Assembly (NCBI GenBank): GCA_965203485.1
Contig: OZ241892.1
Location: 2,912,001 to 2,976,000 of the forward strand
Source: Longimicrobiales bacterium
Lineage (GTDB): Bacteria; Gemmatimonadota; Gemmatimonadetes; Longimicrobiales; Gaopeijiaceae
Length of the DNA stretch: 64,000 bases
Direction: 5' to 3'
Shown here: one piece after another, positions 1 through 64,000 of the stretch
Numbering within the stretch: position 1 is the stretch's first letter
Layout of the letters: the number at the start of each line of letters is the position of its first letter
Made by a program: the position numbers and the translations under genes
Notes under the pieces: generated by a model
Told to the model about the DNA's origin: nothing
The model's input: the letters and a program-made list of their open reading frames with translations, nothing else
The model's database searches: none

Positions 1-538
1 CCAGCCGCTCGCGCGCCCGTCGGAGGCTGCGCGCAACCGTCTCCTCGGCTAGGGCAGGATCCAGCAAGTCGCCGACCCGCACGCCCCGCCGCCCGGTCTT
101 GTCTTCGTAGGCGGGGCCGATGCCGCGCCCGGTGGTCCCGATCTTCCGCTTCGCGCGGGTCTCGATCGCCGCGTCCAGCGCGCGGTGATGCGCGAAGACC
201 ACGTGCGCCCGGGTGCTGACGCCGATCCTGCCCCGCACCTCGACGCCGCGTTCCGCCAACTGGTCGCACTCGCTGAAGAACCGGGCCAGGTCCACCACGA
301 CGCCGTTGCCCAGCAAGCAGCGCTTGCCCGCGTGGAGGATGCCCGACGGCACTTGGTGCAACACGAACTCGTGGTCGCCGACGTGCACCGTGTGCCCCGC
401 GTTGGCCCCGCCTTGGTAGCGCGCGATCACGTCCGCGTCCTCGGCGAACACGTCCACGACCTTTCCCTTGCCCTCGTCGCCCCACTGGCACCCCACGACG
501 ACGGTGCAGGCGCCAACCGCGGAAGAAGCTTCGCTCAA
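1..538 (-). CDS. purA: Adenylosuccinate synthetase, N-terminal part (runs off the window start)
   Basis: Manual translation of the minus strand gives CTVVVGCQWGDEGKGKVVDVFAEDADVIARYQGGANAGHTV...LHQVPSGI...IGTTGRGIGPAYEDK, the PurA signatures. Probable TTG start at 538. Confidence 0.95.
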   Translation of the reverse strand, partial: MSEASSAVGACTVVVGCQWGDEGKGKVVDVFAEDADVIARYQGGANAGHTVHVGDHEFVLHQVPSGILHAGKRCLLGNGVVVDLARFFSECDQLAERGVEVRGRIGVSTRAHVVFAHHRALDAAIETRAKRKIGTTGRGIGPAYEDKTGRRGVRVGDLLDPALAEETVARSLRRARERL

Positions 539-638
539 AGGACGGCAGACCGCCTTGGCGCCCGCCCGGGACGGGGAACCGCCCGGGGAGCAGTGAGCCG
601 CCGGCGCCTGGGACGGCCTACGTCGACCCGTCTTCCGC

Positions 639-1550
639 TCACGAACGGGCCGGCGGCGCCAGTCCCGCAGCGGCCAGCAGCGCGGCCAGGTCGCCCGCGC
701 GCTTTTCGGGAAGGGGCCGAAGCGGCAGGCGCGGCGCGCCCCCCCGGCAACCCAGCATGTCGAGCGCGCGCTTCACGCCCGGCACCCCCATCCCGCCGAC
801 GATCCCGTCGTGCAGCGGAGCCACGATTTCCTGCGCCGCGCCTGCGCCCTTCGCGTCGCCCGCCCGGAACCGCTCGTAGATGCGGACGCATTCCCGCGGC
901 GCCACATTGGCCACGCCCAGGATTCCGCCCGCGGCGCCCACTTCCAAGGCGGCGTACAGCAGGCTGCCGCTGCCCACGATCACCTGAAAGGCGGGCGCCG
1001 TGCTCGTCACCAGCTCGCCCACCAGCTCCAGCTTGCCGCGCGAGTCCTTGATGCCCACGACGTTCTCGTGCTTCGACAGCTCCGCCACCAGCCCGGACGG
1101 GAAGTCGAGCGTGCTGAGCCGCGTGGGCACCTGGTAGACGACGACCGGCGCCCTCGACGCGTCCGCTACGGCTTCGTAGTGGTCGCGCAGGACTTCGGGC
1201 GTCATCGCGCCCTTGTAGAACGCAGGCGGCTGGACGAGGACCGCGTCGCATCCCAGGTCGGCCGCCTTTTTCGACAGGCGCAGCGTGGCGCGCAGCGATT
1301 CGGCGCCCGTGCCGCCGACCAGCAGCTTGGCTGGGGCAGTCCGCCGGCAGACGTCCCACGCGGCGCAACGTTCGTCTTCGTCCAGGAGCACGGCTTCGCC
1401 CGTGGAACCACCGATCACGAAGCCTCGCACGCCCGTCTCCGCCCACTTGCCGACGTTTTCGCTGAGCGCGCCCAAGTCGACGTCGCCCGTCGTCGAGTCG
1501 AACGGCGTGGCCGCAGGAACCAAGACCCCGCCCAGGTCCACGGCGCTCAC
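639..1550 (-). CDS. DapA/dihydrodipicolinate synthase family aldolase
   Basis: TPF, GGSTGE, VYQVP and VVGIKDS (Schiff-base Lys) motifs. GTG start at 1550 preferred; the ORF extends to 1598. Confidence 0.88.
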   Translation of the reverse strand: MSAVDLGGVLVPAATPFDSTTGDVDLGALSENVGKWAETGVRGFVIGGSTGEAVLLDEDERCAAWDVCRRTAPAKLLVGGTGAESLRATLRLSKKAADLGCDAVLVQPPAFYKGAMTPEVLRDHYEAVADASRAPVVVYQVPTRLSTLDFPSGLVAELSKHENVVGIKDSRGKLELVGELVTSTAPAFQVIVGSGSLLYAALEVGAAGGILGVANVAPRECVRIYERFRAGDAKGAGAAQEIVAPLHDGIVGGMGVPGVKRALDMLGCRGGAPRLPLRPLPEKRAGDLAALLAAAGLAPPARS

Positions 1551-1614
1551 GACGCCAGTCTTCCGGGCGGCGATCCCCGTCCGGGATCCCGGCCGCAACC
1601 GCTGCCCGCGCCGT

Positions 1615-2820
1615 CTACGACCCGGCTCCGGAGGGCGGCGGCGCGATTCCGGAGGGCGGCGTCGTGCACAGCCCCGTCTTCTCCCTCACGAGCGCGAGGG
1701 TCTCGGCGGCCATGACCCGCGCGCGTCCGGCCATCTCCGCGATCAGTTCGTCCAGGCCGGCGCCGCGGCGGAGCACGTCGGCCCGGCGGTCGCGCATCTC
1801 GGCGGCAAGCGCGACGAGCGCGTCGGCGGCAAGCGCCTTGAGGTCGGAGTAGCGAAGCGAGCCCGCGGACCAGTCCTCGCGCATCTGCTTGGCGTCCTCC
1901 TCTCTGCCCGCCGCCTCCAGCATCACGAGCAGGTTCTGGACGCCGGGGCTGGGCGGCTGTCCGGCGGCGGGCGGCGCGCCCGAGTCGGTGACCGCGGAGC
2001 GAATCTTGGCGCGAATGGAGTTCTCTTCCTCGAAAAGGCCGACGTAGTGCCGGGGCCCCAGGCTCTTGCTCATCTTGCGGGCCGGATCTGCGGGAGACAG
2101 CAGCTTGGGCACCGGGGTATGCAGCGTCTCCGGCTCCGGAAAGACGTGGCCGAAGCGGGAATTGAAGCGGCGCGCAAGTCCCCGGCTGAGCTCGAGGTGC
2201 TGCGACTGGTCCTGGCCGACGGGAACCAGCGCCGCGCGGTAGGCGAGGATGTCGGCCGCCTGCAGCACCGGGTAGAAGAGCAGACCCGACGAAACGAAGC
2301 CGCCGTCCTCGCGCCCGGGTTGGGCGGTGCGGCGCGGCGCGGCGGCATCGGAGACCCGCACGCCGTCGCCGTCCAGCGCGCCCGACTTCTCGCCGTCCAG
2401 CGCGCCCGACTTCTCCTTGAACTGGGTCATGCGGCCCAGGTCGCCCAGCGACGCCAGCGTCGCCAGCACCCAGCACAGTTCGGTGTGCTCGGGGACGCTG
2501 GACTGGACAAACACGGTGGCCTTGTCCGGATCTATGCCCGCGGCGAGAAGAGCGACGAACATTTCGCGCGACGAGCGGCGCAGCTCGGCGGGATCGTAGC
2601 GCGTCGTCATGGCGTGCAGGTCCACCACGCAGTAGACGGCGTCGTGCTCGTCCTGGAGGCGCACCCAGTTCTTCACTGCGCCGAAGTAGTTGCCGATCGT
2701 CATGACGGCGGTCGGCTGAATGCCGGAAAAGACCCGCTTGCGGCGGGGCGGATCGGCGTCCGCGGTCGGCTCGCGCCGGGGCGGCGTCCCGCTGCATGCG
2801 GGCTTGGGCTGTGCGTCCAT
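1615..2820 (-). CDS. trpS: Tryptophanyl-tRNA synthetase
   Basis: FSGIQPT, TIGN (HIGH variant), VVDLHAMT, RMTQFKEK, YPVLQAADIL, VPVGQDQSQHLEL and KMSKS. Confidence 0.96.
   Translation of the reverse strand: MDAQPKPACSGTPPRREPTADADPPRRKRVFSGIQPTAVMTIGNYFGAVKNWVRLQDEHDAVYCVVDLHAMTTRYDPAELRRSSREMFVALLAAGIDPDKATVFVQSSVPEHTELCWVLATLASLGDLGRMTQFKEKSGALDGEKSGALDGDGVRVSDAAAPRRTAQPGREDGGFVSSGLLFYPVLQAADILAYRAALVPVGQDQSQHLELSRGLARRFNSRFGHVFPEPETLHTPVPKLLSPADPARKMSKSLGPRHYVGLFEEENSIRAKIRSAVTDSGAPPAAGQPPSPGVQNLLVMLEAAGREEDAKQMREDWSAGSLRYSDLKALAADALVALAAEMRDRRADVLRRGAGLDELIAEMAGRARVMAAETLALVREKTGLCTTPPSGIAPPPSGAGS
2367..2414. repeat. Perfect 24-nt tandem duplication inside trpS (EKSGALDG x2)
   Basis: cgccgtccagcgcgcccgacttct at 2367-2390 and again at 2391-2414. 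Confidence 0.95.
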
Positions 2821-2835
2821 GATCCCTCGGATGCC

Positions 2836-5673
2836 CTATCCGCCCTGCTCCAGCAACGCGTTGAAGAGAAACTTGAACGTGCCGTGCGTCTGCGCCCGGT
2901 GTTGCGCGCGGAAGCCGATCATCACGATTTCGCCCTCGCCGTGACGCACGGCCACCATGGCCGCCTTGTCGGCGATCGCTTCTTCGCCGAGCAACCAGCC
3001 GCTCTGCAGAATGTCGCGGCTCCGGTAGACGGCGACCCGGCGGACGCCCGCGCTGCGAGGTCCGGGGATCGTCTCGTAGACTTGCCCGCCCGCCAAGTAG
3101 GCCACGAGCGCGTCCGCTGGCATTCCGTAGGCCAGCGGGTCCGACGCGTCCACCTTCACCTTCAGGGTCGAGCCCGGGGCCCAGAACTCGGCGCCCCACA
3201 TGCCCTGGACGGCATCGCGCACGGGCACGTCGAACTCGTCGAGCACGAGCCGACCCGCCTGGGCGAAGGTGACGAGGGTGCCGCCTCCGCGCACGAAGGC
3301 GTCGAGCGCTTCGACGCCCGCGCGGCCAAAGCCGCTCCGGTACTCGGGAGGCGTGCTTGCCGGGTCGGGTCCTCGTCCGCCGGCCGGCCTCCCCTCGGGA
3401 CCGAGCATCATCTGCTTGGAGTCGGCCGGCAGGATGACGACGTCGAAGTCGTCGCCGAGTTCGTCGCCCACGATGTCGTCGTCGAGCAGGCTGGCGTAGG
3501 GGAAGGCGAAGTCCTCCAGGAGCCAGCGCGTCCAGCCTTCGTCCATGTTGCCGCCGTAGTAGCGCTTGTACATGCCGATGCGGCGGCGGCGCACCGGCCG
3601 GCCGGCGTCTTCCGCGTTCCCCGCAAACGCCGCGAAGTCCACGCCGGCAGTCTCCGCAATGTCGCGAAGCGTGCTCTCGGGAGCACGTGCGTCCACGATG
3701 AAGTCGCCCGTCCGGATTCCGCCGGCTTGCGGACGCGCGCCGCCGTCGTCCGATCCGCCTGCGCGCGGCCCAACTCCGCCGCCGGACGGGCTCGCGGACG
3801 GGGCGTCCAAGGCCGCGGTCGGACCGTCGGCGCCGCCCGGAGCCGCCCCGGCGCGCCGCACGCCCACGCCGGCGTCCAGGAGCAGGTTGACGGCCTTGAA
3901 GGCGTCGTTCTGGCGTCCATCCAGCACAAAGCCGCCCAATGCGTTCGCGCTGGCGTACCCTGCACCGCCCCCAGCGCCCGGCTCGCCCGCCGGACTGCTT
4001 GCGACCACTCCGGCGCGGGCCTGCGCCTCGCTCACCATCCGCAACCCGGCGGCGGACGCGTCCACAGGCCGGCGCGCCGCGTCCACCCGCACGCCCATGA
4101 ACTCCGCGATCACGTCCGCCGACATGTCGTACGGACGTATGGGATCGCCCCCGGCCGTGCGCGTGTAGCTGTTGTCCGGGTAGTTTGTCCGGCCCAGCAG
4201 CCAACGGACGACGCCGCGCTTGGGCTGCGCCATGGACACGACGTAGCTGCCCTCGTCGTAGGTTCGCCCATCGTGCGCGAAGGGAACGCCGGCCCGTTCC
4301 ACCTGGATGCCTTGCAGCAACAGCTTGTCCACCATCTTGCGCATGGTCCGCGGGTCGTGCTGTTCGGCAGGAATCACATAGGCTTTGACGTCGCCCTGCT
4401 CGCCGCGCCGGACTTGGCGGCTGGCCTTGTTGTAGGCGTTGCGCAGAACGGTTTCGCGGTTTTGGGCGGCGATCTCGAGAGGAGAGAACGTCGCCGCGAT
4501 CTGCCGGTCGACGATGTCGCGGACCCGCCACCAGCCGCCGGGCCAGGGATTGGGGAACGTGGTCTGCGCCTCGTACTCGGGCAACTGGCGAGAACCGCGC
4601 AGCTGGTCCGGGTGGACGTACAGGGGCGTGGCCAGCCGGGCGCTCGCCGCCTCCGTGAGCATTCCGGCGATGTTGTGGAAGGGCGTGATCCAGTGGAAGC
4701 CGAAGTGGCCCCAGCCCGAGTAGATCGCTGCGTTGACGGTGCCCTGGAAGCCCTCTTCCTCCATGCGGTACGCCATGTGCGCGCCGTACCAAGCCATCTC
4801 GCGCCAGACCAGCGGATCGGCCTCCGGGCGGATCGGCTCCGCGTAGGGAGGCAGATAGATGCGGGCGGTGTAGGCGCCCATCTGATGGTGGTCGATGTAC
4901 GCCTGCGGGACCCATTCCCGAAACAGGATCCGAGCGCCGTAGCGCGACTCGACCGTGTTCTGCATGAAGGCGTCGCGGTTGTTGTCGTGGCCGATGTAGT
5001 GATGGTACAGCTCGGGCGGGGACGCGCCTTCGTACTCGGTGCCGGCCCAGCGGTCGTACCACTCGTTGACGATGCCGACGCCGTCGGGGTTGAACGCCGG
5101 AATCAGGATGGAGACCGTGTTGTCCAGGATCGCGGCGATTTCGGCGTCGTCTCGGGTCGCGAACAGATATGCGATCTCGGCCGCCGACTGGCTGCCCGCG
5201 ACTTCGGTCGAGTGAAGCGCATAGGACTGCACGAAGACGACCTTGCCGTCCTCCACGGCGCGGTCGATCTCGGCCTCGGAACGGCCGCGCGGGTCTTGCA
5301 GGACGGCGTTCAGCCGCTGCAACTCGTCGAGGTTGGCCAGGTTCTCGGGCGAGGACGCGAAGAGGATCAGGAACGGAGCGCCCAGGGTGGACGGTCCCAT
5401 GTGCACGACCTCGACGCGGTCGCTCTCCCTGCCGATCAGCTCGTAGTAGGCGACGAGCCGGTCCCAGCGGGCGAGCTTGCGGTCGGCGCCCATGCGGTGG
5501 CCGAAGAACTCCTCGGGCGACGGAATGGCCTGGCGGGCCTCGGCTTGGAGAGCGTCGGCCTGGACCGCGGCCAAGCCGGCGGGAAGCGCGGCCGAAAGCG
5601 CGGAGACGGCGAAGACGAGCGCCGCGCCGAGGGCCGGGACGGCGTGCCGGGGGCGGATGGACTCGCGGGTCAC
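2836..5673 (-). CDS. Secreted M14-family zinc carboxypeptidase with a C-terminal GATase-like domain (~945 aa)
   Basis: Signal-peptide-like N-terminus, HSTE (HxxE), NPDG, HDNNRD, DHHQM, MDEGWTRW. The GTG start overlaps the sdhB stop (GTGA). The track ORF to 6261 is over-extended. Confidence 0.85.
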   Translation of the reverse strand: MTRESIRPRHAVPALGAALVFAVSALSAALPAGLAAVQADALQAEARQAIPSPEEFFGHRMGADRKLARWDRLVAYYELIGRESDRVEVVHMGPSTLGAPFLILFASSPENLANLDELQRLNAVLQDPRGRSEAEIDRAVEDGKVVFVQSYALHSTEVAGSQSAAEIAYLFATRDDAEIAAILDNTVSILIPAFNPDGVGIVNEWYDRWAGTEYEGASPPELYHHYIGHDNNRDAFMQNTVESRYGARILFREWVPQAYIDHHQMGAYTARIYLPPYAEPIRPEADPLVWREMAWYGAHMAYRMEEEGFQGTVNAAIYSGWGHFGFHWITPFHNIAGMLTEAASARLATPLYVHPDQLRGSRQLPEYEAQTTFPNPWPGGWWRVRDIVDRQIAATFSPLEIAAQNRETVLRNAYNKASRQVRRGEQGDVKAYVIPAEQHDPRTMRKMVDKLLLQGIQVERAGVPFAHDGRTYDEGSYVVSMAQPKRGVVRWLLGRTNYPDNSYTRTAGGDPIRPYDMSADVIAEFMGVRVDAARRPVDASAAGLRMVSEAQARAGVVASSPAGEPGAGGGAGYASANALGGFVLDGRQNDAFKAVNLLLDAGVGVRRAGAAPGGADGPTAALDAPSASPSGGGVGPRAGGSDDGGARPQAGGIRTGDFIVDARAPESTLRDIAETAGVDFAAFAGNAEDAGRPVRRRRIGMYKRYYGGNMDEGWTRWLLEDFAFPYASLLDDDIVGDELGDDFDVVILPADSKQMMLGPEGRPAGGRGPDPASTPPEYRSGFGRAGVEALDAFVRGGGTLVTFAQAGRLVLDEFDVPVRDAVQGMWGAEFWAPGSTLKVKVDASDPLAYGMPADALVAYLAGGQVYETIPGPRSAGVRRVAVYRSRDILQSGWLLGEEAIADKAAMVAVRHGEGEIVMIGFRAQHRAQTHGTFKFLFNALLEQGG

Positions 5674-6428
5674 TTCGCGCCTCCCAGGCCGATCACCTTG
5701 AGCAGCTTGGCGACGGGGTCGTAGTAGCGGTCCGCGACGCGTTCCTTGAGGGGGATGATGGCGTTGTCGGTGATGGTGATGTGCTCCGGGCAGACGACGG
5801 TGCAGCACTTGGTGATGTTGCAGTAGCCCACGCCGTCGCGTTCCTTCAAGTCGGCGAGGCGGTCCTCGGCGTCGGCAGGATGCATGTCGAGATAGGCCGC
5901 GTGCACGAAGAAGCGGGGGCCGATGAACTTGCCTTCGAGGTGATAGTGGTGGTCCCGGTCCACGTGGCAGACGTCCTGGCACAGAAAGCATTCGATGCAC
6001 TTGCGGAACTCCTGGGACCGCTCCACGTCGGCTTGGTGCATCGTCCAGGTGCCGTCTTCCCGGTCCGGCGGGCGCGGCTTGAACGGCTTGACGCGCTTCT
6101 TGATCTCGTAGTTCACGCTCACGTCGGTCACCAAGTCCCTCTCCACCGGAAACGCCTGCATCGGCTCCACGGTGACGGGACGGTCGACCGGCAAGGTGTT
6201 CATGCGCGTCATGCACATCAGCTTGGGCTGGCCGTTGACTTCTGCGGAGCACGACCCGCACTTGCCCGCCTTGCAGTTCCAGCGCACGGCCAAGTCGTTG
6301 GCCTGCTCGGCCTGGATCTTGTGCACCACGTCGAGCACGACCATCCCCTCCGAGTATTCCGTCTCGTAGGTCCGAAGGCCGCCGCCCTGCGAGTCGCCCC
6401 GCCAGATCTTGAACGTAGTCTTGAGCAT
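5670..6428 (-). CDS. sdhB: Succinate dehydrogenase/fumarate reductase Fe-S subunit
   Basis: WNCKAGKCGSC, CIECFLCQDVC, CNITKCCTVVCP. ATG at 6428 overlaps the sdhA stop (TGATG). Confidence 0.93.
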   Translation of the reverse strand: MLKTTFKIWRGDSQGGGLRTYETEYSEGMVVLDVVHKIQAEQANDLAVRWNCKAGKCGSCSAEVNGQPKLMCMTRMNTLPVDRPVTVEPMQAFPVERDLVTDVSVNYEIKKRVKPFKPRPPDREDGTWTMHQADVERSQEFRKCIECFLCQDVCHVDRDHHYHLEGKFIGPRFFVHAAYLDMHPADAEDRLADLKERDGVGYCNITKCCTVVCPEHITITDNAIIPLKERVADRYYDPVAKLLKVIGLGGAK

Positions 6429-8242
6429 CAGCCTTGCTCCTCGATGATCTTCGCCAGTCTCTCGGGTACGGGTTCGATGTCTTCCCGGCGAATCCGCATC
6501 GAGCCGTCGTCCGCCTTCTCGACGATCAGGTTCGCCTTGCCCCAGCCGGGGTCCTTCTCTTGATAGTCGTTTCGCGTGTGGGCGCCGCGGCTTTCCTTGC
6601 GTTCCCGGGCCGCAAGCGCGACCGCTTCGGACACCGTGAGCAGCGGCTCCAAGTCCAAGGCCGTGTGCCAGCCCGAGTTCCACTCGCGGTTGCCGTGCAC
6701 CTTGACCTTGGCGGCGCGGTTCCGCAGGTCCGACAGCGCTTCCACGGCTTCTCCCAACTCCGCTTCGTCGCGAATGATGCCGACCTTGTCCTGCATCATG
6801 TCCTGCAACGCCTGCTGGAGCTGGAAGGGTCCCTCGCCGGAGTCGTCGCGGTCGAAGGGAGCTAGGGCGTCGGCCGCCGCGGTTTCCACGTCCGCCTCGG
6901 ACACGGACGCAGTTCCCGCCGACTTCGCGTATTCGGCGGCGTTCTCCCCGGCCAGCTTCCCGAACACCACCAAGTCCGACAGCGAGTTGCCCCCTAGCCG
7001 GTTGGCGCCGTGCAGTCCCGTGGCGCACTCTCCCGCCGCATAGAGTCCCGGCACGTTCGTCGCCTGGCTGTCGGAATCGACCCGCACGCCACCCATGGCG
7101 TAGTGCGTCGTGGGGCCCACCTCCATCGGCTCCTCGGTAATGTCGAGATCCGCGAGTTGCTTGAACTGGTGGTACATCGACGGCAGCTTGCGCTTGATGT
7201 GTTCGGCCCCGCCTTGCACCCTGTCCTTGATCCAGGCGATGTCCAGGAACGCGCCGCCGTGCGGACTGCCCCGGCCGGCCTTGACCTCGGCCAGAATCAT
7301 GCGCGCCACGTGGTCGCGCGTCAGCAGCTCGGGCGGCCTGCGGGCGTCGCGGTCGCCCGTCACGTAGCGCCAGCCCTCTTCCGCGTCGTCGGCCACCAAT
7401 TCCTTGTACAGCTCGGGAATGTTGTCGAACATGAAGCGCGCGCCTTCGCTGTTGGTGAGCACGCCTCCTTCGCCGCGCACGCCTTCCGTGACCAGGATGC
7501 CCCTCACCGAGGGCGGCCAGACCATCCCCGTCGGATGGAACTGCACGAACTCCATGTCCTTGAGCTGCGCGCCCGCATGGTACGCCAGGGACATTCCATC
7601 GCCCGTGCACTCCCACGAGTTGGACGTGATCTTGTACGCCTTGCCCAAGCCGCCCGTGGCCACGACGACGGCCGGCGCCTTGAAGATCCGGAACCGCCCG
7701 CGCTCCCGGTCGTAGCCGAAGGCGCCGGCGACGCGTTCGCCGTCCTTGAACAGGGTGGTGATCGTGATCTCCATGTGGACGGTCATGCCCTGGTGGACGC
7801 CGTGGTCCTGAAGCGTGCGAATCATCTCGAGCCCCGTGCGGTCGCCCACGTGGGCCAGCCGCGGATACGCGTGTCCGCCGAAGTTGCGCTGCAGGATGCG
7901 CCCGTCCTGCGTGCGGTCGAACAGTGCGCCCCACGCCTCCAGCTCGTTCACACGCTCGGGCGACTCCATGGCGTGAACTTCCGCCATCCGCCACTGGTTC
8001 AGGTACTGGCCGCCGCGCATCGTGTCGGCGAAGTGCACTTGCCACCCGTCGCGCTCGTCCACGTTGGCCAGCGCCGCGGCCATGCCGCCCTCGGCCATCA
8101 CCGTGTGCGCCTTGCCCAGCAGCGACTTGCACACCAGTCCCACCCGCACGCCCGCCGCCGAAGCCTCTATCGCCGCCCGCAGTCCGGCGCCGCCCGCGCC
8201 CACCACGAGCACGTCGTACTCGTGAGTCTCGTAGCCGGCCAT
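6428..8242 (-). CDS. sdhA: Succinate dehydrogenase/fumarate reductase flavoprotein
   Basis: VVGAGGAGLRAA, KAHTVMAEGG, QFHPT, EGVRGEGG, HYAMGG, HGANRLGGNSL, ESRGAH. Confidence 0.95.
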   Translation of the reverse strand: MAGYETHEYDVLVVGAGGAGLRAAIEASAAGVRVGLVCKSLLGKAHTVMAEGGMAAALANVDERDGWQVHFADTMRGGQYLNQWRMAEVHAMESPERVNELEAWGALFDRTQDGRILQRNFGGHAYPRLAHVGDRTGLEMIRTLQDHGVHQGMTVHMEITITTLFKDGERVAGAFGYDRERGRFRIFKAPAVVVATGGLGKAYKITSNSWECTGDGMSLAYHAGAQLKDMEFVQFHPTGMVWPPSVRGILVTEGVRGEGGVLTNSEGARFMFDNIPELYKELVADDAEEGWRYVTGDRDARRPPELLTRDHVARMILAEVKAGRGSPHGGAFLDIAWIKDRVQGGAEHIKRKLPSMYHQFKQLADLDITEEPMEVGPTTHYAMGGVRVDSDSQATNVPGLYAAGECATGLHGANRLGGNSLSDLVVFGKLAGENAAEYAKSAGTASVSEADVETAAADALAPFDRDDSGEGPFQLQQALQDMMQDKVGIIRDEAELGEAVEALSDLRNRAAKVKVHGNREWNSGWHTALDLEPLLTVSEAVALAARERKESRGAHTRNDYQEKDPGWGKANLIVEKADDGSMRIRREDIEPVPERLAKIIEEQG

Positions 8243-8243
8243 C

Positions 8244-9083
8244 TCAGAGAATCCTCACGTCGGCCCATATGCCCATGGAGCACATGCGCACGTAGAAGTC
8301 GGTGAAGCCGACCCAGAACAGGCTCAGCCAAGCGAAGAGCTGGTGGCGCTCGTTGCACCAAGTGACGCCCTTCCATGTCTTGAGCCGGCCCGGACGCCGC
8401 GCCAGCAGGTTGAGCTTGCCGCCCACGAGGTGCCGCAGCGAGTGGCAACCGAAGGTGTATCCCGACAGCAACACGACGTTGACGAGCAGGACCAGCGTGC
8501 CCACGCCGATCCCGAACTCGTCGTGGCCCGGCCCGAACCAGAGCCCGCGGTACACGTCGATGGACAGCACCACCAGGAAGGCCAGCGCGAAGTAGAGGAA
8601 ATAGCGATGAAGGTTCTGAAGGATCAGCGGAAAGCGCTGCTCGCCCCGGTATCCCTTCTGCGCCTTGCCCACGCCGCAACTGGCCGGCGACGCCCAATGA
8701 GACTTGTAGTACGCGCCCCGATAGTAGTAGCAGGTGAAGCGGAAGCCGCCGGGCGCCCAGAGGATCAGAAAGGCTGGGTAGAGCGGCAACCACGCGGGCC
8801 ACCAGCCCGGCTGCGCTCCGAAAACGGCGTGCGGGGAGGCTCCGCCCGCGCCGCCCGGATCGAAGAAGAGCGGCGAGTACATCGGCGACAGGTACCCCTC
8901 GAACTCAAAGTGCGCGTTCTGGAGGGCCGCCCACGTCGAGTAGACGATGAAGGCGGTGAGCCCGAGCAGGACGGCAACCGGCTTGGTCCACCAGCGGTCG
9001 GTGCGGGCCGTCTGCAGGAAGGGGCGGCGGGGAACGGTTGGAAGGGGCAGAGCCTCGGCGCGGGTTGCGGGGTCGGCGCTCAT
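8244..9083 (-). CDS. Succinate dehydrogenase membrane anchor, mycobacterial Sdh1 (Rv0249c)-like
   Basis: Multi-TM protein heading the sdhAB operon, with RFTCYYYR, NLHRYF, FGCHSLRH and NERHQ motifs. Confidence 0.8.
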   Translation of the reverse strand: MSADPATRAEALPLPTVPRRPFLQTARTDRWWTKPVAVLLGLTAFIVYSTWAALQNAHFEFEGYLSPMYSPLFFDPGGAGGASPHAVFGAQPGWWPAWLPLYPAFLILWAPGGFRFTCYYYRGAYYKSHWASPASCGVGKAQKGYRGEQRFPLILQNLHRYFLYFALAFLVVLSIDVYRGLWFGPGHDEFGIGVGTLVLLVNVVLLSGYTFGCHSLRHLVGGKLNLLARRPGRLKTWKGVTWCNERHQLFAWLSLFWVGFTDFYVRMCSMGIWADVRIL

Positions 9084-9528
9084 GGGGCGGGCGTCGCGGC
9101 CGGCCTATGGACGCTGGGAATGTGCACGGTCTCTCCTGTCTGGCCCGGAGGAGCTCAAGGCGCGTTTCCGGCCCCGCGGCATGGTCGGCGGCGTGCCGGG
9201 GCCCAGCGTGACCGCGAGGCAACCGGAGCAAGGCGCGAACCGAAGGCGCGCGGGAACGCGAGAAGCCGAGGGAACATCGGCTACGAGGGCGGTGTTCGCA
9301 AGGACGGCGCGGCGTTGCCGACGGCCGCGGCAACTCCGCGTCGCCACCACCAGAGCGTCTCGGCGAGCCGCCCCAGCAGGAGAGTCCCGGCATCCCGGTC
9401 GTCCTTGCCGGGCGACGAATGCTGTCCTGTTCAGCCATGTAGACGCCCCGCCAACGGCGCGACCTTCCCTCGGACCTGCCTGTGGGACCGCCGAATCGGC
9501 GGCGCGCCCCGGGAACCGAGGAACGGCC

Positions 9529-10524
9529 ATGCGCAACGAGGCGAAGCACGGCGAGAAGGACCGCATCTACAAGCGGTTCTACACGGACGCGGCCGTGGTG
9601 GAGGAGATCGTGCGCGACTTCGTCGGCGGTGCGTGGACGAAGGACCTGGACTTCAGCACGCTCGAGCGGCTACCGGCCGAAATGCTGGACCCCGTGCTTC
9701 CCGTCGTTCGGCGGGCCGACATGGTGTGGCGGGTTCGGTTCCGGGACCGCCCGCTGCACGTGGTTCTGCTGTTCGAGTTCCAGTCGGGGCCGGACCCGGA
9801 CATGGCGGTCCGGATCGTCGTCGAGACGGGCTTGTTCTACCGCGAGCTGGCGGAAACGCGCAAGAGGAATCCCGGCGTCGGAGCGCACATGGTTCTGCCC
9901 GTGGTGGTGAAGAGCTTCGAGGGCGAGTGGAAGGCGGCACGGAGCATGGCGGAATGGCTGGGCGGCGCCGTGCCCGAGGAGTTGGCGCAGTACGCGTCGG
10001 GGCGGCGCTACTTCCTGCTGGACGAGCCGGCGGAGGCGAAGAAGGCGCAGGGCGCCGGAGGCGTAGTGCGCGCCGGCCTCGCGTTGCGCTACGAGCGCCA
10101 TCCGGAGCGGCTGGCGGCGGCCCTGCAGGCACTGGACGAGCGGTTGCACGAGGCTTCGGTTGCGCGCAACGCGTTCGTGGCGTGGATACGGAGTCAGATG
10201 ATAGATTCGGGTGCGACGACGGCAGAAGCCGCGCACCTGGACACACTACGGGAGGCGGGCAAGATGTACGTGAATCGATTCCAGAAATCGTTCCGCGACG
10301 GCGTGGCGCAGGGCGTGGCGCAAGGCGTCGAGCAAGGCGTTGAGCAAGGCGTCAAGCAGGCCCAGGTCGACATGGCGCGGTGGAAGTTCGGCGATGAGAC
10401 GGCGGAGCGCCTCGCCGAGTTGCTCGAGGCCGTCTGCGACGCGGACCGGCCGTCTCGGATCGGACGGTTGCTGGTCGAGTGCGAGACGGGGGGCGAGCTG
10501 ATCGCGAAAGCCGCGAGGAGCTGA
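9529..10524 (+). CDS. Rpn/YhgA-like PD-(D/E)XK nuclease (Transposase_31-like)
   Basis: DRIYKRF, LDFSTLERL, RRADMVWRV, LLFEFQSGPDPDMAVR, VLPVVV, and C-terminal (GxxQ)n repeats followed by KFG. ATG at 9529 follows GAGG. Confidence 0.85.
   Translation: MRNEAKHGEKDRIYKRFYTDAAVVEEIVRDFVGGAWTKDLDFSTLERLPAEMLDPVLPVVRRADMVWRVRFRDRPLHVVLLFEFQSGPDPDMAVRIVVETGLFYRELAETRKRNPGVGAHMVLPVVVKSFEGEWKAARSMAEWLGGAVPEELAQYASGRRYFLLDEPAEAKKAQGAGGVVRAGLALRYERHPERLAAALQALDERLHEASVARNAFVAWIRSQMIDSGATTAEAAHLDTLREAGKMYVNRFQKSFRDGVAQGVAQGVEQGVEQGVKQAQVDMARWKFGDETAERLAELLEAVCDADRPSRIGRLLVECETGGELIAKAARS
10309..10359 (+). repeat. 12-nt tandem repeats encoding GVAQ/GVEQ in the Rpn C-terminus
   Basis: Protein GVAQGVAQGVEQGVEQGVKQ; DNA caaggcgt... 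units. Confidence 0.85.
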
Positions 10525-10838
10525 TCGGCCACGAACGGAAGTCGCCGGAGCATGGAACCCGGAACTCCCGCTCGCTGGAATGCCACGAGTTCCTCGACTG
10601 CGCGGAGCAACGGCGAAGGCGTAGCGATGCGCGAGGTTCAACACGGAGGGGCCCGGTTGTCGCGGAGGACCACTACCACATTCCGCCGCTCGAGTGGGCC
10701 GACTTGGTCGAAGTGCGCCGATTCGGCACCCGAAAGCACTAGTCCCCGCCACTCCCGGCGCCGCGCGTCCCAGGCCCGTGCCGTCGCCTCTTGAGCAAAT
10801 CCTCCGCGCGACTATTCGGCTCGCCGGGAAATAGCGAA

Positions 10839-12824
10839 ATGGAAGCCGACATCAAGCTCAACGACCACCAGCGCAAGGCCGTGGAGTGGGGGGAAGGCCC
10901 CCTGCTGGTTCTGGCTGGCCCCGGATCCGGGAAGACGCTCGTTCTAACGAGGCGTATCGGTCGGTTGATTCAAGAGAGTCCCCAAAGGCGCTTCGGGGTC
11001 CTCGGCCTGTCGTTCACGACGCAGGCCGCGGACGAGATGAGGGGGCGCGTGGCCCGGTTGCTCGGCCGCGAGGACCGCAGAGTTCGCGTGGCCACCTTTC
11101 ACTCCTTTGCCACGAGAGTGCTACGCCAACACGGCAGCCACCTGGGTCTGCGACCCAACTTTCGGGTGTTGTCCGATGCGGACCGGGTTGGATTGATAGT
11201 CAAGGCCAGCCGCGCTGAGGGCATCCGCAACGTCCCCGACAGCGACGACGGCCTGCGTCGTCTGATGCGGACGATCGACGATCTTTACCACGAGGGATGC
11301 GACTGGGAGGGATCCCTTGATCGGTTTCCCTTGCGTGGGGCGGCAAAGCAACGAACGGCTCCGATCTATTCGGCCTACGTAAGTTATCTGTTGCGCAACA
11401 ACTACATTGACTTTGGCGCCATTCTTGTATGCTGCATCCGTCTCTTCCAGAAGCATCCGCAAATTGCCGATTTCTATCGCCAAGTATTTCCATTTGTCTG
11501 CGTGGACGAATACCAAGACACCAATCGAGTCCAAGATCTGATCATTCGGAGCATCTATCCCAATCGGTCCAACTTGTTTGTGGTCGCGGACGACGACCAA
11601 ACGATCTTCCAGTGGAACGGCGCGGATGTCGGCCGCGTTTGGCAACTCGCGCAACACTACGCCATGGATGTAATTCAACTGCCGGAGAGCTATCGATGTC
11701 CATCCCGCGTTGTGCGCCTCGCCAACAAGCTGATTCGGCATGGGCCTCCACCGAAATCGACGAAAATGTTCGTTAAGGAGCCCATGGCGGCGTCGCCCGT
11801 GCACGACGAGACGGGGACTGTGGTCAAACAGCAGTTCGGGAATGAAGGCGACGAGACCGATTGGATAGCCCAAGACATTGTGGATCGGTCCCTGAATCCA
11901 AAAAGCTGCGTCGTCCTGGCACGGCGCAGAAAGCTGGTCGAAGCCGCCGCCGATGCGCTGGCCCGCGCCGGCCTGGATCCGTACCTCGGCAATCGCAAGG
12001 ACGAGTTCTCGTCTGCTCTCGTCGGGTTTGGCCATGCCGCGCTCAAGTTGGCGAGCGCACCTAATGACGGCGGACAGCTGGCGAGACTGTGCGACACGTT
12101 CGCGGCCCTCACTGGAGAACGGATTCGCGCGGGGGACGCAGAGGCCGAATCCAATTCCAGCGGCGGGGCCTTGCTGAACGGATTCGTCGACGCGGCCACG
12201 GTCGGAGCCGGCGAACCGGCAAGATCGATCCTGTGGCTGTTGCGGGAGCATCTCCTCGATGCCGTGGACTACCGGGCCTTCGTGCGTGCAACGTTTCGAT
12301 GGGAGCCCACCGAAGCGCGTTCGTTCAAACGGATTGCGGACGCGGAGGAGGAGGAAGAGGAGAAGCGCGTGTGGTGGGAGATCGAGCAAAAGGCCAGGTC
12401 GAAGCTAGGCACTGCGCCGACGCTCAGTCAGCTTCTAGAGGAATTCGAACTGCGCTCCAAGACTGCTCCGCCAAATCCTGGGCAAGTTCAGTGTCTGACG
12501 ATTCACGGTGCGAAGGGCAAGGAGTTCGAGCACGTCTACCTCATGGGGCTCGCGGAGGGCGAGTTGCCTTCGTACCACGCGACGCGAGGCGACGACGGCT
12601 CGATGGCGGGCCGTCGCGTCATGGACGAAGAACGCAGGAGTTGCTTCGTAGCGATCACCAGAGCCAGTTCCAGCGTCACCCTGACCCATGCAGATTCCTA
12701 CTTCGGTTGGCCAAGGAACCCCTCTCGGTTCTTGGTGGAAATGGAGCTGGTCGGCGGGGCCGAGGCGGCGACGCCAGACAAGGAGTCGGGTTTATCGGTG
12801 CAAGGCACGACGACAGGCCGGTAG
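10839..12824 (+). CDS. UvrD/Rep-family SF1 helicase, accessory type (~661 aa)
   Basis: LAGPGSGKT, TFHSF, VDEYQD, VADDDQTIFQWNGA, SYRC, TIHGAKGKEF, EERRSCFVAITRA. Visibly lower GC than the core genes. Confidence 0.9.
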   Translation: MEADIKLNDHQRKAVEWGEGPLLVLAGPGSGKTLVLTRRIGRLIQESPQRRFGVLGLSFTTQAADEMRGRVARLLGREDRRVRVATFHSFATRVLRQHGSHLGLRPNFRVLSDADRVGLIVKASRAEGIRNVPDSDDGLRRLMRTIDDLYHEGCDWEGSLDRFPLRGAAKQRTAPIYSAYVSYLLRNNYIDFGAILVCCIRLFQKHPQIADFYRQVFPFVCVDEYQDTNRVQDLIIRSIYPNRSNLFVVADDDQTIFQWNGADVGRVWQLAQHYAMDVIQLPESYRCPSRVVRLANKLIRHGPPPKSTKMFVKEPMAASPVHDETGTVVKQQFGNEGDETDWIAQDIVDRSLNPKSCVVLARRRKLVEAAADALARAGLDPYLGNRKDEFSSALVGFGHAALKLASAPNDGGQLARLCDTFAALTGERIRAGDAEAESNSSGGALLNGFVDAATVGAGEPARSILWLLREHLLDAVDYRAFVRATFRWEPTEARSFKRIADAEEEEEEKRVWWEIEQKARSKLGTAPTLSQLLEEFELRSKTAPPNPGQVQCLTIHGAKGKEFEHVYLMGLAEGELPSYHATRGDDGSMAGRRVMDEERRSCFVAITRASSSVTLTHADSYFGWPRNPSRFLVEMELVGGAEAATPDKESGLSVQGTTTGR

Positions 12825-12938
12825 AATACGAGCCATGGCGGGTACGTCCGCGTCTTCCGGCCGGTGCCGTTGCGTCCTCGATGCCCGTTGCGCGCTTTGG
12901 TCGGCGAACCGGATGGCCATAAGCGACTGCGGCGCGTC

Positions 12939-13013
12939 CTTATTCCGGCTTTCGTCGCCAATATGGAATAAGACATATCCTTATTCCGACTTTAGGCACG
13001 AAGTCTGAATAAG
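12939..13013. repeat. Double palindrome site A: two 34-bp units separated by 7 bp
   Basis: CTTATTCC-N18-GGAATAAG, then ACATATC, then CTTATTCCGACTT-TAGGCACG-AAGTCTGAATAAG. Confidence 0.85.
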
Positions 13014-13144
13014 CCGATCCATCGTCAAAGCAGGTGTTGGGCGGCTGGCAGGACCATCGGGCGATGCCGCCGTCGCCGAAAGGGCGGATGCGCGTTTCGT
13101 GCTTCGTGTCCTCTCGTCCTCTGCCCCCGATAACGCCTCTCGCC

Positions 13145-13174
13145 TTGCCATCGCTCGAGGTCCGCCAGTAGAAT
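13145..13174 (+). promoter_or_regulatory. Putative sigma70-type promoter for the DUF499 operon
   Basis: TTGCCA-N18-TAGAAT ending 75 nt upstream of the ATG at 13250. Confidence 0.45.
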
Positions 13175-13249
13175 CTCCCTCCCCCGTCCCCCATTTCGGC
13201 CAGCAAGCAAGCCTCGGCCGACCCTCTCCCCTCCTCCAAACCGCACCCA

Positions 13250-16200
13250 ATGGCAGTTCCGACCATCTTCGAGACCTGTCAGCCCAGGGACGACGTGCTG
13301 GCGGGCGTCGCCGACGCGGACTTCGCCGCCGACCTGGCGCAGGTCGTCACCAAGAGGGGCAGCGCGGAGTACCACGACCCGGTACGCTTCTTCGCCAACA
13401 CCTATCCCACGCGCGGGCTCAAGAACCTGCTGAGCAACGTGTGTCGGCGGCTGTCCGGGGTCGGCGGCGACGCGGCCTCGATCTTCCGCCTCGACACGTC
13501 CTACGGCGGGGGCAAGACGCACGGGCTCGTCGCGCTGGCCCACGCCGCTCGCGGGCTCGACGGCGTGGAGAACCCCGGCGAGTTCGTGGAGCCGGCCGTC
13601 CTCCCCGAGGAAGCCGTTCGCGTGGCGGCTTTCGACGGAGAGAACGCCGACCCCGCCAACGGCCGCAGCATGGGCGAGGGCCTGCTGGCCTACACTCCCT
13701 GGGGCGAGCTCGCGTATGCTCTGGGCGGCCATGCGGGCTACGAGCGGGTCCGCGAGAGCGACAGGCGCGGCATGGCCCCCGGCGCCGACACCTTGCGCGA
13801 GCTGTTCGACGGACGGCCCGCCCTGCTGTTGCTGGACGAGCTGTCGGTCTACCTGCGCAAGGTGCACGACGTCGAAGGTGCCCGCGACCAGTTGACCGCG
13901 TTCCTCACGTCGCTGTTCAAGGCCGTGGAAAGCACGCCGAACACCGCGCTCGTGTACACGCTGGCCGTCGGCAAGGGCGGGCAAGCCTCCGACGCCTACG
14001 CCGACGAGAACAGCTTCATCGCCGACCGGATGCAGGAGGCCGAGAAGGTCTCCGCCCGCAAGGCCACCCTGCTCAACCCGACCGAGCAGGACGAGACCGT
14101 CCACGTCCTGCGCAGACGCCTCTTCAAGTCCATCGACGAGAGCCGGGCCGCCGAAGTCGCGTCCGCCTACGCAGAACTGTGGAAGGCCCACAAGGACGCC
14201 CTGGCGCCCGACGCAACCCGGCCCGAGACCCGGCAGATGCTGGCCGACGGCTACCCCTTCCATCCCGAGGTCCTGGAGACCCTCACCGACAAGACCGCGA
14301 CGCTGGAGACCTTCCAGCGCGTCCGTGGAATGCTGCGGCTGCTCGCCCGCACGATCCGCCGCCTGTGGGACACCCGGCCAAGCGACGCCACCGCCGTCCA
14401 CCTCCACCACGTCGACCCGGGCCACGAGCCCATCCGCCAAGAGATCGTCACGCGCCTGGGCCAGTCCGCCTACGATCCCGCCATCAACGCCGACGTGTCC
14501 GCCGGCACGTCCGACAAGAAGTCGCTCGCCCAGCAGATCGACGGCGAACACCACCGCGGACTGCCCCCGTACGCGGAATACGCCGCCCGGACGATCTTCT
14601 TTCACACGCTGGCGTTCAACGAACCGCTCAAGGGCGTCGCGCCTGCGGAGCTGCGCTACTCGATAGTGGGCCCGGCGCTGGACATCAGCTTCGTGGAAGA
14701 GGCGCGCAAGAAGTTCGTCGCCGAGTCCGCCTATCTGGACGACCGGCCGGGCGCGCCGATGCGCTTCCTGGCGGAGGCCAACCTCACGCAGGTCGTCCGC
14801 CGCGAGGAGCGCAACGTGGACGCGGAGGACGTGCGGGCGCAACTCAACGACCGCATCCGACAGATCTTCGGGGGAGACACGCTGGAGGCCGTGTGCTTCC
14901 CCGGCGGTCCCCACGACGTTGCCGACGAGGCGGGCGAGAGCCGTCCCAAGCTGGTGCTGCTGTCGTACGACGCCGTGGCGCTTCATGGGACGGTCGACGG
15001 CGTTCCGGCCCTGATCGACCGAATCTACTCGCGCAAGGGCTCGGACGGCTCGGCGCTCCGACTGTTCCGCAACAATGTTGTATTCGTGGCGGCCGACGAG
15101 TCGCGCCGCGAGGAGATGCGGGCCAAGGTCCGGCGCCTGCTGGCGTTGCGGGAACTCAAGAAGCCGGAGCGGCTGGAAGACCTAGCGGAGCACCAGCAGG
15201 CCAAGGTGCAAGAGTGGGGGGAGCGCTCGGAAGCGGAGCTGGCCGTGTCGATTCAGCAGTGCTATCGCCACGTCTTCTACCCCTCGCGCAACAGGATCGG
15301 CGAAAGCATGGTCGAGCTGGCGCACACGGCCATCGACGTGCCCGCCTCTTCCGAAAGGCCGGGAGCCGGGCAACGGCAGATCGTCGCCGTGCTGCGAAAC
15401 CTGAACAAGCTGCGACTCGCCGACGACGCGCCCGACTCCGCGACTTACGTGCGGGACCGCACGCCGCTTCGCAAGGGAGAGATGACGACGCGCGCCCTCC
15501 GCAACGAGTTCAGTCGCGACCCCACCCTGCCCATTCTGGTGGGCGACGACACCTTCGTGCGCGGCGTCCGCGCCGGGGTCGAGCAGGGCGACTACGTGTA
15601 CCGGAGCGGGGACCTGCTCTACGGTCCGGGCGACCCGGCCGCGACGATTCGGATCGACGAGCAGTCGGTCGTGCTCACGATGGCCTACGCAAAGAACATG
15701 GGCGTGTGGCCCCGGCCGGGGGAGAAGCCGCAGGAGGCCGGCGAGGCAAAGGAGGCCCAGAGGCCCGAGGACCAGGACCCAGGGCGTGCTGGAGATCGAG
15801 CCCGCCGACCGGACGGCGCTCCGGAAGGCCGCGGCGAACCGTCGGCCGGTACGCTCGAGGTCGAGGCCCCCTTCCGGGAGGCGGTGGTCCGCGTGTGGGA
15901 GAAAGCACGCGACACGGGCTGGCGGAGGATCAAGAAGCTGGGCATCCGGGTGTTCGAGGCGGACGAGGCGCTCCGCGTCATGAGCGTCGTGGGCTCCCTG
16001 CCGGGCGCGGCCAAGACGGTCGCACTGGAGGGAGGCTACGAGACGCGCGACGGGGGCTCGCTGGAGTTGGAGTTCACCGGGCCGATCGAGGACGCCGATC
16101 CGGTGAAGGAGTTCCTCCAGTCCCAGATGCGAGCGGCGACGCGCACGAGCCTGACCGTCCGCTACGAGCTGACCTTCGAGGCCGGCTTGACCACCGACGA

Positions 16201-16288
16201 GGACGGCCCGAAGATGATCATCGAGCGGCTGTCCCGGTTCGTGAGCGGATCGACGGTCGTGTCGGCTACCGGAATGGAGGAGGGCTGA
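13250..16288 (+). CDS. DUF499-family AAA+ ATPase of a restriction-like (DUF499/DUF1156/SNF2) defence system
   Basis: CQPRDDV, FAADL, FFANTYPTRGL, LDTSYGGGKTH, TPWGEL, LLLDE, YPFHP, FQRVRGMLR. Confidence 0.9.
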   Translation: MAVPTIFETCQPRDDVLAGVADADFAADLAQVVTKRGSAEYHDPVRFFANTYPTRGLKNLLSNVCRRLSGVGGDAASIFRLDTSYGGGKTHGLVALAHAARGLDGVENPGEFVEPAVLPEEAVRVAAFDGENADPANGRSMGEGLLAYTPWGELAYALGGHAGYERVRESDRRGMAPGADTLRELFDGRPALLLLDELSVYLRKVHDVEGARDQLTAFLTSLFKAVESTPNTALVYTLAVGKGGQASDAYADENSFIADRMQEAEKVSARKATLLNPTEQDETVHVLRRRLFKSIDESRAAEVASAYAELWKAHKDALAPDATRPETRQMLADGYPFHPEVLETLTDKTATLETFQRVRGMLRLLARTIRRLWDTRPSDATAVHLHHVDPGHEPIRQEIVTRLGQSAYDPAINADVSAGTSDKKSLAQQIDGEHHRGLPPYAEYAARTIFFHTLAFNEPLKGVAPAELRYSIVGPALDISFVEEARKKFVAESAYLDDRPGAPMRFLAEANLTQVVRREERNVDAEDVRAQLNDRIRQIFGGDTLEAVCFPGGPHDVADEAGESRPKLVLLSYDAVALHGTVDGVPALIDRIYSRKGSDGSALRLFRNNVVFVAADESRREEMRAKVRRLLALRELKKPERLEDLAEHQQAKVQEWGERSEAELAVSIQQCYRHVFYPSRNRIGESMVELAHTAIDVPASSERPGAGQRQIVAVLRNLNKLRLADDAPDSATYVRDRTPLRKGEMTTRALRNEFSRDPTLPILVGDDTFVRGVRAGVEQGDYVYRSGDLLYGPGDPAATIRIDEQSVVLTMAYAKNMGVWPRPGEKPQEAGEAKEAQRPEDQDPGRAGDRARRPDGAPEGRGEPSAGTLEVEAPFREAVVRVWEKARDTGWRRIKKLGIRVFEADEALRVMSVVGSLPGAAKTVALEGGYETRDGGSLELEFTGPIEDADPVKEFLQSQMRAATRTSLTVRYELTFEAGLTTDEDGPKMIIERLSRFVSGSTVVSATGMEEG

Positions 16289-16289
16289 C

Positions 16290-16772
16290 GTGGCGAGACC
16301 AGACCGAACTTCCCCTACCGCTTTCCCCTTGTCCGCGCCCCAATACGAGCTTCGCGCAAGGAGCCGTGGACCGGGCCTCGCCGAGTACGAGATCTGGCAG
16401 CTTCCGGCGCCCGCCACGCCCCACGTGACCCGCTCCGTCCGGATCGCCGGGCTACGCGGCCGCAACCTGGACCTGGTCGAACACCGCGTCCTCCGTCGCT
16501 TGGCCCGCGGCGGCGTCAAGCTCCTCTCGCGGACGACCCGCGAACGCCGCGCCTACCCCCTCTCGGAGGACTTGGCCCTCTCGATTGGTCTGCTCTTCCG
16601 TTGCCTAGCGCCGATGCGGCACCGCGACCGAATGATCGCCGTTGCGGAGGGCGTGGACGCCATGGAGCGCGAAGAGGCCGGCTACTGGCTGGGCATGGCG
16701 ATGCATCGTCGGAACCCCAGGCGGGTGCTGATGGCATTGCGGTGCCTGCTGACGGAAGCGGCACGGAAGTAG
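16290..16772 (+). CDS. Small DUF3780-like accessory subunit of the DUF499 system
   Basis: Begins 1 nt after the DUF499 stop. C-terminal EEAGYWLG...RVLMALRCLL resembles the small subunit found in these operons. Confidence 0.65.
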   Translation: MARPDRTSPTAFPLSAPQYELRARSRGPGLAEYEIWQLPAPATPHVTRSVRIAGLRGRNLDLVEHRVLRRLARGGVKLLSRTTRERRAYPLSEDLALSIGLLFRCLAPMRHRDRMIAVAEGVDAMEREEAGYWLGMAMHRRNPRRVLMALRCLLTEAARK

Positions 16773-16803
16773 GGAGATGCGGGCGGACACAGCAGGCAAC
16801 ACA

Positions 16804-17394
16804 ATGACCACGTTGCCAGTTTCCACCGCCATTCGAATTGCGAACAGGGCCCGTAATCCAAGCACTGCTGGTACTGATGTATACCGGGTGCCCTTCCTGG
16901 ACGTGGGTCTCAGGATTCCCGATGAGTCGGACACGCCTTTCCGTACAGCTGCACCTCTTTTCTCCTCCGGTGCCCCGAAGGGATCCTCAACGCACCAGAA
17001 TATGAATAGCGAACGTATCCACTTGTCCCTGCCATTGCTTGATCCCGTGTTCCCGGTGAGCGGCACAAGCTTTGTGGCCTTGCAGGAATGGGAAGGCTAT
17101 GTCATCGCGATCAACGACGACGGCTTCGAGGCACGGCTATTGGACTTGACAGCCAGGGCAAAGCGCGAGGAAGAAGAAGCGACGATACCGTACAGCGAGA
17201 TTTCTGAGGAGGAACGAACCGAGATGCGCCTGGGCAACATTTTCCGTTGGACGATTGGGTATGAGTCGACTCCGAGTGGGACGAGGCGGAGGATATCGCA
17301 GATTGTCTTCCGGAATCTTCCCGTTGTGACGCAGAGGGATGCCGACGAGGCATGGGAATGGGCACTTGAGACTCGGCAGTTCCTCGGGCTTTGA
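16804..17394 (+). CDS. Hypothetical protein (ordered C-terminal domain EWEGYV...FRWTIGY...SQIVFR)
   Basis: Co-oriented lower-GC ORF with a protein-like C-terminal half. Start uncertain (16777, 16804 or ~17001). Confidence 0.7.
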   Translation: MTTLPVSTAIRIANRARNPSTAGTDVYRVPFLDVGLRIPDESDTPFRTAAPLFSSGAPKGSSTHQNMNSERIHLSLPLLDPVFPVSGTSFVALQEWEGYVIAINDDGFEARLLDLTARAKREEEEATIPYSEISEEERTEMRLGNIFRWTIGYESTPSGTRRRISQIVFRNLPVVTQRDADEAWEWALETRQFLGL

Positions 17395-17581
17395 CCGCCC
17401 TGCAGAAGCAACCGGCGGCCGACGTACTGGCGCTGTCGCTGATCGGGGCCGGAATGGGAGAGCGCTCGTCTTATGCTGTCCCTCACGAGACACGCATATG
17501 CGATTGCGGCTTCCCCGGCTTCACGCAGACGGGGCAAGAGACGACACGGACCTGTCGGTCGGGGAATTGGGCCGGCACATC

Positions 17582-18856
17582 ATGATCCGCCGAGTTCAGG
17601 CCCTGAACTATCGTTGCCTCCGGTACGTCGACCTGTCGCTGGACCGGTTCCACGTGCTGGTGGGACCCAACGCCAGCGGCAAGAGTACGCTGTTCGACGT
17701 GGTGGCATTCCTGGGCGAGATGATACGCGAGGGCGTTGGCGCAGCCATAGAACGGCGAACCGAGAACTTTCAAGACTTGATCTGGAATAGGCGGAAGGGC
17801 AACATGGGTTTCGAGCTGGCCGTCGAGTTCGAAGTGCCCGACAACATCAAGGAGCGGCTACCCCGGAAGAAGGGCTATCGCGTCTTCCGCTACGAGATAG
17901 CGATTCGGGAGTCCGACGACGGCTGGACAATCGATTCCGAGCGCGGGCTGTTGATGCCGGAACCCCATGGGCTTTGTTCCGCTTCCTCGCAGGTGTCTCT
18001 TTTTCCCGATCCGCCTTCACCGCCACGCACAATCTTGGCCGGAGGCGGCCGTCCCGGTCGCCGTACGATCTTGAGCAAGTCCCCCGAAGGAACGGACAGG
18101 TTCAATATTGAGACTTCGGACGATCCCGGCAAAGGTTGGGTTACGAGCATAGCTTTTGGCCCAAAGCGCTCGACGCTTCGCAACCTTCCCGAATCGCCGG
18201 ACAAGTTTCCCATGGCGTCCTACGCAAAAACTCTGCTTGGCGGTGGCATTGACCTCATGTTTCTCGACAGCAAGAAAATGCGTCTTCCGAGCTCTCCGCA
18301 CTCGAATCGCAAACGACTGTCTTCCGACGGCCACAACCTGCATCGGCTTATTCATGAATTGAAGACTGCGAACGAGGAAGTCTATCGAGAATGGCTTGAA
18401 CATGTCCAGACTGTCCTGGAAGACCTCGACGATGTTCGAATGGTGGACCAAGAATACGATCGCAGCGTCTACCTGACTCTCGTGTACGATACCGGCTTGG
18501 AAGTCCCGTCGTGGATGGTGTCGGACGGCACCCTGCGTTTTCTTGCGATGACGCTGATTCCGTACCTGTCACAGCAGGGACAAGTGTACTTGCTGGAAGA
18601 GCCGGAGAACGGGGTACATCCGCTGGCGCTGGACGCGGTGTATTCATCCCTGTCGTCGGCATACGAGTCTCAGGTATTGGTAGCCACGCATTCACCTTCC
18701 TTCCTGTCGTTGGCGTCTCCAGAGGACATTCTTTGTTTTGCGAAGAGCGAAGAGGGCGCAACCGATGTCGTCAAGGGCAACGACCATCCCATGCTCAGAG
18801 AATGGCAAGAGGGTGCCGACAACGGGTTGTTGTTTGCCAAAGGCGTGATCGGATGA
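17582..18856 (+). CDS. ABC/AAA_21-type ATPase, MAD3-like
   Basis: NYRCL, GPNASGKS, signature VSDGTLRF, Walker B LLEEPENGVHP, ATHSP. ATG at 17582. Confidence 0.85.
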   Translation: MIRRVQALNYRCLRYVDLSLDRFHVLVGPNASGKSTLFDVVAFLGEMIREGVGAAIERRTENFQDLIWNRRKGNMGFELAVEFEVPDNIKERLPRKKGYRVFRYEIAIRESDDGWTIDSERGLLMPEPHGLCSASSQVSLFPDPPSPPRTILAGGGRPGRRTILSKSPEGTDRFNIETSDDPGKGWVTSIAFGPKRSTLRNLPESPDKFPMASYAKTLLGGGIDLMFLDSKKMRLPSSPHSNRKRLSSDGHNLHRLIHELKTANEEVYREWLEHVQTVLEDLDDVRMVDQEYDRSVYLTLVYDTGLEVPSWMVSDGTLRFLAMTLIPYLSQQGQVYLLEEPENGVHPLALDAVYSSLSSAYESQVLVATHSPSFLSLASPEDILCFAKSEEGATDVVKGNDHPMLREWQEGADNGLLFAKGVIG

Positions 18857-19485
18857 CCGATCAGCCATGCTCGCGGGACTTGCTTGCCTTGGTTGCGGAC
18901 GCGGACATGCGGGAAGTCATGCGCGGTGTGCTGGGAAGGAGCGACGGAGTTGCGGCTGGTCGATTGGATTTCGACGTCCAGGTGCATCCCCAGAGAGACG
19001 GGGGATGCCGAACTGGAGCCGCAACGTATCTGCGCCCTTACCTCAATAGGTTTCGCTATTGCATGGTGGTCTTCGATAGGTACGGATGCGGCAGTCGCAA
19101 TTCGCGTGAAGACATCCAGCGATCTGTCGAAAGCGAGCTCGCCCGCAACGGTTGGGACGATCGAGCCAAGGTCATCGTCATCGAGCCGGAGCTCGAAGCG
19201 TGGATATGGGGCGACCTCAAGGCCGCATCCAGGCAGGTCGGTTGGCCGGGCGATCACACGGCGTTGCGCGAACGGCTGGCGGCCGAAGGCCATTGGCCAC
19301 GCGGTCAGGACAAGCCTGAGGACCCCAAACGGGCGATGAGGGAGGCGATGTCGCGTTCTCCTCTTCGACCCAGGCGTTCGGCCAGGGTCTTTCGCAAGAT
19401 TGCCGACTCTGCTCGGTTCGACGGCTGTCGCGATGCGGCGTTCAACGAACTCCGTGCTACGCTGGTGAAGTGGTTTTCCGGCTGA
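18853..19485 (+). CDS. MAD4-like / DUF4276-like TOPRIM-fold protein
   Basis: DLLALVAD, VHPQRDGGC, VVFDRYGCG, IEPELEAWIW, KPEDPK. ATGA overlap with the ATPase. Confidence 0.75.
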   Translation: MTDQPCSRDLLALVADADMREVMRGVLGRSDGVAAGRLDFDVQVHPQRDGGCRTGAATYLRPYLNRFRYCMVVFDRYGCGSRNSREDIQRSVESELARNGWDDRAKVIVIEPELEAWIWGDLKAASRQVGWPGDHTALRERLAAEGHWPRGQDKPEDPKRAMREAMSRSPLRPRRSARVFRKIADSARFDGCRDAAFNELRATLVKWFSG

Positions 19486-19582
19486 CGGCCGACTGGCGAG
19501 AATCCCAACTTCGGATTTCATGCCCCTGAAATGTCCATGCGACTGTCCCATCTGGCAAGGCGATAATGTCCCGACGCCGCTC

Positions 19583-19611
19583 TTGCGCGGGACTCGACGG
19601 GGGGCTACGAT
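19583..19611 (+). promoter_or_regulatory. Putative promoter of the HEPN-ParA-ATPase cassette
   Basis: TTGCGC-N17-TACGAT, with an upstream palindrome ATTTCA-N6-TGAAAT at 19515-19532. Confidence 0.4.
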
Positions 19612-19675
19612 TCATCCACAGTCGTTGGTGTGCTTCTGCGAGTGCAACGTCCCGTTTCGAACCGGAGGGGTCGCG

Positions 19676-20128
19676 GTGGACCAGACCCGAGATGACCAGC
19701 GGTCCGGCGCGGAGCAACCGGCCGACTTCATCGTCGCCCATCGGCGACATCGAGAAGACGGCAATCTGCTCTGCGATCATGACAGGTTGGCCAACGCCGC
19801 GTACTTGTTCGGTTTCAGCGCAGAGTGCGGACTGAAGGCCGTAATGCAGGCACTCGAGTGGATGCCTTTGGACACCAAAGGCGTGCCTCGGCAACCCGAG
19901 CACCGCCAACACATCCAGGCGATATGGCCGCTCTACGCGGATCTGGCCCGTGACCGCAATGGGGCACGATACCGCCTTGCTTCTGAGGATCCATTTCACG
20001 ACTGGTCGCACCATCATCGCTACGCCGCCGGCGAGCATGTGAGTTCAGAGGCAGTGGGCCGGTACCGCGAGGCGACCAAGGCCGTCGCTCGCATCCTGTA
20101 CCTCGCGAGAGTGGACGGCAAGCTATGA
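19676..20128 (+). CDS. HEPN-like small helical protein (~150 aa)
   Basis: GGAGG then GTG. NAAYLFGFSAECGLKA, a following His and a C-terminal W...RY match the HEPN pattern. Confidence 0.65.
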   Translation: MDQTRDDQRSGAEQPADFIVAHRRHREDGNLLCDHDRLANAAYLFGFSAECGLKAVMQALEWMPLDTKGVPRQPEHRQHIQAIWPLYADLARDRNGARYRLASEDPFHDWSHHHRYAAGEHVSSEAVGRYREATKAVARILYLARVDGKL

Positions 20129-21393
20129 AGGACGACTTCGTTTCGTTCGACAGCGTAAGCCAGCGAGTCCAAGCGATTCTAGAGTCCATGGATTTGGTTG
20201 CGCTCCAGGGAATCGACGTCTACCTCGTTCGAAACCTCCATGGCAAGGTACGGATCATCGCCGACGAACCGGCTAACGAATCCATTCGGGCCGCACTAGC
20301 GGACTTGGCGACGCGGTTGAGTCATGCGCTGGGCGCCCACGGTCATCCTCCAAACGCATCCCTGCTGACGCTCGACATCTCTGCATCCGACCTTCTCGGT
20401 TCTTCCTCTAGGACAATATCGGAAGGCGTGTTCTGGGTTGACCGCATGGTGACAAGCAACGAATGGGCGTCCGTCCACACGCCGGCCTTGCAGAACAACC
20501 GATATACGCTTTTTTCGGTCAAAGGCGGAGTAGGGAGAAGCACCACGGCTATCGTTCTCGCCTGGCACTTGGCCCGTCAGGGAGAAAGGGTCTTGGTCGT
20601 GGATCTGGACATGGAATCTCCGGGTCTGGGCTCGTCCGTTCTGGATCACGGCACCCATCCCGAGTTCGGAATCGTGGACTGGTTCGTAGAGGACTTGGTC
20701 GGCCAGAGCCGTCATGTCGTCGAGCAGATGACGGGAGCACCGATCTGGGCACGCGATCTTGAAGGGGCCGTCACGGTCGTTCCCGCACACGGACGTGACC
20801 CCGGCGAATACTTGGCGAAGCTCGGGAGGGTGTACCTGGACACGGACATCTGCTGGACGGAACGGATCAACAGCATGATAACGCAACTCGAGGCGGCATG
20901 GCGACCAACCATGGTGCTCATCGAGAGTCGAAGCGGCTTGCACGACATCGCCGCATCGACCGTCACCGATCTTGGCGCCGACATCTTGCTCTTCACAACT
21001 GACTCCGAGAGTTCATGGACCGGCCACGAGATCCTTTTTGCACATTGGCGTGCTCACAAACTGGCCGAGGCCATGAGAAACCGGCTGTTCATCGTGTCCG
21101 CCCTGACCCCGGAGATCGGCACGGAACAGTACCTTGCGCGATTTTCGGAGCGGTCCTGGAACTTGTTTCGCGACCACCTCTACGACGATGTCGAACCGAT
21201 GCACGCCGACGGCGGTTTTTCTTTCGATCTGCACGACGTTGCTGCTCCTCATAGCCCATTTCCAATCTACTGGAACCGCGGCATGGCTGCCGGAACCTCC
21301 CTGCGCGACATCAACGCGGTGCCCGTGAAGCTTGCGTATTCCGATTTTCTGTCGTCGTTCGACAACCAGCTTCGTCCGGCAACGACTCGATGA
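20125..21393 (+). CDS. ParA/MinD-like ATPase with KGGVGR motif and an N-terminal extra domain
   Basis: FSVKGGVGRST, VVDLDMESPG, IESRSGL. ATGA overlaps on both sides. Confidence 0.85.
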   Translation: MKDDFVSFDSVSQRVQAILESMDLVALQGIDVYLVRNLHGKVRIIADEPANESIRAALADLATRLSHALGAHGHPPNASLLTLDISASDLLGSSSRTISEGVFWVDRMVTSNEWASVHTPALQNNRYTLFSVKGGVGRSTTAIVLAWHLARQGERVLVVDLDMESPGLGSSVLDHGTHPEFGIVDWFVEDLVGQSRHVVEQMTGAPIWARDLEGAVTVVPAHGRDPGEYLAKLGRVYLDTDICWTERINSMITQLEAAWRPTMVLIESRSGLHDIAASTVTDLGADILLFTTDSESSWTGHEILFAHWRAHKLAEAMRNRLFIVSALTPEIGTEQYLARFSERSWNLFRDHLYDDVEPMHADGGFSFDLHDVAAPHSPFPIYWNRGMAAGTSLRDINAVPVKLAYSDFLSSFDNQLRPATTR

Positions 21394-22841
21394 CTCGCGC
21401 CCGAGTCTTTCGCCAAGCACTTGTCGGCTTGCCAGATGACACGTCTCATGGTGAGGCCGATTTGCCGGTCGCCAACGTCTACCTGCCTCGGTCTCACCTC
21501 AAGGCGATGGATCCGGACGCATCGGTCGTGGTCGGCATGCGAGGTGCAGGCAAGACGTTCTGGTGGAAAGCTCTTCAAGACAAAAACGTCCGGCTTCTCG
21601 TGGGGAAGAGCGAGCATTCGCGATTGACCGATACCACCGAAGTGAAGCTTGGGTTCGGAGTCAGTGCAGCTCTCGAAGATTATCCGAGCAAAGATGTGTT
21701 GGGAAACCTATTGGCAGACGACGTCGACCCTCGCCTTGTTTGGCGAACTGTCTTGGCTCGGCATCTGTCGCCAAGCGATGCTCCTCTTAGGCAGTTGGGT
21801 AACTGGCGGGAACGATGTGACTACACCAAACGGCAGGCGGAGGAGATCGACGTACTGTTGCGTCGACAGGACAGCGATCTAGATCAAAGCGGGACATACC
21901 TGCTGATACTGTTTGACGCCTTGGATCGGTGTGCTGATGGATGGCAGGACATGTATCGGTTGATCCGAGGGTTGATGCAACTCGCTTCGGACATGCGTTC
22001 GTACAGACGACTACGTGTGAAGGCCTTTTTGCGAACGGATCAAGTTGAGGACGCCAGCATTAGGACTTTTCCAGATGCGTCGAAACTCTTGTCGTCCCGT
22101 GCCGAACTTAACTGGCCACCGAATGAACTGTACGGTCTCCTTTGGCACCTGCTTGCCAATGGTTCCGCGGGAAACGAGACGCGGCCTCTTCTGATAGGGG
22201 AGAACTGGCGTTCGACCACATTGCAAGGACAGATCGTATTCGCCGTGCCGAGAACACTTGTCTTTTCCGAGCAAGATCAACGCGACACGTTTCATGACAT
22301 TGCTGGGCCTTGGATGGGCAGGGACCGGCGGCGGGGGTTTCCCTACACATGGATACCCAACCATTTGGCGGATACCGAAGGAAAGGTAAGTCCTCGTTCG
22401 TTTCTCAAGGCACTGAGAACCGCCGCTATCAATACTGGCGAGCGACATCCAGAACACGAACACGCCCTTCACTTCGACAGCATCAAGCTGGGTGTTCAGG
22501 AGGCTTCCAAGATTCGTGTTGACGAGTTTCGGGAGGACTATCCATGGGTGCACCGCATGTTGACGGCCTTGGAGGGCATGGTCGTGCCCTGCTCCTTTGA
22601 CGAGATCGAACAACGGTGGCAGGAACGGGACGTGTTCTCGCAGTTGCGCAATGACACTTCACAGGACGCCGTCAAATTGAGGCCGCGCCAAATCGAGCGC
22701 GGAGCTCAAGGCGTGCGTGAAGACCTAGAGGCATTGAGCATATTTCAGCGGCTACTTGACGGCCGCGTCAACATTCCCGACGTGTTCAGGGTCGGCTACG
22801 GCCTGGGACGGCGGGGTGGCGTCAAACCTGTACGAGGCTAG
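21390..22841 (+). CDS. P-loop ATPase, Sll1717/STAND-like, with a probable wHTH C-terminus
   Basis: VVGMRGAGKT, ILFDALD, FLRTD, SPRSFL, NIPDVFRVGYGL. Confidence 0.75.
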   Translation: MTRARVFRQALVGLPDDTSHGEADLPVANVYLPRSHLKAMDPDASVVVGMRGAGKTFWWKALQDKNVRLLVGKSEHSRLTDTTEVKLGFGVSAALEDYPSKDVLGNLLADDVDPRLVWRTVLARHLSPSDAPLRQLGNWRERCDYTKRQAEEIDVLLRRQDSDLDQSGTYLLILFDALDRCADGWQDMYRLIRGLMQLASDMRSYRRLRVKAFLRTDQVEDASIRTFPDASKLLSSRAELNWPPNELYGLLWHLLANGSAGNETRPLLIGENWRSTTLQGQIVFAVPRTLVFSEQDQRDTFHDIAGPWMGRDRRRGFPYTWIPNHLADTEGKVSPRSFLKALRTAAINTGERHPEHEHALHFDSIKLGVQEASKIRVDEFREDYPWVHRMLTALEGMVVPCSFDEIEQRWQERDVFSQLRNDTSQDAVKLRPRQIERGAQGVREDLEALSIFQRLLDGRVNIPDVFRVGYGLGRRGGVKPVRG

Positions 22842-23002
22842 CTGGGCCCGCCATGACCGGAGTTCATTCACGATGCGTTGGCCGTCCGTATACCATCTGG
22901 GGTTTGCGGTCACCGTGATTGGGATCGATTGCGCTCGCGAACCGACACCGCCCAGCATCTCGACGGGCTTCCTTGTCGACTTCCATCCGCCTCGGCCACG
23001 TC

Positions 23003-23749
23003 ATGACCGTCTCTGATGGCACGAAGAACATCCTCGCCATGAGGAGCGGAAACAGATGCGCACTGCCCGGTTGCGACCAGGCATTGGCATTTGATTCCGA
23101 TAACGGATCAGTGCTGACTGTCGGAGAAGCCGCTCACATTGCGGGGCGTCGACCGGGTTCCGCGCGCTACGATCCAGAGATGGACGATCGGGAGCGGGAC
23201 GCCGCCGCGAATCTGGTGTACGTGTGCAGGAACTGTCACAGGCGCATCGATCAAGACGTCGAATTTTATTCCCTAGAGCGGCTATGGGAGATCAAGGCCC
23301 ACCACGAAGCCAAGGTCAAGGCCGCGATGGACGCCGCGTTTGCGATCGTAGGATTCGCTGAATTACAAGAATTGGTCGAACATTTTTCTTCAACACCTCC
23401 GACCGCAATCGATTCATCTCTCGTTTTGCTTCCGCCTGACGCCAAGATCAGGAAGAACGATCTCGGTCCTGACTCTCAGCACATTATCACGATGGGACTA
23501 GCTATTTCGTCTACGATTCGAACGTTCGTCAGCCAGATCGAATCCGATGATCCCGACTGGTCTGCGCGCCTCAAGAACGGATTTGTGACCGAATACCTCC
23601 GGTTGCGAAAAGAAGGTCATAGGGGAGACGAACTGTTCGAACTCATGAGCGCCTATTCCACACGTGGCTTTGATCGAGCCACGACCCAGTGTGCCGCGAT
23701 ATCCGTGCTGGTGTACATGTTCGAAGCCTGCGAGGTGTTCGAGCGTTGA
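23003..23749 (+). CDS. Lamassu/ABC-three-component effector: HNH nuclease plus C-terminal domain (LmuA-like)
   Basis: RSGNRCALPGC, GEAAHI, NLVYVCRNCHRRID; ends in YMFEACEVFE. Confidence 0.82.
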   Translation: MTVSDGTKNILAMRSGNRCALPGCDQALAFDSDNGSVLTVGEAAHIAGRRPGSARYDPEMDDRERDAAANLVYVCRNCHRRIDQDVEFYSLERLWEIKAHHEAKVKAAMDAAFAIVGFAELQELVEHFSSTPPTAIDSSLVLLPPDAKIRKNDLGPDSQHIITMGLAISSTIRTFVSQIESDDPDWSARLKNGFVTEYLRLRKEGHRGDELFELMSAYSTRGFDRATTQCAAISVLVYMFEACEVFER

Positions 23750-23970
23750 TTCTGCCGACCAAGCATGTGTCAGAGGCGGAGTCTTTGCTGGCGGCCGGTG
23801 CGCTCCTGCTCCATGAATTAGGCCGACCCCGGACCGTAACCGAACTCTGGGAAGCCGTGAGAGGAAACCAGATTGCCTCCTTCGACCGCTTCGTCTTGGC
23901 GGCTGAGTTGCTGTACGCCATCGGCGCCGTGAGCTTCCGGGACGGACTTCTGGAAAAGCACCGGCCATGA
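23746..23970 (+). CDS. ABC-three-component middle component (LmuC-like, 74 aa)
   Basis: TTG start overlapping the upstream stop. (M)ILPTKH...TVTELW...FDRFVLAAELLYAIGAV. Confidence 0.8.
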   Translation: MILPTKHVSEAESLLAAGALLLHELGRPRTVTELWEAVRGNQIASFDRFVLAAELLYAIGAVSFRDGLLEKHRP

Positions 23971-25709
23971 TTCACCGCGTGACCGCCAATCGTCCGTCGT
24001 TTCGATCCGTCGAGTTCGGAGCCGGCCTTAACGTCGTTCTCGCAGATCGAACCGAAGCGTCGACCGACAAGGACACCAGGAACGGTCTTGGCAAGTCCAC
24101 CTTGATCGACATCATTGATTTTTGCTTGGGAGCCCGGGCGCAACGGGGGAAGGGTCTCGTCATCGACTCCCTCGCCGGATGGGAGTTCACGCTTGAGTTC
24201 TCCTTGGGGCGGGAGCGTTTCACGGCGACGCGGGCAGTGGACGCCCCGAACAAGTTCAAGGTCGCCCATCATAGATCGACGGCCGCGCACTCGTCAGACA
24301 CGCTTTTCGGCGACACCGACTACAACCAAACCGACTGGCGCACGCTACTCGGCCAACGCATGTTCGGCCTCGACAACACGGACATCCCCAGGTACGGTCC
24401 ATCGTACCGGAGCTTGCTTTCCTATTTCATTCGCTGTGATGGGGCGGCCTATTTGGAGCCATTTTCCCATCACTCGAAGCAACAATCATGGGACCGGCAG
24501 GTGAATGTCGCGTACATGCTCGGCCTGCACTGGAAAACGGCATCGCAGTTCCAGAATCTCAGGGAAGACGAGAAATCGGTGAAGCAACTCCAAAAGGCCG
24601 CTGACGCCGCGGAAAAGCTTGAAAGAGGGGCCACGGTCGGTGCACTCGAAGCCACAAGGGTGCGCCTGGAGGATCGGTTGAACGCAGAGCTGAACGCGCT
24701 GGACAATTTCAAGGTTCACCCTCAGTACGCATCGATCCAGCAAGAAGCGGACCGACTCACGGCCAAGCTTCACGAACTGACCAACGCGAACGTCGCGGAT
24801 CAGAGGATGCTTAGACGATATCGCGAATCGGTTGACGACAAAGAAAAGCCGCCGAGCGTGTCGGTGATCCGCTTGTACGAAGAGGTCGGAATTGTCTTTT
24901 CGGATGCGGTGCGTCGCACGCTTGCCGATACGAAGCGATTTCGCGACCAGGTCATCGAGAACAGAAAGCAGTTTCTCGCAACTGAGATCAGCAGAATCGA
25001 AACACGAATCGCTGGGCGTGACCGCGAGATTCAAGCATTGACCGAGGAGCGGGCAGATCACCTTCTCGTCTTGAAGACTCACGGTGCGCTGGACGAGGTG
25101 ACCCGTCTTCAGGAGAGAGTTGTCCGCATTCGCGAGAGACTGGAGAGGGTGACCACCTCCATTGACCATCGCAAAGCGCTCGAATCCAAGAAGCGCGAAA
25201 TCAAGACGCAGAAGAACGAACTCGCGCAGGTCGCTCAGCGAGCTCACGAGGAGCGCAGGGCGCTGTGGAGCCGAGCCGTCGCGTTGTTCAACGAAAACTC
25301 GGAGGCGCTGTACGAAGCTCCCGGCGAACTGATCATCGATGTGGGGGACAACGGCTTTTCCTACGACGTGGAGATCGACAAGAGCGGAAGCGACGGCGTG
25401 GACAAGATGAAGATTTTCTGCTTCGACCTGATGCTTCTTCAGTCCCGTCCGGAACGCGAGGGCATCGACTTCCTGATTCACGACAGCATCATCTTCGATG
25501 GAGTGGACTCGCGGCAGAGGGCGCGCGCCCTGGAAAGGGCCAGCGCCGTCGGGAACGTCCTTGGCAAGCAATACATCTGTGCGTTCAACTCCGACATGGT
25601 GCCCCGCGACGACTTCAGCCCGAACTTCGATTTCGACCGCCACGTCAAGCTCCACATCAAAGACGGCGACCCGTCCGGCAGTCTTCTGGGCTTCTCGTTC
25701 AACCGGTGA
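23967..25709 (+). CDS. SMC-like ABC ATPase, DUF2326 (LmuB-like)
   Basis: GLNVVLA, RNGLGKST, long coiled coil, SDG signature, KIFCFD, FLIHDSIIFDGVDSRQ, QYIC. Confidence 0.88.
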   Translation: MIHRVTANRPSFRSVEFGAGLNVVLADRTEASTDKDTRNGLGKSTLIDIIDFCLGARAQRGKGLVIDSLAGWEFTLEFSLGRERFTATRAVDAPNKFKVAHHRSTAAHSSDTLFGDTDYNQTDWRTLLGQRMFGLDNTDIPRYGPSYRSLLSYFIRCDGAAYLEPFSHHSKQQSWDRQVNVAYMLGLHWKTASQFQNLREDEKSVKQLQKAADAAEKLERGATVGALEATRVRLEDRLNAELNALDNFKVHPQYASIQQEADRLTAKLHELTNANVADQRMLRRYRESVDDKEKPPSVSVIRLYEEVGIVFSDAVRRTLADTKRFRDQVIENRKQFLATEISRIETRIAGRDREIQALTEERADHLLVLKTHGALDEVTRLQERVVRIRERLERVTTSIDHRKALESKKREIKTQKNELAQVAQRAHEERRALWSRAVALFNENSEALYEAPGELIIDVGDNGFSYDVEIDKSGSDGVDKMKIFCFDLMLLQSRPEREGIDFLIHDSIIFDGVDSRQRARALERASAVGNVLGKQYICAFNSDMVPRDDFSPNFDFDRHVKLHIKDGDPSGSLLGFSFNR

Positions 25710-25791
25710 CGCGAACCCGCTCACCGAACATGCGCGCTGGGCGTCGGCCGAGACTACGTGCCGACGTCACGGGAAAGGACTTGTGAGTGAG

Positions 25792-28743
25792 ATGAGCGAC
25801 CGCCGACTGATCGAGGAGTGGTTGCCGATCGGAGAGCTGAGCGAGGAGTCAACCCGCGAACGAAGGTCCATGACCGCGTTGCCGCCCGTGTACTACCTGC
25901 ACGTGTGGTGGGCACGCCGTCCGCTGGTTGCGTCGCGGGCGGTGGTGCTGGGGTCGTTGCTGTCGGCGGATGTGGACCGCGAGCGGTTCTTGCACGTGCT
26001 TGGTATCCACGGGGATCCGGTGACGACTCGACGCCGCATCGACGCCGCAAAGCGAAGTGCCGACGACCTCGGAATAAATCCGTATGGCTACCAGCGTGCG
26101 TTTCTGTATTCGCCTGACGAAGCCGACATGGAGTGGGTCGGCGACGGCGTGTCCTTCGTGGACGCTTTGGATGAGGCTTGGGTGCTTGATCCCACCGCAG
26201 GTGGCGGCAGTATTCCCATGGAGGCCGTTCGCTTCGGGCTTCGGACGGGCGCGAACGACCTTAACCCTGTGGCGGCGATGTTGCTGGAAGCGACGGTGAG
26301 CTGGCCTAGCAAGCATGGGCGCGACATCCGAGAAGAATTTGCTGGGCTGGGTGCCGAGTTTGTCAAACGTGCTGAGACGCGGTACCGCGCGGCGGGGGTG
26401 TTTCCGCCGGAACCGGACGGCATTAGGGTAGTGGCGTATTGTTGGGCGCACACCGTCCGTTGCCCGTACTGCAATGGCTTGGTGCCGCTGTCTCCACACT
26501 GGCGTCTTGCGACGGATGGAACTGGAGTGAGGTTGCGGCCGCGCCTGGGAGACGGCCCCGGCGCCGACGGGCGGAAGTGCGAGTTCGAGATCGTCGGCTC
26601 GGTGACGGAGCAGTCGTCGGGCACGGTGAGTCGCAGCACGGGGATCTGCCCCTATCCGGACTGCGAGCGCGTCGTGGACGGCGGCGAGATCAAGCGGCAG
26701 GCGCGGGAGGGCAGGATGGGCCACCAACTGTACGCAGTCGTGTACAAGAAGCGCGTGCCCCGGTTTCTGAAGTCGGGGAAGCGGGGCAAGGACAAGTGGA
26801 AGCGCGGCTACCGAGCACCGCGTCCGTCGGACGACAATGGCGAGGAGGTGGCGCGACTTCTGGCGGAGAAGTTGCCCGGGTGGGAGGCGCTGGACATCGT
26901 GCCGAGCGAGAGGATACCGGACGGCAGCAAAACGGCGGAGCCCCAACGATACGGCATGCCGTATTGGCGAGACATGTTCTCGCCCCGCCAGCTACTCTGC
27001 CACGGCACCGGCGCGGATGTGTACCGCGAGATGCTCGACGCTGACCACAAGGCGGGCAAGCTCACAGACATCCGCAAGGCGGCCTACGGATACTTGGCGC
27101 TCGCGCTAGATACGATGGTGATCTACAACAATCGAGCTTGTCGATGGGGCGACACGATTGGACGAGTTCGCTCGATCTTCGACAGGCACGACTTCGGCTT
27201 CTGCTGGTCCTACGCCGAGATGGCGCCGCTGGTCACCGGCATCGGCTACGACTGGGCGATCGAAAAGACCGCCAAGTGCATCGGCGAACTCGCCGCACTG
27301 GTGCGCCCGCGCGGGCGGACGGCGAACGACAACTCGATCTTCGGCAGTGTCCGCAGGCCCTCCCACCCCAAGCTCGTCGTCACCTGCAAGTCCGCCGACG
27401 CGCTGGACCACATCGCCGACGGCGAGGTCGACGCCGTCGTCATGGATCCGCCGTACTACGACAACGTCATGTACGCGGAGCTGTCGGACTTCTTCTACGT
27501 ATGGCTCAAGCGGACGGCGGGCTACGTGTTTCCCGAGCTCTTCCGTCGGCGGCTGACGGACAAGGACAACGAAGCCGTCGCGAATCCGGCTCGGCACAGG
27601 GGGGAGAAAGGCGCCAAGGCGCGCGCGGGAAAGGACTACCAGGAGCGCATGGCGGCGATCTTCCGCGAGTGCAGGCGCGTGCTCAAGCCCGGCGGCATCA
27701 TGACGCTGATGTTCACGCACAAGGCGACGGGCGCCTGGGACGCGCTCACCAAGGGGCTGATCGAGGCGGGCTTCAGGATCACGGCGTCGTGGCCGGTCAA
27801 CACGGAGGCGCCGGGCAGCCTTCACATCAAGGACAAGGCGGCGGCCAACAGCACGATCTTTCTCGTGTGCCGTCCGCGGACCGAAGAGGAGGCGGACGAG
27901 GGCGGCGTGTACTGGGAAGACGTGGAGCCGAAGGTCGCGCGCGCCGTTCGCGAGCGCATCGGGGCGTTTCGCGAGGCCGGCATCCGGGGCGTGGACGTCT
28001 ACTTGGCGTCGTTCGGGCCCGCGCTCGAAGAGTTCTCGCGCCACTGGCCGCTTCGGCGCGGCACGCCCCGCAGGCCGGCGACGGTGGAGAAGCGGCGACG
28101 CCCGGCTGGGCTCGAGAAGGAGGAGGACCCCTACGCCGCCACTCCCGAGGACGCGCTCGAGGTCGCCCGCCGGGAAGTGAAGCGGTGGCGCCTCGAGCAG
28201 CTGACCCGCGTCGAGGCGAGCGACGACATGGACGCGCGAACCGCGTTCTTCGTGCTGGCGTGGGACGCGTTCCGGGCGCCCAGGTTCCCCTACGACGAGG
28301 CGCTCAAGCTGGCGCGGGCCGTCGGGGCCGACCTGGACAAGGACGTCGTGGGGCGGACGGCGGCCAAGACGGGCCAGAACCTGGTCCTCTGGGACAGCGG
28401 GGAGCGCGCGGCGAAGGGCGCGCTGGGGCCGGCCGACGGGTCGAAGGGGGTGATCGACGCGGTCCACGGCGCGGCGCACTTGGCGCGCACCCGCTCGCTC
28501 GACGCCGCCCGCGAGCGCTTGGCCGAGCTGGGACTGCACGAGGAGCCCCGCTTCCTGTCGGCGGTCAAGGCATTGCTGGAAGTTCTGCCCGTCTCCGGTT
28601 CCTTCACCGGCTTCGACTTGCCCAAGGGGCTGGCGGCGGCCGGAAGCGACTTCGAGGCCCTCGACAACCTTCGGCGCCTCGCGTTCAGCGAGGAGATCGG
28701 CGAGCCCGAGCAGCTCAAGCTGTGGCGGGACGAAGAAGCCTGA
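25792..28743 (+). CDS. DUF1156 adenine-specific DNA methyltransferase
   Basis: RLIEEWLP, LHVWWARRPL, LDPTAGGGSIP, DLNPVA, CPYC zinc ribbon, MDPPYYDN. Confidence 0.92.
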   Translation: MSDRRLIEEWLPIGELSEESTRERRSMTALPPVYYLHVWWARRPLVASRAVVLGSLLSADVDRERFLHVLGIHGDPVTTRRRIDAAKRSADDLGINPYGYQRAFLYSPDEADMEWVGDGVSFVDALDEAWVLDPTAGGGSIPMEAVRFGLRTGANDLNPVAAMLLEATVSWPSKHGRDIREEFAGLGAEFVKRAETRYRAAGVFPPEPDGIRVVAYCWAHTVRCPYCNGLVPLSPHWRLATDGTGVRLRPRLGDGPGADGRKCEFEIVGSVTEQSSGTVSRSTGICPYPDCERVVDGGEIKRQAREGRMGHQLYAVVYKKRVPRFLKSGKRGKDKWKRGYRAPRPSDDNGEEVARLLAEKLPGWEALDIVPSERIPDGSKTAEPQRYGMPYWRDMFSPRQLLCHGTGADVYREMLDADHKAGKLTDIRKAAYGYLALALDTMVIYNNRACRWGDTIGRVRSIFDRHDFGFCWSYAEMAPLVTGIGYDWAIEKTAKCIGELAALVRPRGRTANDNSIFGSVRRPSHPKLVVTCKSADALDHIADGEVDAVVMDPPYYDNVMYAELSDFFYVWLKRTAGYVFPELFRRRLTDKDNEAVANPARHRGEKGAKARAGKDYQERMAAIFRECRRVLKPGGIMTLMFTHKATGAWDALTKGLIEAGFRITASWPVNTEAPGSLHIKDKAAANSTIFLVCRPRTEEEADEGGVYWEDVEPKVARAVRERIGAFREAGIRGVDVYLASFGPALEEFSRHWPLRRGTPRRPATVEKRRRPAGLEKEEDPYAATPEDALEVARREVKRWRLEQLTRVEASDDMDARTAFFVLAWDAFRAPRFPYDEALKLARAVGADLDKDVVGRTAAKTGQNLVLWDSGERAAKGALGPADGSKGVIDAVHGAAHLARTRSLDAARERLAELGLHEEPRFLSAVKALLEVLPVSGSFTGFDLPKGLAAAGSDFEALDNLRRLAFSEEIGEPEQLKLWRDEEA

Positions 28744-28745
28744 CA

Positions 28746-31700
28746 GTGCTGGCGGGACGCAAGTGGATGCGACGCTACACGCCGGACGACGGCGATCTGG
28801 TCAAGCTGTTCTACGTGCCTGCGCTGGAGGACGCCGTCCGCTACGACCGGTCGACCGGATACTTCAACGCGGGCGCGCTGGAGCTGGCGGCGCGGGGCAT
28901 CGAAGGGCTGGTGCGCAACGGGGGCGTGATGCGCATGGTCGTCGGCTGCACGCTCGCGCAGGACGAGATCGAGGCGATCGCGCGGGGCGAACGGCTCCGC
29001 GACGCGGTGCGGCAACGCTTGGCCGACGCGCCCTTGGCGCCGGACGCGAAGGGGAGGGACGCCCTGGAGCTGTTGGCGTGGATGGTCGCCCACGAGCATC
29101 TGGAAGTGAAGGTGGCGGTGCCGTGCGATGCCGCGCGCAATCCCGTGGCCGACGAAGCCATCTTCCACGAGAAGACCGGCGTCGTCGAGGACCGGGCCGG
29201 CGACCGCATCGCCTGGACGGGCAGCTTGAACGAGACGGCCGCCGGATGGACCCGCAACTGGGAGCGCATCCACGTCTACACGAGCTGGGGAGACGCGGAG
29301 CGAGTCGCCGACGCGAAGGTCGACTTCGACGCGTTGTGGGGCGACAACGCTCGCCGCCTCATCGTGCTTGGTCTGCCCGACGCGATTCGCCTGGACCTGC
29401 TGCGCTTCCTCCCCGAGGACGACCGCCTGCCCGCCCGGCTGCAAGAACACGAGAAGGCGCACACGTATCCCGAGCCGCGGCCGCCGCCCGCCATCACGCC
29501 CGAACCCGGCGACGCCGCCCGGGAGCGGCCGCCACACGTCCTCCCCGACCGCGAGCACGTCTTCCGGGACCGCGTATGGTCCTTCATCGAGCAGGCCCCT
29601 TCGATGCCCAGCGGCGGAAGGCGCGTCGGCGAGGCGACTTCGGCGGTCGAGCCTTGGCCGCACCAAGTTCGCGCCTTCGACCGCATGTACGACAGCTGGC
29701 CGCCCAGGCTCCTCATCGCCGACGAGGTCGGGCTCGGCAAGACGATTCAGGCGGGCCTGCTGCTTCGGCAAGCATGGCTGGCCGGGCGCGCCAAGCGCAT
29801 CTTCGTCCTGGCGCCCAAGGCCGTGCTGCGTCAGTGGCAGATCGAGCTGCGCGAGAAGTTCAACCTCAACTGGCCCGTCTACGACAAGGGCGAGCTGACG
29901 TGGCATCCGTCGCCGGCTTGGCGGGGCGGCAACGTTCGGCGGGTGGACGACGACCGTTGGCACGAGGAGCCGGCCGTCATCGCGTCCAGCCATCTGATGC
30001 GCCGAAGGGACCGGCGCCAAGCGTTGTTGGAGGACGCGGCGCCCTGGGACTTGATCGTGCTCGACGAAGCCCACCATGCCCGCCGCAGCGGGGTTGCCGG
30101 TGCAACGGGCGGCCACCCGAACACGCTGCTTCGCCTCATGCAGGGGCTCAAGGAGCGCACGGACGCGCTGGTGCTGCTGACCGCGACTCCGTTGCAGGTC
30201 CATCCCACTGAACTCTGGGACCTGCTCGACTTGCTCGGGCTGCCCCCCGAGTGGACGCCGACGGCGTTCGTCGAATTCTTCCAGAACGCCGGCCGGGCCG
30301 ACCCGACCCCTGAAGCATTCGAGCAGATGGCGCAACTGTTCCAGGCGACGGAGCGGCGCTACGGGAAGGCGGGCGAAGCCGAAATCGCCCGGGCGCTCGA
30401 TGGGCTGTCGCGACTGCGGGCCAGAAGTGTGGCGCGCGCCTTGCGAGACGGCGCTGCGACACCGCGGCTGTTGCTGGACGGCGAGGCTCGGCAGGCTGCG
30501 CTTCGGCTGTTGCGGGTGAGCACGCCGGTTCGCCGGCTGGTGTCGCGCCATACGCGGGAGCTGCTCCGGGAGTACCGTCGGTGCGGCCTCCTGCCGGCGC
30601 GCATCGCCGACCGCGACGTGGACGACCGCTTCGTCGAAATGACCGAAGGCGAGCGCGCCTTGTACGAAGCCGTGGAGGACTACATCGCGACGACGTACAA
30701 GCAAGCGTCCGAGGACGAGCGGCGGGCCGTCGGCTTCGTGATGACGATCTACCGGCGGCGGCTCGCCAGCAGCTTCCAGGCGTTGCGCAACACGTTGCAG
30801 AGGCGGGTGGACGCCGACGCGACCGTTGCCGCTTCATCGGACGCGGCCCTGGAGGAGGATTTCTCCGACGACGAGGTGAGCGACGAGCCGGCCCAGGACG
30901 AAGACGCCGTGGCGGAGGCGTTGCGGGAATCGCTTCGAGCGGAGGAGGAAGACGACATCCGGCGGTTGCTCGACCAGATCGGCCGGTTGCCGCCCGACAG
31001 CAAGCTGGCGGCGCTCAAGGACGTGCTCCGCGACCTGCGCGACGACGGGCATCGCCAAGTGATGGTCTTCACCCAGTACACCGACACGATGGACTTCCTG
31101 CGCGACGAGCTGTCCACAGGCGCCGGGGCCGCCCTGATGTGCTACTCGGGGCGCGGCGGCGAGATCCCCGGTGCCGACGGCTGGCGTCCCGTCGATCGCG
31201 ACACCGTCAAGCGGCACTTCCGGGACGGCGACGCCGAAGTCCTGCTCTGCACCGAAGCCGCCGCCGAAGGGCTCAACTTCCAGTTCTGCGGCGCCTTGGT
31301 CAACTACGACATGCCGTGGAACCCGATGCGCGTGGAGCAACGCATCGGCCGCATAGACCGCGTGGGCCAGAAGCACCCGGCGATCCGCATCGTGAACCTC
31401 CACTACGAAGACACGGTCGAGACCGACATCTACCGCGTGCTGCGGGAGCGCATCGGCCTGTTCACCAAGATGGTGGGCCGCCTCCAGCCGATTCTTTCGC
31501 AACTGCCCGGAACAATCACCGACGCAGTGCTGACCGGCAAGGGAGCGGACGCCGCTGGACGACGCCAGATGGCCACGGCGGTCGAAGCCCGGACAACGGA
31601 GGCGGCCGACGGCGCGTTCGACATCGACGCCGCCCTGGACGACGTGCTGGACGCTCCCCCTCGCCCGGAGCCCCCGGCGACCATGAACGACCTGGACCGC

Positions 31701-31955
31701 GTGATCGACTGGCCCGGCCTGCTTCCGCCCGGCACGAAGGTGCAGCCGCTCGGCAACCGCGAGTACGGCTACACCGCACCCGGGTCCACCGAGCCGGTGC
31801 GCGTGACCACCGACCCCGCCCACTACCGCGAGCACCCCGACAGCGTGGAGCTGTGGTCCCCCGGCAACCCGCTCTTCCAGCCGCCTCCGCAGGCTGGGCG
31901 CCGATCCCGAGACTGGCCTGGCGGCACGACGCTGAGGGACATACTGGACGGGTGA
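28746..31955 (+). CDS. PLD-nuclease + SNF2 helicase fusion
   Basis: YDRSTGYF, FHEKTG...GSLNET (HKD-like), ADEVGLGKT, DEAHH, LTATP, EGLNFQ, WNPMRVEQRIGRIDR. Start approximate; the track ORF is over-extended. Confidence 0.9.
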   Translation: MLAGRKWMRRYTPDDGDLVKLFYVPALEDAVRYDRSTGYFNAGALELAARGIEGLVRNGGVMRMVVGCTLAQDEIEAIARGERLRDAVRQRLADAPLAPDAKGRDALELLAWMVAHEHLEVKVAVPCDAARNPVADEAIFHEKTGVVEDRAGDRIAWTGSLNETAAGWTRNWERIHVYTSWGDAERVADAKVDFDALWGDNARRLIVLGLPDAIRLDLLRFLPEDDRLPARLQEHEKAHTYPEPRPPPAITPEPGDAARERPPHVLPDREHVFRDRVWSFIEQAPSMPSGGRRVGEATSAVEPWPHQVRAFDRMYDSWPPRLLIADEVGLGKTIQAGLLLRQAWLAGRAKRIFVLAPKAVLRQWQIELREKFNLNWPVYDKGELTWHPSPAWRGGNVRRVDDDRWHEEPAVIASSHLMRRRDRRQALLEDAAPWDLIVLDEAHHARRSGVAGATGGHPNTLLRLMQGLKERTDALVLLTATPLQVHPTELWDLLDLLGLPPEWTPTAFVEFFQNAGRADPTPEAFEQMAQLFQATERRYGKAGEAEIARALDGLSRLRARSVARALRDGAATPRLLLDGEARQAALRLLRVSTPVRRLVSRHTRELLREYRRCGLLPARIADRDVDDRFVEMTEGERALYEAVEDYIATTYKQASEDERRAVGFVMTIYRRRLASSFQALRNTLQRRVDADATVAASSDAALEEDFSDDEVSDEPAQDEDAVAEALRESLRAEEEDDIRRLLDQIGRLPPDSKLAALKDVLRDLRDDGHRQVMVFTQYTDTMDFLRDELSTGAGAALMCYSGRGGEIPGADGWRPVDRDTVKRHFRDGDAEVLLCTEAAAEGLNFQFCGALVNYDMPWNPMRVEQRIGRIDRVGQKHPAIRIVNLHYEDTVETDIYRVLRERIGLFTKMVGRLQPILSQLPGTITDAVLTGKGADAAGRRQMATAVEARTTEAADGAFDIDAALDDVLDAPPRPEPPATMNDLDRVIDWPGLLPPGTKVQPLGNREYGYTAPGSTEPVRVTTDPAHYREHPDSVELWSPGNPLFQPPPQAGRRSRDWPGGTTLRDILDG

Positions 31956-32099
31956 TTGCGGCGTTGCGGCGCTCCGGCCCGCTGTTGGCGCGTCCCCGGT
32001 GTCCGCCTTCATGCCAGAGCTTGATCCAGCAACCACCTGGAAGGTATGGTTCCCGTCCCCTCCGCCGCCCGCCGCCGACACTTGCAAGGAGCACGTCCC

Positions 32100-34265
32100 A
32101 TGGCCGTCTCGATCATTTCCGGGACCAACGACAAGCCCGTGGCCAGCAGGGCACTTGAAGACATCGTCTCTGGATGGTCGCATCTCTCGGGCAAGCTCTT
32201 CATCGGGTTCCCGGTGATCGGCACCTACGAGGGGCCGCGCCGGATCGACGCGTTTTGGGCCTCGGAAGACGCTGGCTTCGTCGCCTTCGACCTCGTTGAG
32301 GGCACGGACTACTCAGGGTACCAGAGACGGCAAGACGACTTCGCCAACGCCGTCGAAAGCAAGTTGCGGTCGCGCAGCGACTTGATAAGGCGATCGCACA
32401 AGCGACGCGATCTGGTGGTCCCCGTGCACACGGCCACGTTCGCGCCCGGCGTCTCGCACTTACCTTCCGATGCCGGCCCGGACTACCCCATAGCGAACAG
32501 GCAGAACTTGGCCAACGTGCTCGCCGCCTTTGGGTGGCCCGCCGACGACGCCGGACACTCGGCCTTCGATACCGCACTCTCGACCCTCGAGAACATCTCG
32601 ACGATAAGGAGGACTGGCGATACTAGGTCGTTCGACCGACCCGATTCCCGCGGCGCCAAGTTGAAGCGCTTGGAAGACTCGGTGGCAACATTGGATGCCC
32701 AACAGGCCCAAGCGATGATCGAAACAGCCGAGGGAATCCAAAGGATACGAGGCCTTGCAGGCTCGGGCAAAACCATCGTGCTTGCTCTCAAGGCCGCGTA
32801 TCTTCACGCCATGCACCCCGAGTGGCGAATTGCCATCACGTTCCACACGCGTTCCTTGAAGGACTTCTTTGGCCAACTCGTCAACGATTTCTTTGTGTCA
32901 CAAACCAACCAAGCGCCCGACTGGGCCAAGCTGCGCATCATTCACGCTTGGGGCGCCCCGGGAGAACAGGGACGAGACGGCATCTATCATCAGTTCTGCC
33001 GGGATTGCGGTGCGACCTATCTCGACTTAGGCCGAGCTAGGAGCCGGTTTGGGCCAGCGAATCCATTTGGGGACGCATGTCGTTTCGCGTTGAAGGACGC
33101 CAAGGCGGTGGAGCCTCTCTACGAGGTGATCCTCGTTGACGAGGCGCAGGATCTTCCTCCGGCATTTCTGCGCATATGCTACAAGCTCTTGACGCAAGAG
33201 AAGAGGCTAGTATACGCCTATGACGAATTGCAGAACCTCGGCCAGGAACCACTGCCAAGTCCCGACCAGTTGTTCGGTGAGAGAACGAAACGACCTCGCT
33301 CCGCCTCGGCGGCGGACATCGTACTCGGGAAGTGCTACCGGAACTCGCGGCCCGTGCTCGCAACGGCCCATGCCCTTGGCTTCGGCATCTATCGAAGCAC
33401 TACCCCAGACACGGAAACCGGTGTTGTGAAGATGTTCGACCAGCCCGAAATGTGGCGCGACGTTGGCTATCGCAGCATGAATGGCGACATTTGCGACGGG
33501 ACACCGGTGGTTCTTGCAAGGTCCGACGACACCAGTCCGTTATTCCTGGAAGAGCATTCGGAGCCCGACGACCTGGTCCAGTTCATGACGTTCGAAAATG
33601 TGGACGAGCAAACCAGTTGGGTGGCGAATCAAGTTGAACAGAATCTAGGATTTGACGAATTGCGACCGGAAGAGATCGTTGTGATCAATCCTGATCCTAT
33701 TTCCACAGCGGCCGCCGTTGGTCCGATCCGTGCGTTGTTGCTCGACAAGAACATTCAGAATCACTTGGCCGGCGTCGATACTGCGGCTGACGTATTCCGG
33801 CAACCGGATTCCGTGACGTTCACTGGCATCCATCATGCAAAGGGCAACGAATTCGGAATGGTATACGTGATCAACGCCCACGACTGCTATTCGGGGACAT
33901 ACAACCTTGCTCGCATTCGGAACCGGCTGTTTGCGGCCATTACGCGAAGCAAGGCATGGGTTCGGGTTTGCGGCGTCGGAGACGATATGCTAGGATTGGC
34001 GAACGAATATTCTCGGCTAAAGCGCAATGACTACGAGATGCGTTTTGTATATCCTACTGAGAGCCAACGAAAGAACATGCGCGTCGTGCATCGCGACTTT
34101 TCCGATGCGGAAGCAAGGCGTCTTCAGGAACACAAAAAGGCCCTGTTGCGCTTGGCCGAGGACGTGCGGGCGGGCCGGGTCTACCCGGAAGACCTGCAGG
34201 ACATTGGTCCAGTGGTTCGAGAATTGCTTGTGAGAGAAGGAAATAGAGAGCGTGGCAAATCCTGA
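32100..34265 (+). CDS. SF1 helicase of a helicase-DUF2290 defence pair
   Basis: AAGGAG RBS, GLAGSGKT, VDEAQD, AYDELQ, CYRN, AKGNEF, AITRSK. Confidence 0.85.
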   Translation: MAVSIISGTNDKPVASRALEDIVSGWSHLSGKLFIGFPVIGTYEGPRRIDAFWASEDAGFVAFDLVEGTDYSGYQRRQDDFANAVESKLRSRSDLIRRSHKRRDLVVPVHTATFAPGVSHLPSDAGPDYPIANRQNLANVLAAFGWPADDAGHSAFDTALSTLENISTIRRTGDTRSFDRPDSRGAKLKRLEDSVATLDAQQAQAMIETAEGIQRIRGLAGSGKTIVLALKAAYLHAMHPEWRIAITFHTRSLKDFFGQLVNDFFVSQTNQAPDWAKLRIIHAWGAPGEQGRDGIYHQFCRDCGATYLDLGRARSRFGPANPFGDACRFALKDAKAVEPLYEVILVDEAQDLPPAFLRICYKLLTQEKRLVYAYDELQNLGQEPLPSPDQLFGERTKRPRSASAADIVLGKCYRNSRPVLATAHALGFGIYRSTTPDTETGVVKMFDQPEMWRDVGYRSMNGDICDGTPVVLARSDDTSPLFLEEHSEPDDLVQFMTFENVDEQTSWVANQVEQNLGFDELRPEEIVVINPDPISTAAAVGPIRALLLDKNIQNHLAGVDTAADVFRQPDSVTFTGIHHAKGNEFGMVYVINAHDCYSGTYNLARIRNRLFAAITRSKAWVRVCGVGDDMLGLANEYSRLKRNDYEMRFVYPTESQRKNMRVVHRDFSDAEARRLQEHKKALLRLAEDVRAGRVYPEDLQDIGPVVRELLVREGNRERGKS

Positions 34266-34917
34266 GGGAACGGCAAAGCAGGTCAACGGCATACTACGGC
34301 ACTTAGCCCAGTCGGGTATCTCCCGAAATCAACAACCCGCCGTGTGTCGGTCGGAAGGAGGATTCACGACGGTGTCCTTTCCGAACGCAAGGCACATCTC
34401 AATCGGACTCAAGAAGCAGGACTACCGAGAGATCTATTGTCATTTTCTCGAGAATCGGGCGTATACGGTGGTCATGCTCGACAACGCCCTCGTGCAGATC
34501 ATGTATCGGTTCAAGGGATCGAAGCTCATCGCTCATCGACTGGCATTCTTTCCAGCTCCCGACTTGCAGGAGTTTCAGAATGCGCCGGAATGGTATTGGC
34601 ACGACGAATTGTTCATTGACGTACTCGCACGAACGACGGCTCCCGCGTTGGTGCGGTTCGACTACAATGCAAACCAAGAACGGCACCGACCCGTGCTTCA
34701 TCCTAAGTCGCACCTGACTCTGGGACAGTACGAAGGATGCCGGATTCCCGTATCGGCACCACTGACTCCATACCAGTTCATGGATTTTATCCTGCGCAAC
34801 CTTTACGACACGCCGAATAAGTCGTACGCCAACAAATTGCCCCCGATAGGAAAACCTTTCGCCGAGTCCATTGACGCGGAAGAACGTTCCGTAATGCACA
34901 TGACAGTGACGACTTGA
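34252..34917 (+). CDS. DUF2290 protein
   Basis: DNALVQ, HRLAFFP, VRFDY, HPKSHLTLGQYEGCRIPVSAPLTPYQF. Overlaps the helicase end. Confidence 0.85.
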   Translation: MANPEGTAKQVNGILRHLAQSGISRNQQPAVCRSEGGFTTVSFPNARHISIGLKKQDYREIYCHFLENRAYTVVMLDNALVQIMYRFKGSKLIAHRLAFFPAPDLQEFQNAPEWYWHDELFIDVLARTTAPALVRFDYNANQERHRPVLHPKSHLTLGQYEGCRIPVSAPLTPYQFMDFILRNLYDTPNKSYANKLPPIGKPFAESIDAEERSVMHMTVTT

Positions 34918-35350
34918 ACAGTTTGGGAGACCACGTAAACTCGACCGCGTCGCCTGCCCGGCCTGTTTGACGCCCCTCGAGGATGCTCTGGCCGCAGGAC
35001 GGGCGCGTGTACGCGCTGGCACCGGCACCGGGGGGCACCGTGGACGACCGCGCGCGCCTGCGTCGGGCGGATCGCAACAACCGCGACTGCGGTGGCTATG
35101 TGGTTCGGCAGGGGCCGAGAGCCGGACTTGCGGTCCGGGTCGGCCTCGCGGCGATTAGTGCCGAGCTTCTGCGGGGTGCTCAAGGCTGTCGGCTGGCCGG
35201 GATGTTGGGGGCCGACTTGCGAGGCGCGGAGCCGTTGCCGGTGGCTGTTGACGTGCTCCCGCCCATGGGCGACATTCAACGCGATGCCCTGTCGGTCGGC
35301 CTCGTAGCGAGCGACTCACGGGCGGCCCGCGCGACTGGAGGGCAATCAAC

Positions 35351-36103
35351 ATGGCTGGGATCGTCACCGTCTCCGTCGATGGCCGCAGTCACGCCGTCGA
35401 AGCTGGCCTTGTGTCCGGCAACCGGCTGTGCGAACTGATCGGCATGGGAGACGACAGCGTTCTCGTTCTCGTCCGCGACGAAGGGACAAGCACGCCGATC
35501 TCGGCTTCCGATGTCGTGCTTGTTCGCGGCGGGGAGAAGCTGGCTACGTCGGACGTCGCCGGGGACGCGGCCAAGGGGTCGCCTGGCATCGTGACCCCGG
35601 AGTTCAACGGCGCCAGAGATGTTCCCGTCGAGGGTGGCAAGGTGGCGGCTGAAGACCTGGTAAAGTGCGACAGCGAAGTTCTCTTTGGGCGGCTGTTCGC
35701 GACGCTCGGCGAGAGCGCGGACGACGGCCTGGACGTCGAGATCCCGGGCGGCGCCACGATTGTTGTCCAAGCCGCGGACTCCTACTTCGTCGTGCCGCAC
35801 CCCGAGGACGCGCCCGGCGAGACCGCCGTGGACATCGAGGAGTGCACGAAGCACGAGCGGCGGCCTCCCAAGTGGCGCCGCTATCGAATCCGCGTTGACC
35901 GCGACAAGTTCGTGGTCGAGAAGCGTCTCGTGTCCGGCGGCGACGTCTTGGCGTTGGTGGACAAGCTCCCCGGCGACTGGGCCCTCAACCAGAAGCATCG
36001 AGGAGGACACAGGACGAGATTCGAAGCCGACGAGGAAATCGATCTTGCGACGGTCGGCGTCGAGCGCTTCGAGACCGTCCGCAGGCAAGCGCAACAAGGC
36101 TGA
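35351..36103 (+). CDS. Multi-ubiquitin-domain protein ending in a free Gly (BubA-like)
   Basis: GGAGG RBS, about three beta-grasp repeats, YRIRVD...DEEIDL...GVERF, C-terminal QQG. Confidence 0.82.
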   Translation: MAGIVTVSVDGRSHAVEAGLVSGNRLCELIGMGDDSVLVLVRDEGTSTPISASDVVLVRGGEKLATSDVAGDAAKGSPGIVTPEFNGARDVPVEGGKVAAEDLVKCDSEVLFGRLFATLGESADDGLDVEIPGGATIVVQAADSYFVVPHPEDAPGETAVDIEECTKHERRPPKWRRYRIRVDRDKFVVEKRLVSGGDVLALVDKLPGDWALNQKHRGGHRTRFEADEEIDLATVGVERFETVRRQAQQG

Positions 36104-36525
36104 TGGACGAGCTGGACCGCTCGTCGCCACCATACCGACTGCCGCCGGAAGACGAGCAGTACCTGGACGCGTTCGACGCTGACCACGGCTCGTCGTGGAA
36201 GCGCAAGGCGGAAGGGCCGGGCAACTGCAAGTGGGGCCTCTTCATCGAGGACTTTCCGATCCCCTCCGGATACGATCGGGAGCGGAGCACGCTGATGTTG
36301 CTGATCCCCACGGGCTACCCCGGGGCGGGGCTGGACATGTTCTACTTCTGCCCCCCGCTGGCCCGAACAGACGGCCGGGAGATCGGCGCCCTAGCGGACG
36401 AAGCGCACTTCGACACCAACTGGCAGCGGTGGTCCCGGCACTATGAGTGGAACCCTGGGGAAGACAGCATCCGCCGACACGTCGAGTACGTCAGAAACGA
36501 ACTCGAGGAAGAGATGGGCCCTTGA
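36103..36525 (+). CDS. Prokaryotic E2/UBC-like protein (BubB-like)
   Basis: LPPEDEQYL, IPSGY, IPTGYPGAGLDMFY, WQRWSRH. Confidence 0.82.
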   Translation: MDELDRSSPPYRLPPEDEQYLDAFDADHGSSWKRKAEGPGNCKWGLFIEDFPIPSGYDRERSTLMLLIPTGYPGAGLDMFYFCPPLARTDGREIGALADEAHFDTNWQRWSRHYEWNPGEDSIRRHVEYVRNELEEEMGP

Positions 36526-37916
36526 GGAGCGCGTTGCTGGCCATGACCGCCAGCCAGCACCGGCGCTTGTCGGACCACCTCTTTCCCGGCGACGGCCTAG
36601 AGGCTGCGGCCGTGCTCTTGTGCAATCAGGGAGCCGGGGAGCGGCACCAGCGACTCGTCGTCGCCGACGTCGTCCTGTTGCCCCATCGGCGCTCGGAAAG
36701 GAGGAAGGACTTCCTGTCGTGGCCTTTTTCCGACTACCTGGAGCCCGACCGGATCACGTCCATCGACCGCAGCGGCCAGTCGATCGTGACGATTCACTCC
36801 CATCCCACTGGCAATCCGGGCTTCTCGGAGCTGGACGACCGGACGGACCGAGAGTTGCTGGATTCGGTTTCTTCTTGGTTCGACGACGGGCGGATGCACG
36901 GCTCCGCAATCATGACGCCGGACTTGCGGATCAGAGCGCGCACGCTCGGACCCGACGGCGTTTTCGTAGAGGCCGGCGCCGTGTCCAGCGTCGGCGAAGA
37001 CATCCACATCTGGAAGCGCGGGCGGGTCCCGAAGGGGCGCGTCGAAGCACACGAGCACAGACTTGCCCAAGCGTTCGGCCGGGGGACGTTGGACCTGCTC
37101 CGGTCGCTCCGCGTCGGCGTCGTCGGATGCTCAGGGACCGGCAGCGTCGTGATCGAACTGCTGGTGCGCAATTCCGTGGGCGCCGTTGCAATGGTAGACG
37201 ACGACGCGATGGAGCCGAAGAACCTGAACCGCGTCGTCAACGGCTCGATGGGCGACGCCCTGGCCGGGCTGCCCAAGGTCGAAGCGTTGCGACAGGCCGT
37301 AGAGCGGATGGGCCTCGACACGTCGGTGGACGCATACCGTCGCCTGACGGACTCGCGGGAAGCCGTCGCGGCGCTGATCGACTGCGACGTTGTGTTCGGC
37401 TGCGTCGATTCCGCATCCGGCCGGTATCACTTGGACTGTCTCGCGAGCGCCTATTGCCTGCCCTACTTCGACGTTGGCGTCAACCTCGAGGCCGACGGCG
37501 AAGGCGGCCTCCACGATGCGGACGCGGTTGCGCATTACGTTCACCCGGAGGGAAGCAGCCTCCTGTCCCGTGGAGCGTACACCATGCAGCAAGTCACGGC
37601 GGAGGGCTGGCGGCGAAACGACCCGAACCACTACGAAACACAACGGATGGCCGGCTACCTTCGGGCAGCCGGAGAAGACCAGCCGGCCGTGATCTCCGTC
37701 AACATGCAGGCGGCGTGCCTGGCCTTCAACGACTTCATGGCACGCGTGCACACCTATCGACTTGACAGCAACCAGAACTTTGCCACCCAGCGCCTGCGCT
37801 TGGTTCACGGGGCCTACGAAGCCACGGCCGATTCCGGCGCCCCCCATCCACTCTTCGCCGAGTATGCCGGCATGGGCGACGCAAGTGTCCTCGTGCAAAA
37901 CAACGTCGTTCGATGA
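36522..37916 (+). CDS. JAB peptidase + ThiF/E1 fusion (BubCD-like)
   Basis: GDGLEAAA, IHSHP...FSELDD (JAB); VVGCSGTGS, NLNR, FGCVDS, PAVISVN (E1). TTG start overlaps the E2 stop. Confidence 0.85.
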   Translation: MRSALLAMTASQHRRLSDHLFPGDGLEAAAVLLCNQGAGERHQRLVVADVVLLPHRRSERRKDFLSWPFSDYLEPDRITSIDRSGQSIVTIHSHPTGNPGFSELDDRTDRELLDSVSSWFDDGRMHGSAIMTPDLRIRARTLGPDGVFVEAGAVSSVGEDIHIWKRGRVPKGRVEAHEHRLAQAFGRGTLDLLRSLRVGVVGCSGTGSVVIELLVRNSVGAVAMVDDDAMEPKNLNRVVNGSMGDALAGLPKVEALRQAVERMGLDTSVDAYRRLTDSREAVAALIDCDVVFGCVDSASGRYHLDCLASAYCLPYFDVGVNLEADGEGGLHDADAVAHYVHPEGSSLLSRGAYTMQQVTAEGWRRNDPNHYETQRMAGYLRAAGEDQPAVISVNMQAACLAFNDFMARVHTYRLDSNQNFATQRLRLVHGAYEATADSGAPHPLFAEYAGMGDASVLVQNNVVR

Positions 37917-39245
37917 GGACGGCGCTCGCAAACATGGCCGTGCCGCTGCAGGCATGCCGCACCGGCTCGGACGACATCCTCGTCCTTCCCGAGCGCCGAA
38001 CGCCATCCGCGGGGCCAGCGCGCCCATGCGCTCGGCGATTGGGCCGCGGCGTCCCCGCAGGTACTCGTCCTGCTCAATGAACGTGGTCATGGGGTTTCGT
38101 CCATGATTCGCAAGTTGGAGGTCCACCGTTTTAAGCGGTTTCGAGAGGCGACGTTCAAACTCGACGACCATCTTGTAGTCGTAGGACCGAACAACTGCGG
38201 CAAGACCACGTTGTTGCAGGCGATTGCGTTGTGGGCGGAAGCGTGGCATCATTGGAGACAAGACGATGATGCGTCCGGTTGGTTGCAAAGTTATAGTGGT
38301 TCAGACGTGCGTACGGCACAGGGCAACTATGTCGCAGCATCCCTTGCGACCATTCATTCGGTCGCCGTTACCGATTTTTCCCATCTTTGGCACGGCAAGG
38401 ACGTGAATGAGCCCATTGTCTTGGTCATGCATACAAGCAAATGGACGATCGGGCTTGAACTGCATTTTGAAACCAGTAGCACGATAGCCGTTCGGCCAGC
38501 TGACGATGTTGACGCACGCGAACTGCGAGCTTGCGGGTCCGCGCCGTTTGCCGTCCTCTCCATTCCATCGACGCTGCGCGTCGAGGAAAAGGAATCCGTA
38601 TTTGAGGAAGATGTGTTGAAGGCTCGCTTGTCGAGAGGCCGTGGCGGCAGTGTCTTGAGGAACATCTTGTTGCGCATATCGGAATCGGAAGACAAGTGGA
38701 GCAAGTTGGCGAACGAGATTCACGCTCTGTTCGGCTATCGGCTTCTTTCGCCCAGCAGGGGCGAACCGCTCAGTGTCTTCTACCGACATTCGGACGAGCA
38801 CAACCGGCTCGAGATCGCTTGCGCCGGCAGCGGCTTTCTTCAAGCTCTGCTACTGAATGCAAGCTTGCTGTACGGCGAACCGCAAGTCGTCGTAATCGAC
38901 GAACCCGACATGCATTTGCACAGGCTGTTGCAGACGGAGATCTATGGTCGACTATCCAGATTGCAGGGTAGCCAACTGATCGCATCCAGTCACTCCGACG
39001 TACTGGTCGACGACGCCGAGCTAGATCACCTGCGATCGCTGACGGCTACCGGTCTTGTTCGAGTGAAGCACGTTCCTCACGCCAAGAATGCCTTGCGATT
39101 GCTGACAAACAGCCAGATTCATACCGCTGTCGCGATCGAACGCATACTGTATGTGGAAGGCAAGACGGACATTCCGATTTTGAGAGCGTGGGCGAAAACG
39201 ATAGATCACCCAATGTCGTCGTTTCTGGCAAAGCCGTTTTCGCTA

Positions 39246-40102
39246 GAACCTATCTCAAAAGGCCGAGATGGTTGAAGAAGATGCAGATGGCGGACAGTTG
39301 GACGAACGCCAGGAAGTTCTCGGGATGATATTCCCAACGGACCAACAGCCGGCGCTTCCACTGCATCCACCCGAAGAACCGCTCGACAATCCATCGTCGC
39401 TTCGCCCGCCGAAGCCGACGACCGTCCTGCGTCCGCGGCCGCGTTCGATTGCGCCGGTGCGGCGCGATCATCTCGATGCCTCGCGCACGCAAGGCCGCGT
39501 CCAGCGGGTCGCTGTCGTACGCCTTGTCGCCGATCAAGTTTGCCGGCGTGTCGTCCGTGAACGCCAAGTCCAGCGACAACTGGACGAGCGTCGCCTCGTG
39601 AGGATTCGCAGGATGCGTGCTCAACGACAGCGGAAGACCGCAACGGTCCACGACCGCCATGATCTTCACGCCCTTGCCCGCCTTGGTGTTTCCCACGCCC
39701 GCCCCGCCTCCCTTCGCCCGCGCGAACGACGCGTCCACGTATGCCTCCGTGCCGTCGAAGAGACCCCGTTGCCTCGCTTCCCCCGCCAAGTCCCTCAGCA
39801 CCCGTTCGAGCACGCCCGTCCGGACCCAAGTCTGGAACCTCCGGTGCACGGTCTTGTAGTTCGGATAGTGTTGCGGCAGAAAGCTACACTGGGCGCCCGT
39901 GTGCAGAATCCACAGCACAGCTTCGAACACGCGCCGGGCGGGCACCGGCGGCCGCCCCAGCCGCTTCCCCTTTTGCGCTTCCTCGGGAAAGTGGTGGCGA
40001 ATCCGCTCCCACTGCTCGTCGCTCAGCTTCATCGTCGTCATACCTCGAAGATAAACAACTCCCCGACCCATCGCAACCCATCATGCTTTTTGAGATAGGC
40101 TC
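39246..40102 (-). mobile_element. IS5-family insertion sequence, 857 bp, TA target duplication
   Basis: 15-bp terminal inverted repeats GAACCTATCTCAAAA (39246-39260) and TTTTGAGATAGGCTC (40088-40102), one mismatch. TA at 39244-39245 and 40103-40104. Confidence 0.93.
39250..40041 (-). CDS. IS5-family DDE transposase (263 aa, single frame)
   Basis: LSDEQWERI, VHRRFQTW, YVDASF, IGDKAYDS, RWIVERFFGW. The stop codon lies inside the terminal repeat. Confidence 0.93.
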   Translation of the reverse strand: MTTMKLSDEQWERIRHHFPEEAQKGKRLGRPPVPARRVFEAVLWILHTGAQCSFLPQHYPNYKTVHRRFQTWVRTGVLERVLRDLAGEARQRGLFDGTEAYVDASFARAKGGGAGVGNTKAGKGVKIMAVVDRCGLPLSLSTHPANPHEATLVQLSLDLAFTDDTPANLIGDKAYDSDPLDAALRARGIEMIAPHRRNRTRPRTQDGRRLRRAKRRWIVERFFGWMQWKRRLLVRWEYHPENFLAFVQLSAICIFFNHLGLLR

Positions 40103-40753
40103 TATTCACGTCCGGACAAGAAAAGGGATTTGCGTCAAAGCATTATAATGCGATCAGAACGTTGGTGCCGTCCTGTCGAAGCATTGAATTGCGTGACAGG
40201 AATCGTCGAAACGTCGGGGATGACGTCGATGGCAGTAGCAAAGAGAAGCCACGGACGCCTATTAGGATCTACTGGCGTCGGTACGAGATCGAGAATTACC
40301 TGCTTCATCCAGACGCCATAATTCGGTTTGTGGACAAATGCGGATCCGATGAGACGAAAGCGCGTGCCGATCAACACATGAAGAAGCACTGGCCGCCCGT
40401 GTTGCTGGGCGATCCGTTTTCGGACAGCCCGCTGCACGAGACCAAGGGCAAGGACATCCTTTCCAAGCTGATGGAGGATGTCGGGCTCCCCTGGAGCCAC
40501 AAGGACTGCGTGGAGATCGCGGAAGAGATGAAGGCGGACGAAGTGCATCCGGAGGTACGCCAAAAACTGGACCGGATTGCCGAGGAGTTGGAGCTAGCGC
40601 CGACCATCGGATAAGGCGAAGAGGCAAGGCGACTACGGGACGGGCCGCTAAAGTCGGCGGCCTAGCAGAATGCGCAACTACCGGGAGCGCGACTTGGTTC
40701 GTTCTTACATTTGGCTGTAGCGCGCGCCACGACGGCGATCCACCTTGACGGTC

Positions 40754-40828
40754 TTTATTCCGTTTTGGGCCATGAATGTAGAATAAGAAGCACCAGTATT
40801 ACGACTTGAGCGACGAACGGTGAATAAC
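40754..40828. repeat. Double palindrome site B, related to site A and in the same orientation
   Basis: TTTATTCC-N18-AGAATAAG, then AAGCACC, then AGTATTAC-GACTTGAGCGACGAACGG-TGAATAAC. Confidence 0.75.
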
Positions 40829-40878
40829 GGGGCTCGTGGCCAAACGACCCGCCGGCGCAACCGGGATCGTCCGGTCGC

Positions 40879-42375
40879 CTACGAGCGCATTGCCTCGTAG
40901 GCCACCGCCAGGCCCTTGTCGAGAGCTTGATCGAACCAGTCTCCGAACCTCTCGGCAACGGCTGGCTCGGTTTCCTTGTAGTTGACCTGAAACGGCTCGT
41001 CCGTCAGCGGCTGGACGTTGCTGGCGGGAATCACGAAGTCTCCTTCCTGGTCTTTTTCGTAGATGCAGGCGGAGCCGATTATCACGCCCTTGAACTCGCG
41101 TCCTAGGCCGTGGAGCGACAGCAGGATCTCCAAATGCGTCGTGGTCTTCATGACGAGACGGGCCCAGACGTGATGGGACGTGCGATTGGCGAAGTATCCT
41201 AGCCTCTTCGCTGTCTCTACGATCTGATACCGGAACCAGTGCGACCTCTCGTCGCCGGCCTCGTTGTGGTTGGTGTAGAACTTGAACGAGCGGTGCGGCG
41301 GCGCCAGCGGACCTATCTTCGAGTCGAGTGTCCGGGCGACGGCTTCCAGCTTGCCGATCGCCGTCCCTTGCAGCGATTTGCTCATGACCTTGGCTTGGTC
41401 CCATTCGCTCTCGAGCGCCCGTCGTCGTGTCGTCAGGTCCTCGCGCATGGCGCCAATGATGGACTCCCTCCTCCGCACGCTCCTCGTCGTTTGACCCGCG
41501 ACGCCGATCGCTTCGACGCACGCCTGCTTCTCGATGCGGGCGAACAGCTCGACGAGCGGGGCAAGTTCTCCCTTGTCGGCGGCCCGCAGTGCGCTGATGT
41601 AGACGTCCCGTTGGGCGTTGGTGACCAGAAGAGGGAAGCCTTCGGCCTTCAGCAGCACGAGCGTCGCCAGCGCGCGGGCCACCCTGCCGTTTCCGTCCTG
41701 AAACGGGTGAATCTGCGTGAATCTGTGGTGAAGCCACGCGGCCAGGACTTCCGGAGCGACGGCGTCGGCTTCATGGCGGCGGTGCATTTCTATCAGCCGG
41801 TCCATTTCGGAGGCGACTTGTTCCGGCGGACAGTACTCGTGAATCCTTCCGTCCGCTTCCCGGGGGTTGTTGGGCCGCCGCTTGTAGTCGCCTCTCCGCA
41901 ACCGGATCTTGACTCGCCTGCCCAGCGAATCGACCCCATCGGCGTGGCTCTGATTCGCGGTGAGAACCGAGTGCAGCTCCTTGACGTACGACGTGCCTAG
42001 TTCCCGGCGCGCTGCCACGAAGTCGAACAAACCCTGCAGGGCGTCGGCGTGGTCGCGGATCATTCGCATCACGTGCTCCGAATCGCCGTTCGTGGACCCG
42101 TGGGGGACGAGGCTCGCATCCAAGCCGCGTTCCACCAGCAACTCCGTTATGCCTTGGTCCATCGTGTACAGACGTTCTATCAGCCCCGTTTCGATCGCCC
42201 AGCGGCGCGCCAAGCGCTTTCTGAAGTCCTTGACCGCGGCGTCGGCCTCGAGGGCGGCCCTCTGTTCCCGCCAGACGTCGCGCAAGGCCGTTAGGTCTCC
42301 CTGGGCCAGCCCGCTGTGGTCGGCGGGCAGGTCCGCGACCGGACTCCAGCGATGGGCGAACTCGGGTTGCGGCAT
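40879..42375 (-). CDS. Fic-domain protein (~498 aa) with a C-terminal extension
   Basis: HHRFTQIHPFQDGNGRVAR canonical Fic motif. ATG at 42375. Confidence 0.9.
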   Translation of the reverse strand: MPQPEFAHRWSPVADLPADHSGLAQGDLTALRDVWREQRAALEADAAVKDFRKRLARRWAIETGLIERLYTMDQGITELLVERGLDASLVPHGSTNGDSEHVMRMIRDHADALQGLFDFVAARRELGTSYVKELHSVLTANQSHADGVDSLGRRVKIRLRRGDYKRRPNNPREADGRIHEYCPPEQVASEMDRLIEMHRRHEADAVAPEVLAAWLHHRFTQIHPFQDGNGRVARALATLVLLKAEGFPLLVTNAQRDVYISALRAADKGELAPLVELFARIEKQACVEAIGVAGQTTRSVRRRESIIGAMREDLTTRRRALESEWDQAKVMSKSLQGTAIGKLEAVARTLDSKIGPLAPPHRSFKFYTNHNEAGDERSHWFRYQIVETAKRLGYFANRTSHHVWARLVMKTTTHLEILLSLHGLGREFKGVIIGSACIYEKDQEGDFVIPASNVQPLTDEPFQVNYKETEPAVAERFGDWFDQALDKGLAVAYEAMRS

Positions 42376-42456
42376 TAGGTTGCGTTCCGTGACGACATTT
42401 CGTCTGCATGCACACCGAAAGGTAGTGCGTCCTTCCCCCGTGCCCACGGCGACGAA

Positions 42457-43329
42457 GTGACCAAAGGCGACGAGCCGCGAGAGCCGAGCGCGGACAAGGA
42501 CCGCCCCGCGACGCTCGAAGCCGTGCGCATCGCGCCGCCGCCCCAAGCCGAAGCACGCGCGTTTCCCTTCGACGTTCCCGCGCTCCAAGGACTCCGGGAG
42601 CTCGAGCTCGGCGCACAGGTCACCGTCTTCGTCGGCGAAAACGGGTCGGGAAAGTCCACCCTGCTCGAAGCGCTCGCTCTCGCGGTCAGCCTTCCCACGG
42701 TTGGCAGCGCCGAAGCGGGCAAGGACAGCTCGTTGATGCTCCAGCGGCGGCTGGCCGACACGCTCACGACGGTATGGCGGCGGCGCACGCGCCGGGGATT
42801 CTTCTTGCGGGCCGAGGACTTCTTCGGATTTGCCCGGCGGCTGCGGACGGTACGCGCCGAAATGGAAGCCAGGATCAAGGAGGTCGAGCGCGACTACGAG
42901 GGCCGCTCCGAGCTGGCCAAGCGCCTCGCGATGGGACCGGCGGCGGCTTCGCTCGCGGCCATGGAGCACAGCTACGGCGAGGACCTCGACGCCAACTCCC
43001 ACGGCGAGAGCTTTCTGCGGCTCTTTCGCGCGCGCTTCGTGCCGAACGGCCTCTACTTGCTGGACGAACCGGAGGCCGCGCTTTCGCCGCAAAGCCAGTT
43101 GGGCTTCGTGTCGATGATGAGCGACATGGCAGCCCAAGGGGGACAGTTCGTGATCGCCACGCACTCCCCCATCCTGATGGCGCTGCCGGGGGCGGTCGTC
43201 TACGGCTTCGACTCGTCTCCGCTGGCGAGAGTGGCGTACGAGCAACTGGAGTCGGTGCAGCTGATGAAGGGCTTCCTGCAAGCGCCGGAGCGGTACCTGC
43301 GGAGGATCTGGCAGACCGGGGAAGCTTGA
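42457..43329 (+). CDS. Predicted ATPase (COG3910-like)
   Basis: GENGSGKSTLLE, GFFLRAEDF, SHGESF, LLDEPEAALSP, IATHSPIL. Confidence 0.88.
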   Translation: MTKGDEPREPSADKDRPATLEAVRIAPPPQAEARAFPFDVPALQGLRELELGAQVTVFVGENGSGKSTLLEALALAVSLPTVGSAEAGKDSSLMLQRRLADTLTTVWRRRTRRGFFLRAEDFFGFARRLRTVRAEMEARIKEVERDYEGRSELAKRLAMGPAAASLAAMEHSYGEDLDANSHGESFLRLFRARFVPNGLYLLDEPEAALSPQSQLGFVSMMSDMAAQGGQFVIATHSPILMALPGAVVYGFDSSPLARVAYEQLESVQLMKGFLQAPERYLRRIWQTGEA

Positions 43330-43377
43330 CTGCCCGACGAGCGGCGCAACGGCCGACCGCGCGGCCGTCGAGCAAGC

Positions 43378-46002
43378 TCAGTTGCCGAACCCCTGCCTCC
43401 ACATATGCCCCTGCAACCGCTGCTTCGCATAGCCGGCCAGCGGCTCCAGCAGATCGGTCGCCAAGGCGGTCGCCGATGCCTCGCCTCCCAGGGGATTCAG
43501 GTCGTCCAAGAAGAACGCGGCGGCAAAGCCCAGCGTCGTCCCGCCGACTTCCGTTCCGCCGTCGTCCAAGAGGTGGACCGGGGGAACTCCCAGCACGCCC
43601 GCGCGCAGGCCGGGCGCGGTGGGGCAGGCCGATATCCACGCGCCGTGGCGGCGGGATGCCGACCGGCCGGCCTCCGGGGGAACGACCAGCACGCCCAGGA
43701 CCAGCGCCGATCCCTCGCGGACAACGGGACCCGCGCGCAACGGCACGGACACGGCGGGCGTGCCCGTCTTGGCGAACACGAAAACCTCGTAGTCCTCGGC
43801 GCCGGGAACGGACCGGACCGCCGACTCGAACCGGCGGACGGCCGACGCCAGACGCGCCGCGGTGCCGCCGGGGCGGGCGACCAGCTCCATGGCGTGCAGC
43901 ACGCGCCGCCGCGCACCAGGATGAAGGACGTCCTCCGGCAAGGGCTCGGTCGCGCCGCCGCGGCGCGGCCCGCCGGGACTGGTCACCAAGCGGCCCCGCA
44001 CGTCCCGGCCCGTCATGAGGCGCGACATGGCCTCGGCCAGCTGGAAGTTGCTCCAGCGGGAGTTCTCGCCGCCCAAGAGCAGGTTCACCCAGTCCTGGCG
44101 CAGCTCCTCGATGGTGTTCAACGCCAAGTTCGTGACCTGGGGCGACACGGCGGAGAAGCGCAACGCGGTGTGCACCGGGTTCGTCGTGTCTCCGGCCGCG
44201 GCCAGCTCGCCCAGGGGGCCGCGCCAGAGGTCCAGCCGGTACCGGTGCGCGCGGTAGGCGGGTTCGACTTCGCCGGAGACCCGTCCGCCGGGTGACGGAT
44301 CGCGGTAGACGGCGGCGCCGGTCAGGCGTTCGAGCGGGAGGGCCGGAGCGAACTGGTCGCCGAGCAGGCGGAGATCGGAGCAGGTCTCGCCAGTGAACGG
44401 CAGGTCGTCCGCGAGGGCCAGCTCGACGACTTGGTCGCAGAAGCGGACCCGCCGGGCGCCCGCGAAGCCGGACGAGACAAGGGCGTCCCGCGGCGGGGCG
44501 GGCGACGAGGCGGCGACTTCCGGTCCGGGCAGGCCCGCCAAGCAACGGGCCATCGAAGCGCCTTCGCCCAGGCACTCGGCGGCGGCGGCGCCCGCGGCGG
44601 CTCCGGTCAGCAACGCGGCGGTGGCCGCTTCGACCATGTAGCGGTTGCACGACGTGCGCAGGAACGTCTCCAGCCCTTCCCATTCGCCGTGTCCCCTGGA
44701 TCTGTACGGCACGGGCAGGGCACACCCGAACACGGCGTGCACTTCGCCGGACGGATGGGCGGGAATCTCGAGGTCCAGCAACCCCGGGAAGGCCGTCGCG
44801 GCCGCCGCCGCCCAAAACGGCTTGAGGGCCGAACCTCCGGGGTGAAGGGTCAAGTTCTGGTTGCGCAGGTAGCGGGACCGGAGGCGGCGGGAGAGCTGGC
44901 CGTAGTCGTCCAGCACGGGCTCGCCTGGGCAGGTGGGCATGGCCAGCACGTCCCCCCGGAATGCATCCATGAAGAGCGCCGAGACCGCCCGCGGCCGGCC
45001 GGGCAGCCGTTGCCGCTCGCACCACCGGTCCACCGTCGCCTGGGTCGCGGCCTCCAGCCCGCGGTCCAGCGCCAAGCGAATCTCCAGGCGCGACACGGGC
45101 CCGCCGTCCCGCGCCGAAGGAGTCGACTGAAGGCCGCCCGTCATGGCCTGAGCCAAGTCGCTCACGAACGGCGACAAGTGCGGCACCAAGTACCGGCGCG
45201 GCGCTCCGTCCGCCGACGCTCCCGTCGACACCAGCCCGGCGCGGTCCGATCCGTCCACCAAGTAGGTGAAGACGTCGTCCCGGTGCTCCATCTGCACCCA
45301 GTCTCCCGTCTCCAGCCGCACGATTCGTCCGGGCGGCACGGCCAAGCCGTTCAGGCGCAGCTCCGACGGAGCGCCCACGTCTCGGCGGTCCGCGAGCACG
45401 GGGGCGTCGCCCGCGAAGAACGCCTCGGCCAGCACTTCGGGGCTGCGCGGCGCCTCGAAGCGAAGAAACTCCGTGCGAACCGAGATGTCGCGCCGGGCCA
45501 AGCCCACCCGCGCGTTGCTGCTCGCGTCCAGGCTCTCGAACGGATGAACCACGTGCAGGCGCTGGTCCCGCCCGCCCCGAAAGCCGGCGCTCCGGCCCGC
45601 GCGAGCGAATCGCACCGCGCCCGTCCACCGAGGCACGCGGTTGTAGGGCAGGTCCACCCGATGGTAGAACGGGTCCACGCCCAGAAGTCGGCAACCGTCC
45701 ACCAAGAACGGCGAGCGCGCGGCCGAAGGGTCCGCGTTGAAGCGGCGAACGTCCGCCTGGAGGTAGCTGGACCGAAAGAAGCGTTCGTCCGGATCGCCGG
45801 GCGCCAGGCGAACGGCGATGGAGTCGCGCTCTTCGCAAAGCAGCTCGAGGCCGCCCCTCTCGACGACGGCGTTGGCCCGGGTCACGAAGCCCTCCGGCGC
45901 CCAGTAGCCGGCCGGGGGCTCCTGGACGGCCGCATGCACGATCAAGACGGGCACAAGGGCGGCGGCCGCCCAGGCGCCGCGGGCCACGGTTCGGATGGTC
46001 AC
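43378..46002 (-). CDS. Membrane-anchored penicillin-binding transpeptidase-like protein (~874 aa) with an FHA-like N-terminal region
   Basis: N-terminal TM; GDVLAM, GSALKPF (SxxK), SCN (SxN), AKTGT (KTG); LNG...LETGDWVQM resembles FHA C-terminal strands. GTG overlaps the upstream stop. Confidence 0.78.
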   Translation of the reverse strand: MTIRTVARGAWAAAALVPVLIVHAAVQEPPAGYWAPEGFVTRANAVVERGGLELLCEERDSIAVRLAPGDPDERFFRSSYLQADVRRFNADPSAARSPFLVDGCRLLGVDPFYHRVDLPYNRVPRWTGAVRFARAGRSAGFRGGRDQRLHVVHPFESLDASSNARVGLARRDISVRTEFLRFEAPRSPEVLAEAFFAGDAPVLADRRDVGAPSELRLNGLAVPPGRIVRLETGDWVQMEHRDDVFTYLVDGSDRAGLVSTGASADGAPRRYLVPHLSPFVSDLAQAMTGGLQSTPSARDGGPVSRLEIRLALDRGLEAATQATVDRWCERQRLPGRPRAVSALFMDAFRGDVLAMPTCPGEPVLDDYGQLSRRLRSRYLRNQNLTLHPGGSALKPFWAAAAATAFPGLLDLEIPAHPSGEVHAVFGCALPVPYRSRGHGEWEGLETFLRTSCNRYMVEAATAALLTGAAAGAAAAECLGEGASMARCLAGLPGPEVAASSPAPPRDALVSSGFAGARRVRFCDQVVELALADDLPFTGETCSDLRLLGDQFAPALPLERLTGAAVYRDPSPGGRVSGEVEPAYRAHRYRLDLWRGPLGELAAAGDTTNPVHTALRFSAVSPQVTNLALNTIEELRQDWVNLLLGGENSRWSNFQLAEAMSRLMTGRDVRGRLVTSPGGPRRGGATEPLPEDVLHPGARRRVLHAMELVARPGGTAARLASAVRRFESAVRSVPGAEDYEVFVFAKTGTPAVSVPLRAGPVVREGSALVLGVLVVPPEAGRSASRRHGAWISACPTAPGLRAGVLGVPPVHLLDDGGTEVGGTTLGFAAAFFLDDLNPLGGEASATALATDLLEPLAGYAKQRLQGHMWRQGFGN

Positions 46003-49000
46003 TCGCGCCTCGCGAGCGGAGGCGTCGTCAGGGGCGGGGAGCTCGCCGGGGGCTCGAGGCGCGAGGACGGAGCGGCCGGACGCAAGGCGGCCACGGCGGG
46101 CACGGCAGGGACGGCCTTCGCTTGCGCGCGCCCGCGCTCGGACCAGCCGAGCGCTCCCGCGGCCAAGCCCAGCAGGAAGAGAGCCTCCAGCGTGTCGCCC
46201 AGCGAGTCGAGGCCGAGCAAGTAGACGTTCTTGCCCGTGAACATCACCAAGCCGTAGTTGGCCAGAATCATGTAGGCGCCCGCCGTCGAGAAGGTCAAGA
46301 GAGCCGTCGCGGCCAGCATCCGCTCGGGGCGCGACCAGCTGTTGATCGGGTTGCGGCGGCCCGCGTGGGGCGGCGTGTCTCGCTGGCCAACGTCGTCGCC
46401 CGGCGCCCGTCTTTGCGCGCCATGGGCGGAGAAACGAAAGCGGCTCGCCGGCAGGACTGGAACTAGGGCGGCCGCGAGCAGCGCCAGGAGGCCCAGCGTG
46501 CCAGGCGCTCCCCACTGGCTGGCAAGCAAGCCCGTGACCACGTGCTCGCGCGTTGCGGTCGTGCGTATTTGCGGCGACACGCGCCCTTCCAAGAAGCCCT
46601 GCCCCGACCAGTTGCCTCGCGTGTAGGAACGCATGGTCTCGCGCATCACCGCAAGGGCCTCGCTGCGGCTTTCGCCGATGAGCCCGAGAGCCTCGGGGTC
46701 GCCCCGCTCCAGCAGAAGCAAGTCGTTGCGGCTCCACTCCTCCAAGCCCGACCTGGGGCCCTCGAGGTCGGGCAAGAACGGGCGGGCCAGCGCGGGTGCC
46801 GCCTGGAGCAACGCGAACAACAGCAACGGAAGCGCACCCAGGAGCGCGAACCCTGTTCCAGTCCCTCCCCTTCGCTCCGTCCGCCGAGCGTACGCCATTG
46901 CGGCGAGCGCCAGGACGACGAGAGGGCCGGGAAGCGTCGTGAACATGATGCCGAAGTCGGAGATCCGCCAGCTCGTCGCGGCGTAGGCAAACGTCAGATA
47001 TGCGCACAGGTCGAGCAGCGCGACGGCGGCCCGCCCCCGACGGGTGGACGGTCGAGCAACTGGTCGTGCGGTTCCTTGGCGGCCGCCAGAGGCGTCGGAA
47101 TCGGTCCCCGTGATTCGTCGGTATTGCCGTGCCGCCAGGATGGCGAAGACGGTCAGCGCGAGCGGCGTGAAGATCACGGAGAGGCCGATGCGGGTGCCGC
47201 CGATGGGCATCTGCTCCCGAAAGCCGAACGCGTCCAGCAAGAGACGGAGCAAGAGGATCGCAACGCCCCACGCGATCCCCGGACAACTGCTTGCCGGTCT
47301 CCGCAACAAGGCCGTGCTCCCCAGCACGTGGCCCAGCTTGCCGGCGAGGGCGCGCGCGGTTTTCGGCAGAGGAGCCCCGGCAATCCTCCGGCAAGCCGCA
47401 ACTGTCCTGCCGCAAGTCGCCGCCAGCCGGAGACCCAGCTTGCGCCACCGCCGCGCGTCGAGCCACGCGGGCCACAGCGCCGACAACATCGCGGGCGCTG
47501 CCACGACCACCACCCCGGCGGCCAGCACGAACTGCTTGGCACGACTCGCCGGGAAGAGGGCGACGGCCAGGACGACCAGCACGCCTCCCAGAGCCAAGGT
47601 GGCGACGATCGAACGGTCCCATGCCCGCGGAAGCGCAATGCCGCTCCAAACCGATGTCGCTGCCGAATCAGGCGCCCGTTGCTCCGTCGAACCAGCGCCG
47701 TCCCCGGCCATGGCGTCCACCGGCGGAGGCAGCGCCCCGGGGCGCGCCGCAAGCGTTCGGCCGGCGGCCGTCCGGCCCAGAACACATGCGAACCACGGCA
47801 ACGCCGGGATCAGCCAAAGGCCGATTTGGTGACCTTCGTCCACGAAGGGATAGCGCACCATGGCCGAGACGGAGAGCAACGCCCGCAACGCCGCCAGACC
47901 CAGCGCCGCAAAGGCCACGGCTCGCACCGCGGCGGTCGTCCCGATGAACGCGAATGGCGCCGCGGCCGCAACAAAGAGCAGGGCAAGCAACAGCATGAAT
48001 CCGCCCGACGCCGCGAAGCCGTCCACTCGCACCAGCAGTCCTCTCTGCCCGTCGCTCAGCGTGAACGGGCGTCCGGTCCGCCAGCTGGCTTGCCCGGAAG
48101 GCGCCAGCAACTCGAACCAGCCGGTTGCCGGGCCCTCGGGAAGGCGAAGCACAGCCTGGCCGGCGGCGGCGAACCCGTTGGACGGCGAAGAAAAGGTCAG
48201 CCCGGCGGACACCGCGGACCCGTCTCCGGCGGCCAGCCTGACCGCGTGAAGCCGCACGTCGCCCTCGAGGCCGGTCGCGAAAGTGGAGGGAAGTATCCTG
48301 GCGGGAGGCAACCCCGCGACTTCAATGTCGTGCACCTCCGTCCGAGCGCCTCGAACCGTGACCCAATCGCCGTCCGCGACGACGCGAAACGTCCGAAGCG
48401 GCCGCGCCCCGTAGCGCTCCCCGGCGGCCAGCCTGGAATCGGGAAAATCCCTGTGCGGCAACCCCGCCACCGTCACCGAGCGCTGTCCGTCCGTCCGCGT
48501 CCATGCGGGCGCCGCGCCGATCGGAACCTTGGCGGTCCCGTCGGCCGAAAACGCTTCGACTTCGGCGTCCAGGACTGCCAAGCGGGCGGCGCCCTCGTCG
48601 TCGTAGTAGAGGAAGGACCGCAACCGGTCCAGCGATTGGTCGTTCGGGCCCATGGCGGCCGCCAGGTCGGCCAGCGGGTACGTGCGTTGGTAGATGCCGG
48701 GGCGGGACGGCAGAAGGCCCATGGTTCCCGCGCCGTCCGGGTACGGCAAGACCGCGACCGCAGGCTCGTTGGCGTTCGAGGGGATTGGCGGCCCGCCATG
48801 CTGCCGATCGCGCGGGCGCCCTTCGGCCTGACCTTCGGCGCCCGCCGCCGCCGCGCCTGTGTTCGCGTCCACTAGGCCCTCGCGATCCGCACTGCTCACG
48901 CGCGCGAGTTCGTCCCGGGCCGTGGCCGAAGTCGCCGCGCGCTCGGTCGAGCCGGGGTGCGCAACGCGCACATGCAACAACTCGTCCCGGGCGCCCGCCA

Positions 49001-49547
49001 AGCGCACCCTTTGCAGAAGCGAAGCTCTCGACCGCGCGAACTCGAAGAGCTCGGCGGAACCAACGCGAATTCGGTCGCCGGGTTCCACGGACACGGAGCC
49101 CAGCACGATCCGGTCGCGGCCCCTCCAACCTGCGGACGTGGTCACGACCACGACGGCGCTTGCTCCCGCGCTGCTCGGCGCGACCACCATGATGCTGTCC
49201 GGCCGCGCGGCCCCGTCTGCGCGCGATGCTTCGTTCGCAGGCGCGCTCCGCGCCGACCTCGCCACCAAGACGGCCGCAGTGTCGCTGCCCGCGCCCGGCA
49301 CGTGATAGTCGGCTCGGTTCCTGTCGCCCGACACCACTGCGACGACGCTGTCGGCGTCCGGCTGAAAGCGTTGGCCGAGCAATCTGACCTGGTACGACGC
49401 CAGGCGGTCGCGCGCAAACCATATCTGTCCGCACGCGAGGAGACCGACGAGAAGGGCGAAGACGGCCGTGTGACGGTCCGAAGTCCTTCGGTGCGCAGTC
49501 CACCACGATCCGACCAGGACCGCAAGCCCCAAGAGGAGAACCGTCAC
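45999..49547 (-). CDS. Large divergent SEDS (FtsW/RodA-like) membrane protein with a long soluble N-terminal region (~1182 aa)
   Basis: C-terminal multi-TM region with SDFG, GNWSGQGFLEG, QWGAPG, ANYGLVMFTGKNVYLLG. Directly upstream of a PBP. GTG start at 49547. Confidence 0.7.
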   Translation of the reverse strand: MTVLLLGLAVLVGSWWTAHRRTSDRHTAVFALLVGLLACGQIWFARDRLASYQVRLLGQRFQPDADSVVAVVSGDRNRADYHVPGAGSDTAAVLVARSARSAPANEASRADGAARPDSIMVVAPSSAGASAVVVVTTSAGWRGRDRIVLGSVSVEPGDRIRVGSAELFEFARSRASLLQRVRLAGARDELLHVRVAHPGSTERAATSATARDELARVSSADREGLVDANTGAAAAGAEGQAEGRPRDRQHGGPPIPSNANEPAVAVLPYPDGAGTMGLLPSRPGIYQRTYPLADLAAAMGPNDQSLDRLRSFLYYDDEGAARLAVLDAEVEAFSADGTAKVPIGAAPAWTRTDGQRSVTVAGLPHRDFPDSRLAAGERYGARPLRTFRVVADGDWVTVRGARTEVHDIEVAGLPPARILPSTFATGLEGDVRLHAVRLAAGDGSAVSAGLTFSSPSNGFAAAGQAVLRLPEGPATGWFELLAPSGQASWRTGRPFTLSDGQRGLLVRVDGFAASGGFMLLLALLFVAAAAPFAFIGTTAAVRAVAFAALGLAALRALLSVSAMVRYPFVDEGHQIGLWLIPALPWFACVLGRTAAGRTLAARPGALPPPVDAMAGDGAGSTEQRAPDSAATSVWSGIALPRAWDRSIVATLALGGVLVVLAVALFPASRAKQFVLAAGVVVVAAPAMLSALWPAWLDARRWRKLGLRLAATCGRTVAACRRIAGAPLPKTARALAGKLGHVLGSTALLRRPASSCPGIAWGVAILLLRLLLDAFGFREQMPIGGTRIGLSVIFTPLALTVFAILAARQYRRITGTDSDASGGRQGTARPVARPSTRRGRAAVALLDLCAYLTFAYAATSWRISDFGIMFTTLPGPLVVLALAAMAYARRTERRGGTGTGFALLGALPLLLFALLQAAPALARPFLPDLEGPRSGLEEWSRNDLLLLERGDPEALGLIGESRSEALAVMRETMRSYTRGNWSGQGFLEGRVSPQIRTTATREHVVTGLLASQWGAPGTLGLLALLAAALVPVLPASRFRFSAHGAQRRAPGDDVGQRDTPPHAGRRNPINSWSRPERMLAATALLTFSTAGAYMILANYGLVMFTGKNVYLLGLDSLGDTLEALFLLGLAAGALGWSERGRAQAKAVPAVPAVAALRPAAPSSRLEPPASSPPLTTPPLARRE

Positions 49548-51547
49548 AGGTCTGGGCGGCCGCCGGGTCCCAGACTCCTTTTCCTCTCGGCCAGTTCGTC
49601 CGCATAGAAGTCGGTTCGCGTCACCAGCACGAACCGCCACCAGTTCACGAAGAGAAGCACAGTCAGGACCAGTCCGGCGAGCGTGAGCACAGCGACTGCG
49701 GCGACGGTGGCGCTCGGCCGGTTTCGGGCGTGGTGCCGAAGCAGCTCCGTCCGTCCGCTTCCCGGTGCGCGCATCAGGGGCGCCAAGTCCTCTGCGCGGT
49801 ACAGGGCGGACGGACGCAGTCCCGCGTGCGAGACGGCGGCCTCGAGCGTCTGCACGTAGGCGGAGGCGTCCCTCGAGCGGATGCGGCTCGACGCGTCGCC
49901 GCTCCGAACCTCCTCGACCAGATGGCTGGCGACGTCGTGGAAGACGGCTCTCCGCCACTGCGGCACGAAGTCGCAGGCCGCTTCGGCATCGATGCCGGCG
50001 TTCAGCTCCGGCGGGATCCCGCCTCTGCAGAATGCGCGAGCGTGGGCTCGAGCCCGGTCAAGAATGTCGGCGGCCGCGGCGGCTTCCAGTCCGTCTTCCA
50101 GCTGCCGGCGCCATCCGTCGTAGCGTGCAACGAGCCCAGCGTGCACCAACTCTCCCGCCAGGTCCAGCAGGCCCCCCTTCATCTCGTCGCTCAGGGGCTC
50201 GTCCGGCACGTCGGGACACTGGGCGGCCTCCAAGCGCGCGAAGGCATGCACGGCCACAGCCGCCCAAGCGCTGTCGGCGCGCGTCGGCCGGGCCTGCCGC
50301 ACGATCAAGTCCGGGCCGTCCCGGCGCAGTCCGGCAACTACCTGGGACAGCATCCCGCACTGCTTCTTCGGATCCAGGTCCAGCGCCTCCATCCAAGCCG
50401 GTTCGTCCAGCACGCGCAACGTGAGGACGGTCCTGCCGGCGGCCAGCGCGGGGTCGGGATTCAAGCGGTTGTAGTGATAGACCCTCTGCAGGTTGGAGGC
50501 CGCCCACACGATGTTTTCGGGAATCGGGCTGCCAGAGGGCAGGCCTCGGCCTTGCGCATGCTCGAGAAGACGCGCGAGCGGGTCGCCGGCGTTCATCTCG
50601 CCGTTTCCGCGGGCGACCTCCTCGGCAAGCTCAAGCTTGTCCGGGCGGCTCAATTCGCCGGAGTCCGCCGCCATGTAGGCCGCGACCAGCCCGGCGTAGG
50701 CGTCCAACGAAGTCAGGCTGCGTTGCGCGCTGGACGGGCAGGACAGCTCTTCCGGCAGAATTTCGATTCGATTGTAGTGGCCGCCCCGCGCGAAGCCGCG
50801 AGAGCTGGGCATGTAGTAGTTGACCGCGTTGAGAGCATGGCGGAAGTGTTCGACGGCCTCTACGGCGCGTCCGCGAAATCGAGCCGCCACGCCGGCCAGG
50901 TAGCGGCTGTGGAATACCAGGATCACGACGGCGCGCTGCGCATCCCGGGAGCGGGTCGCTCGAAGCGCTTGGGGCGCGGGGACTATGGGCAGCAGGTCGC
51001 CCGCCTCGGCTTCGACGTCCTTCAGGTGGTTCGCGGCCCCGGCCCAGTCTCCGCCGGCGCCGAGCGCACGGGCCACGGCGTAGCGAGCCACGCGCTCTTC
51101 GGTCCCCGACAGACTTTCGATTTCGTTCTCGATCGTCTCGACGGCCTCTTGAAGTCTGTCGCGGTTGCCGTTCGCCGCGGCGCTCTCGGCCTGCCCAATC
51201 GCGCGGTCCAGCGCTGGCCGCGTTCTCATGTCGCTCGTCAAGCCGGCCGTGCACAGGAAAGGGGGCAGGGAGGGTACGAGCAGGTCCTCCACGCGCCGGT
51301 CGCTGCGGCTGGTGAGCACCGCGAAGCGCCAGGACTCGCTCAGCGTTCGGCCGAGACGAACGGGCTCGCGCGAGAACTGGCGTGCGCGCGCCAGCGTGAT
51401 CTCGGGCGCGGCGGAGCCGAGCAGAACGTTGCCCATCCACACTCCTCCGGCGACAACCGCGAAGCAGCCAAGGACCAGCAGAGCCCTTGCCTTCCATCCA
51501 GGCGCAACCCGGCCGGCGCCGATGCCGGCGAGCGTCGTCCGTTTCAC
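49544..51547 (-). CDS. Helical TPR-like protein with N- and C-terminal TM segments (~667 aa)
   Basis: RYLAGVAARFRGRAVEAVEHFRHAL-type repeats and hydrophobic termini. GTGA overlaps at both ends. Confidence 0.65.
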   Translation of the reverse strand: MKRTTLAGIGAGRVAPGWKARALLVLGCFAVVAGGVWMGNVLLGSAAPEITLARARQFSREPVRLGRTLSESWRFAVLTSRSDRRVEDLLVPSLPPFLCTAGLTSDMRTRPALDRAIGQAESAAANGNRDRLQEAVETIENEIESLSGTEERVARYAVARALGAGGDWAGAANHLKDVEAEAGDLLPIVPAPQALRATRSRDAQRAVVILVFHSRYLAGVAARFRGRAVEAVEHFRHALNAVNYYMPSSRGFARGGHYNRIEILPEELSCPSSAQRSLTSLDAYAGLVAAYMAADSGELSRPDKLELAEEVARGNGEMNAGDPLARLLEHAQGRGLPSGSPIPENIVWAASNLQRVYHYNRLNPDPALAAGRTVLTLRVLDEPAWMEALDLDPKKQCGMLSQVVAGLRRDGPDLIVRQARPTRADSAWAAVAVHAFARLEAAQCPDVPDEPLSDEMKGGLLDLAGELVHAGLVARYDGWRRQLEDGLEAAAAADILDRARAHARAFCRGGIPPELNAGIDAEAACDFVPQWRRAVFHDVASHLVEEVRSGDASSRIRSRDASAYVQTLEAAVSHAGLRPSALYRAEDLAPLMRAPGSGRTELLRHHARNRPSATVAAVAVLTLAGLVLTVLLFVNWWRFVLVTRTDFYADELAERKRSLGPGGRPDL

Positions 51548-52782
51548 GCGGAGTCCTGCCGTTCCATGCGTCGGACGAGGCGATCCAGCCACATGGCCGA
51601 AGCCGAAGACAAGCCGGGGACGGCCCAAGGGTGGCGAGCCAAGAAGTCAATCACGCCCTCGCCGCCCACCAGCGATTCCGTGCCGCGCTGCGCGTCGTCC
51701 TCGGCGTCCTCGGCGTCGGCGTCGGGACTGGAATCTTCCAGCGCCTGGCAGAACGACCACTTGAAATGCCGCACGCCTTTGTGCAAGTAGTCCCGGAAGC
51801 CGCGGAAATACTCGGCGGCCTGCAACGGATGCGTCTTGCCGGGGACCAACCGACGAACGGGCGGGCCTCCGTTGCGGCCAGGACTGGGCGTGCGAAGGCC
51901 GGCACGGTCGCGCTTGTACAGATCAGCCTTGGAAAGCACCACTGCAACCGGCCGATCGTACTTGCGACTTCGGCCGGAAAGCCCGTCCACCTCTTCGTGG
52001 TTGGGAGCTGTCTCCATCTCCGGATGCTCGCGAGCCGCCCGCGCGTACTTCAGCAACGTAATGTGAGCGTCCACCATGCGGTCTTCGGCATCCTGGATTC
52101 TCTCGACCTCCGCAGGCGTCAACTCTTGTCGGTCGCGGTCGTTCCAGCCGGACCAAACCATGGGAAGAGCCATCAGAAGCGCCATCCCGTCCAGCCGTTG
52201 GAGCAAGGGCCAAAGGAATGCATTCATGATTTCCGGCAACGGCTCCCCGGCCTCGCCCAGGATCTGAAAGTCTTCGCCAGCCATGTCCAGCAAGACGTTC
52301 CGCTCGCCCGTCTTGCCCGGCAAGACGTAGATGTTGACTTGTCCGGTCTCGGTCTTGTCGTAATAGGTCACGTCGATGCGCATGCGTTCGGCATGACGCT
52401 GATACAGGCGCTTGACCAGCGTGGACTTGCCGTGACGCGGGAGCCCTGCGACGCAGAACAGCTTGCCGTCGTTCCTGTCTTGGTGTTTCTCGAGTTCGCT
52501 CAGTTGCTTCTCGAGAACGGATTCTTCGGAGACGTGAAACGTCGTGCTTTGAAGTCTCCCTACCCTGAACTGCGGACGTTTGCCCGGCGCCGAAGACTCC
52601 GGTCCGGCGGCGGGCCAGCACCGGCTGGGATCCTCTTCGGCGCCGGGGGCCGCGTCCGGCGCTTCCACGCCCGGCTTTCGCTTGAACGTCCGCTTGAACC
52701 GGTCCGCGTAGCGCTCGACAATGGGCCTTACGGTCTCGTCGCCGACGCTCTCGCCGATCTTGTCGGATCGATTCCCGTTCAT
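51544..52782 (-). CDS. TRAFAC-class GTPase (DO-GTPase-like)
   Basis: G1 GLPRHGKST, G2 KTETG, G3 DMAGE, G4 LSKAD. Confidence 0.78.
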   Translation of the reverse strand: MNGNRSDKIGESVGDETVRPIVERYADRFKRTFKRKPGVEAPDAAPGAEEDPSRCWPAAGPESSAPGKRPQFRVGRLQSTTFHVSEESVLEKQLSELEKHQDRNDGKLFCVAGLPRHGKSTLVKRLYQRHAERMRIDVTYYDKTETGQVNIYVLPGKTGERNVLLDMAGEDFQILGEAGEPLPEIMNAFLWPLLQRLDGMALLMALPMVWSGWNDRDRQELTPAEVERIQDAEDRMVDAHITLLKYARAAREHPEMETAPNHEEVDGLSGRSRKYDRPVAVVLSKADLYKRDRAGLRTPSPGRNGGPPVRRLVPGKTHPLQAAEYFRGFRDYLHKGVRHFKWSFCQALEDSSPDADAEDAEDDAQRGTESLVGGEGVIDFLARHPWAVPGLSSASAMWLDRLVRRMERQDSA

Positions 52783-52816
52783 GCGCGAATCCTGTCGTCG
52801 AACCGGGAAGGCTTTC

Positions 52817-54790
52817 TCACGCGCGCCGGCCGGCAAGCGCGGACATCAGGCCCAGGAAGACCGAGAGCGGCGGCCTGCGCGCGGGTTCCACGAGCCGACG
52901 GGCCAAGTCGGCGGCGCCGGGGACCCCCTTCGCCGCCAAGGCCGCCAAGGACATGTCGCCGCGTGCGCGTCGCTCGGCCCACGCCAGGCGCTGCAGCACG
53001 CCCAAGCCTTGCTCGTCCGGACCGGCGTCCGCGGCCTCGGAAGCGACCACGCCGAGCCAAGCACGTTCCAACAGAGGCCGCCATGCGGAAGACGCGCGCT
53101 CGGCCAAGCCCAGGAACGCCGCGACAAGTTCGCTGGCCAGACCGGGGGCGATCGGATCCTGCACGCGCGCGACGTCCACCATTTCGGGGACTTCGGCTTC
53201 TCGGCCAGCAACCCGGAGAAGCGCGACGAGCATGCTCGCCAGCTCCGCGACCACCGCCTCGCCGTCCAGTTCCCGCGTTCGCCGGACAGCCCTCCCGAGT
53301 TCGCCCACGTCCGCCCCCGCCTGCACCAGAGCCCGCAGTCCCTCGACCAGCAATGCGAGTCCGTGGCCACGGTGCTCGGCGCCCGTGCCCGCCACCGCCG
53401 CCAGTCGGCCCGCCTCGCGCCCGGCGACCCAGCCGCAGCTTCCCCGGGCCAAACCGTCGAAGAAGCGAGGATTCGCTCCCAGCATGGCGTTGCCGGAGAC
53501 GGCCTTCGCCCACTCCGGCCACTGGCCCGCCGGCCGCGCGGCCAAGTCCGCAGCCGCCAGTCGGCCGAGTCCGCGCCACCGCTTCGCACCAGCGGCCTCC
53601 ATGCGCGCGCGCGCGAAGATGTCGACCCGTCCGGGGCGGGACGGTTCCCACTGGACGAAGTAGGGAAGGCACTCGGGCCGGAAGAGGGACATGCTCCGCA
53701 GGTCGATTCTCGCGCTGACGCGGGCATGGTCCGCCGGCATCTCGAGTACGAGCGTCGCCCAGCGCCTAACGGGATCCAGCTCTGTCGCCGGAGCCTCGCG
53801 GACGGCGGAATCGGCGGCCCTGCCGGGCTCGATGCGGATGCCGGAGTCGGTGGCCTTGCCGACGTTGGCTCCCTTGCGGGAGTCGGCGGCCAACGGAACG
53901 AGGCAGGGTGTCGGACGTCGCCCGCGGACGTCGAGCATCGAATAGAAGACCCGGGCGCGGTCGGCCAAAGGCAGGGACAGCCAAGCCAGCCGCAGGAGCG
54001 CGTCGGCGTCGGGCGCGTCGGCCGTCGGCGACAACGGGCCAACCGGGATGACTCCGGCCGCCTTGGCCGCGCGGCTGTCCGCGTCCTCGCGCGGCATGTC
54101 GCCGCGACGCCGGCCAAGCACGTCGCCCATCGCCCGGTACACGGCGCACAGCGCTTCCTTCGCGGCCCGAGTCCCCGCCCCGGCAACCGCGGCCCGCAAC
54201 CGGTCCAGTTCGCAAAGCCGCGCTCGCCGGAACCGCTCCGTGCCGTGGGGGCGCTCCGGCGGCGGCAGCGGCGACGGCTCCACCGGCGCGGAGCCGCGGA
54301 GTTCGGCGAACCAAGCCGCCTCGGATGCGATCGGAAGCGCCGAGAGGTCCATGTGCAGGCCCTGCGGGAATCCGTCGATCTCTCGGAAGAGCCCCTCGTC
54401 GAACAGTAGCGTGTGCGTTGCGATGCGAGCCCGCCGCGCGCGCGGCTCGCCGGAACGCGGGCGCACGACTCCCGACAAGCAAAACCCGAGTCGGCCGTCC
54501 AATGGAAGGAACGATTCCGGCAGTCCGAATGTCCCGTGAACGGGGTCGTTCACCGCCGGACGGACGCCGCCGCCGTGGACCAGGACGGGCGGGTCGGCGG
54601 AGTCGGCCAGTTCGGTTCCCCAGGGGACGCGTTCCTCCAATCGCCTCGCTCGAGTGCGATCCAGGCCCTCGGTCCAGCCGTAGGTCTCCCATGCCAAGTT
54701 GTACGGAGACGCGTTGCTCGCGAACAGGTGGCGGTCAAGGCGGCGATGCGACGACGGGCGGCCGTCCGCATCCGGGCGATCGGCCGTCAA
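52817..54790 (-). CDS. Hypothetical protein, possible GAP1-N-type N-terminal domain (657 aa)
   Basis: Coupled by a TTGA overlap to the upstream gene and adjacent to the GTPase. HLFAS...WETYGWTEGL...RIATHTLLF loosely resembles GAP1-N. Confidence 0.55.
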   Translation of the reverse strand: MTADRPDADGRPSSHRRLDRHLFASNASPYNLAWETYGWTEGLDRTRARRLEERVPWGTELADSADPPVLVHGGGVRPAVNDPVHGTFGLPESFLPLDGRLGFCLSGVVRPRSGEPRARRARIATHTLLFDEGLFREIDGFPQGLHMDLSALPIASEAAWFAELRGSAPVEPSPLPPPERPHGTERFRRARLCELDRLRAAVAGAGTRAAKEALCAVYRAMGDVLGRRRGDMPREDADSRAAKAAGVIPVGPLSPTADAPDADALLRLAWLSLPLADRARVFYSMLDVRGRRPTPCLVPLAADSRKGANVGKATDSGIRIEPGRAADSAVREAPATELDPVRRWATLVLEMPADHARVSARIDLRSMSLFRPECLPYFVQWEPSRPGRVDIFARARMEAAGAKRWRGLGRLAAADLAARPAGQWPEWAKAVSGNAMLGANPRFFDGLARGSCGWVAGREAGRLAAVAGTGAEHRGHGLALLVEGLRALVQAGADVGELGRAVRRTRELDGEAVVAELASMLVALLRVAGREAEVPEMVDVARVQDPIAPGLASELVAAFLGLAERASSAWRPLLERAWLGVVASEAADAGPDEQGLGVLQRLAWAERRARGDMSLAALAAKGVPGAADLARRLVEPARRPPLSVFLGLMSALAGRRA

Positions 54791-55476
54791 GGGACAGCTT
54801 CCGCGGAGATTTCGAGGTCCAAGATGTCCAGGTCGATGTCCGGTGTCGTGTCCGTCGGCGCGTCCGTCGGCGTCCCGTCGGACTGGGCGTCCAGCGCGTC
54901 TCCGTTGCGCCTCGGGGGCCGGGCCGTCGTGTCCGAACGGGTCAACGTGTCCTCCGGCCGGGCCGTAGTGTCCGCCGGAACGCCCGGCACGTTGCCCGGA
55001 CCGGCCGCGTCAAGCCACGGATCCACCAAGTCTCTGCCGACCCAGCCCACGCCCAGAAGCGCCACTGCAAGCAGGCTCCACGCCAAGTGGCGGCCACCCA
55101 GGCCATGCCGTTCCCGCTTGTCCGCGGGCTCGCCGGCGGCCTTCGGGCCAGTGCGCGGCGGATCGTCCTCTCTCCCGGGCACGACCGACGCCACGGACGC
55201 GACCACTCCGGCCGTCCTCTCCGTCTCTTCTCTAACGACTCGCCGCACCGATGCCATCCAGGCGTCCCCGGAAGCCGCGCTCGCTCCCTCCTCGCGAACG
55301 ACTCGCCGCACGATCGCTTCCAAGTCGACCGCTGGCGGGACTGCCGTTCCAATCGCTTCGGCAACGGCTCGTCCGGCTTCTTCCCGGACCGTGTCCAACG
55401 CCCTGCGCAACAGCTCGGTCAGTTGCCGCTCGCGTTCGTACATTTCCTGCTCATGATTCCGCTCGGACTTGCTCAC
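54787..55476 (-). CDS. Single-TM protein with a coiled-coil N-terminus and acidic Pro/Thr-rich tail
   Basis: VRRVVREE repeated twice, TM AWSLLAVALLGVGWVG, 4-nt overlaps on both sides. Confidence 0.65.
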   Translation of the reverse strand: MSKSERNHEQEMYERERQLTELLRRALDTVREEAGRAVAEAIGTAVPPAVDLEAIVRRVVREEGASAASGDAWMASVRRVVREETERTAGVVASVASVVPGREDDPPRTGPKAAGEPADKRERHGLGGRHLAWSLLAVALLGVGWVGRDLVDPWLDAAGPGNVPGVPADTTARPEDTLTRSDTTARPPRRNGDALDAQSDGTPTDAPTDTTPDIDLDILDLEISAEAVP

Positions 55477-55874
55477 GGATCAAGTCGCTCGGGCGAGAGG
55501 ACGAAGGAAAAAGACCATCCCTCGGACAACAGGGCATCCAAATCCGCAACGCCTAGTTGCTCGCGGAGCGCGGCGCGGGCCGACAGGTTGTTTTCCAAGT
55601 GGTAGAGGCGCAACACGGCGCGGGCGGTCATCGTCCAAGGCACAGCGATCGTCGTTGTGTCCCTGCCGGCCAGGAATTCGGCGGTCAAGCGGGATGCGTC
55701 GTCGAACGAGACCTGAGATCCGACTGGGCTGGTCTCGGTCGTGACCATGGCAAGCCGACGCAACCTCGGACCCGTTGCGGTGCCCACGAAGAACAGACAC
55801 GCAACGATGGCCGCCACAACAATGGCCGCCGCCAAGACACGACATAGCGCGATCAACCGCTCGGACTTGTTCAT
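55473..55874 (-). CDS. Small membrane-anchored protein with a possible LysM-like domain
   Basis: GAAGGA RBS and N-terminal TM. IAVPWTMTARAVLRLYHL...LREQLGVADLDALLSEGWSF follows LysM spacing. Confidence 0.6.
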   Translation of the reverse strand: MNKSERLIALCRVLAAAIVVAAIVACLFFVGTATGPRLRRLAMVTTETSPVGSQVSFDDASRLTAEFLAGRDTTTIAVPWTMTARAVLRLYHLENNLSARAALREQLGVADLDALLSEGWSFSFVLSPERLDP

Positions 55875-55978
55875 TACGTCCTTCGTTCACGGCTCCGTCG
55901 TGCGATTTGCCCGACAATGTAACGTCTGGCCGCGACGAAGGGCCTGGCGCGCATCCTTGGCGCATCCCCACGCCGGAC

Positions 55979-56314
55979 CTACGGCTTGACGCCCTGCTGG
56001 GTGTGCTCCTCCACCCACTCCTGGTACGTCCGGCCCATTTCGGCTTCCTCCTTGAGTTGAATGATCCGCGCCGCATCCGCTCCGGCGCCTTCGCCGCCCG
56101 CACCCGCTCCGCTGTTCATTCCGCCAACGCCCGGCGCACGGGCCAACCGCTCGACACCGCCCCAGCGCCTGGCGATGCGGCCGTGCACCTCCGGGCAGCT
56201 CGCCCAAGCATCCCTCTCCAGCGCCGCCAGCCATCCCACCAACCCGTCTTGCGGCAACTCTTGCGACGAAGCCCGCTGCGAGTCAAGCCGGCGGCGTGCG
56301 TGCACCGTCCCCAA
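55979..56314 (-). pseudogene. Degenerate Rpn-family C-terminal remnant
   Basis: LAALER..., IIQLKEEAEMGRTYQEWVEEHTQQGVK, with AAGGAGG before the ATG at 56038. Frames are broken. Confidence 0.5.
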
Positions 56315-56424
56315 CGCGCCGGCCGACGCGATCCGGGAGGGGCGAGGCGTGGCCCGGGGGCGGGGCGAGGGCTTCTATAGCGCGGTTTGGCGGGGGCCGG
56401 CCCAGCGTCTATCTTTCTAGCGTC

Positions 56425-56859
56425 ATGCGCATCCGTCCTGCCCAAGTCCCGGCGCCGCCGTTGGTCCTGGCGGCCGCGGCAGTATTCTGGGCCGTCGCGG
56501 GCGCCGCGCGCGTGCCCGCAACCGAGGCGGGGGCCAACTCCGGGACTCTCTTGGTCCCTCGCGACACCGTCAGCTTCGCGGAGGACGTGTTGCCGATCTT
56601 TCGGCAGAGGTGCGTCAAGTGCCACGGCGCCGAAGACGAGGACGGCGTGCGCGCCGAGGCCGGCCTGTATTTGCTGGAATACGAGCAGGTGATGGCAGGC
56701 TCGGAGTTCGGCACGGTGATCGAGGCGGGAGACCCCGAGAAGAGCTATCTGCTCGAGATGGTCGTCGAGGGCGACATGCCCGAAGAGGGCGATCCAGTGC
56801 CGGAGGGAGAGATTGCCGTCATCCGCGCCTGGATCGAAGCGGGGGCGCCCAACAACTGA
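56425..56859 (+). CDS. c-type cytochrome (planctomycete cytochrome c-like domain)
   Basis: Signal peptide, VSFAEDVLPIF, CVKCH, GDPEKSYL, DMP, WIEAGA. Confidence 0.88.
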   Translation: MRIRPAQVPAPPLVLAAAAVFWAVAGAARVPATEAGANSGTLLVPRDTVSFAEDVLPIFRQRCVKCHGAEDEDGVRAEAGLYLLEYEQVMAGSEFGTVIEAGDPEKSYLLEMVVEGDMPEEGDPVPEGEIAVIRAWIEAGAPNN

Positions 56860-56869
56860 TTCTAGGCCG

Positions 56870-57739
56870 TCAGTCGGCTTCGCCCGCTTCCGGCCCCCGC
56901 GCCAGCGCCTCGCGTCGGCGCGCCGCAACCGCCTCCTTCAGCTCCGCCAAGCTCGCCATGCGGCGGTTGCCTTCGTCGTCGAGCAGAATGACGGTCTCGT
57001 TGAAGACGTTCATGCCGACAACCTTTTCGCGGCCGCGGGCAGTGGTGACGAACTTGCCCTCGCGCGGAAACCGGCGCCGGGCGCTCACGTACGCGTCGTG
57101 CTCGTACATGAGGCAGCACATCAGCCGTCCACAGCATCCCGATATCTGAGCCGGGTTGAGGAAGAGTCCCTGGTCCTTCGCGACCTGGAGACTCACGGGC
57201 TTGAGTTCGGGCAACCATGTGGAGCAGCACAGCTCTCGCCCGCAGCGCCCTATGCCCCCGAGCAAGGCGGCTTCGTCGCGCACGCCGATCTGCTTGAGTT
57301 CGATGCGGGTGCGGAACGCTCGGGCCAAGTCGCGCACGAGCGCGCGGAAGTCCACCCGCTTCTCGGCCGTGAAATAGACGATCAGCTTCTTCTTGTCGAA
57401 CTGCCACTCGGCGTCGGTCACCTTCATCTTCAGTCCGTGACGGTCCACGTGCGCGCAGGTCTCCTGGCGCGCGCGGTCCTCGTCGGCGGCGGCCTGTCGC
57501 GACCGGCGCACCTCTTCTTCGGTGGCCCTGCGGACGACGCTGAAGGCCGGCGGCTCCGTGGAGCATTCCCTGGACGCGCACTTGCGCTTCGCGACGCTTC
57601 CGAGGGCCGTCACCCGTCCCAGGTCCACGCCGTTGGCGGTCTCCACGATCACGCGGTCGCCCGGCGCCAAGTCGAGGGATTCGAAGCGATAGTAGTCGCG
57701 ACGCGTGCTCTTGAAGCGCACTTCCGCGAAGCCCGTCAT
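56870..57739 (-). CDS. ricT: PSP1/RicT (YaaT) family Fe-S protein
   Basis: YFTAEKRVDFR, RIELKQIGVRDEA, GRCGRELCC, ISGCCGRLMCCL. ATG overlaps the accA stop. Confidence 0.88.
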   Translation of the reverse strand: MTGFAEVRFKSTRRDYYRFESLDLAPGDRVIVETANGVDLGRVTALGSVAKRKCASRECSTEPPAFSVVRRATEEEVRRSRQAAADEDRARQETCAHVDRHGLKMKVTDAEWQFDKKKLIVYFTAEKRVDFRALVRDLARAFRTRIELKQIGVRDEAALLGGIGRCGRELCCSTWLPELKPVSLQVAKDQGLFLNPAQISGCCGRLMCCLMYEHDAYVSARRRFPREGKFVTTARGREKVVGMNVFNETVILLDDEGNRRMASLAELKEAVAARRREALARGPEAGEAD

Positions 57740-58710
57740 ATCTCCGCCTCTCCCTCCGTCCAAGTCCCGAGCGATTCGTACTTGGCCCACCGGCGAATCA
57801 CCAGATCGGCGGCGTCCGCTTGCGCGAGTTCGCGAACGTGGCGCGTCAATGCCTTGCGCACGGCACGCATGACGCCGTCCCAGTCCGCGTGGGCGCCGCC
57901 CGGGGGCTCTGGAACGACCTCGTCCGCAACGCCGAGCTCGACTAGGTCGGCCGACGTGAGCCGCAACGCGCGCGCGGCTTCGCGGCGGTGATCCGCGGAG
58001 CGCCACAGGATGGCCGCGCATCCTTCGGGCGAGATGACCGAGTAGACGGCGTGCTCGAGGAGCAGGATGCGGTCGGTGACGCCGAGCGCCAGCGCTCCGC
58101 CCGAGCCGCCCTCGCCAATGACGAGCGACAGGCTGGGAGTGCGCAGGCGGGCCATCTCGCGCAGGTTGGTCGCGATCGCCTCGGCTTGGCCGCGTTCTTC
58201 GGCGCCGAAGCCGGGATAGGCGCCCGGCGTGTCGATGAGCGTGATCACCGGCCTGCCGAACTTCTCGGCGAGCTTCATGAGACGCAACGCCTTGCGGTAT
58301 CCCTCGGGGTGGGGCATGCCGAAGTTGCGCCGCAGGTTCTCCTTCATGTCGCGGCCCTTCTGATGGCCAATCAGCATGACCGAATCCCCATCGAGCCGGG
58401 CCCACCCGCCGACGACGGCTTCGTCTTCGCGGTAGCGGCGGTCGCCCTTCAGCTCGAACCAGTCCGTGAAGACGCCGCTCACGTAGTCAAGCGTGCACGG
58501 ACGCAGGGGGTGACGGGCCACCTGCACCTGCTCCATGGGGTCCAAGTTGCCGTAGGTCTCGGTTCGCAACGTCTCCAGCTTGTCGGTCAGGACGCGCAGC
58601 TCGTCGGACACGTCGAGTCCGTGCTTCGACGCCAAGCCTCGCAACTTCGCGATCTGCGACTCGATGTCCACGATGTCCCGCTCGAAGGCGAGATGCGGGG
58701 CGCCGGACAC
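57736..58710 (-). CDS. accA: Acetyl-CoA carboxylase carboxyltransferase alpha subunit
   Basis: ARHPLRP, ELKGDR, NFGMPHPEGYRKA, DTPGAYPG, GEGGSGGALA, YSVISPEGCA. GTG start at 58710. Confidence 0.95.
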   Translation of the reverse strand: MSGAPHLAFERDIVDIESQIAKLRGLASKHGLDVSDELRVLTDKLETLRTETYGNLDPMEQVQVARHPLRPCTLDYVSGVFTDWFELKGDRRYREDEAVVGGWARLDGDSVMLIGHQKGRDMKENLRRNFGMPHPEGYRKALRLMKLAEKFGRPVITLIDTPGAYPGFGAEERGQAEAIATNLREMARLRTPSLSLVIGEGGSGGALALGVTDRILLLEHAVYSVISPEGCAAILWRSADHRREAARALRLTSADLVELGVADEVVPEPPGGAHADWDGVMRAVRKALTRHVRELAQADAADLVIRRWAKYESLGTWTEGEAEI

Positions 58711-59338
58711 GTCAGTTGCCGTCCGGCTTGCCGACAGGCCCGGGCTGGGATGCGGCGAGTCTGCCGCCGCCCGCGGACGACGGGCCGGGCGCGTTGAAAG
58801 CCGACATGCTCGCGGACGCCTCCGATCTGCCGCCACGGGCAGGCGACAGACAGCTCGTCCGCGGTTGTCGCGACCGCCCGCTCGCCGCGAACGCTGCACG
58901 GCCGCGGACATCGCCGAAGCCGGGTGCACCTTGTCGGGACGGTCGGCTCTCCGCGTTGGCGAGAACGGAAACGGCGAGCGCGCCCGCATCCTGGGGCGCA
59001 CCGTCTTGGGAAGTTGTCTTCATTCGGCCACTTTAGCCGCGCGGGCGCCGGGCCGGCAAGCGATTCGCCCCAAGGACGGCAGGCCGTCCCGTTGTCAAAG
59101 GGGCCATGCCTCTTTCTCGGACTTCGGTCGCGGCCTCGTTCGCTGGCGGCATCGAGCGGCATGCCAGCATGGAGCGCTGGGCGCGCGGATTGCCGCTCCC
59201 GCTACCGCCCTCGCCCCAATGCGCACCGACGCACACGGATTGGCGTCGGGCGGGAGGATGCCAAGGCATCGCGGACGCATGGACCTCCGCACATGGATTG
59301 CCGGGCCGGCACGCTTGGCGGAGCCGCGGGCGGGGCGT

Positions 59339-62300
59339 TTACCTGAGCTGGATGGCGCCTGCTAGGCCGAGGCGGCGTTGCGGGGGTTCGAGCGGCGAGG
59401 AGGCGTGCTCGCCGTAGAGGTGGAGGAGGAAGCGCAGGCTCTCGGCGGCGGGCGAGTGCGTGCCCGTGCCGGACTGGGTGGACTGGCCGAGCAGCGAGAA
59501 GCGCGCGCCGGCGTTGAAGCGGCGGCCGGCGCCGGCGTCTTGGCTCCAGCGTCCGAACGGCGTGATCGTGGCGCCGTTGTCGAGCGCGACGCCCCAGCCC
59601 AGCTCCATGGCCATGCGCCCGGGCGCCCAGCCGGACGGCGCGGCCTGGTGCGCAACCGGGTGTGCCGCCTGGGCGGCGGGGCCGAGCGCGGCGGGGCCTT
59701 CTTGCCAGAGCGCGCCCGTGGCGCCGGTGGCGGCGCCCCATGTCGGCTCGACGGAGAGCGACAGGCCGGTCTCGGCGCCGCCGCCGGGCTGGAGCCGGAG
59801 CGAGACGCCGGCGCCCCATTCGCGCAGCCCCTCGGCCTGGTGCGCGAGCAGCGCGCGCCCGCGCATCGCGACGGACAGGCCGGTGGGCGCGTGGTCGAAC
59901 GACGCTTCGCCGCCCGCCTCGGCGCCCAGCCCGGTCTCGGCGTCGCCGGCGTCGAGGCGCGCGCCGAGCTCGAGCCGCGTGCGCAACGACGCTTCGCCGC
60001 CGAGCGCCCAGGTCTTCGCGACTTCGGGCGCGAGCCGGACGCGGTGCGCGCGCGCGGTCACGCCTGCCAGGTCGGCCGCGTCGTCGGAGCGCACGCGCAC
60101 GGAGAACGCGTCGGCCTTGAGCGCGATGCCGCCCGCCAGCTCGCGGCGCGCGCCGAGCGCGCCCATCAGCATCGCGATGTCGGCGCCGAACCGGCCGCCG
60201 CCGGCCGTCTCCTCGAGCGTCGCGTCGCCGGTTCCTGCGCCTGCGAGGGCCCAGAGGCCGAGCCCGCCGGTGGGCGACCAGTGCACGTAGGGATGCACGC
60301 TGGTCAGACTCGCGGCGACGGAGCCGGCGCCGTTGACGGCGCTCTCGAACTCGGTCTCGAAGCTGCTGCGCGCGCCGGCGACGCCGACGAGCAGGCCGGA
60401 CGCGAAGCGGTAGTCGGCGCCGAGGTGCGCCGAGCGCGCGCGCCCGCCGCCGAAGCGCAGGCCGTCGGCCGGGCGGCCCTCGTAGCCGCCCATGCCCGCG
60501 CGGCCCCAGACGGTCCAGCCGGGACGCAGGCCGGCGGCGTCCTGCGCGCCGCCGCCGCCGAGCGAGAGCTGGAACGAGCTTCGCTCGAGCAGGTCGCCGC
60601 CCGACAGCGGGTTGAACGTCACGCCGCCCGGCGTGGCCGCCGCCGGCTCCTGCTGGCCCCGGTAGTCGCCGGCAACGCCGAGTCCGGTAGCGGCGCCGCC
60701 GACCGGGCCGCCGAATCCGCCTGCTCCCGCGCCCGGGCCGCCGAACAGCAGCGCGGCCGGGTCGAGCGCGCCAGCGGACGGCGCGCCGCCCAGGCCGCCG
60801 ACGCTCGGCAACGCGACTTGGACGCCGAGCAGGCCGGACGCGGCGCGCGCCAGCGCCTGCCAGCCGCACGCTCGAGCGCCCGTTTCGGCACCCGCCCCCG
60901 CCTGCGCGGCCGCCCCGGCGGCTCCAACCCGGTCCTCCGCCCGTTGCGCGAAGCCGCCGCCGCCGCAACCGACGGCGCGCCCGCCGAGCTGGAGGTGCGA
61001 GCGTCCGAGTCCGCCCGCCGATTCGATCCCGAGCCGGCCGCCGATCACGTCGACGGCCTCGGCGCCGACGGAGCGCCCGAACGCGGCCAGCGCGCCCTCG
61101 AGCACGCGCGCTCGCTCGGAGCGCGACGCCTCGACGACGACGGCGACGGTCTGCTCGGCGGCCAGCCCGCCGGGATCGGCGGCCGTCACCGTCACGCTCG
61201 CCGTGCCGATCGCGAACGGCTGGATGGTCAGCACGCCGCCCGCAACGCTCGCCGCCGCCACCGCCGTGTCCGACGACTCGGCGGCGTACGCGAGCGCGTC
61301 GCCGTCCGGGTCCCGGAAGTACGCGTCCAGCGTCTCCTGCACGGCCGCGCCGTGCGCCTCGAGCGCCGGGATCGCGATCTGCGCGGTCGCTTCGGGCGCC
61401 TCGTTGACGTCGGTCACGACGACGGTCGCGTTCGCCGTCGCCGCCAGGCCGCCCCGGTCCGTCGCGGCGACGACGAGCGCGTGCTCGCGCGGACCCGTCT
61501 CGTAGTCCTCGCCCGCGCCGACGTAGCGCACGGCGCCGCTCGCAGCGTCCAGCTCGAACAGGCCGCCGCCGTCCGAGACGAGGCTGTACGACAGCACGTC
61601 GCCCTCGTCCTCGTCGTCGGCGCCGACGGCGCCGACGGCGAGCGGGCCGGCCGCGTTCTCGGCCAGCTCGAACGTCCAGCTCGCCTGCTCGAACACGGGC
61701 GCCTCGTTCACGTCGGCGACCGTCACGACGACGGCCGCCCGCGCGGCCAAGCCGTCGGCGCCCGTCGCGGCGACGACGAGCGCGTGCTCGCGCGGGCCCG
61801 TCTCGTAGTCCTCGCCGGCGCCCACGTAGCTGACCGCGCCGCTCGACGCGTCCAGCTCGAACAGCCCACCGCCGCCCGAGACCAGGCTGTACGACAGCGC
61901 CTCGCCCTCGTCCGGGTCGGTCGCCGACACCGTGCCCAGCACGACGGGCCCGGCCGCGTTCTCGGCCAGCTCGAACGTCCAGCTCGCCTGCTCGAACACG
62001 GGCGCCTCGTCGGCGTCGGCGACGGCTATCACGACGCCGGCCGCCGCTCGCAATCCACCCGCGTCGGCGACGGCGACGGCCAGCGCGTGCTCGCGCGGGC
62101 CCGTCTCGTAGTCTTCGCCGGCGCCGACGTAGCGCACGGCGCCGCTCGCAGCGTCCAGCTCGAACAGCCCGCCGCCGCCCGAGACGAGGCTGTACGACAG
62201 CGCCTCGCCCTCGTCCGGGTCGGTCGCCGACACCGTGCCCAGCACGACTGGGCCGGCCGCGTTCTCGGCCAGCTCGAACGTCCAGCTCGCCCGCTCGAAC

Positions 62301-64000
62301 GCGGGCGCCTCGTTCGCGTTCGTCACCTTCACCGTCACGCGGACGGTCGACGCGAGGCCGCCGACGTCGGCGGCCGACACGACGAGCGCGTGCTCGCGCG
62401 GGCCGGCTTCGTAGTCTTCGCCCGCGCCGACGTAGCTGACCTCGCCGCTCGTCTCGCCCACCTCGAACAGGCCGCCGCCCTCGCGCAGCCGGTAGTACAC
62501 CTCGTCGCCCTCGTCCGGGTCCACGGCGCTCACGGCGCCCACGACGACGGCGCCCGCGACGTTCTCGGCCAGCTCGAACGCGTACGACTCGGCCCCGAAC
62601 TTCGGCGGCCGCCCCGGCTCCGGCTCGCCGCCGCCGCCCTCGACCCTGCGCGTCGGATCGCTCGCGAACGCATGGCTGCCCAGCGACAGCACGGCCGGCG
62701 TCGAACCGTCGGCGGCCGACACGATCGCCGCGCCGCTCGCGTCCAGCGCGTCGGCGGCCAGCGCGATCCCGTTCGGCGCGCGGTCGTGAGGACGCACCTC
62801 GTACGCGAACTCGACGCGCCGCCCGCTCGCCGACGCCAGCGCGGCGTGCACCGTGCGCGTGCCCATCGCCAGCGCCAGACGCGGGCTGCCCGTCGCGCTC
62901 ACCGGCCGGTCGAACACGACGGCGATCTCGATCGTCTGGCCGGCGCGCCAGCGGCCGCCCGACTGCGGACGGCTCGCCTCGACGCCCGCGACCGCAGGCG
63001 GCGACACGACGCTGCCGTCCACATTGTGGCCGCCGACGTTCGCGATCGCGTGGCCGCCCAGCGACAGTCCAGCCGCCGCGGTGCCGCCCAGCAGCGTGAT
63101 CGCGCCGCCGTTCAGCGACAGCGCGCCCGCGCCCACGCTGATCCCGTCCGCGTCGGCGTCCGCCGCCTGAACGGCGTACGCGAACTCGAGCGCCGCGCCC
63201 TGCGTCGCGCCCAACGCGCCCGCCCCAGCGCCGGAGCCCGCGGCACCGCCACCGCCGGCCCAGCCCGCGCCTGCATAGCCCGCCGCGCCGCCGGCCCAGC
63301 CCGCGCGCGCGGCGGCGGCGTAGCCGACCACGCGCACGAAGCGCGCCGTGCGCGTCTGCGCGCCGATCGTCAGCGCCAGCGTCGGCGCGCCCGTAACGGC
63401 GACGGCGCGGTCGAAGCGCACGTGCACGCGGATCTCCTCGCCCAGCTCGTAGCGGCCGCCGCCGATCGGCGCGCTCGCCAGCGCCACGCCCGCCACGGCA
63501 GGCGCCGTCTCGGCGCTCCCGTCCACCAGGTGGCCCGCGACGTTCGACAACGCGTGCGTGCCCAGCGACAGCACGGCCGCCACGCGCCCGCCCGCGATCA
63601 CGATCGTCCCGCCGTTCAAGGCCAGCGCGCCCGCCGCGACGCTCACGCCGTCGGCGTCGGCGTCGCCGCCCGCGACGACGTAGCCGAACACCAGCTCGGC
63701 CGTGCCGCTCCCGCTCGCGTAGCCCGCCTGCCGCGTCGCGCTCCCGATGCCCAGCGCCAGCTGCGGCGCGCCCGCAACGTCCACCGGACGGCTGAACGCC
63801 AGCGCGACGGCGATCCGCTCGCTCAACCCGTACGCGCTCCCGTTCGCAGGCGACGAGACCAGCCGCGCGCCCGTCACTACCGGCGCCGCCTCGAGCGTGC
63901 CGGCGACGGCGTGGCCGCTCGCGTTCACTATCGCGTGGCTGCCCAGCGACAGAACCGCCGCCGCCGTGCCGCCCGCGACCACCAGCGTCCCGCCGCTCAG
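59339..64000 (-). CDS. Giant surface protein/autotransporter: Ig-like repeats, four cadherin repeats and a C-terminal beta-barrel (5' end outside the window)
   Basis: DADADG...LNGG repeats, FELAEN...DPDEG...DYE...DVNEAP cadherin motifs, and amphipathic C-terminal strands (WTVWGR, GADY, HPYVHW). Confidence 0.85.
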   Translation of the reverse strand: MSGGTLVVAGGTAAAVLSLGSHAIVNASGHAVAGTLEAAPVVTGARLVSSPANGSAYGLSERIAVALAFSRPVDVAGAPQLALGIGSATRQAGYASGSGTAELVFGYVVAGGDADADGVSVAAGALALNGGTIVIAGGRVAAVLSLGTHALSNVAGHLVDGSAETAPAVAGVALASAPIGGGRYELGEEIRVHVRFDRAVAVTGAPTLALTIGAQTRTARFVRVVGYAAAARAGWAGGAAGYAGAGWAGGGGAAGSGAGAGALGATQGAALEFAYAVQAADADADGISVGAGALSLNGGAITLLGGTAAAGLSLGGHAIANVGGHNVDGSVVSPPAVAGVEASRPQSGGRWRAGQTIEIAVVFDRPVSATGSPRLALAMGTRTVHAALASASGRRVEFAYEVRPHDRAPNGIALAADALDASGAAIVSAADGSTPAVLSLGSHAFASDPTRRVEGGGGEPEPGRPPKFGAESYAFELAENVAGAVVVGAVSAVDPDEGDEVYYRLREGGGLFEVGETSGEVSYVGAGEDYEAGPREHALVVSAADVGGLASTVRVTVKVTNANEAPAFERASWTFELAENAAGPVVLGTVSATDPDEGEALSYSLVSGGGGLFELDAASGAVRYVGAGEDYETGPREHALAVAVADAGGLRAAAGVVIAVADADEAPVFEQASWTFELAENAAGPVVLGTVSATDPDEGEALSYSLVSGGGGLFELDASSGAVSYVGAGEDYETGPREHALVVAATGADGLAARAAVVVTVADVNEAPVFEQASWTFELAENAAGPLAVGAVGADDEDEGDVLSYSLVSDGGGLFELDAASGAVRYVGAGEDYETGPREHALVVAATDRGGLAATANATVVVTDVNEAPEATAQIAIPALEAHGAAVQETLDAYFRDPDGDALAYAAESSDTAVAAASVAGGVLTIQPFAIGTASVTVTAADPGGLAAEQTVAVVVEASRSERARVLEGALAAFGRSVGAEAVDVIGGRLGIESAGGLGRSHLQLGGRAVGCGGGGFAQRAEDRVGAAGAAAQAGAGAETGARACGWQALARAASGLLGVQVALPSVGGLGGAPSAGALDPAALLFGGPGAGAGGFGGPVGGAATGLGVAGDYRGQQEPAAATPGGVTFNPLSGGDLLERSSFQLSLGGGGAQDAAGLRPGWTVWGRAGMGGYEGRPADGLRFGGGRARSAHLGADYRFASGLLVGVAGARSSFETEFESAVNGAGSVAASLTSVHPYVHWSPTGGLGLWALAGAGTGDATLEETAGGGRFGADIAMLMGALGARRELAGGIALKADAFSVRVRSDDAADLAGVTARAHRVRLAPEVAKTWALGGEASLRTRLELGARLDAGDAETGLGAEAGGEASFDHAPTGLSVAMRGRALLAHQAEGLREWGAGVSLRLQPGGGAETGLSLSVEPTWGAATGATGALWQEGPAALGPAAQAAHPVAHQAAPSGWAPGRMAMELGWGVALDNGATITPFGRWSQDAGAGRRFNAGARFSLLGQSTQSGTGTHSPAAESLRFLLHLYGEHASSPLEPPQRRLGLAGAIQLR
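61400..62610 (-). repeat. Four ~303-nt tandem cadherin-coding repeats
   Basis: Near-identical DNA units, e.g. gttctcggccagctcgaacg at about 61655, 61958, 62261 and 62561. Confidence 0.9.

Follow-up and report, generated by a model that had tools for sequence, protein, structure and literature searches.

ORF analysis of the 64-kb window (the whole stretch of DNA analysed) identified a minus-strand operon of seven tightly packed genes, A to G, in which a GTPase module is followed by a divergent SEDS-like protein and a class B PBP. These genes may encode an optional accessory peptidoglycan synthase that is locally switched on by a cytoplasmic GTPase to reinforce or patch the wall; the chances of this reading were judged to be about even, with gene order suggesting that the GTPase controls the synthase. 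The genes, together with a short bridging ORF, are as follows.

A, 55473..55874, minus strand: 133 aa; N-terminal TM helix (13-31) and a small conserved outer domain
B, 54787..55476, minus strand: 229 aa; likely single-pass membrane protein with a charged helical N-terminus and a low-complexity C-terminus
C, 52817..54790, minus strand: 657 aa; GAP1-N2/GAP1-M-like, cytoplasmic, putative GTPase partner
Bridging ORF, 52779..52820, minus strand: 13 codons; shares 4 nt with the stop end of C and 4 nt with the start of D
D, 51544..52782 (from ATG), minus strand: 412 aa; TRAFAC GTPase with a DxxGE Walker B, DO-GTPase relative
E, 49544..51547, minus strand: 667 aa; two TM segments, large helical domain predicted to be periplasmic, conserved tail beyond TM2
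F, 45999..49547, minus strand: 1182 aa; divergent SEDS glycosyltransferase-like protein
G, 43378..46002, minus strand: 874 aa; class B PBP transpeptidase with an N-terminal TM segment and a degenerate FHA-like outer domain

The sequence-only reading had described a six-gene operon; the minus-strand cluster and the 4-nt overlaps at five of the six gene junctions (GTGA at four, TTGA at one) were upheld, but the ORF count is seven. The C/D junction is a 34-nt gap, spanned by the 13-codon ORF. A frameshift was considered here, but as the DNA of two relatives is colinear beyond the C stop, an earlier stop in C is the simpler reading. The order D-E-F-G was kept in all 11 related loci for which 8 kb or more of upstream sequence was available, co-location that argues against a chance arrangement, and was also seen in Acidobacteriota. 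As had been stated from the sequence, no mre, mur or fts family was matched when 40 of the window's ORFs were searched with Pfam; housekeeping FtsW-FtsI and RodA-MrdA are present elsewhere in the same genome. Searches against Pfam, PDB sequences and PADLOC gave no name to A, B, C, F or G directly.

The identity of G as a class B PBP was supported by motifs, profiles and predicted structure, in agreement with the earlier assignment. The catalytic motifs S391xxK394, S451xN453 and K745TG were complete in 131/131, 128/131 and 130/131 aligned rows, respectively (S391, K394, S451, T746 and G747 in 131/131, N453 in 128/131 and K745 in 130/131). A profile search matched class B PBPs (best E 3e-14), including 7rcw and 6pl5_B, and every listed Foldseek match of the structure model (pLDDT 82.6) was a class B PBP (best E 1.2e-10), M. 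tuberculosis PbpA being the second best. The protein is anchored by an N-terminal TM segment (9-27) and has no GT51 domain, and the canonical pedestal (PBP_dimer) gave no PF03717 match. Its N-terminal region is instead beta-rich, and the proposed FHA check revealed a degenerate FHA-like part at 167-221, which is predicted to lie outside the membrane and is devoid of SxxH, the FHA motif. In a tree of the transpeptidase core the G family formed a separate long-branch clade, with long-branch warnings, and hence no donor is named. G is thus, as predicted from sequence and model, a class B PBP with an intact penicillin-binding active site.

F consists of a beta-rich domain (about 50-511), predicted to be periplasmic, and a predicted SEDS-like core (about 645-1145) whose catalytic column is acidic. 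Aligned with the FtsW/RodA profile by hhalign it scored 45.6, whereas none of 30 block shuffles exceeded 26.4, and with distant rows added the probability reached 87.7% (E 3.5e-6). In the fold search FtsW or RodA ranked first, second, third and fifth, as expected had the product been correctly read as SEDS, with probabilities of 0.85-1.00 and E values of 1.7e-3 to 0.2, although no match reached E<=0.001 and the TM-score to target was 0.42-0.48. The model includes a periplasmic hairpin (779-788) and conforms to a ten-TM SEDS fold with its large catalytic loop; there was no Pfam match (the PF01098 cut-off was not reached) and no PDB sequence match. An FHA comparison with the outer domain gave 23.3, against shuffles of up to 19.7, and no FHA assignment is made for F. 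An F-type gene lies upstream of, or is fused to, a G-type gene in 22/24 family neighbourhoods, one locus of that count being drawn from a separate set of related loci, and in the window the two overlap by 4 nt. SEDS-PBP fusions occur among the relatives (the SEDS HMM matched in 11/14 Acidobacteriota loci), and F and G are therefore regarded as a pair, as had been proposed.

D carries the G1 (GLPRHGKS), T144, DMAGE and SKAD motifs, in keeping with the G1-G4 set read from the sequence; DxxGE and the G motifs were found in 19/19 homologues, and an N-terminal zinc ribbon in 8/19. Against four DO-GTPase2 members, hhalign gave a probability of 96% (E 2e-9), and with the D profile the best DO-GTPase scored 21.8 bits, whereas the highest score of any other protein in this genome was 17.0. 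D itself had no PF19993 or PF19975 match above cut-off, its orthologues matched DO-GTPase Pfam families at E 0.01-0.25, and PF19993 yielded no match above cut-off over 151 genomes of the same phylum; second GTPases of sister operons did exceed the DO-GTPase cut-off (L153, 36.9 bits; L199, 29.1 bits). A DO-GTPase2 match in G250 was rejected as the D orthologue, being a second GTPase upstream. For C, the Atlas gave a lead of 0.87, with GAP1-type proteins in 10/10 of the best family matches. In L186, the protein at the C position scores just above the GAP1-N2 cut-off (24.1 vs 24) and aligns with the C profile (probability 83%, E 9.5e-6), though it was not among the listed matches of a filtered genome-scale search. 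C homologues showed weak GAP1-M matches; C itself had no Pfam match, GAP1-C gave none, and no match was seen to the one GAP1-N1 protein compared. FNIII was not matched in any of the seven proteins, a search that very divergent repeats could escape. By sequence comparison, D is thus related to the DO-GTPases and C appears GAP1-N2-like, which bears out the proposed GAP1/DO-GTPase-like module.

The remaining membrane proteins were less readily assigned. The LysM-like label given to A was dropped, as its hhalign score of 11.7 against a thin, 7-row LysM profile fell within the shuffle range (6.0-15.2) and no Pfam or Atlas match was found; homologues are encoded in operons L018, L188, L153 and L187 and also at L109, a locus of the kinase type. 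The likely single TM of B may be a hydrophobic stretch at about 131-147, which lies below the hydropathy threshold; its position and layout are repeated in L006, L007, L012 and L153. The two TM segments of E were confirmed (at 23 and 615), whereas its TPR likeness is weak (E 0.093; TPR_19 at E 4.9e-5 in homologue L094). Y648 is invariant (18/18) and E651 present in at least 90% in the tail after TM2.

The cassette recurs patchily in two phyla (17/401 and 13/301 genomes), its site is empty in two congeners, and its gene neighbourhood is patchy and mobile, with flanks unshared between loci. The family comprises 209 representatives at 50% identity (E<=1e-30), with no relative in the viral contigs searched. 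By the profiles used, GTPase genes were present in 10/24 family neighbourhoods and missing from 14; other loci have a Ser/Thr kinase-like protein and a PP2C-LysM protein in place of the GTPase module, nine have no switch at all and one is unclassified. No description of the cassette was found in the literature searched, and no characterised system was matched.

In the proposed synthase, F would polymerise lipid II with Glu1001 as base and G would cross-link the product via Ser391, while A, B, E, F and G may sense the state of the envelope through their outer domains. C would set the GTP cycle of D. With its gene flanked by those for D and F in D-type operons, and with a conserved tail beyond TM2, E could relay between GTPase and synthase. 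The switch would be interchangeable, as kinase-like and PP2C-LysM proteins are found in other lineages. A bolder version, tentative and clearly less probable, is a mobile signal-gated wall-building machine, in which a conflict-type GAP1/DO-GTPase switch would sense a breach or invader and the Glu-catalysed SEDS and PBP would lay a local peptidoglycan plug, that is, defence or repair with a wall-building effector, drawn from a database-invisible synthase clade with swappable switches.

An anti-invader conflict system, in which C would detect a phage or other invader, D would determine the threshold and F-G would be the effector that closes off the entry site with wall, was considered unlikely. 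It would accord with the conflict role, often membrane-proximal, predicted for GAP1/DO-GTPase modules (PMC7159879), with the patchy spread and unshared flanks, and with helicase or restriction-like genes downstream in L006, L012 and L101. A defence island (about 10.8-42.4 kb) is also nearby, though it does not abut the operon as had been stated, since an AAA-ATPase gene common to both congeners intervenes. However, much of this island is present without the operon in congener G002, and operon GC (0.70) resembles that of the genome (0.69), not the island (0.62). Furthermore, PADLOC matches (E<=1e-18) occurred in 6/10 downstream flanks (35 ORFs picked by length), compared with 4/12 controls (evenly spaced 10-kb segments of this genome only), or 4/10 and 3/12 without generic ABC ATPases; PADLOC matched none of the seven proteins, and F and G are conserved, not hypervariable. 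As the island occurs without the operon and enrichment is not clear, the hint of defence taken from it was not supported.

Less probable still is that F has changed or lost its chemistry, acting on a different lipid-linked glycan or binding but not polymerising lipid II, with G alone serving as a wall-editing peptidase or sensor. The catalytic Asp of SEDS proteins (E. coli FtsW D297, RodA D262) and three further features, Tyr-Gly in ECL5, Trp in ECL2 and the Pro that precedes the catalytic loop, are reported to be required (PMC8765783, PMC10449877), and in F the Asp column is Glu1001 (Glu in 61/74 rows) and the other three have no recognisable counterparts, the ECL2/ECL5 motifs being rewired; the large additional beta-rich domain and low structural scores point the same way. 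Against this, column 1001 is acidic in 74/74 rows, Asp is retained in 13, fused SEDS-PBP proteins among them, DxG (864-866) is invariant and an intact transpeptidase partner is nearly universal. A SpoVE-SpoVD-like developmental or morphogenetic synthase (for budding, contact structures or resting cells), its cell site marked by the GTPase, is the least probable alternative, since a cell-cycle role would be expected to track lineages and the cassette was found neither in the two congeners searched nor in 57/60 relatives, despite the reported link of additional SEDS-bPBP pairs encoded next to Ser/Thr kinases and phosphatases to morphogenesis (PMC12516126) and a family profile favouring kinase/FHA-linked FtsW-PBP fusions (80-86 bits) over this genome's FtsI/MrdA (23-32 bits).

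Because Pfam misses the family, it escapes surveys that look for wall synthases by domain. The divisome, the Rod complex or kinases govern the known SEDS-bPBP pairs; if a portable pair does have a GTPase switch of its own, this would be a new mode of wall-synthesis control and provide the first concrete assayable output for GAP1/DO-GTPase modules, so far only predicted. A natural Asp-to-Glu SEDS would also offer a direct test of the proposed catalytic mechanism.

Compared with known SEDS-class B PBP pairs (FtsW-FtsI and RodA-PBP2; SpoVE-SpoVD is another), F-G is alike in that a polytopic SEDS-like gene lies next to, or is fused with, that of a TM-anchored transpeptidase, and in its SxxK/SxN/KTG motifs and fold matches, but is Pfam-invisible, about twice the size, has Glu at the catalytic column and beta-rich and FHA-like outer domains, and is optional, outside dcw/mre clusters and tied to a GTPase module. 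The actinobacterial operon pknAB-pbpA-rodA-pstP-fha is a kinase-linked RodA-PbpA module. With kinase/PP2C/FHA-linked modules of this kind, L194 among them, the operon shares an additional SEDS-bPBP pair that would have a signalling switch of its own, a degenerate FHA-like domain retained in G and kinase-like and PP2C-LysM genes retained in sister loci; here, however, the switch is GTPase/GAP1, the FHA-like domain is predicted to be extracytoplasmic and lacks SxxH, and the clade is separate. A Senegalimassilia fusion is of the kinase-linked type, and in Bosea lupini a SEDS with a beta-rich extension adjoins a TPase-only bPBP (PMC12516126). The latter resembles F-G, by description, in pairing an oversized SEDS, its beta-rich domain facing outward, with a neighbouring non-canonical bPBP, but is InterPro-detectable, and GTPase is mentioned 0 times in that paper. 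With the GAP1-N2/DO-GTPase systems (Kaur et al. 2020, PMC7159879), whose main text mentions FtsW, penicillin, transglycosylase and transpeptidase 0 times, the operon has in common a TRAFAC GTPase with a Walker-B Glu, an adjacent GAP1-like gene, membrane components, a frequent zinc ribbon and a GTPase sometimes doubled in sister operons. It differs in its single GTPase with the GAP1-like gene upstream, in showing no FNIII or GASH component and no tubulin, HSP70 or kinase theme, and in its cargo, which here is a wall synthase.

The minus-strand gene cluster that the sequence-only reading had placed at 43378..55874 was present as seven ORFs, five of whose six junctions are 4-nt overlaps, as first described:

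A, 55473-55874, minus strand, 133 aa: one-TM protein
B, 54787-55476, minus strand, 229 aa: likely single-pass protein
C, 52817-54790, minus strand, 657 aa: GAP1-N2-like protein
D, 51544-52782 (ATG at 52782), minus strand, 412 aa: DxxGE GTPase
E, 49544-51547, minus strand, 667 aa: two-TM protein
F, 45999-49547, minus strand, 1182 aa: SEDS-like protein
G, 43378-46002, minus strand, 874 aa: class B PBP

The C/D junction is a 34-nt gap spanned by a 13-codon ORF overlapping both genes. As a Pfam scan of the seven proteins left A, B, C, F and G unnamed and gave only weak P-loop matches for D, the labels were tested through relatives, the nearest of which lie in Longimicrobiales genomes (identity up to 73%), pointing most likely to a Gemmatimonadota host. 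Ordinary FtsW and RodA genes occur elsewhere on the same chromosome, each adjoining a transpeptidase gene; these two transpeptidase genes were taken, from their position, as FtsI and MrdA. In the account we favour, to which we give about an even chance and in which the fold, motifs, pairing, gene order and patchy occurrence are observed and the catalysis, wiring and trigger inferred, F and G would form an accessory synthase kept off at rest, a cue at the envelope would be passed via E to the D/C switch, and the switched-on pair would build peptidoglycan locally.

Co-location in other genomes was confirmed, the order D-E-F-G being observed in all 11 of the 14 close loci that had at least 8 kb upstream (C in nine and A in eight of those close loci by tblastn). 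Among 19 metagenome loci, F lay upstream in 11 and a D-type GTPase in five, many others being too short. A 40-row G profile at E≤1e-20 matched 17/401 genomes of the own phylum (own genome included) and 13/301 in the phylum of genome G206. Of 26 neighbourhoods read from these genomes, four repeat earlier close loci and two were set aside as ordinary FtsW-PBP fusions amid FHA genes (kinase and PP2C checked in L194). An F-type gene was present in 22 of the remaining 24, in which the GTPase was D-type in seven and of another DO-type in three; kinase-like and PP2C-LysM genes occurred in four (two of them Pfam-tested), no switch gene was seen in nine, and one was unclassified. As the F-type gene was near-constant while switch genes varied, F-G is the stable core and the switch is exchangeable. 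At L109:6020-20039 and L189-L192 the F-G pair is followed by TM kinase-like and PP2C-LysM genes replacing the GTPase module; around the F-G relatives of L201-L208 and L210 no GTPase or kinase was seen nearby, and at L203 a lipoprotein-like gene lies directly upstream. G homologues at L014:9926-12481 and L098:252-3158 are in pieces (frameshifts/stops; possibly sequencing errors).

Occurrence of the cassette was patchy, G being present in 3/60 relatives and not found in either congener. Since the cassette-flanking genes nearly adjoin in both congeners (75 bases apart in G001, ~580 in G002), the cassette was gained in its own lineage or lost in theirs. No flanking genes were common to any homologous locus compared. 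Short remnants lie at the insertion site (55900-56300), with others at the empty site in G002 (L218 ~2370-2950, reverse strand); presumably both resemble Rpn/YhgA-family transposase ends. The strongest alternative, rather unlikely in our estimate, is containment set off by an invader, at which the adjacent defence island had seemed to hint. The cassette resembles the genome in GC, unlike the island; in G002 a large part of the island is present and the operon absent, in G001 both are absent, and PADLOC matches (E≤1e-18) occurred in 6/10 downstream flanks versus 4/12 control segments of the own genome. Because the island occurs without the operon and these counts show no clear enrichment, the adjacency is poor evidence for defence, and the hint was not supported.

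The island (10791-42450) encodes GajB-like UvrD, DUF499/HmaC, a DUF1156 methylase, PDC-M28B/C, PDC-M68B (DUF2326), a helicase with DUF2290, multi-ubiquitin and Fic. Between its DUF499 and DUF1156 genes, a lower-GC block (~17300-25800) is likely a nested insertion; it had no match in the compared G002 stretch, where its two sides lie near each other. An IS5-family transposase (39250-40071) apparently splits an AAA-ATPase (OLD/AriA-like) gene (38103-39275 and 40162-40614). The gene at 59339-63982 encodes a 1547-aa product that contains cadherin and Ig repeats and ends in an autotransporter-like region.

The proposed SEDS and class B PBP pair was upheld by the active-site motifs and fold of G, the profile and fold likeness of F to FtsW/RodA, and SEDS-PBP fusions. 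From 46 of the 56 relatives of G found by protein search, a profile was built that matched 740 representatives at E≤0.001, a set whose weak tail may include ordinary PBPs, and 209 at E≤1e-30. Among solved class B PBPs, the best profile matches for G were 7rcw (E 3e-14) and 6pl5_B (9e-14). In a 131-row alignment S391, K394, S451, T746 and G747 were invariant; N453 was conserved in 128 and K745 in 130 of the rows. All rows listed by a fold search with the predicted model (pLDDT 82.6, pTM 0.83) were class B PBPs, headed by E. coli PBP3 and then M. tuberculosis PbpA, so that sequence and model alike mark G as a class B PBP. Residues 167-221 are FHA-like (probability 90%, score 40.7 versus ≤17 in 15 shuffles); as this part lacks SxxH, the FHA motif, and sits after the TM anchor, it is probably a degenerate FHA-like domain outside the membrane.

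For F, a PDB sequence search with a 12-row profile gave no match. Against a profile of 31 FtsW/RodA genes of the own phylum, residues 750-1135 scored 45.6 versus ≤26.4 in 30 block shuffles (alignment probability 87.7% after adding distant rows), with the SEDS motif order preserved: hairpin, DxG, GxG, catalytic loop, WG, TG. The predicted model (pLDDT 81.9, pTM 0.84), which has a beta-rich domain at ~50-511, retrieved FtsW, FtsW, RodA and RodA at ranks 1, 2, 3 and 5 (probability 0.85-1.00), with TM-scores of 0.42-0.48 to these targets and no match at E≤0.001. Profile and model thus identify the C-terminal part as a predicted SEDS core. The catalytic-Asp column of SEDS aligns with Glu1001 (E in 61/74 rows, D in 13/74). 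In the accessible parts of two studies, that Asp is catalytic and W138, Y379, G380 and RodA P257 are required (PMC8765783, PMC10449877). Clear counterparts of these four were not seen in F when aligned to FtsW/RodA, as would fit altered or lost SEDS chemistry, an alternative we rate below containment; activity of F, as predicted, is likely, if unproven because those counterparts are not evident.

Fusions lend independent support to a cognate F-G pairing, as judged from sequence: a single long ORF (~1750 aa where complete) ends in the G relative at 14 Acidobacteriota loci, and at 11 of these the SEDS HMM matched directly before it. After the ~1750-aa fusion, those of the L020-L033 loci that were read encode a DxxGE GTPase carrying a zinc ribbon and a TM protein whose N-terminus may be GAP1-like. 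The G family formed a single clade apart from housekeeping PBPs (support 100/99, in a tree that drew long-branch warnings). With the family profile, kinase/FHA-linked fusions scored 80-86 bits versus 22-32 for the own genome's PBPs; it may reasonably be inferred that the pair derived from kinase/FHA-linked RodA-PbpA modules.

The suggested GAP1/DO-GTPase-like module of D and C likewise stood, as a sequence-based assignment. G1, DxxGE and G4-type motifs were found in 19/19 D homologues and an N-terminal zinc ribbon in 8/19; a Walker-B Glu and zinc ribbon are DO-GTPase traits in the accessible text of PMC7159879 (section 27). Profile alignment of D with four DO-GTPase2 members reached 96% probability; D itself fell below the Pfam DO-GTPase cut-off, and the lead of this match over the genome's other P-loop proteins was small (21.8 versus 17.0 bits). 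When 251 genomes from the phylum of G206 were searched blind with PF19993, four matches resulted, one of which (L153, genome G250) is a second GTPase heading the same operon type. The Acidobacteriota operons at L151:2256-9624 and L152:5663-12989 encode 838-aa DO-GTPase2 proteins and have neither SEDS nor PBP genes. For C, Atlas gave a GAP1-N2 lead (0.87) and homologues gave weak GAP1-M/N2 matches; a protein in the C position at L186, unlisted in the filtered search, narrowly exceeded the GAP1-N2 cut-off and aligned with the C profile (probability 83%). GAP1-C, FNIII and GASH components were not seen in the cassette.

In E, two TM helices flank a large helical domain, and Y648 in the tail after TM2 is invariant (18/18 rows); by the positive-inside rule the domain would be periplasmic and the tail cytoplasmic. 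The LysM label for A was dropped, LysM likeness not being demonstrable in profile and Atlas tests; operons in both phyla, and one kinase-type locus, encode homologues of A, and the layout of B is the same in four relatives. A developmental role for the cassette was judged the least probable alternative, and the switched accessory synthase remains the preferred reading.

No description of a GTPase/GAP1 module combined with a SEDS-bPBP pair was found in the literature searched, most subscription journals lying outside its reach. The sole paper found with both DO-GTPase and GAP1, PMC7159879, has gene-neighbourhood source data, perhaps beyond the part searched, that could list such loci. SEDS-bPBP fusions, and a Bosea SEDS extended by a beta-rich region, are described, without GTPases in the accessible part of the source (PMC12516126). 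The D/C module would operate like a GAP1-N2 system, of which it is a candidate member; with no earlier description found, the cassette is a real, conserved system joining two known kinds.
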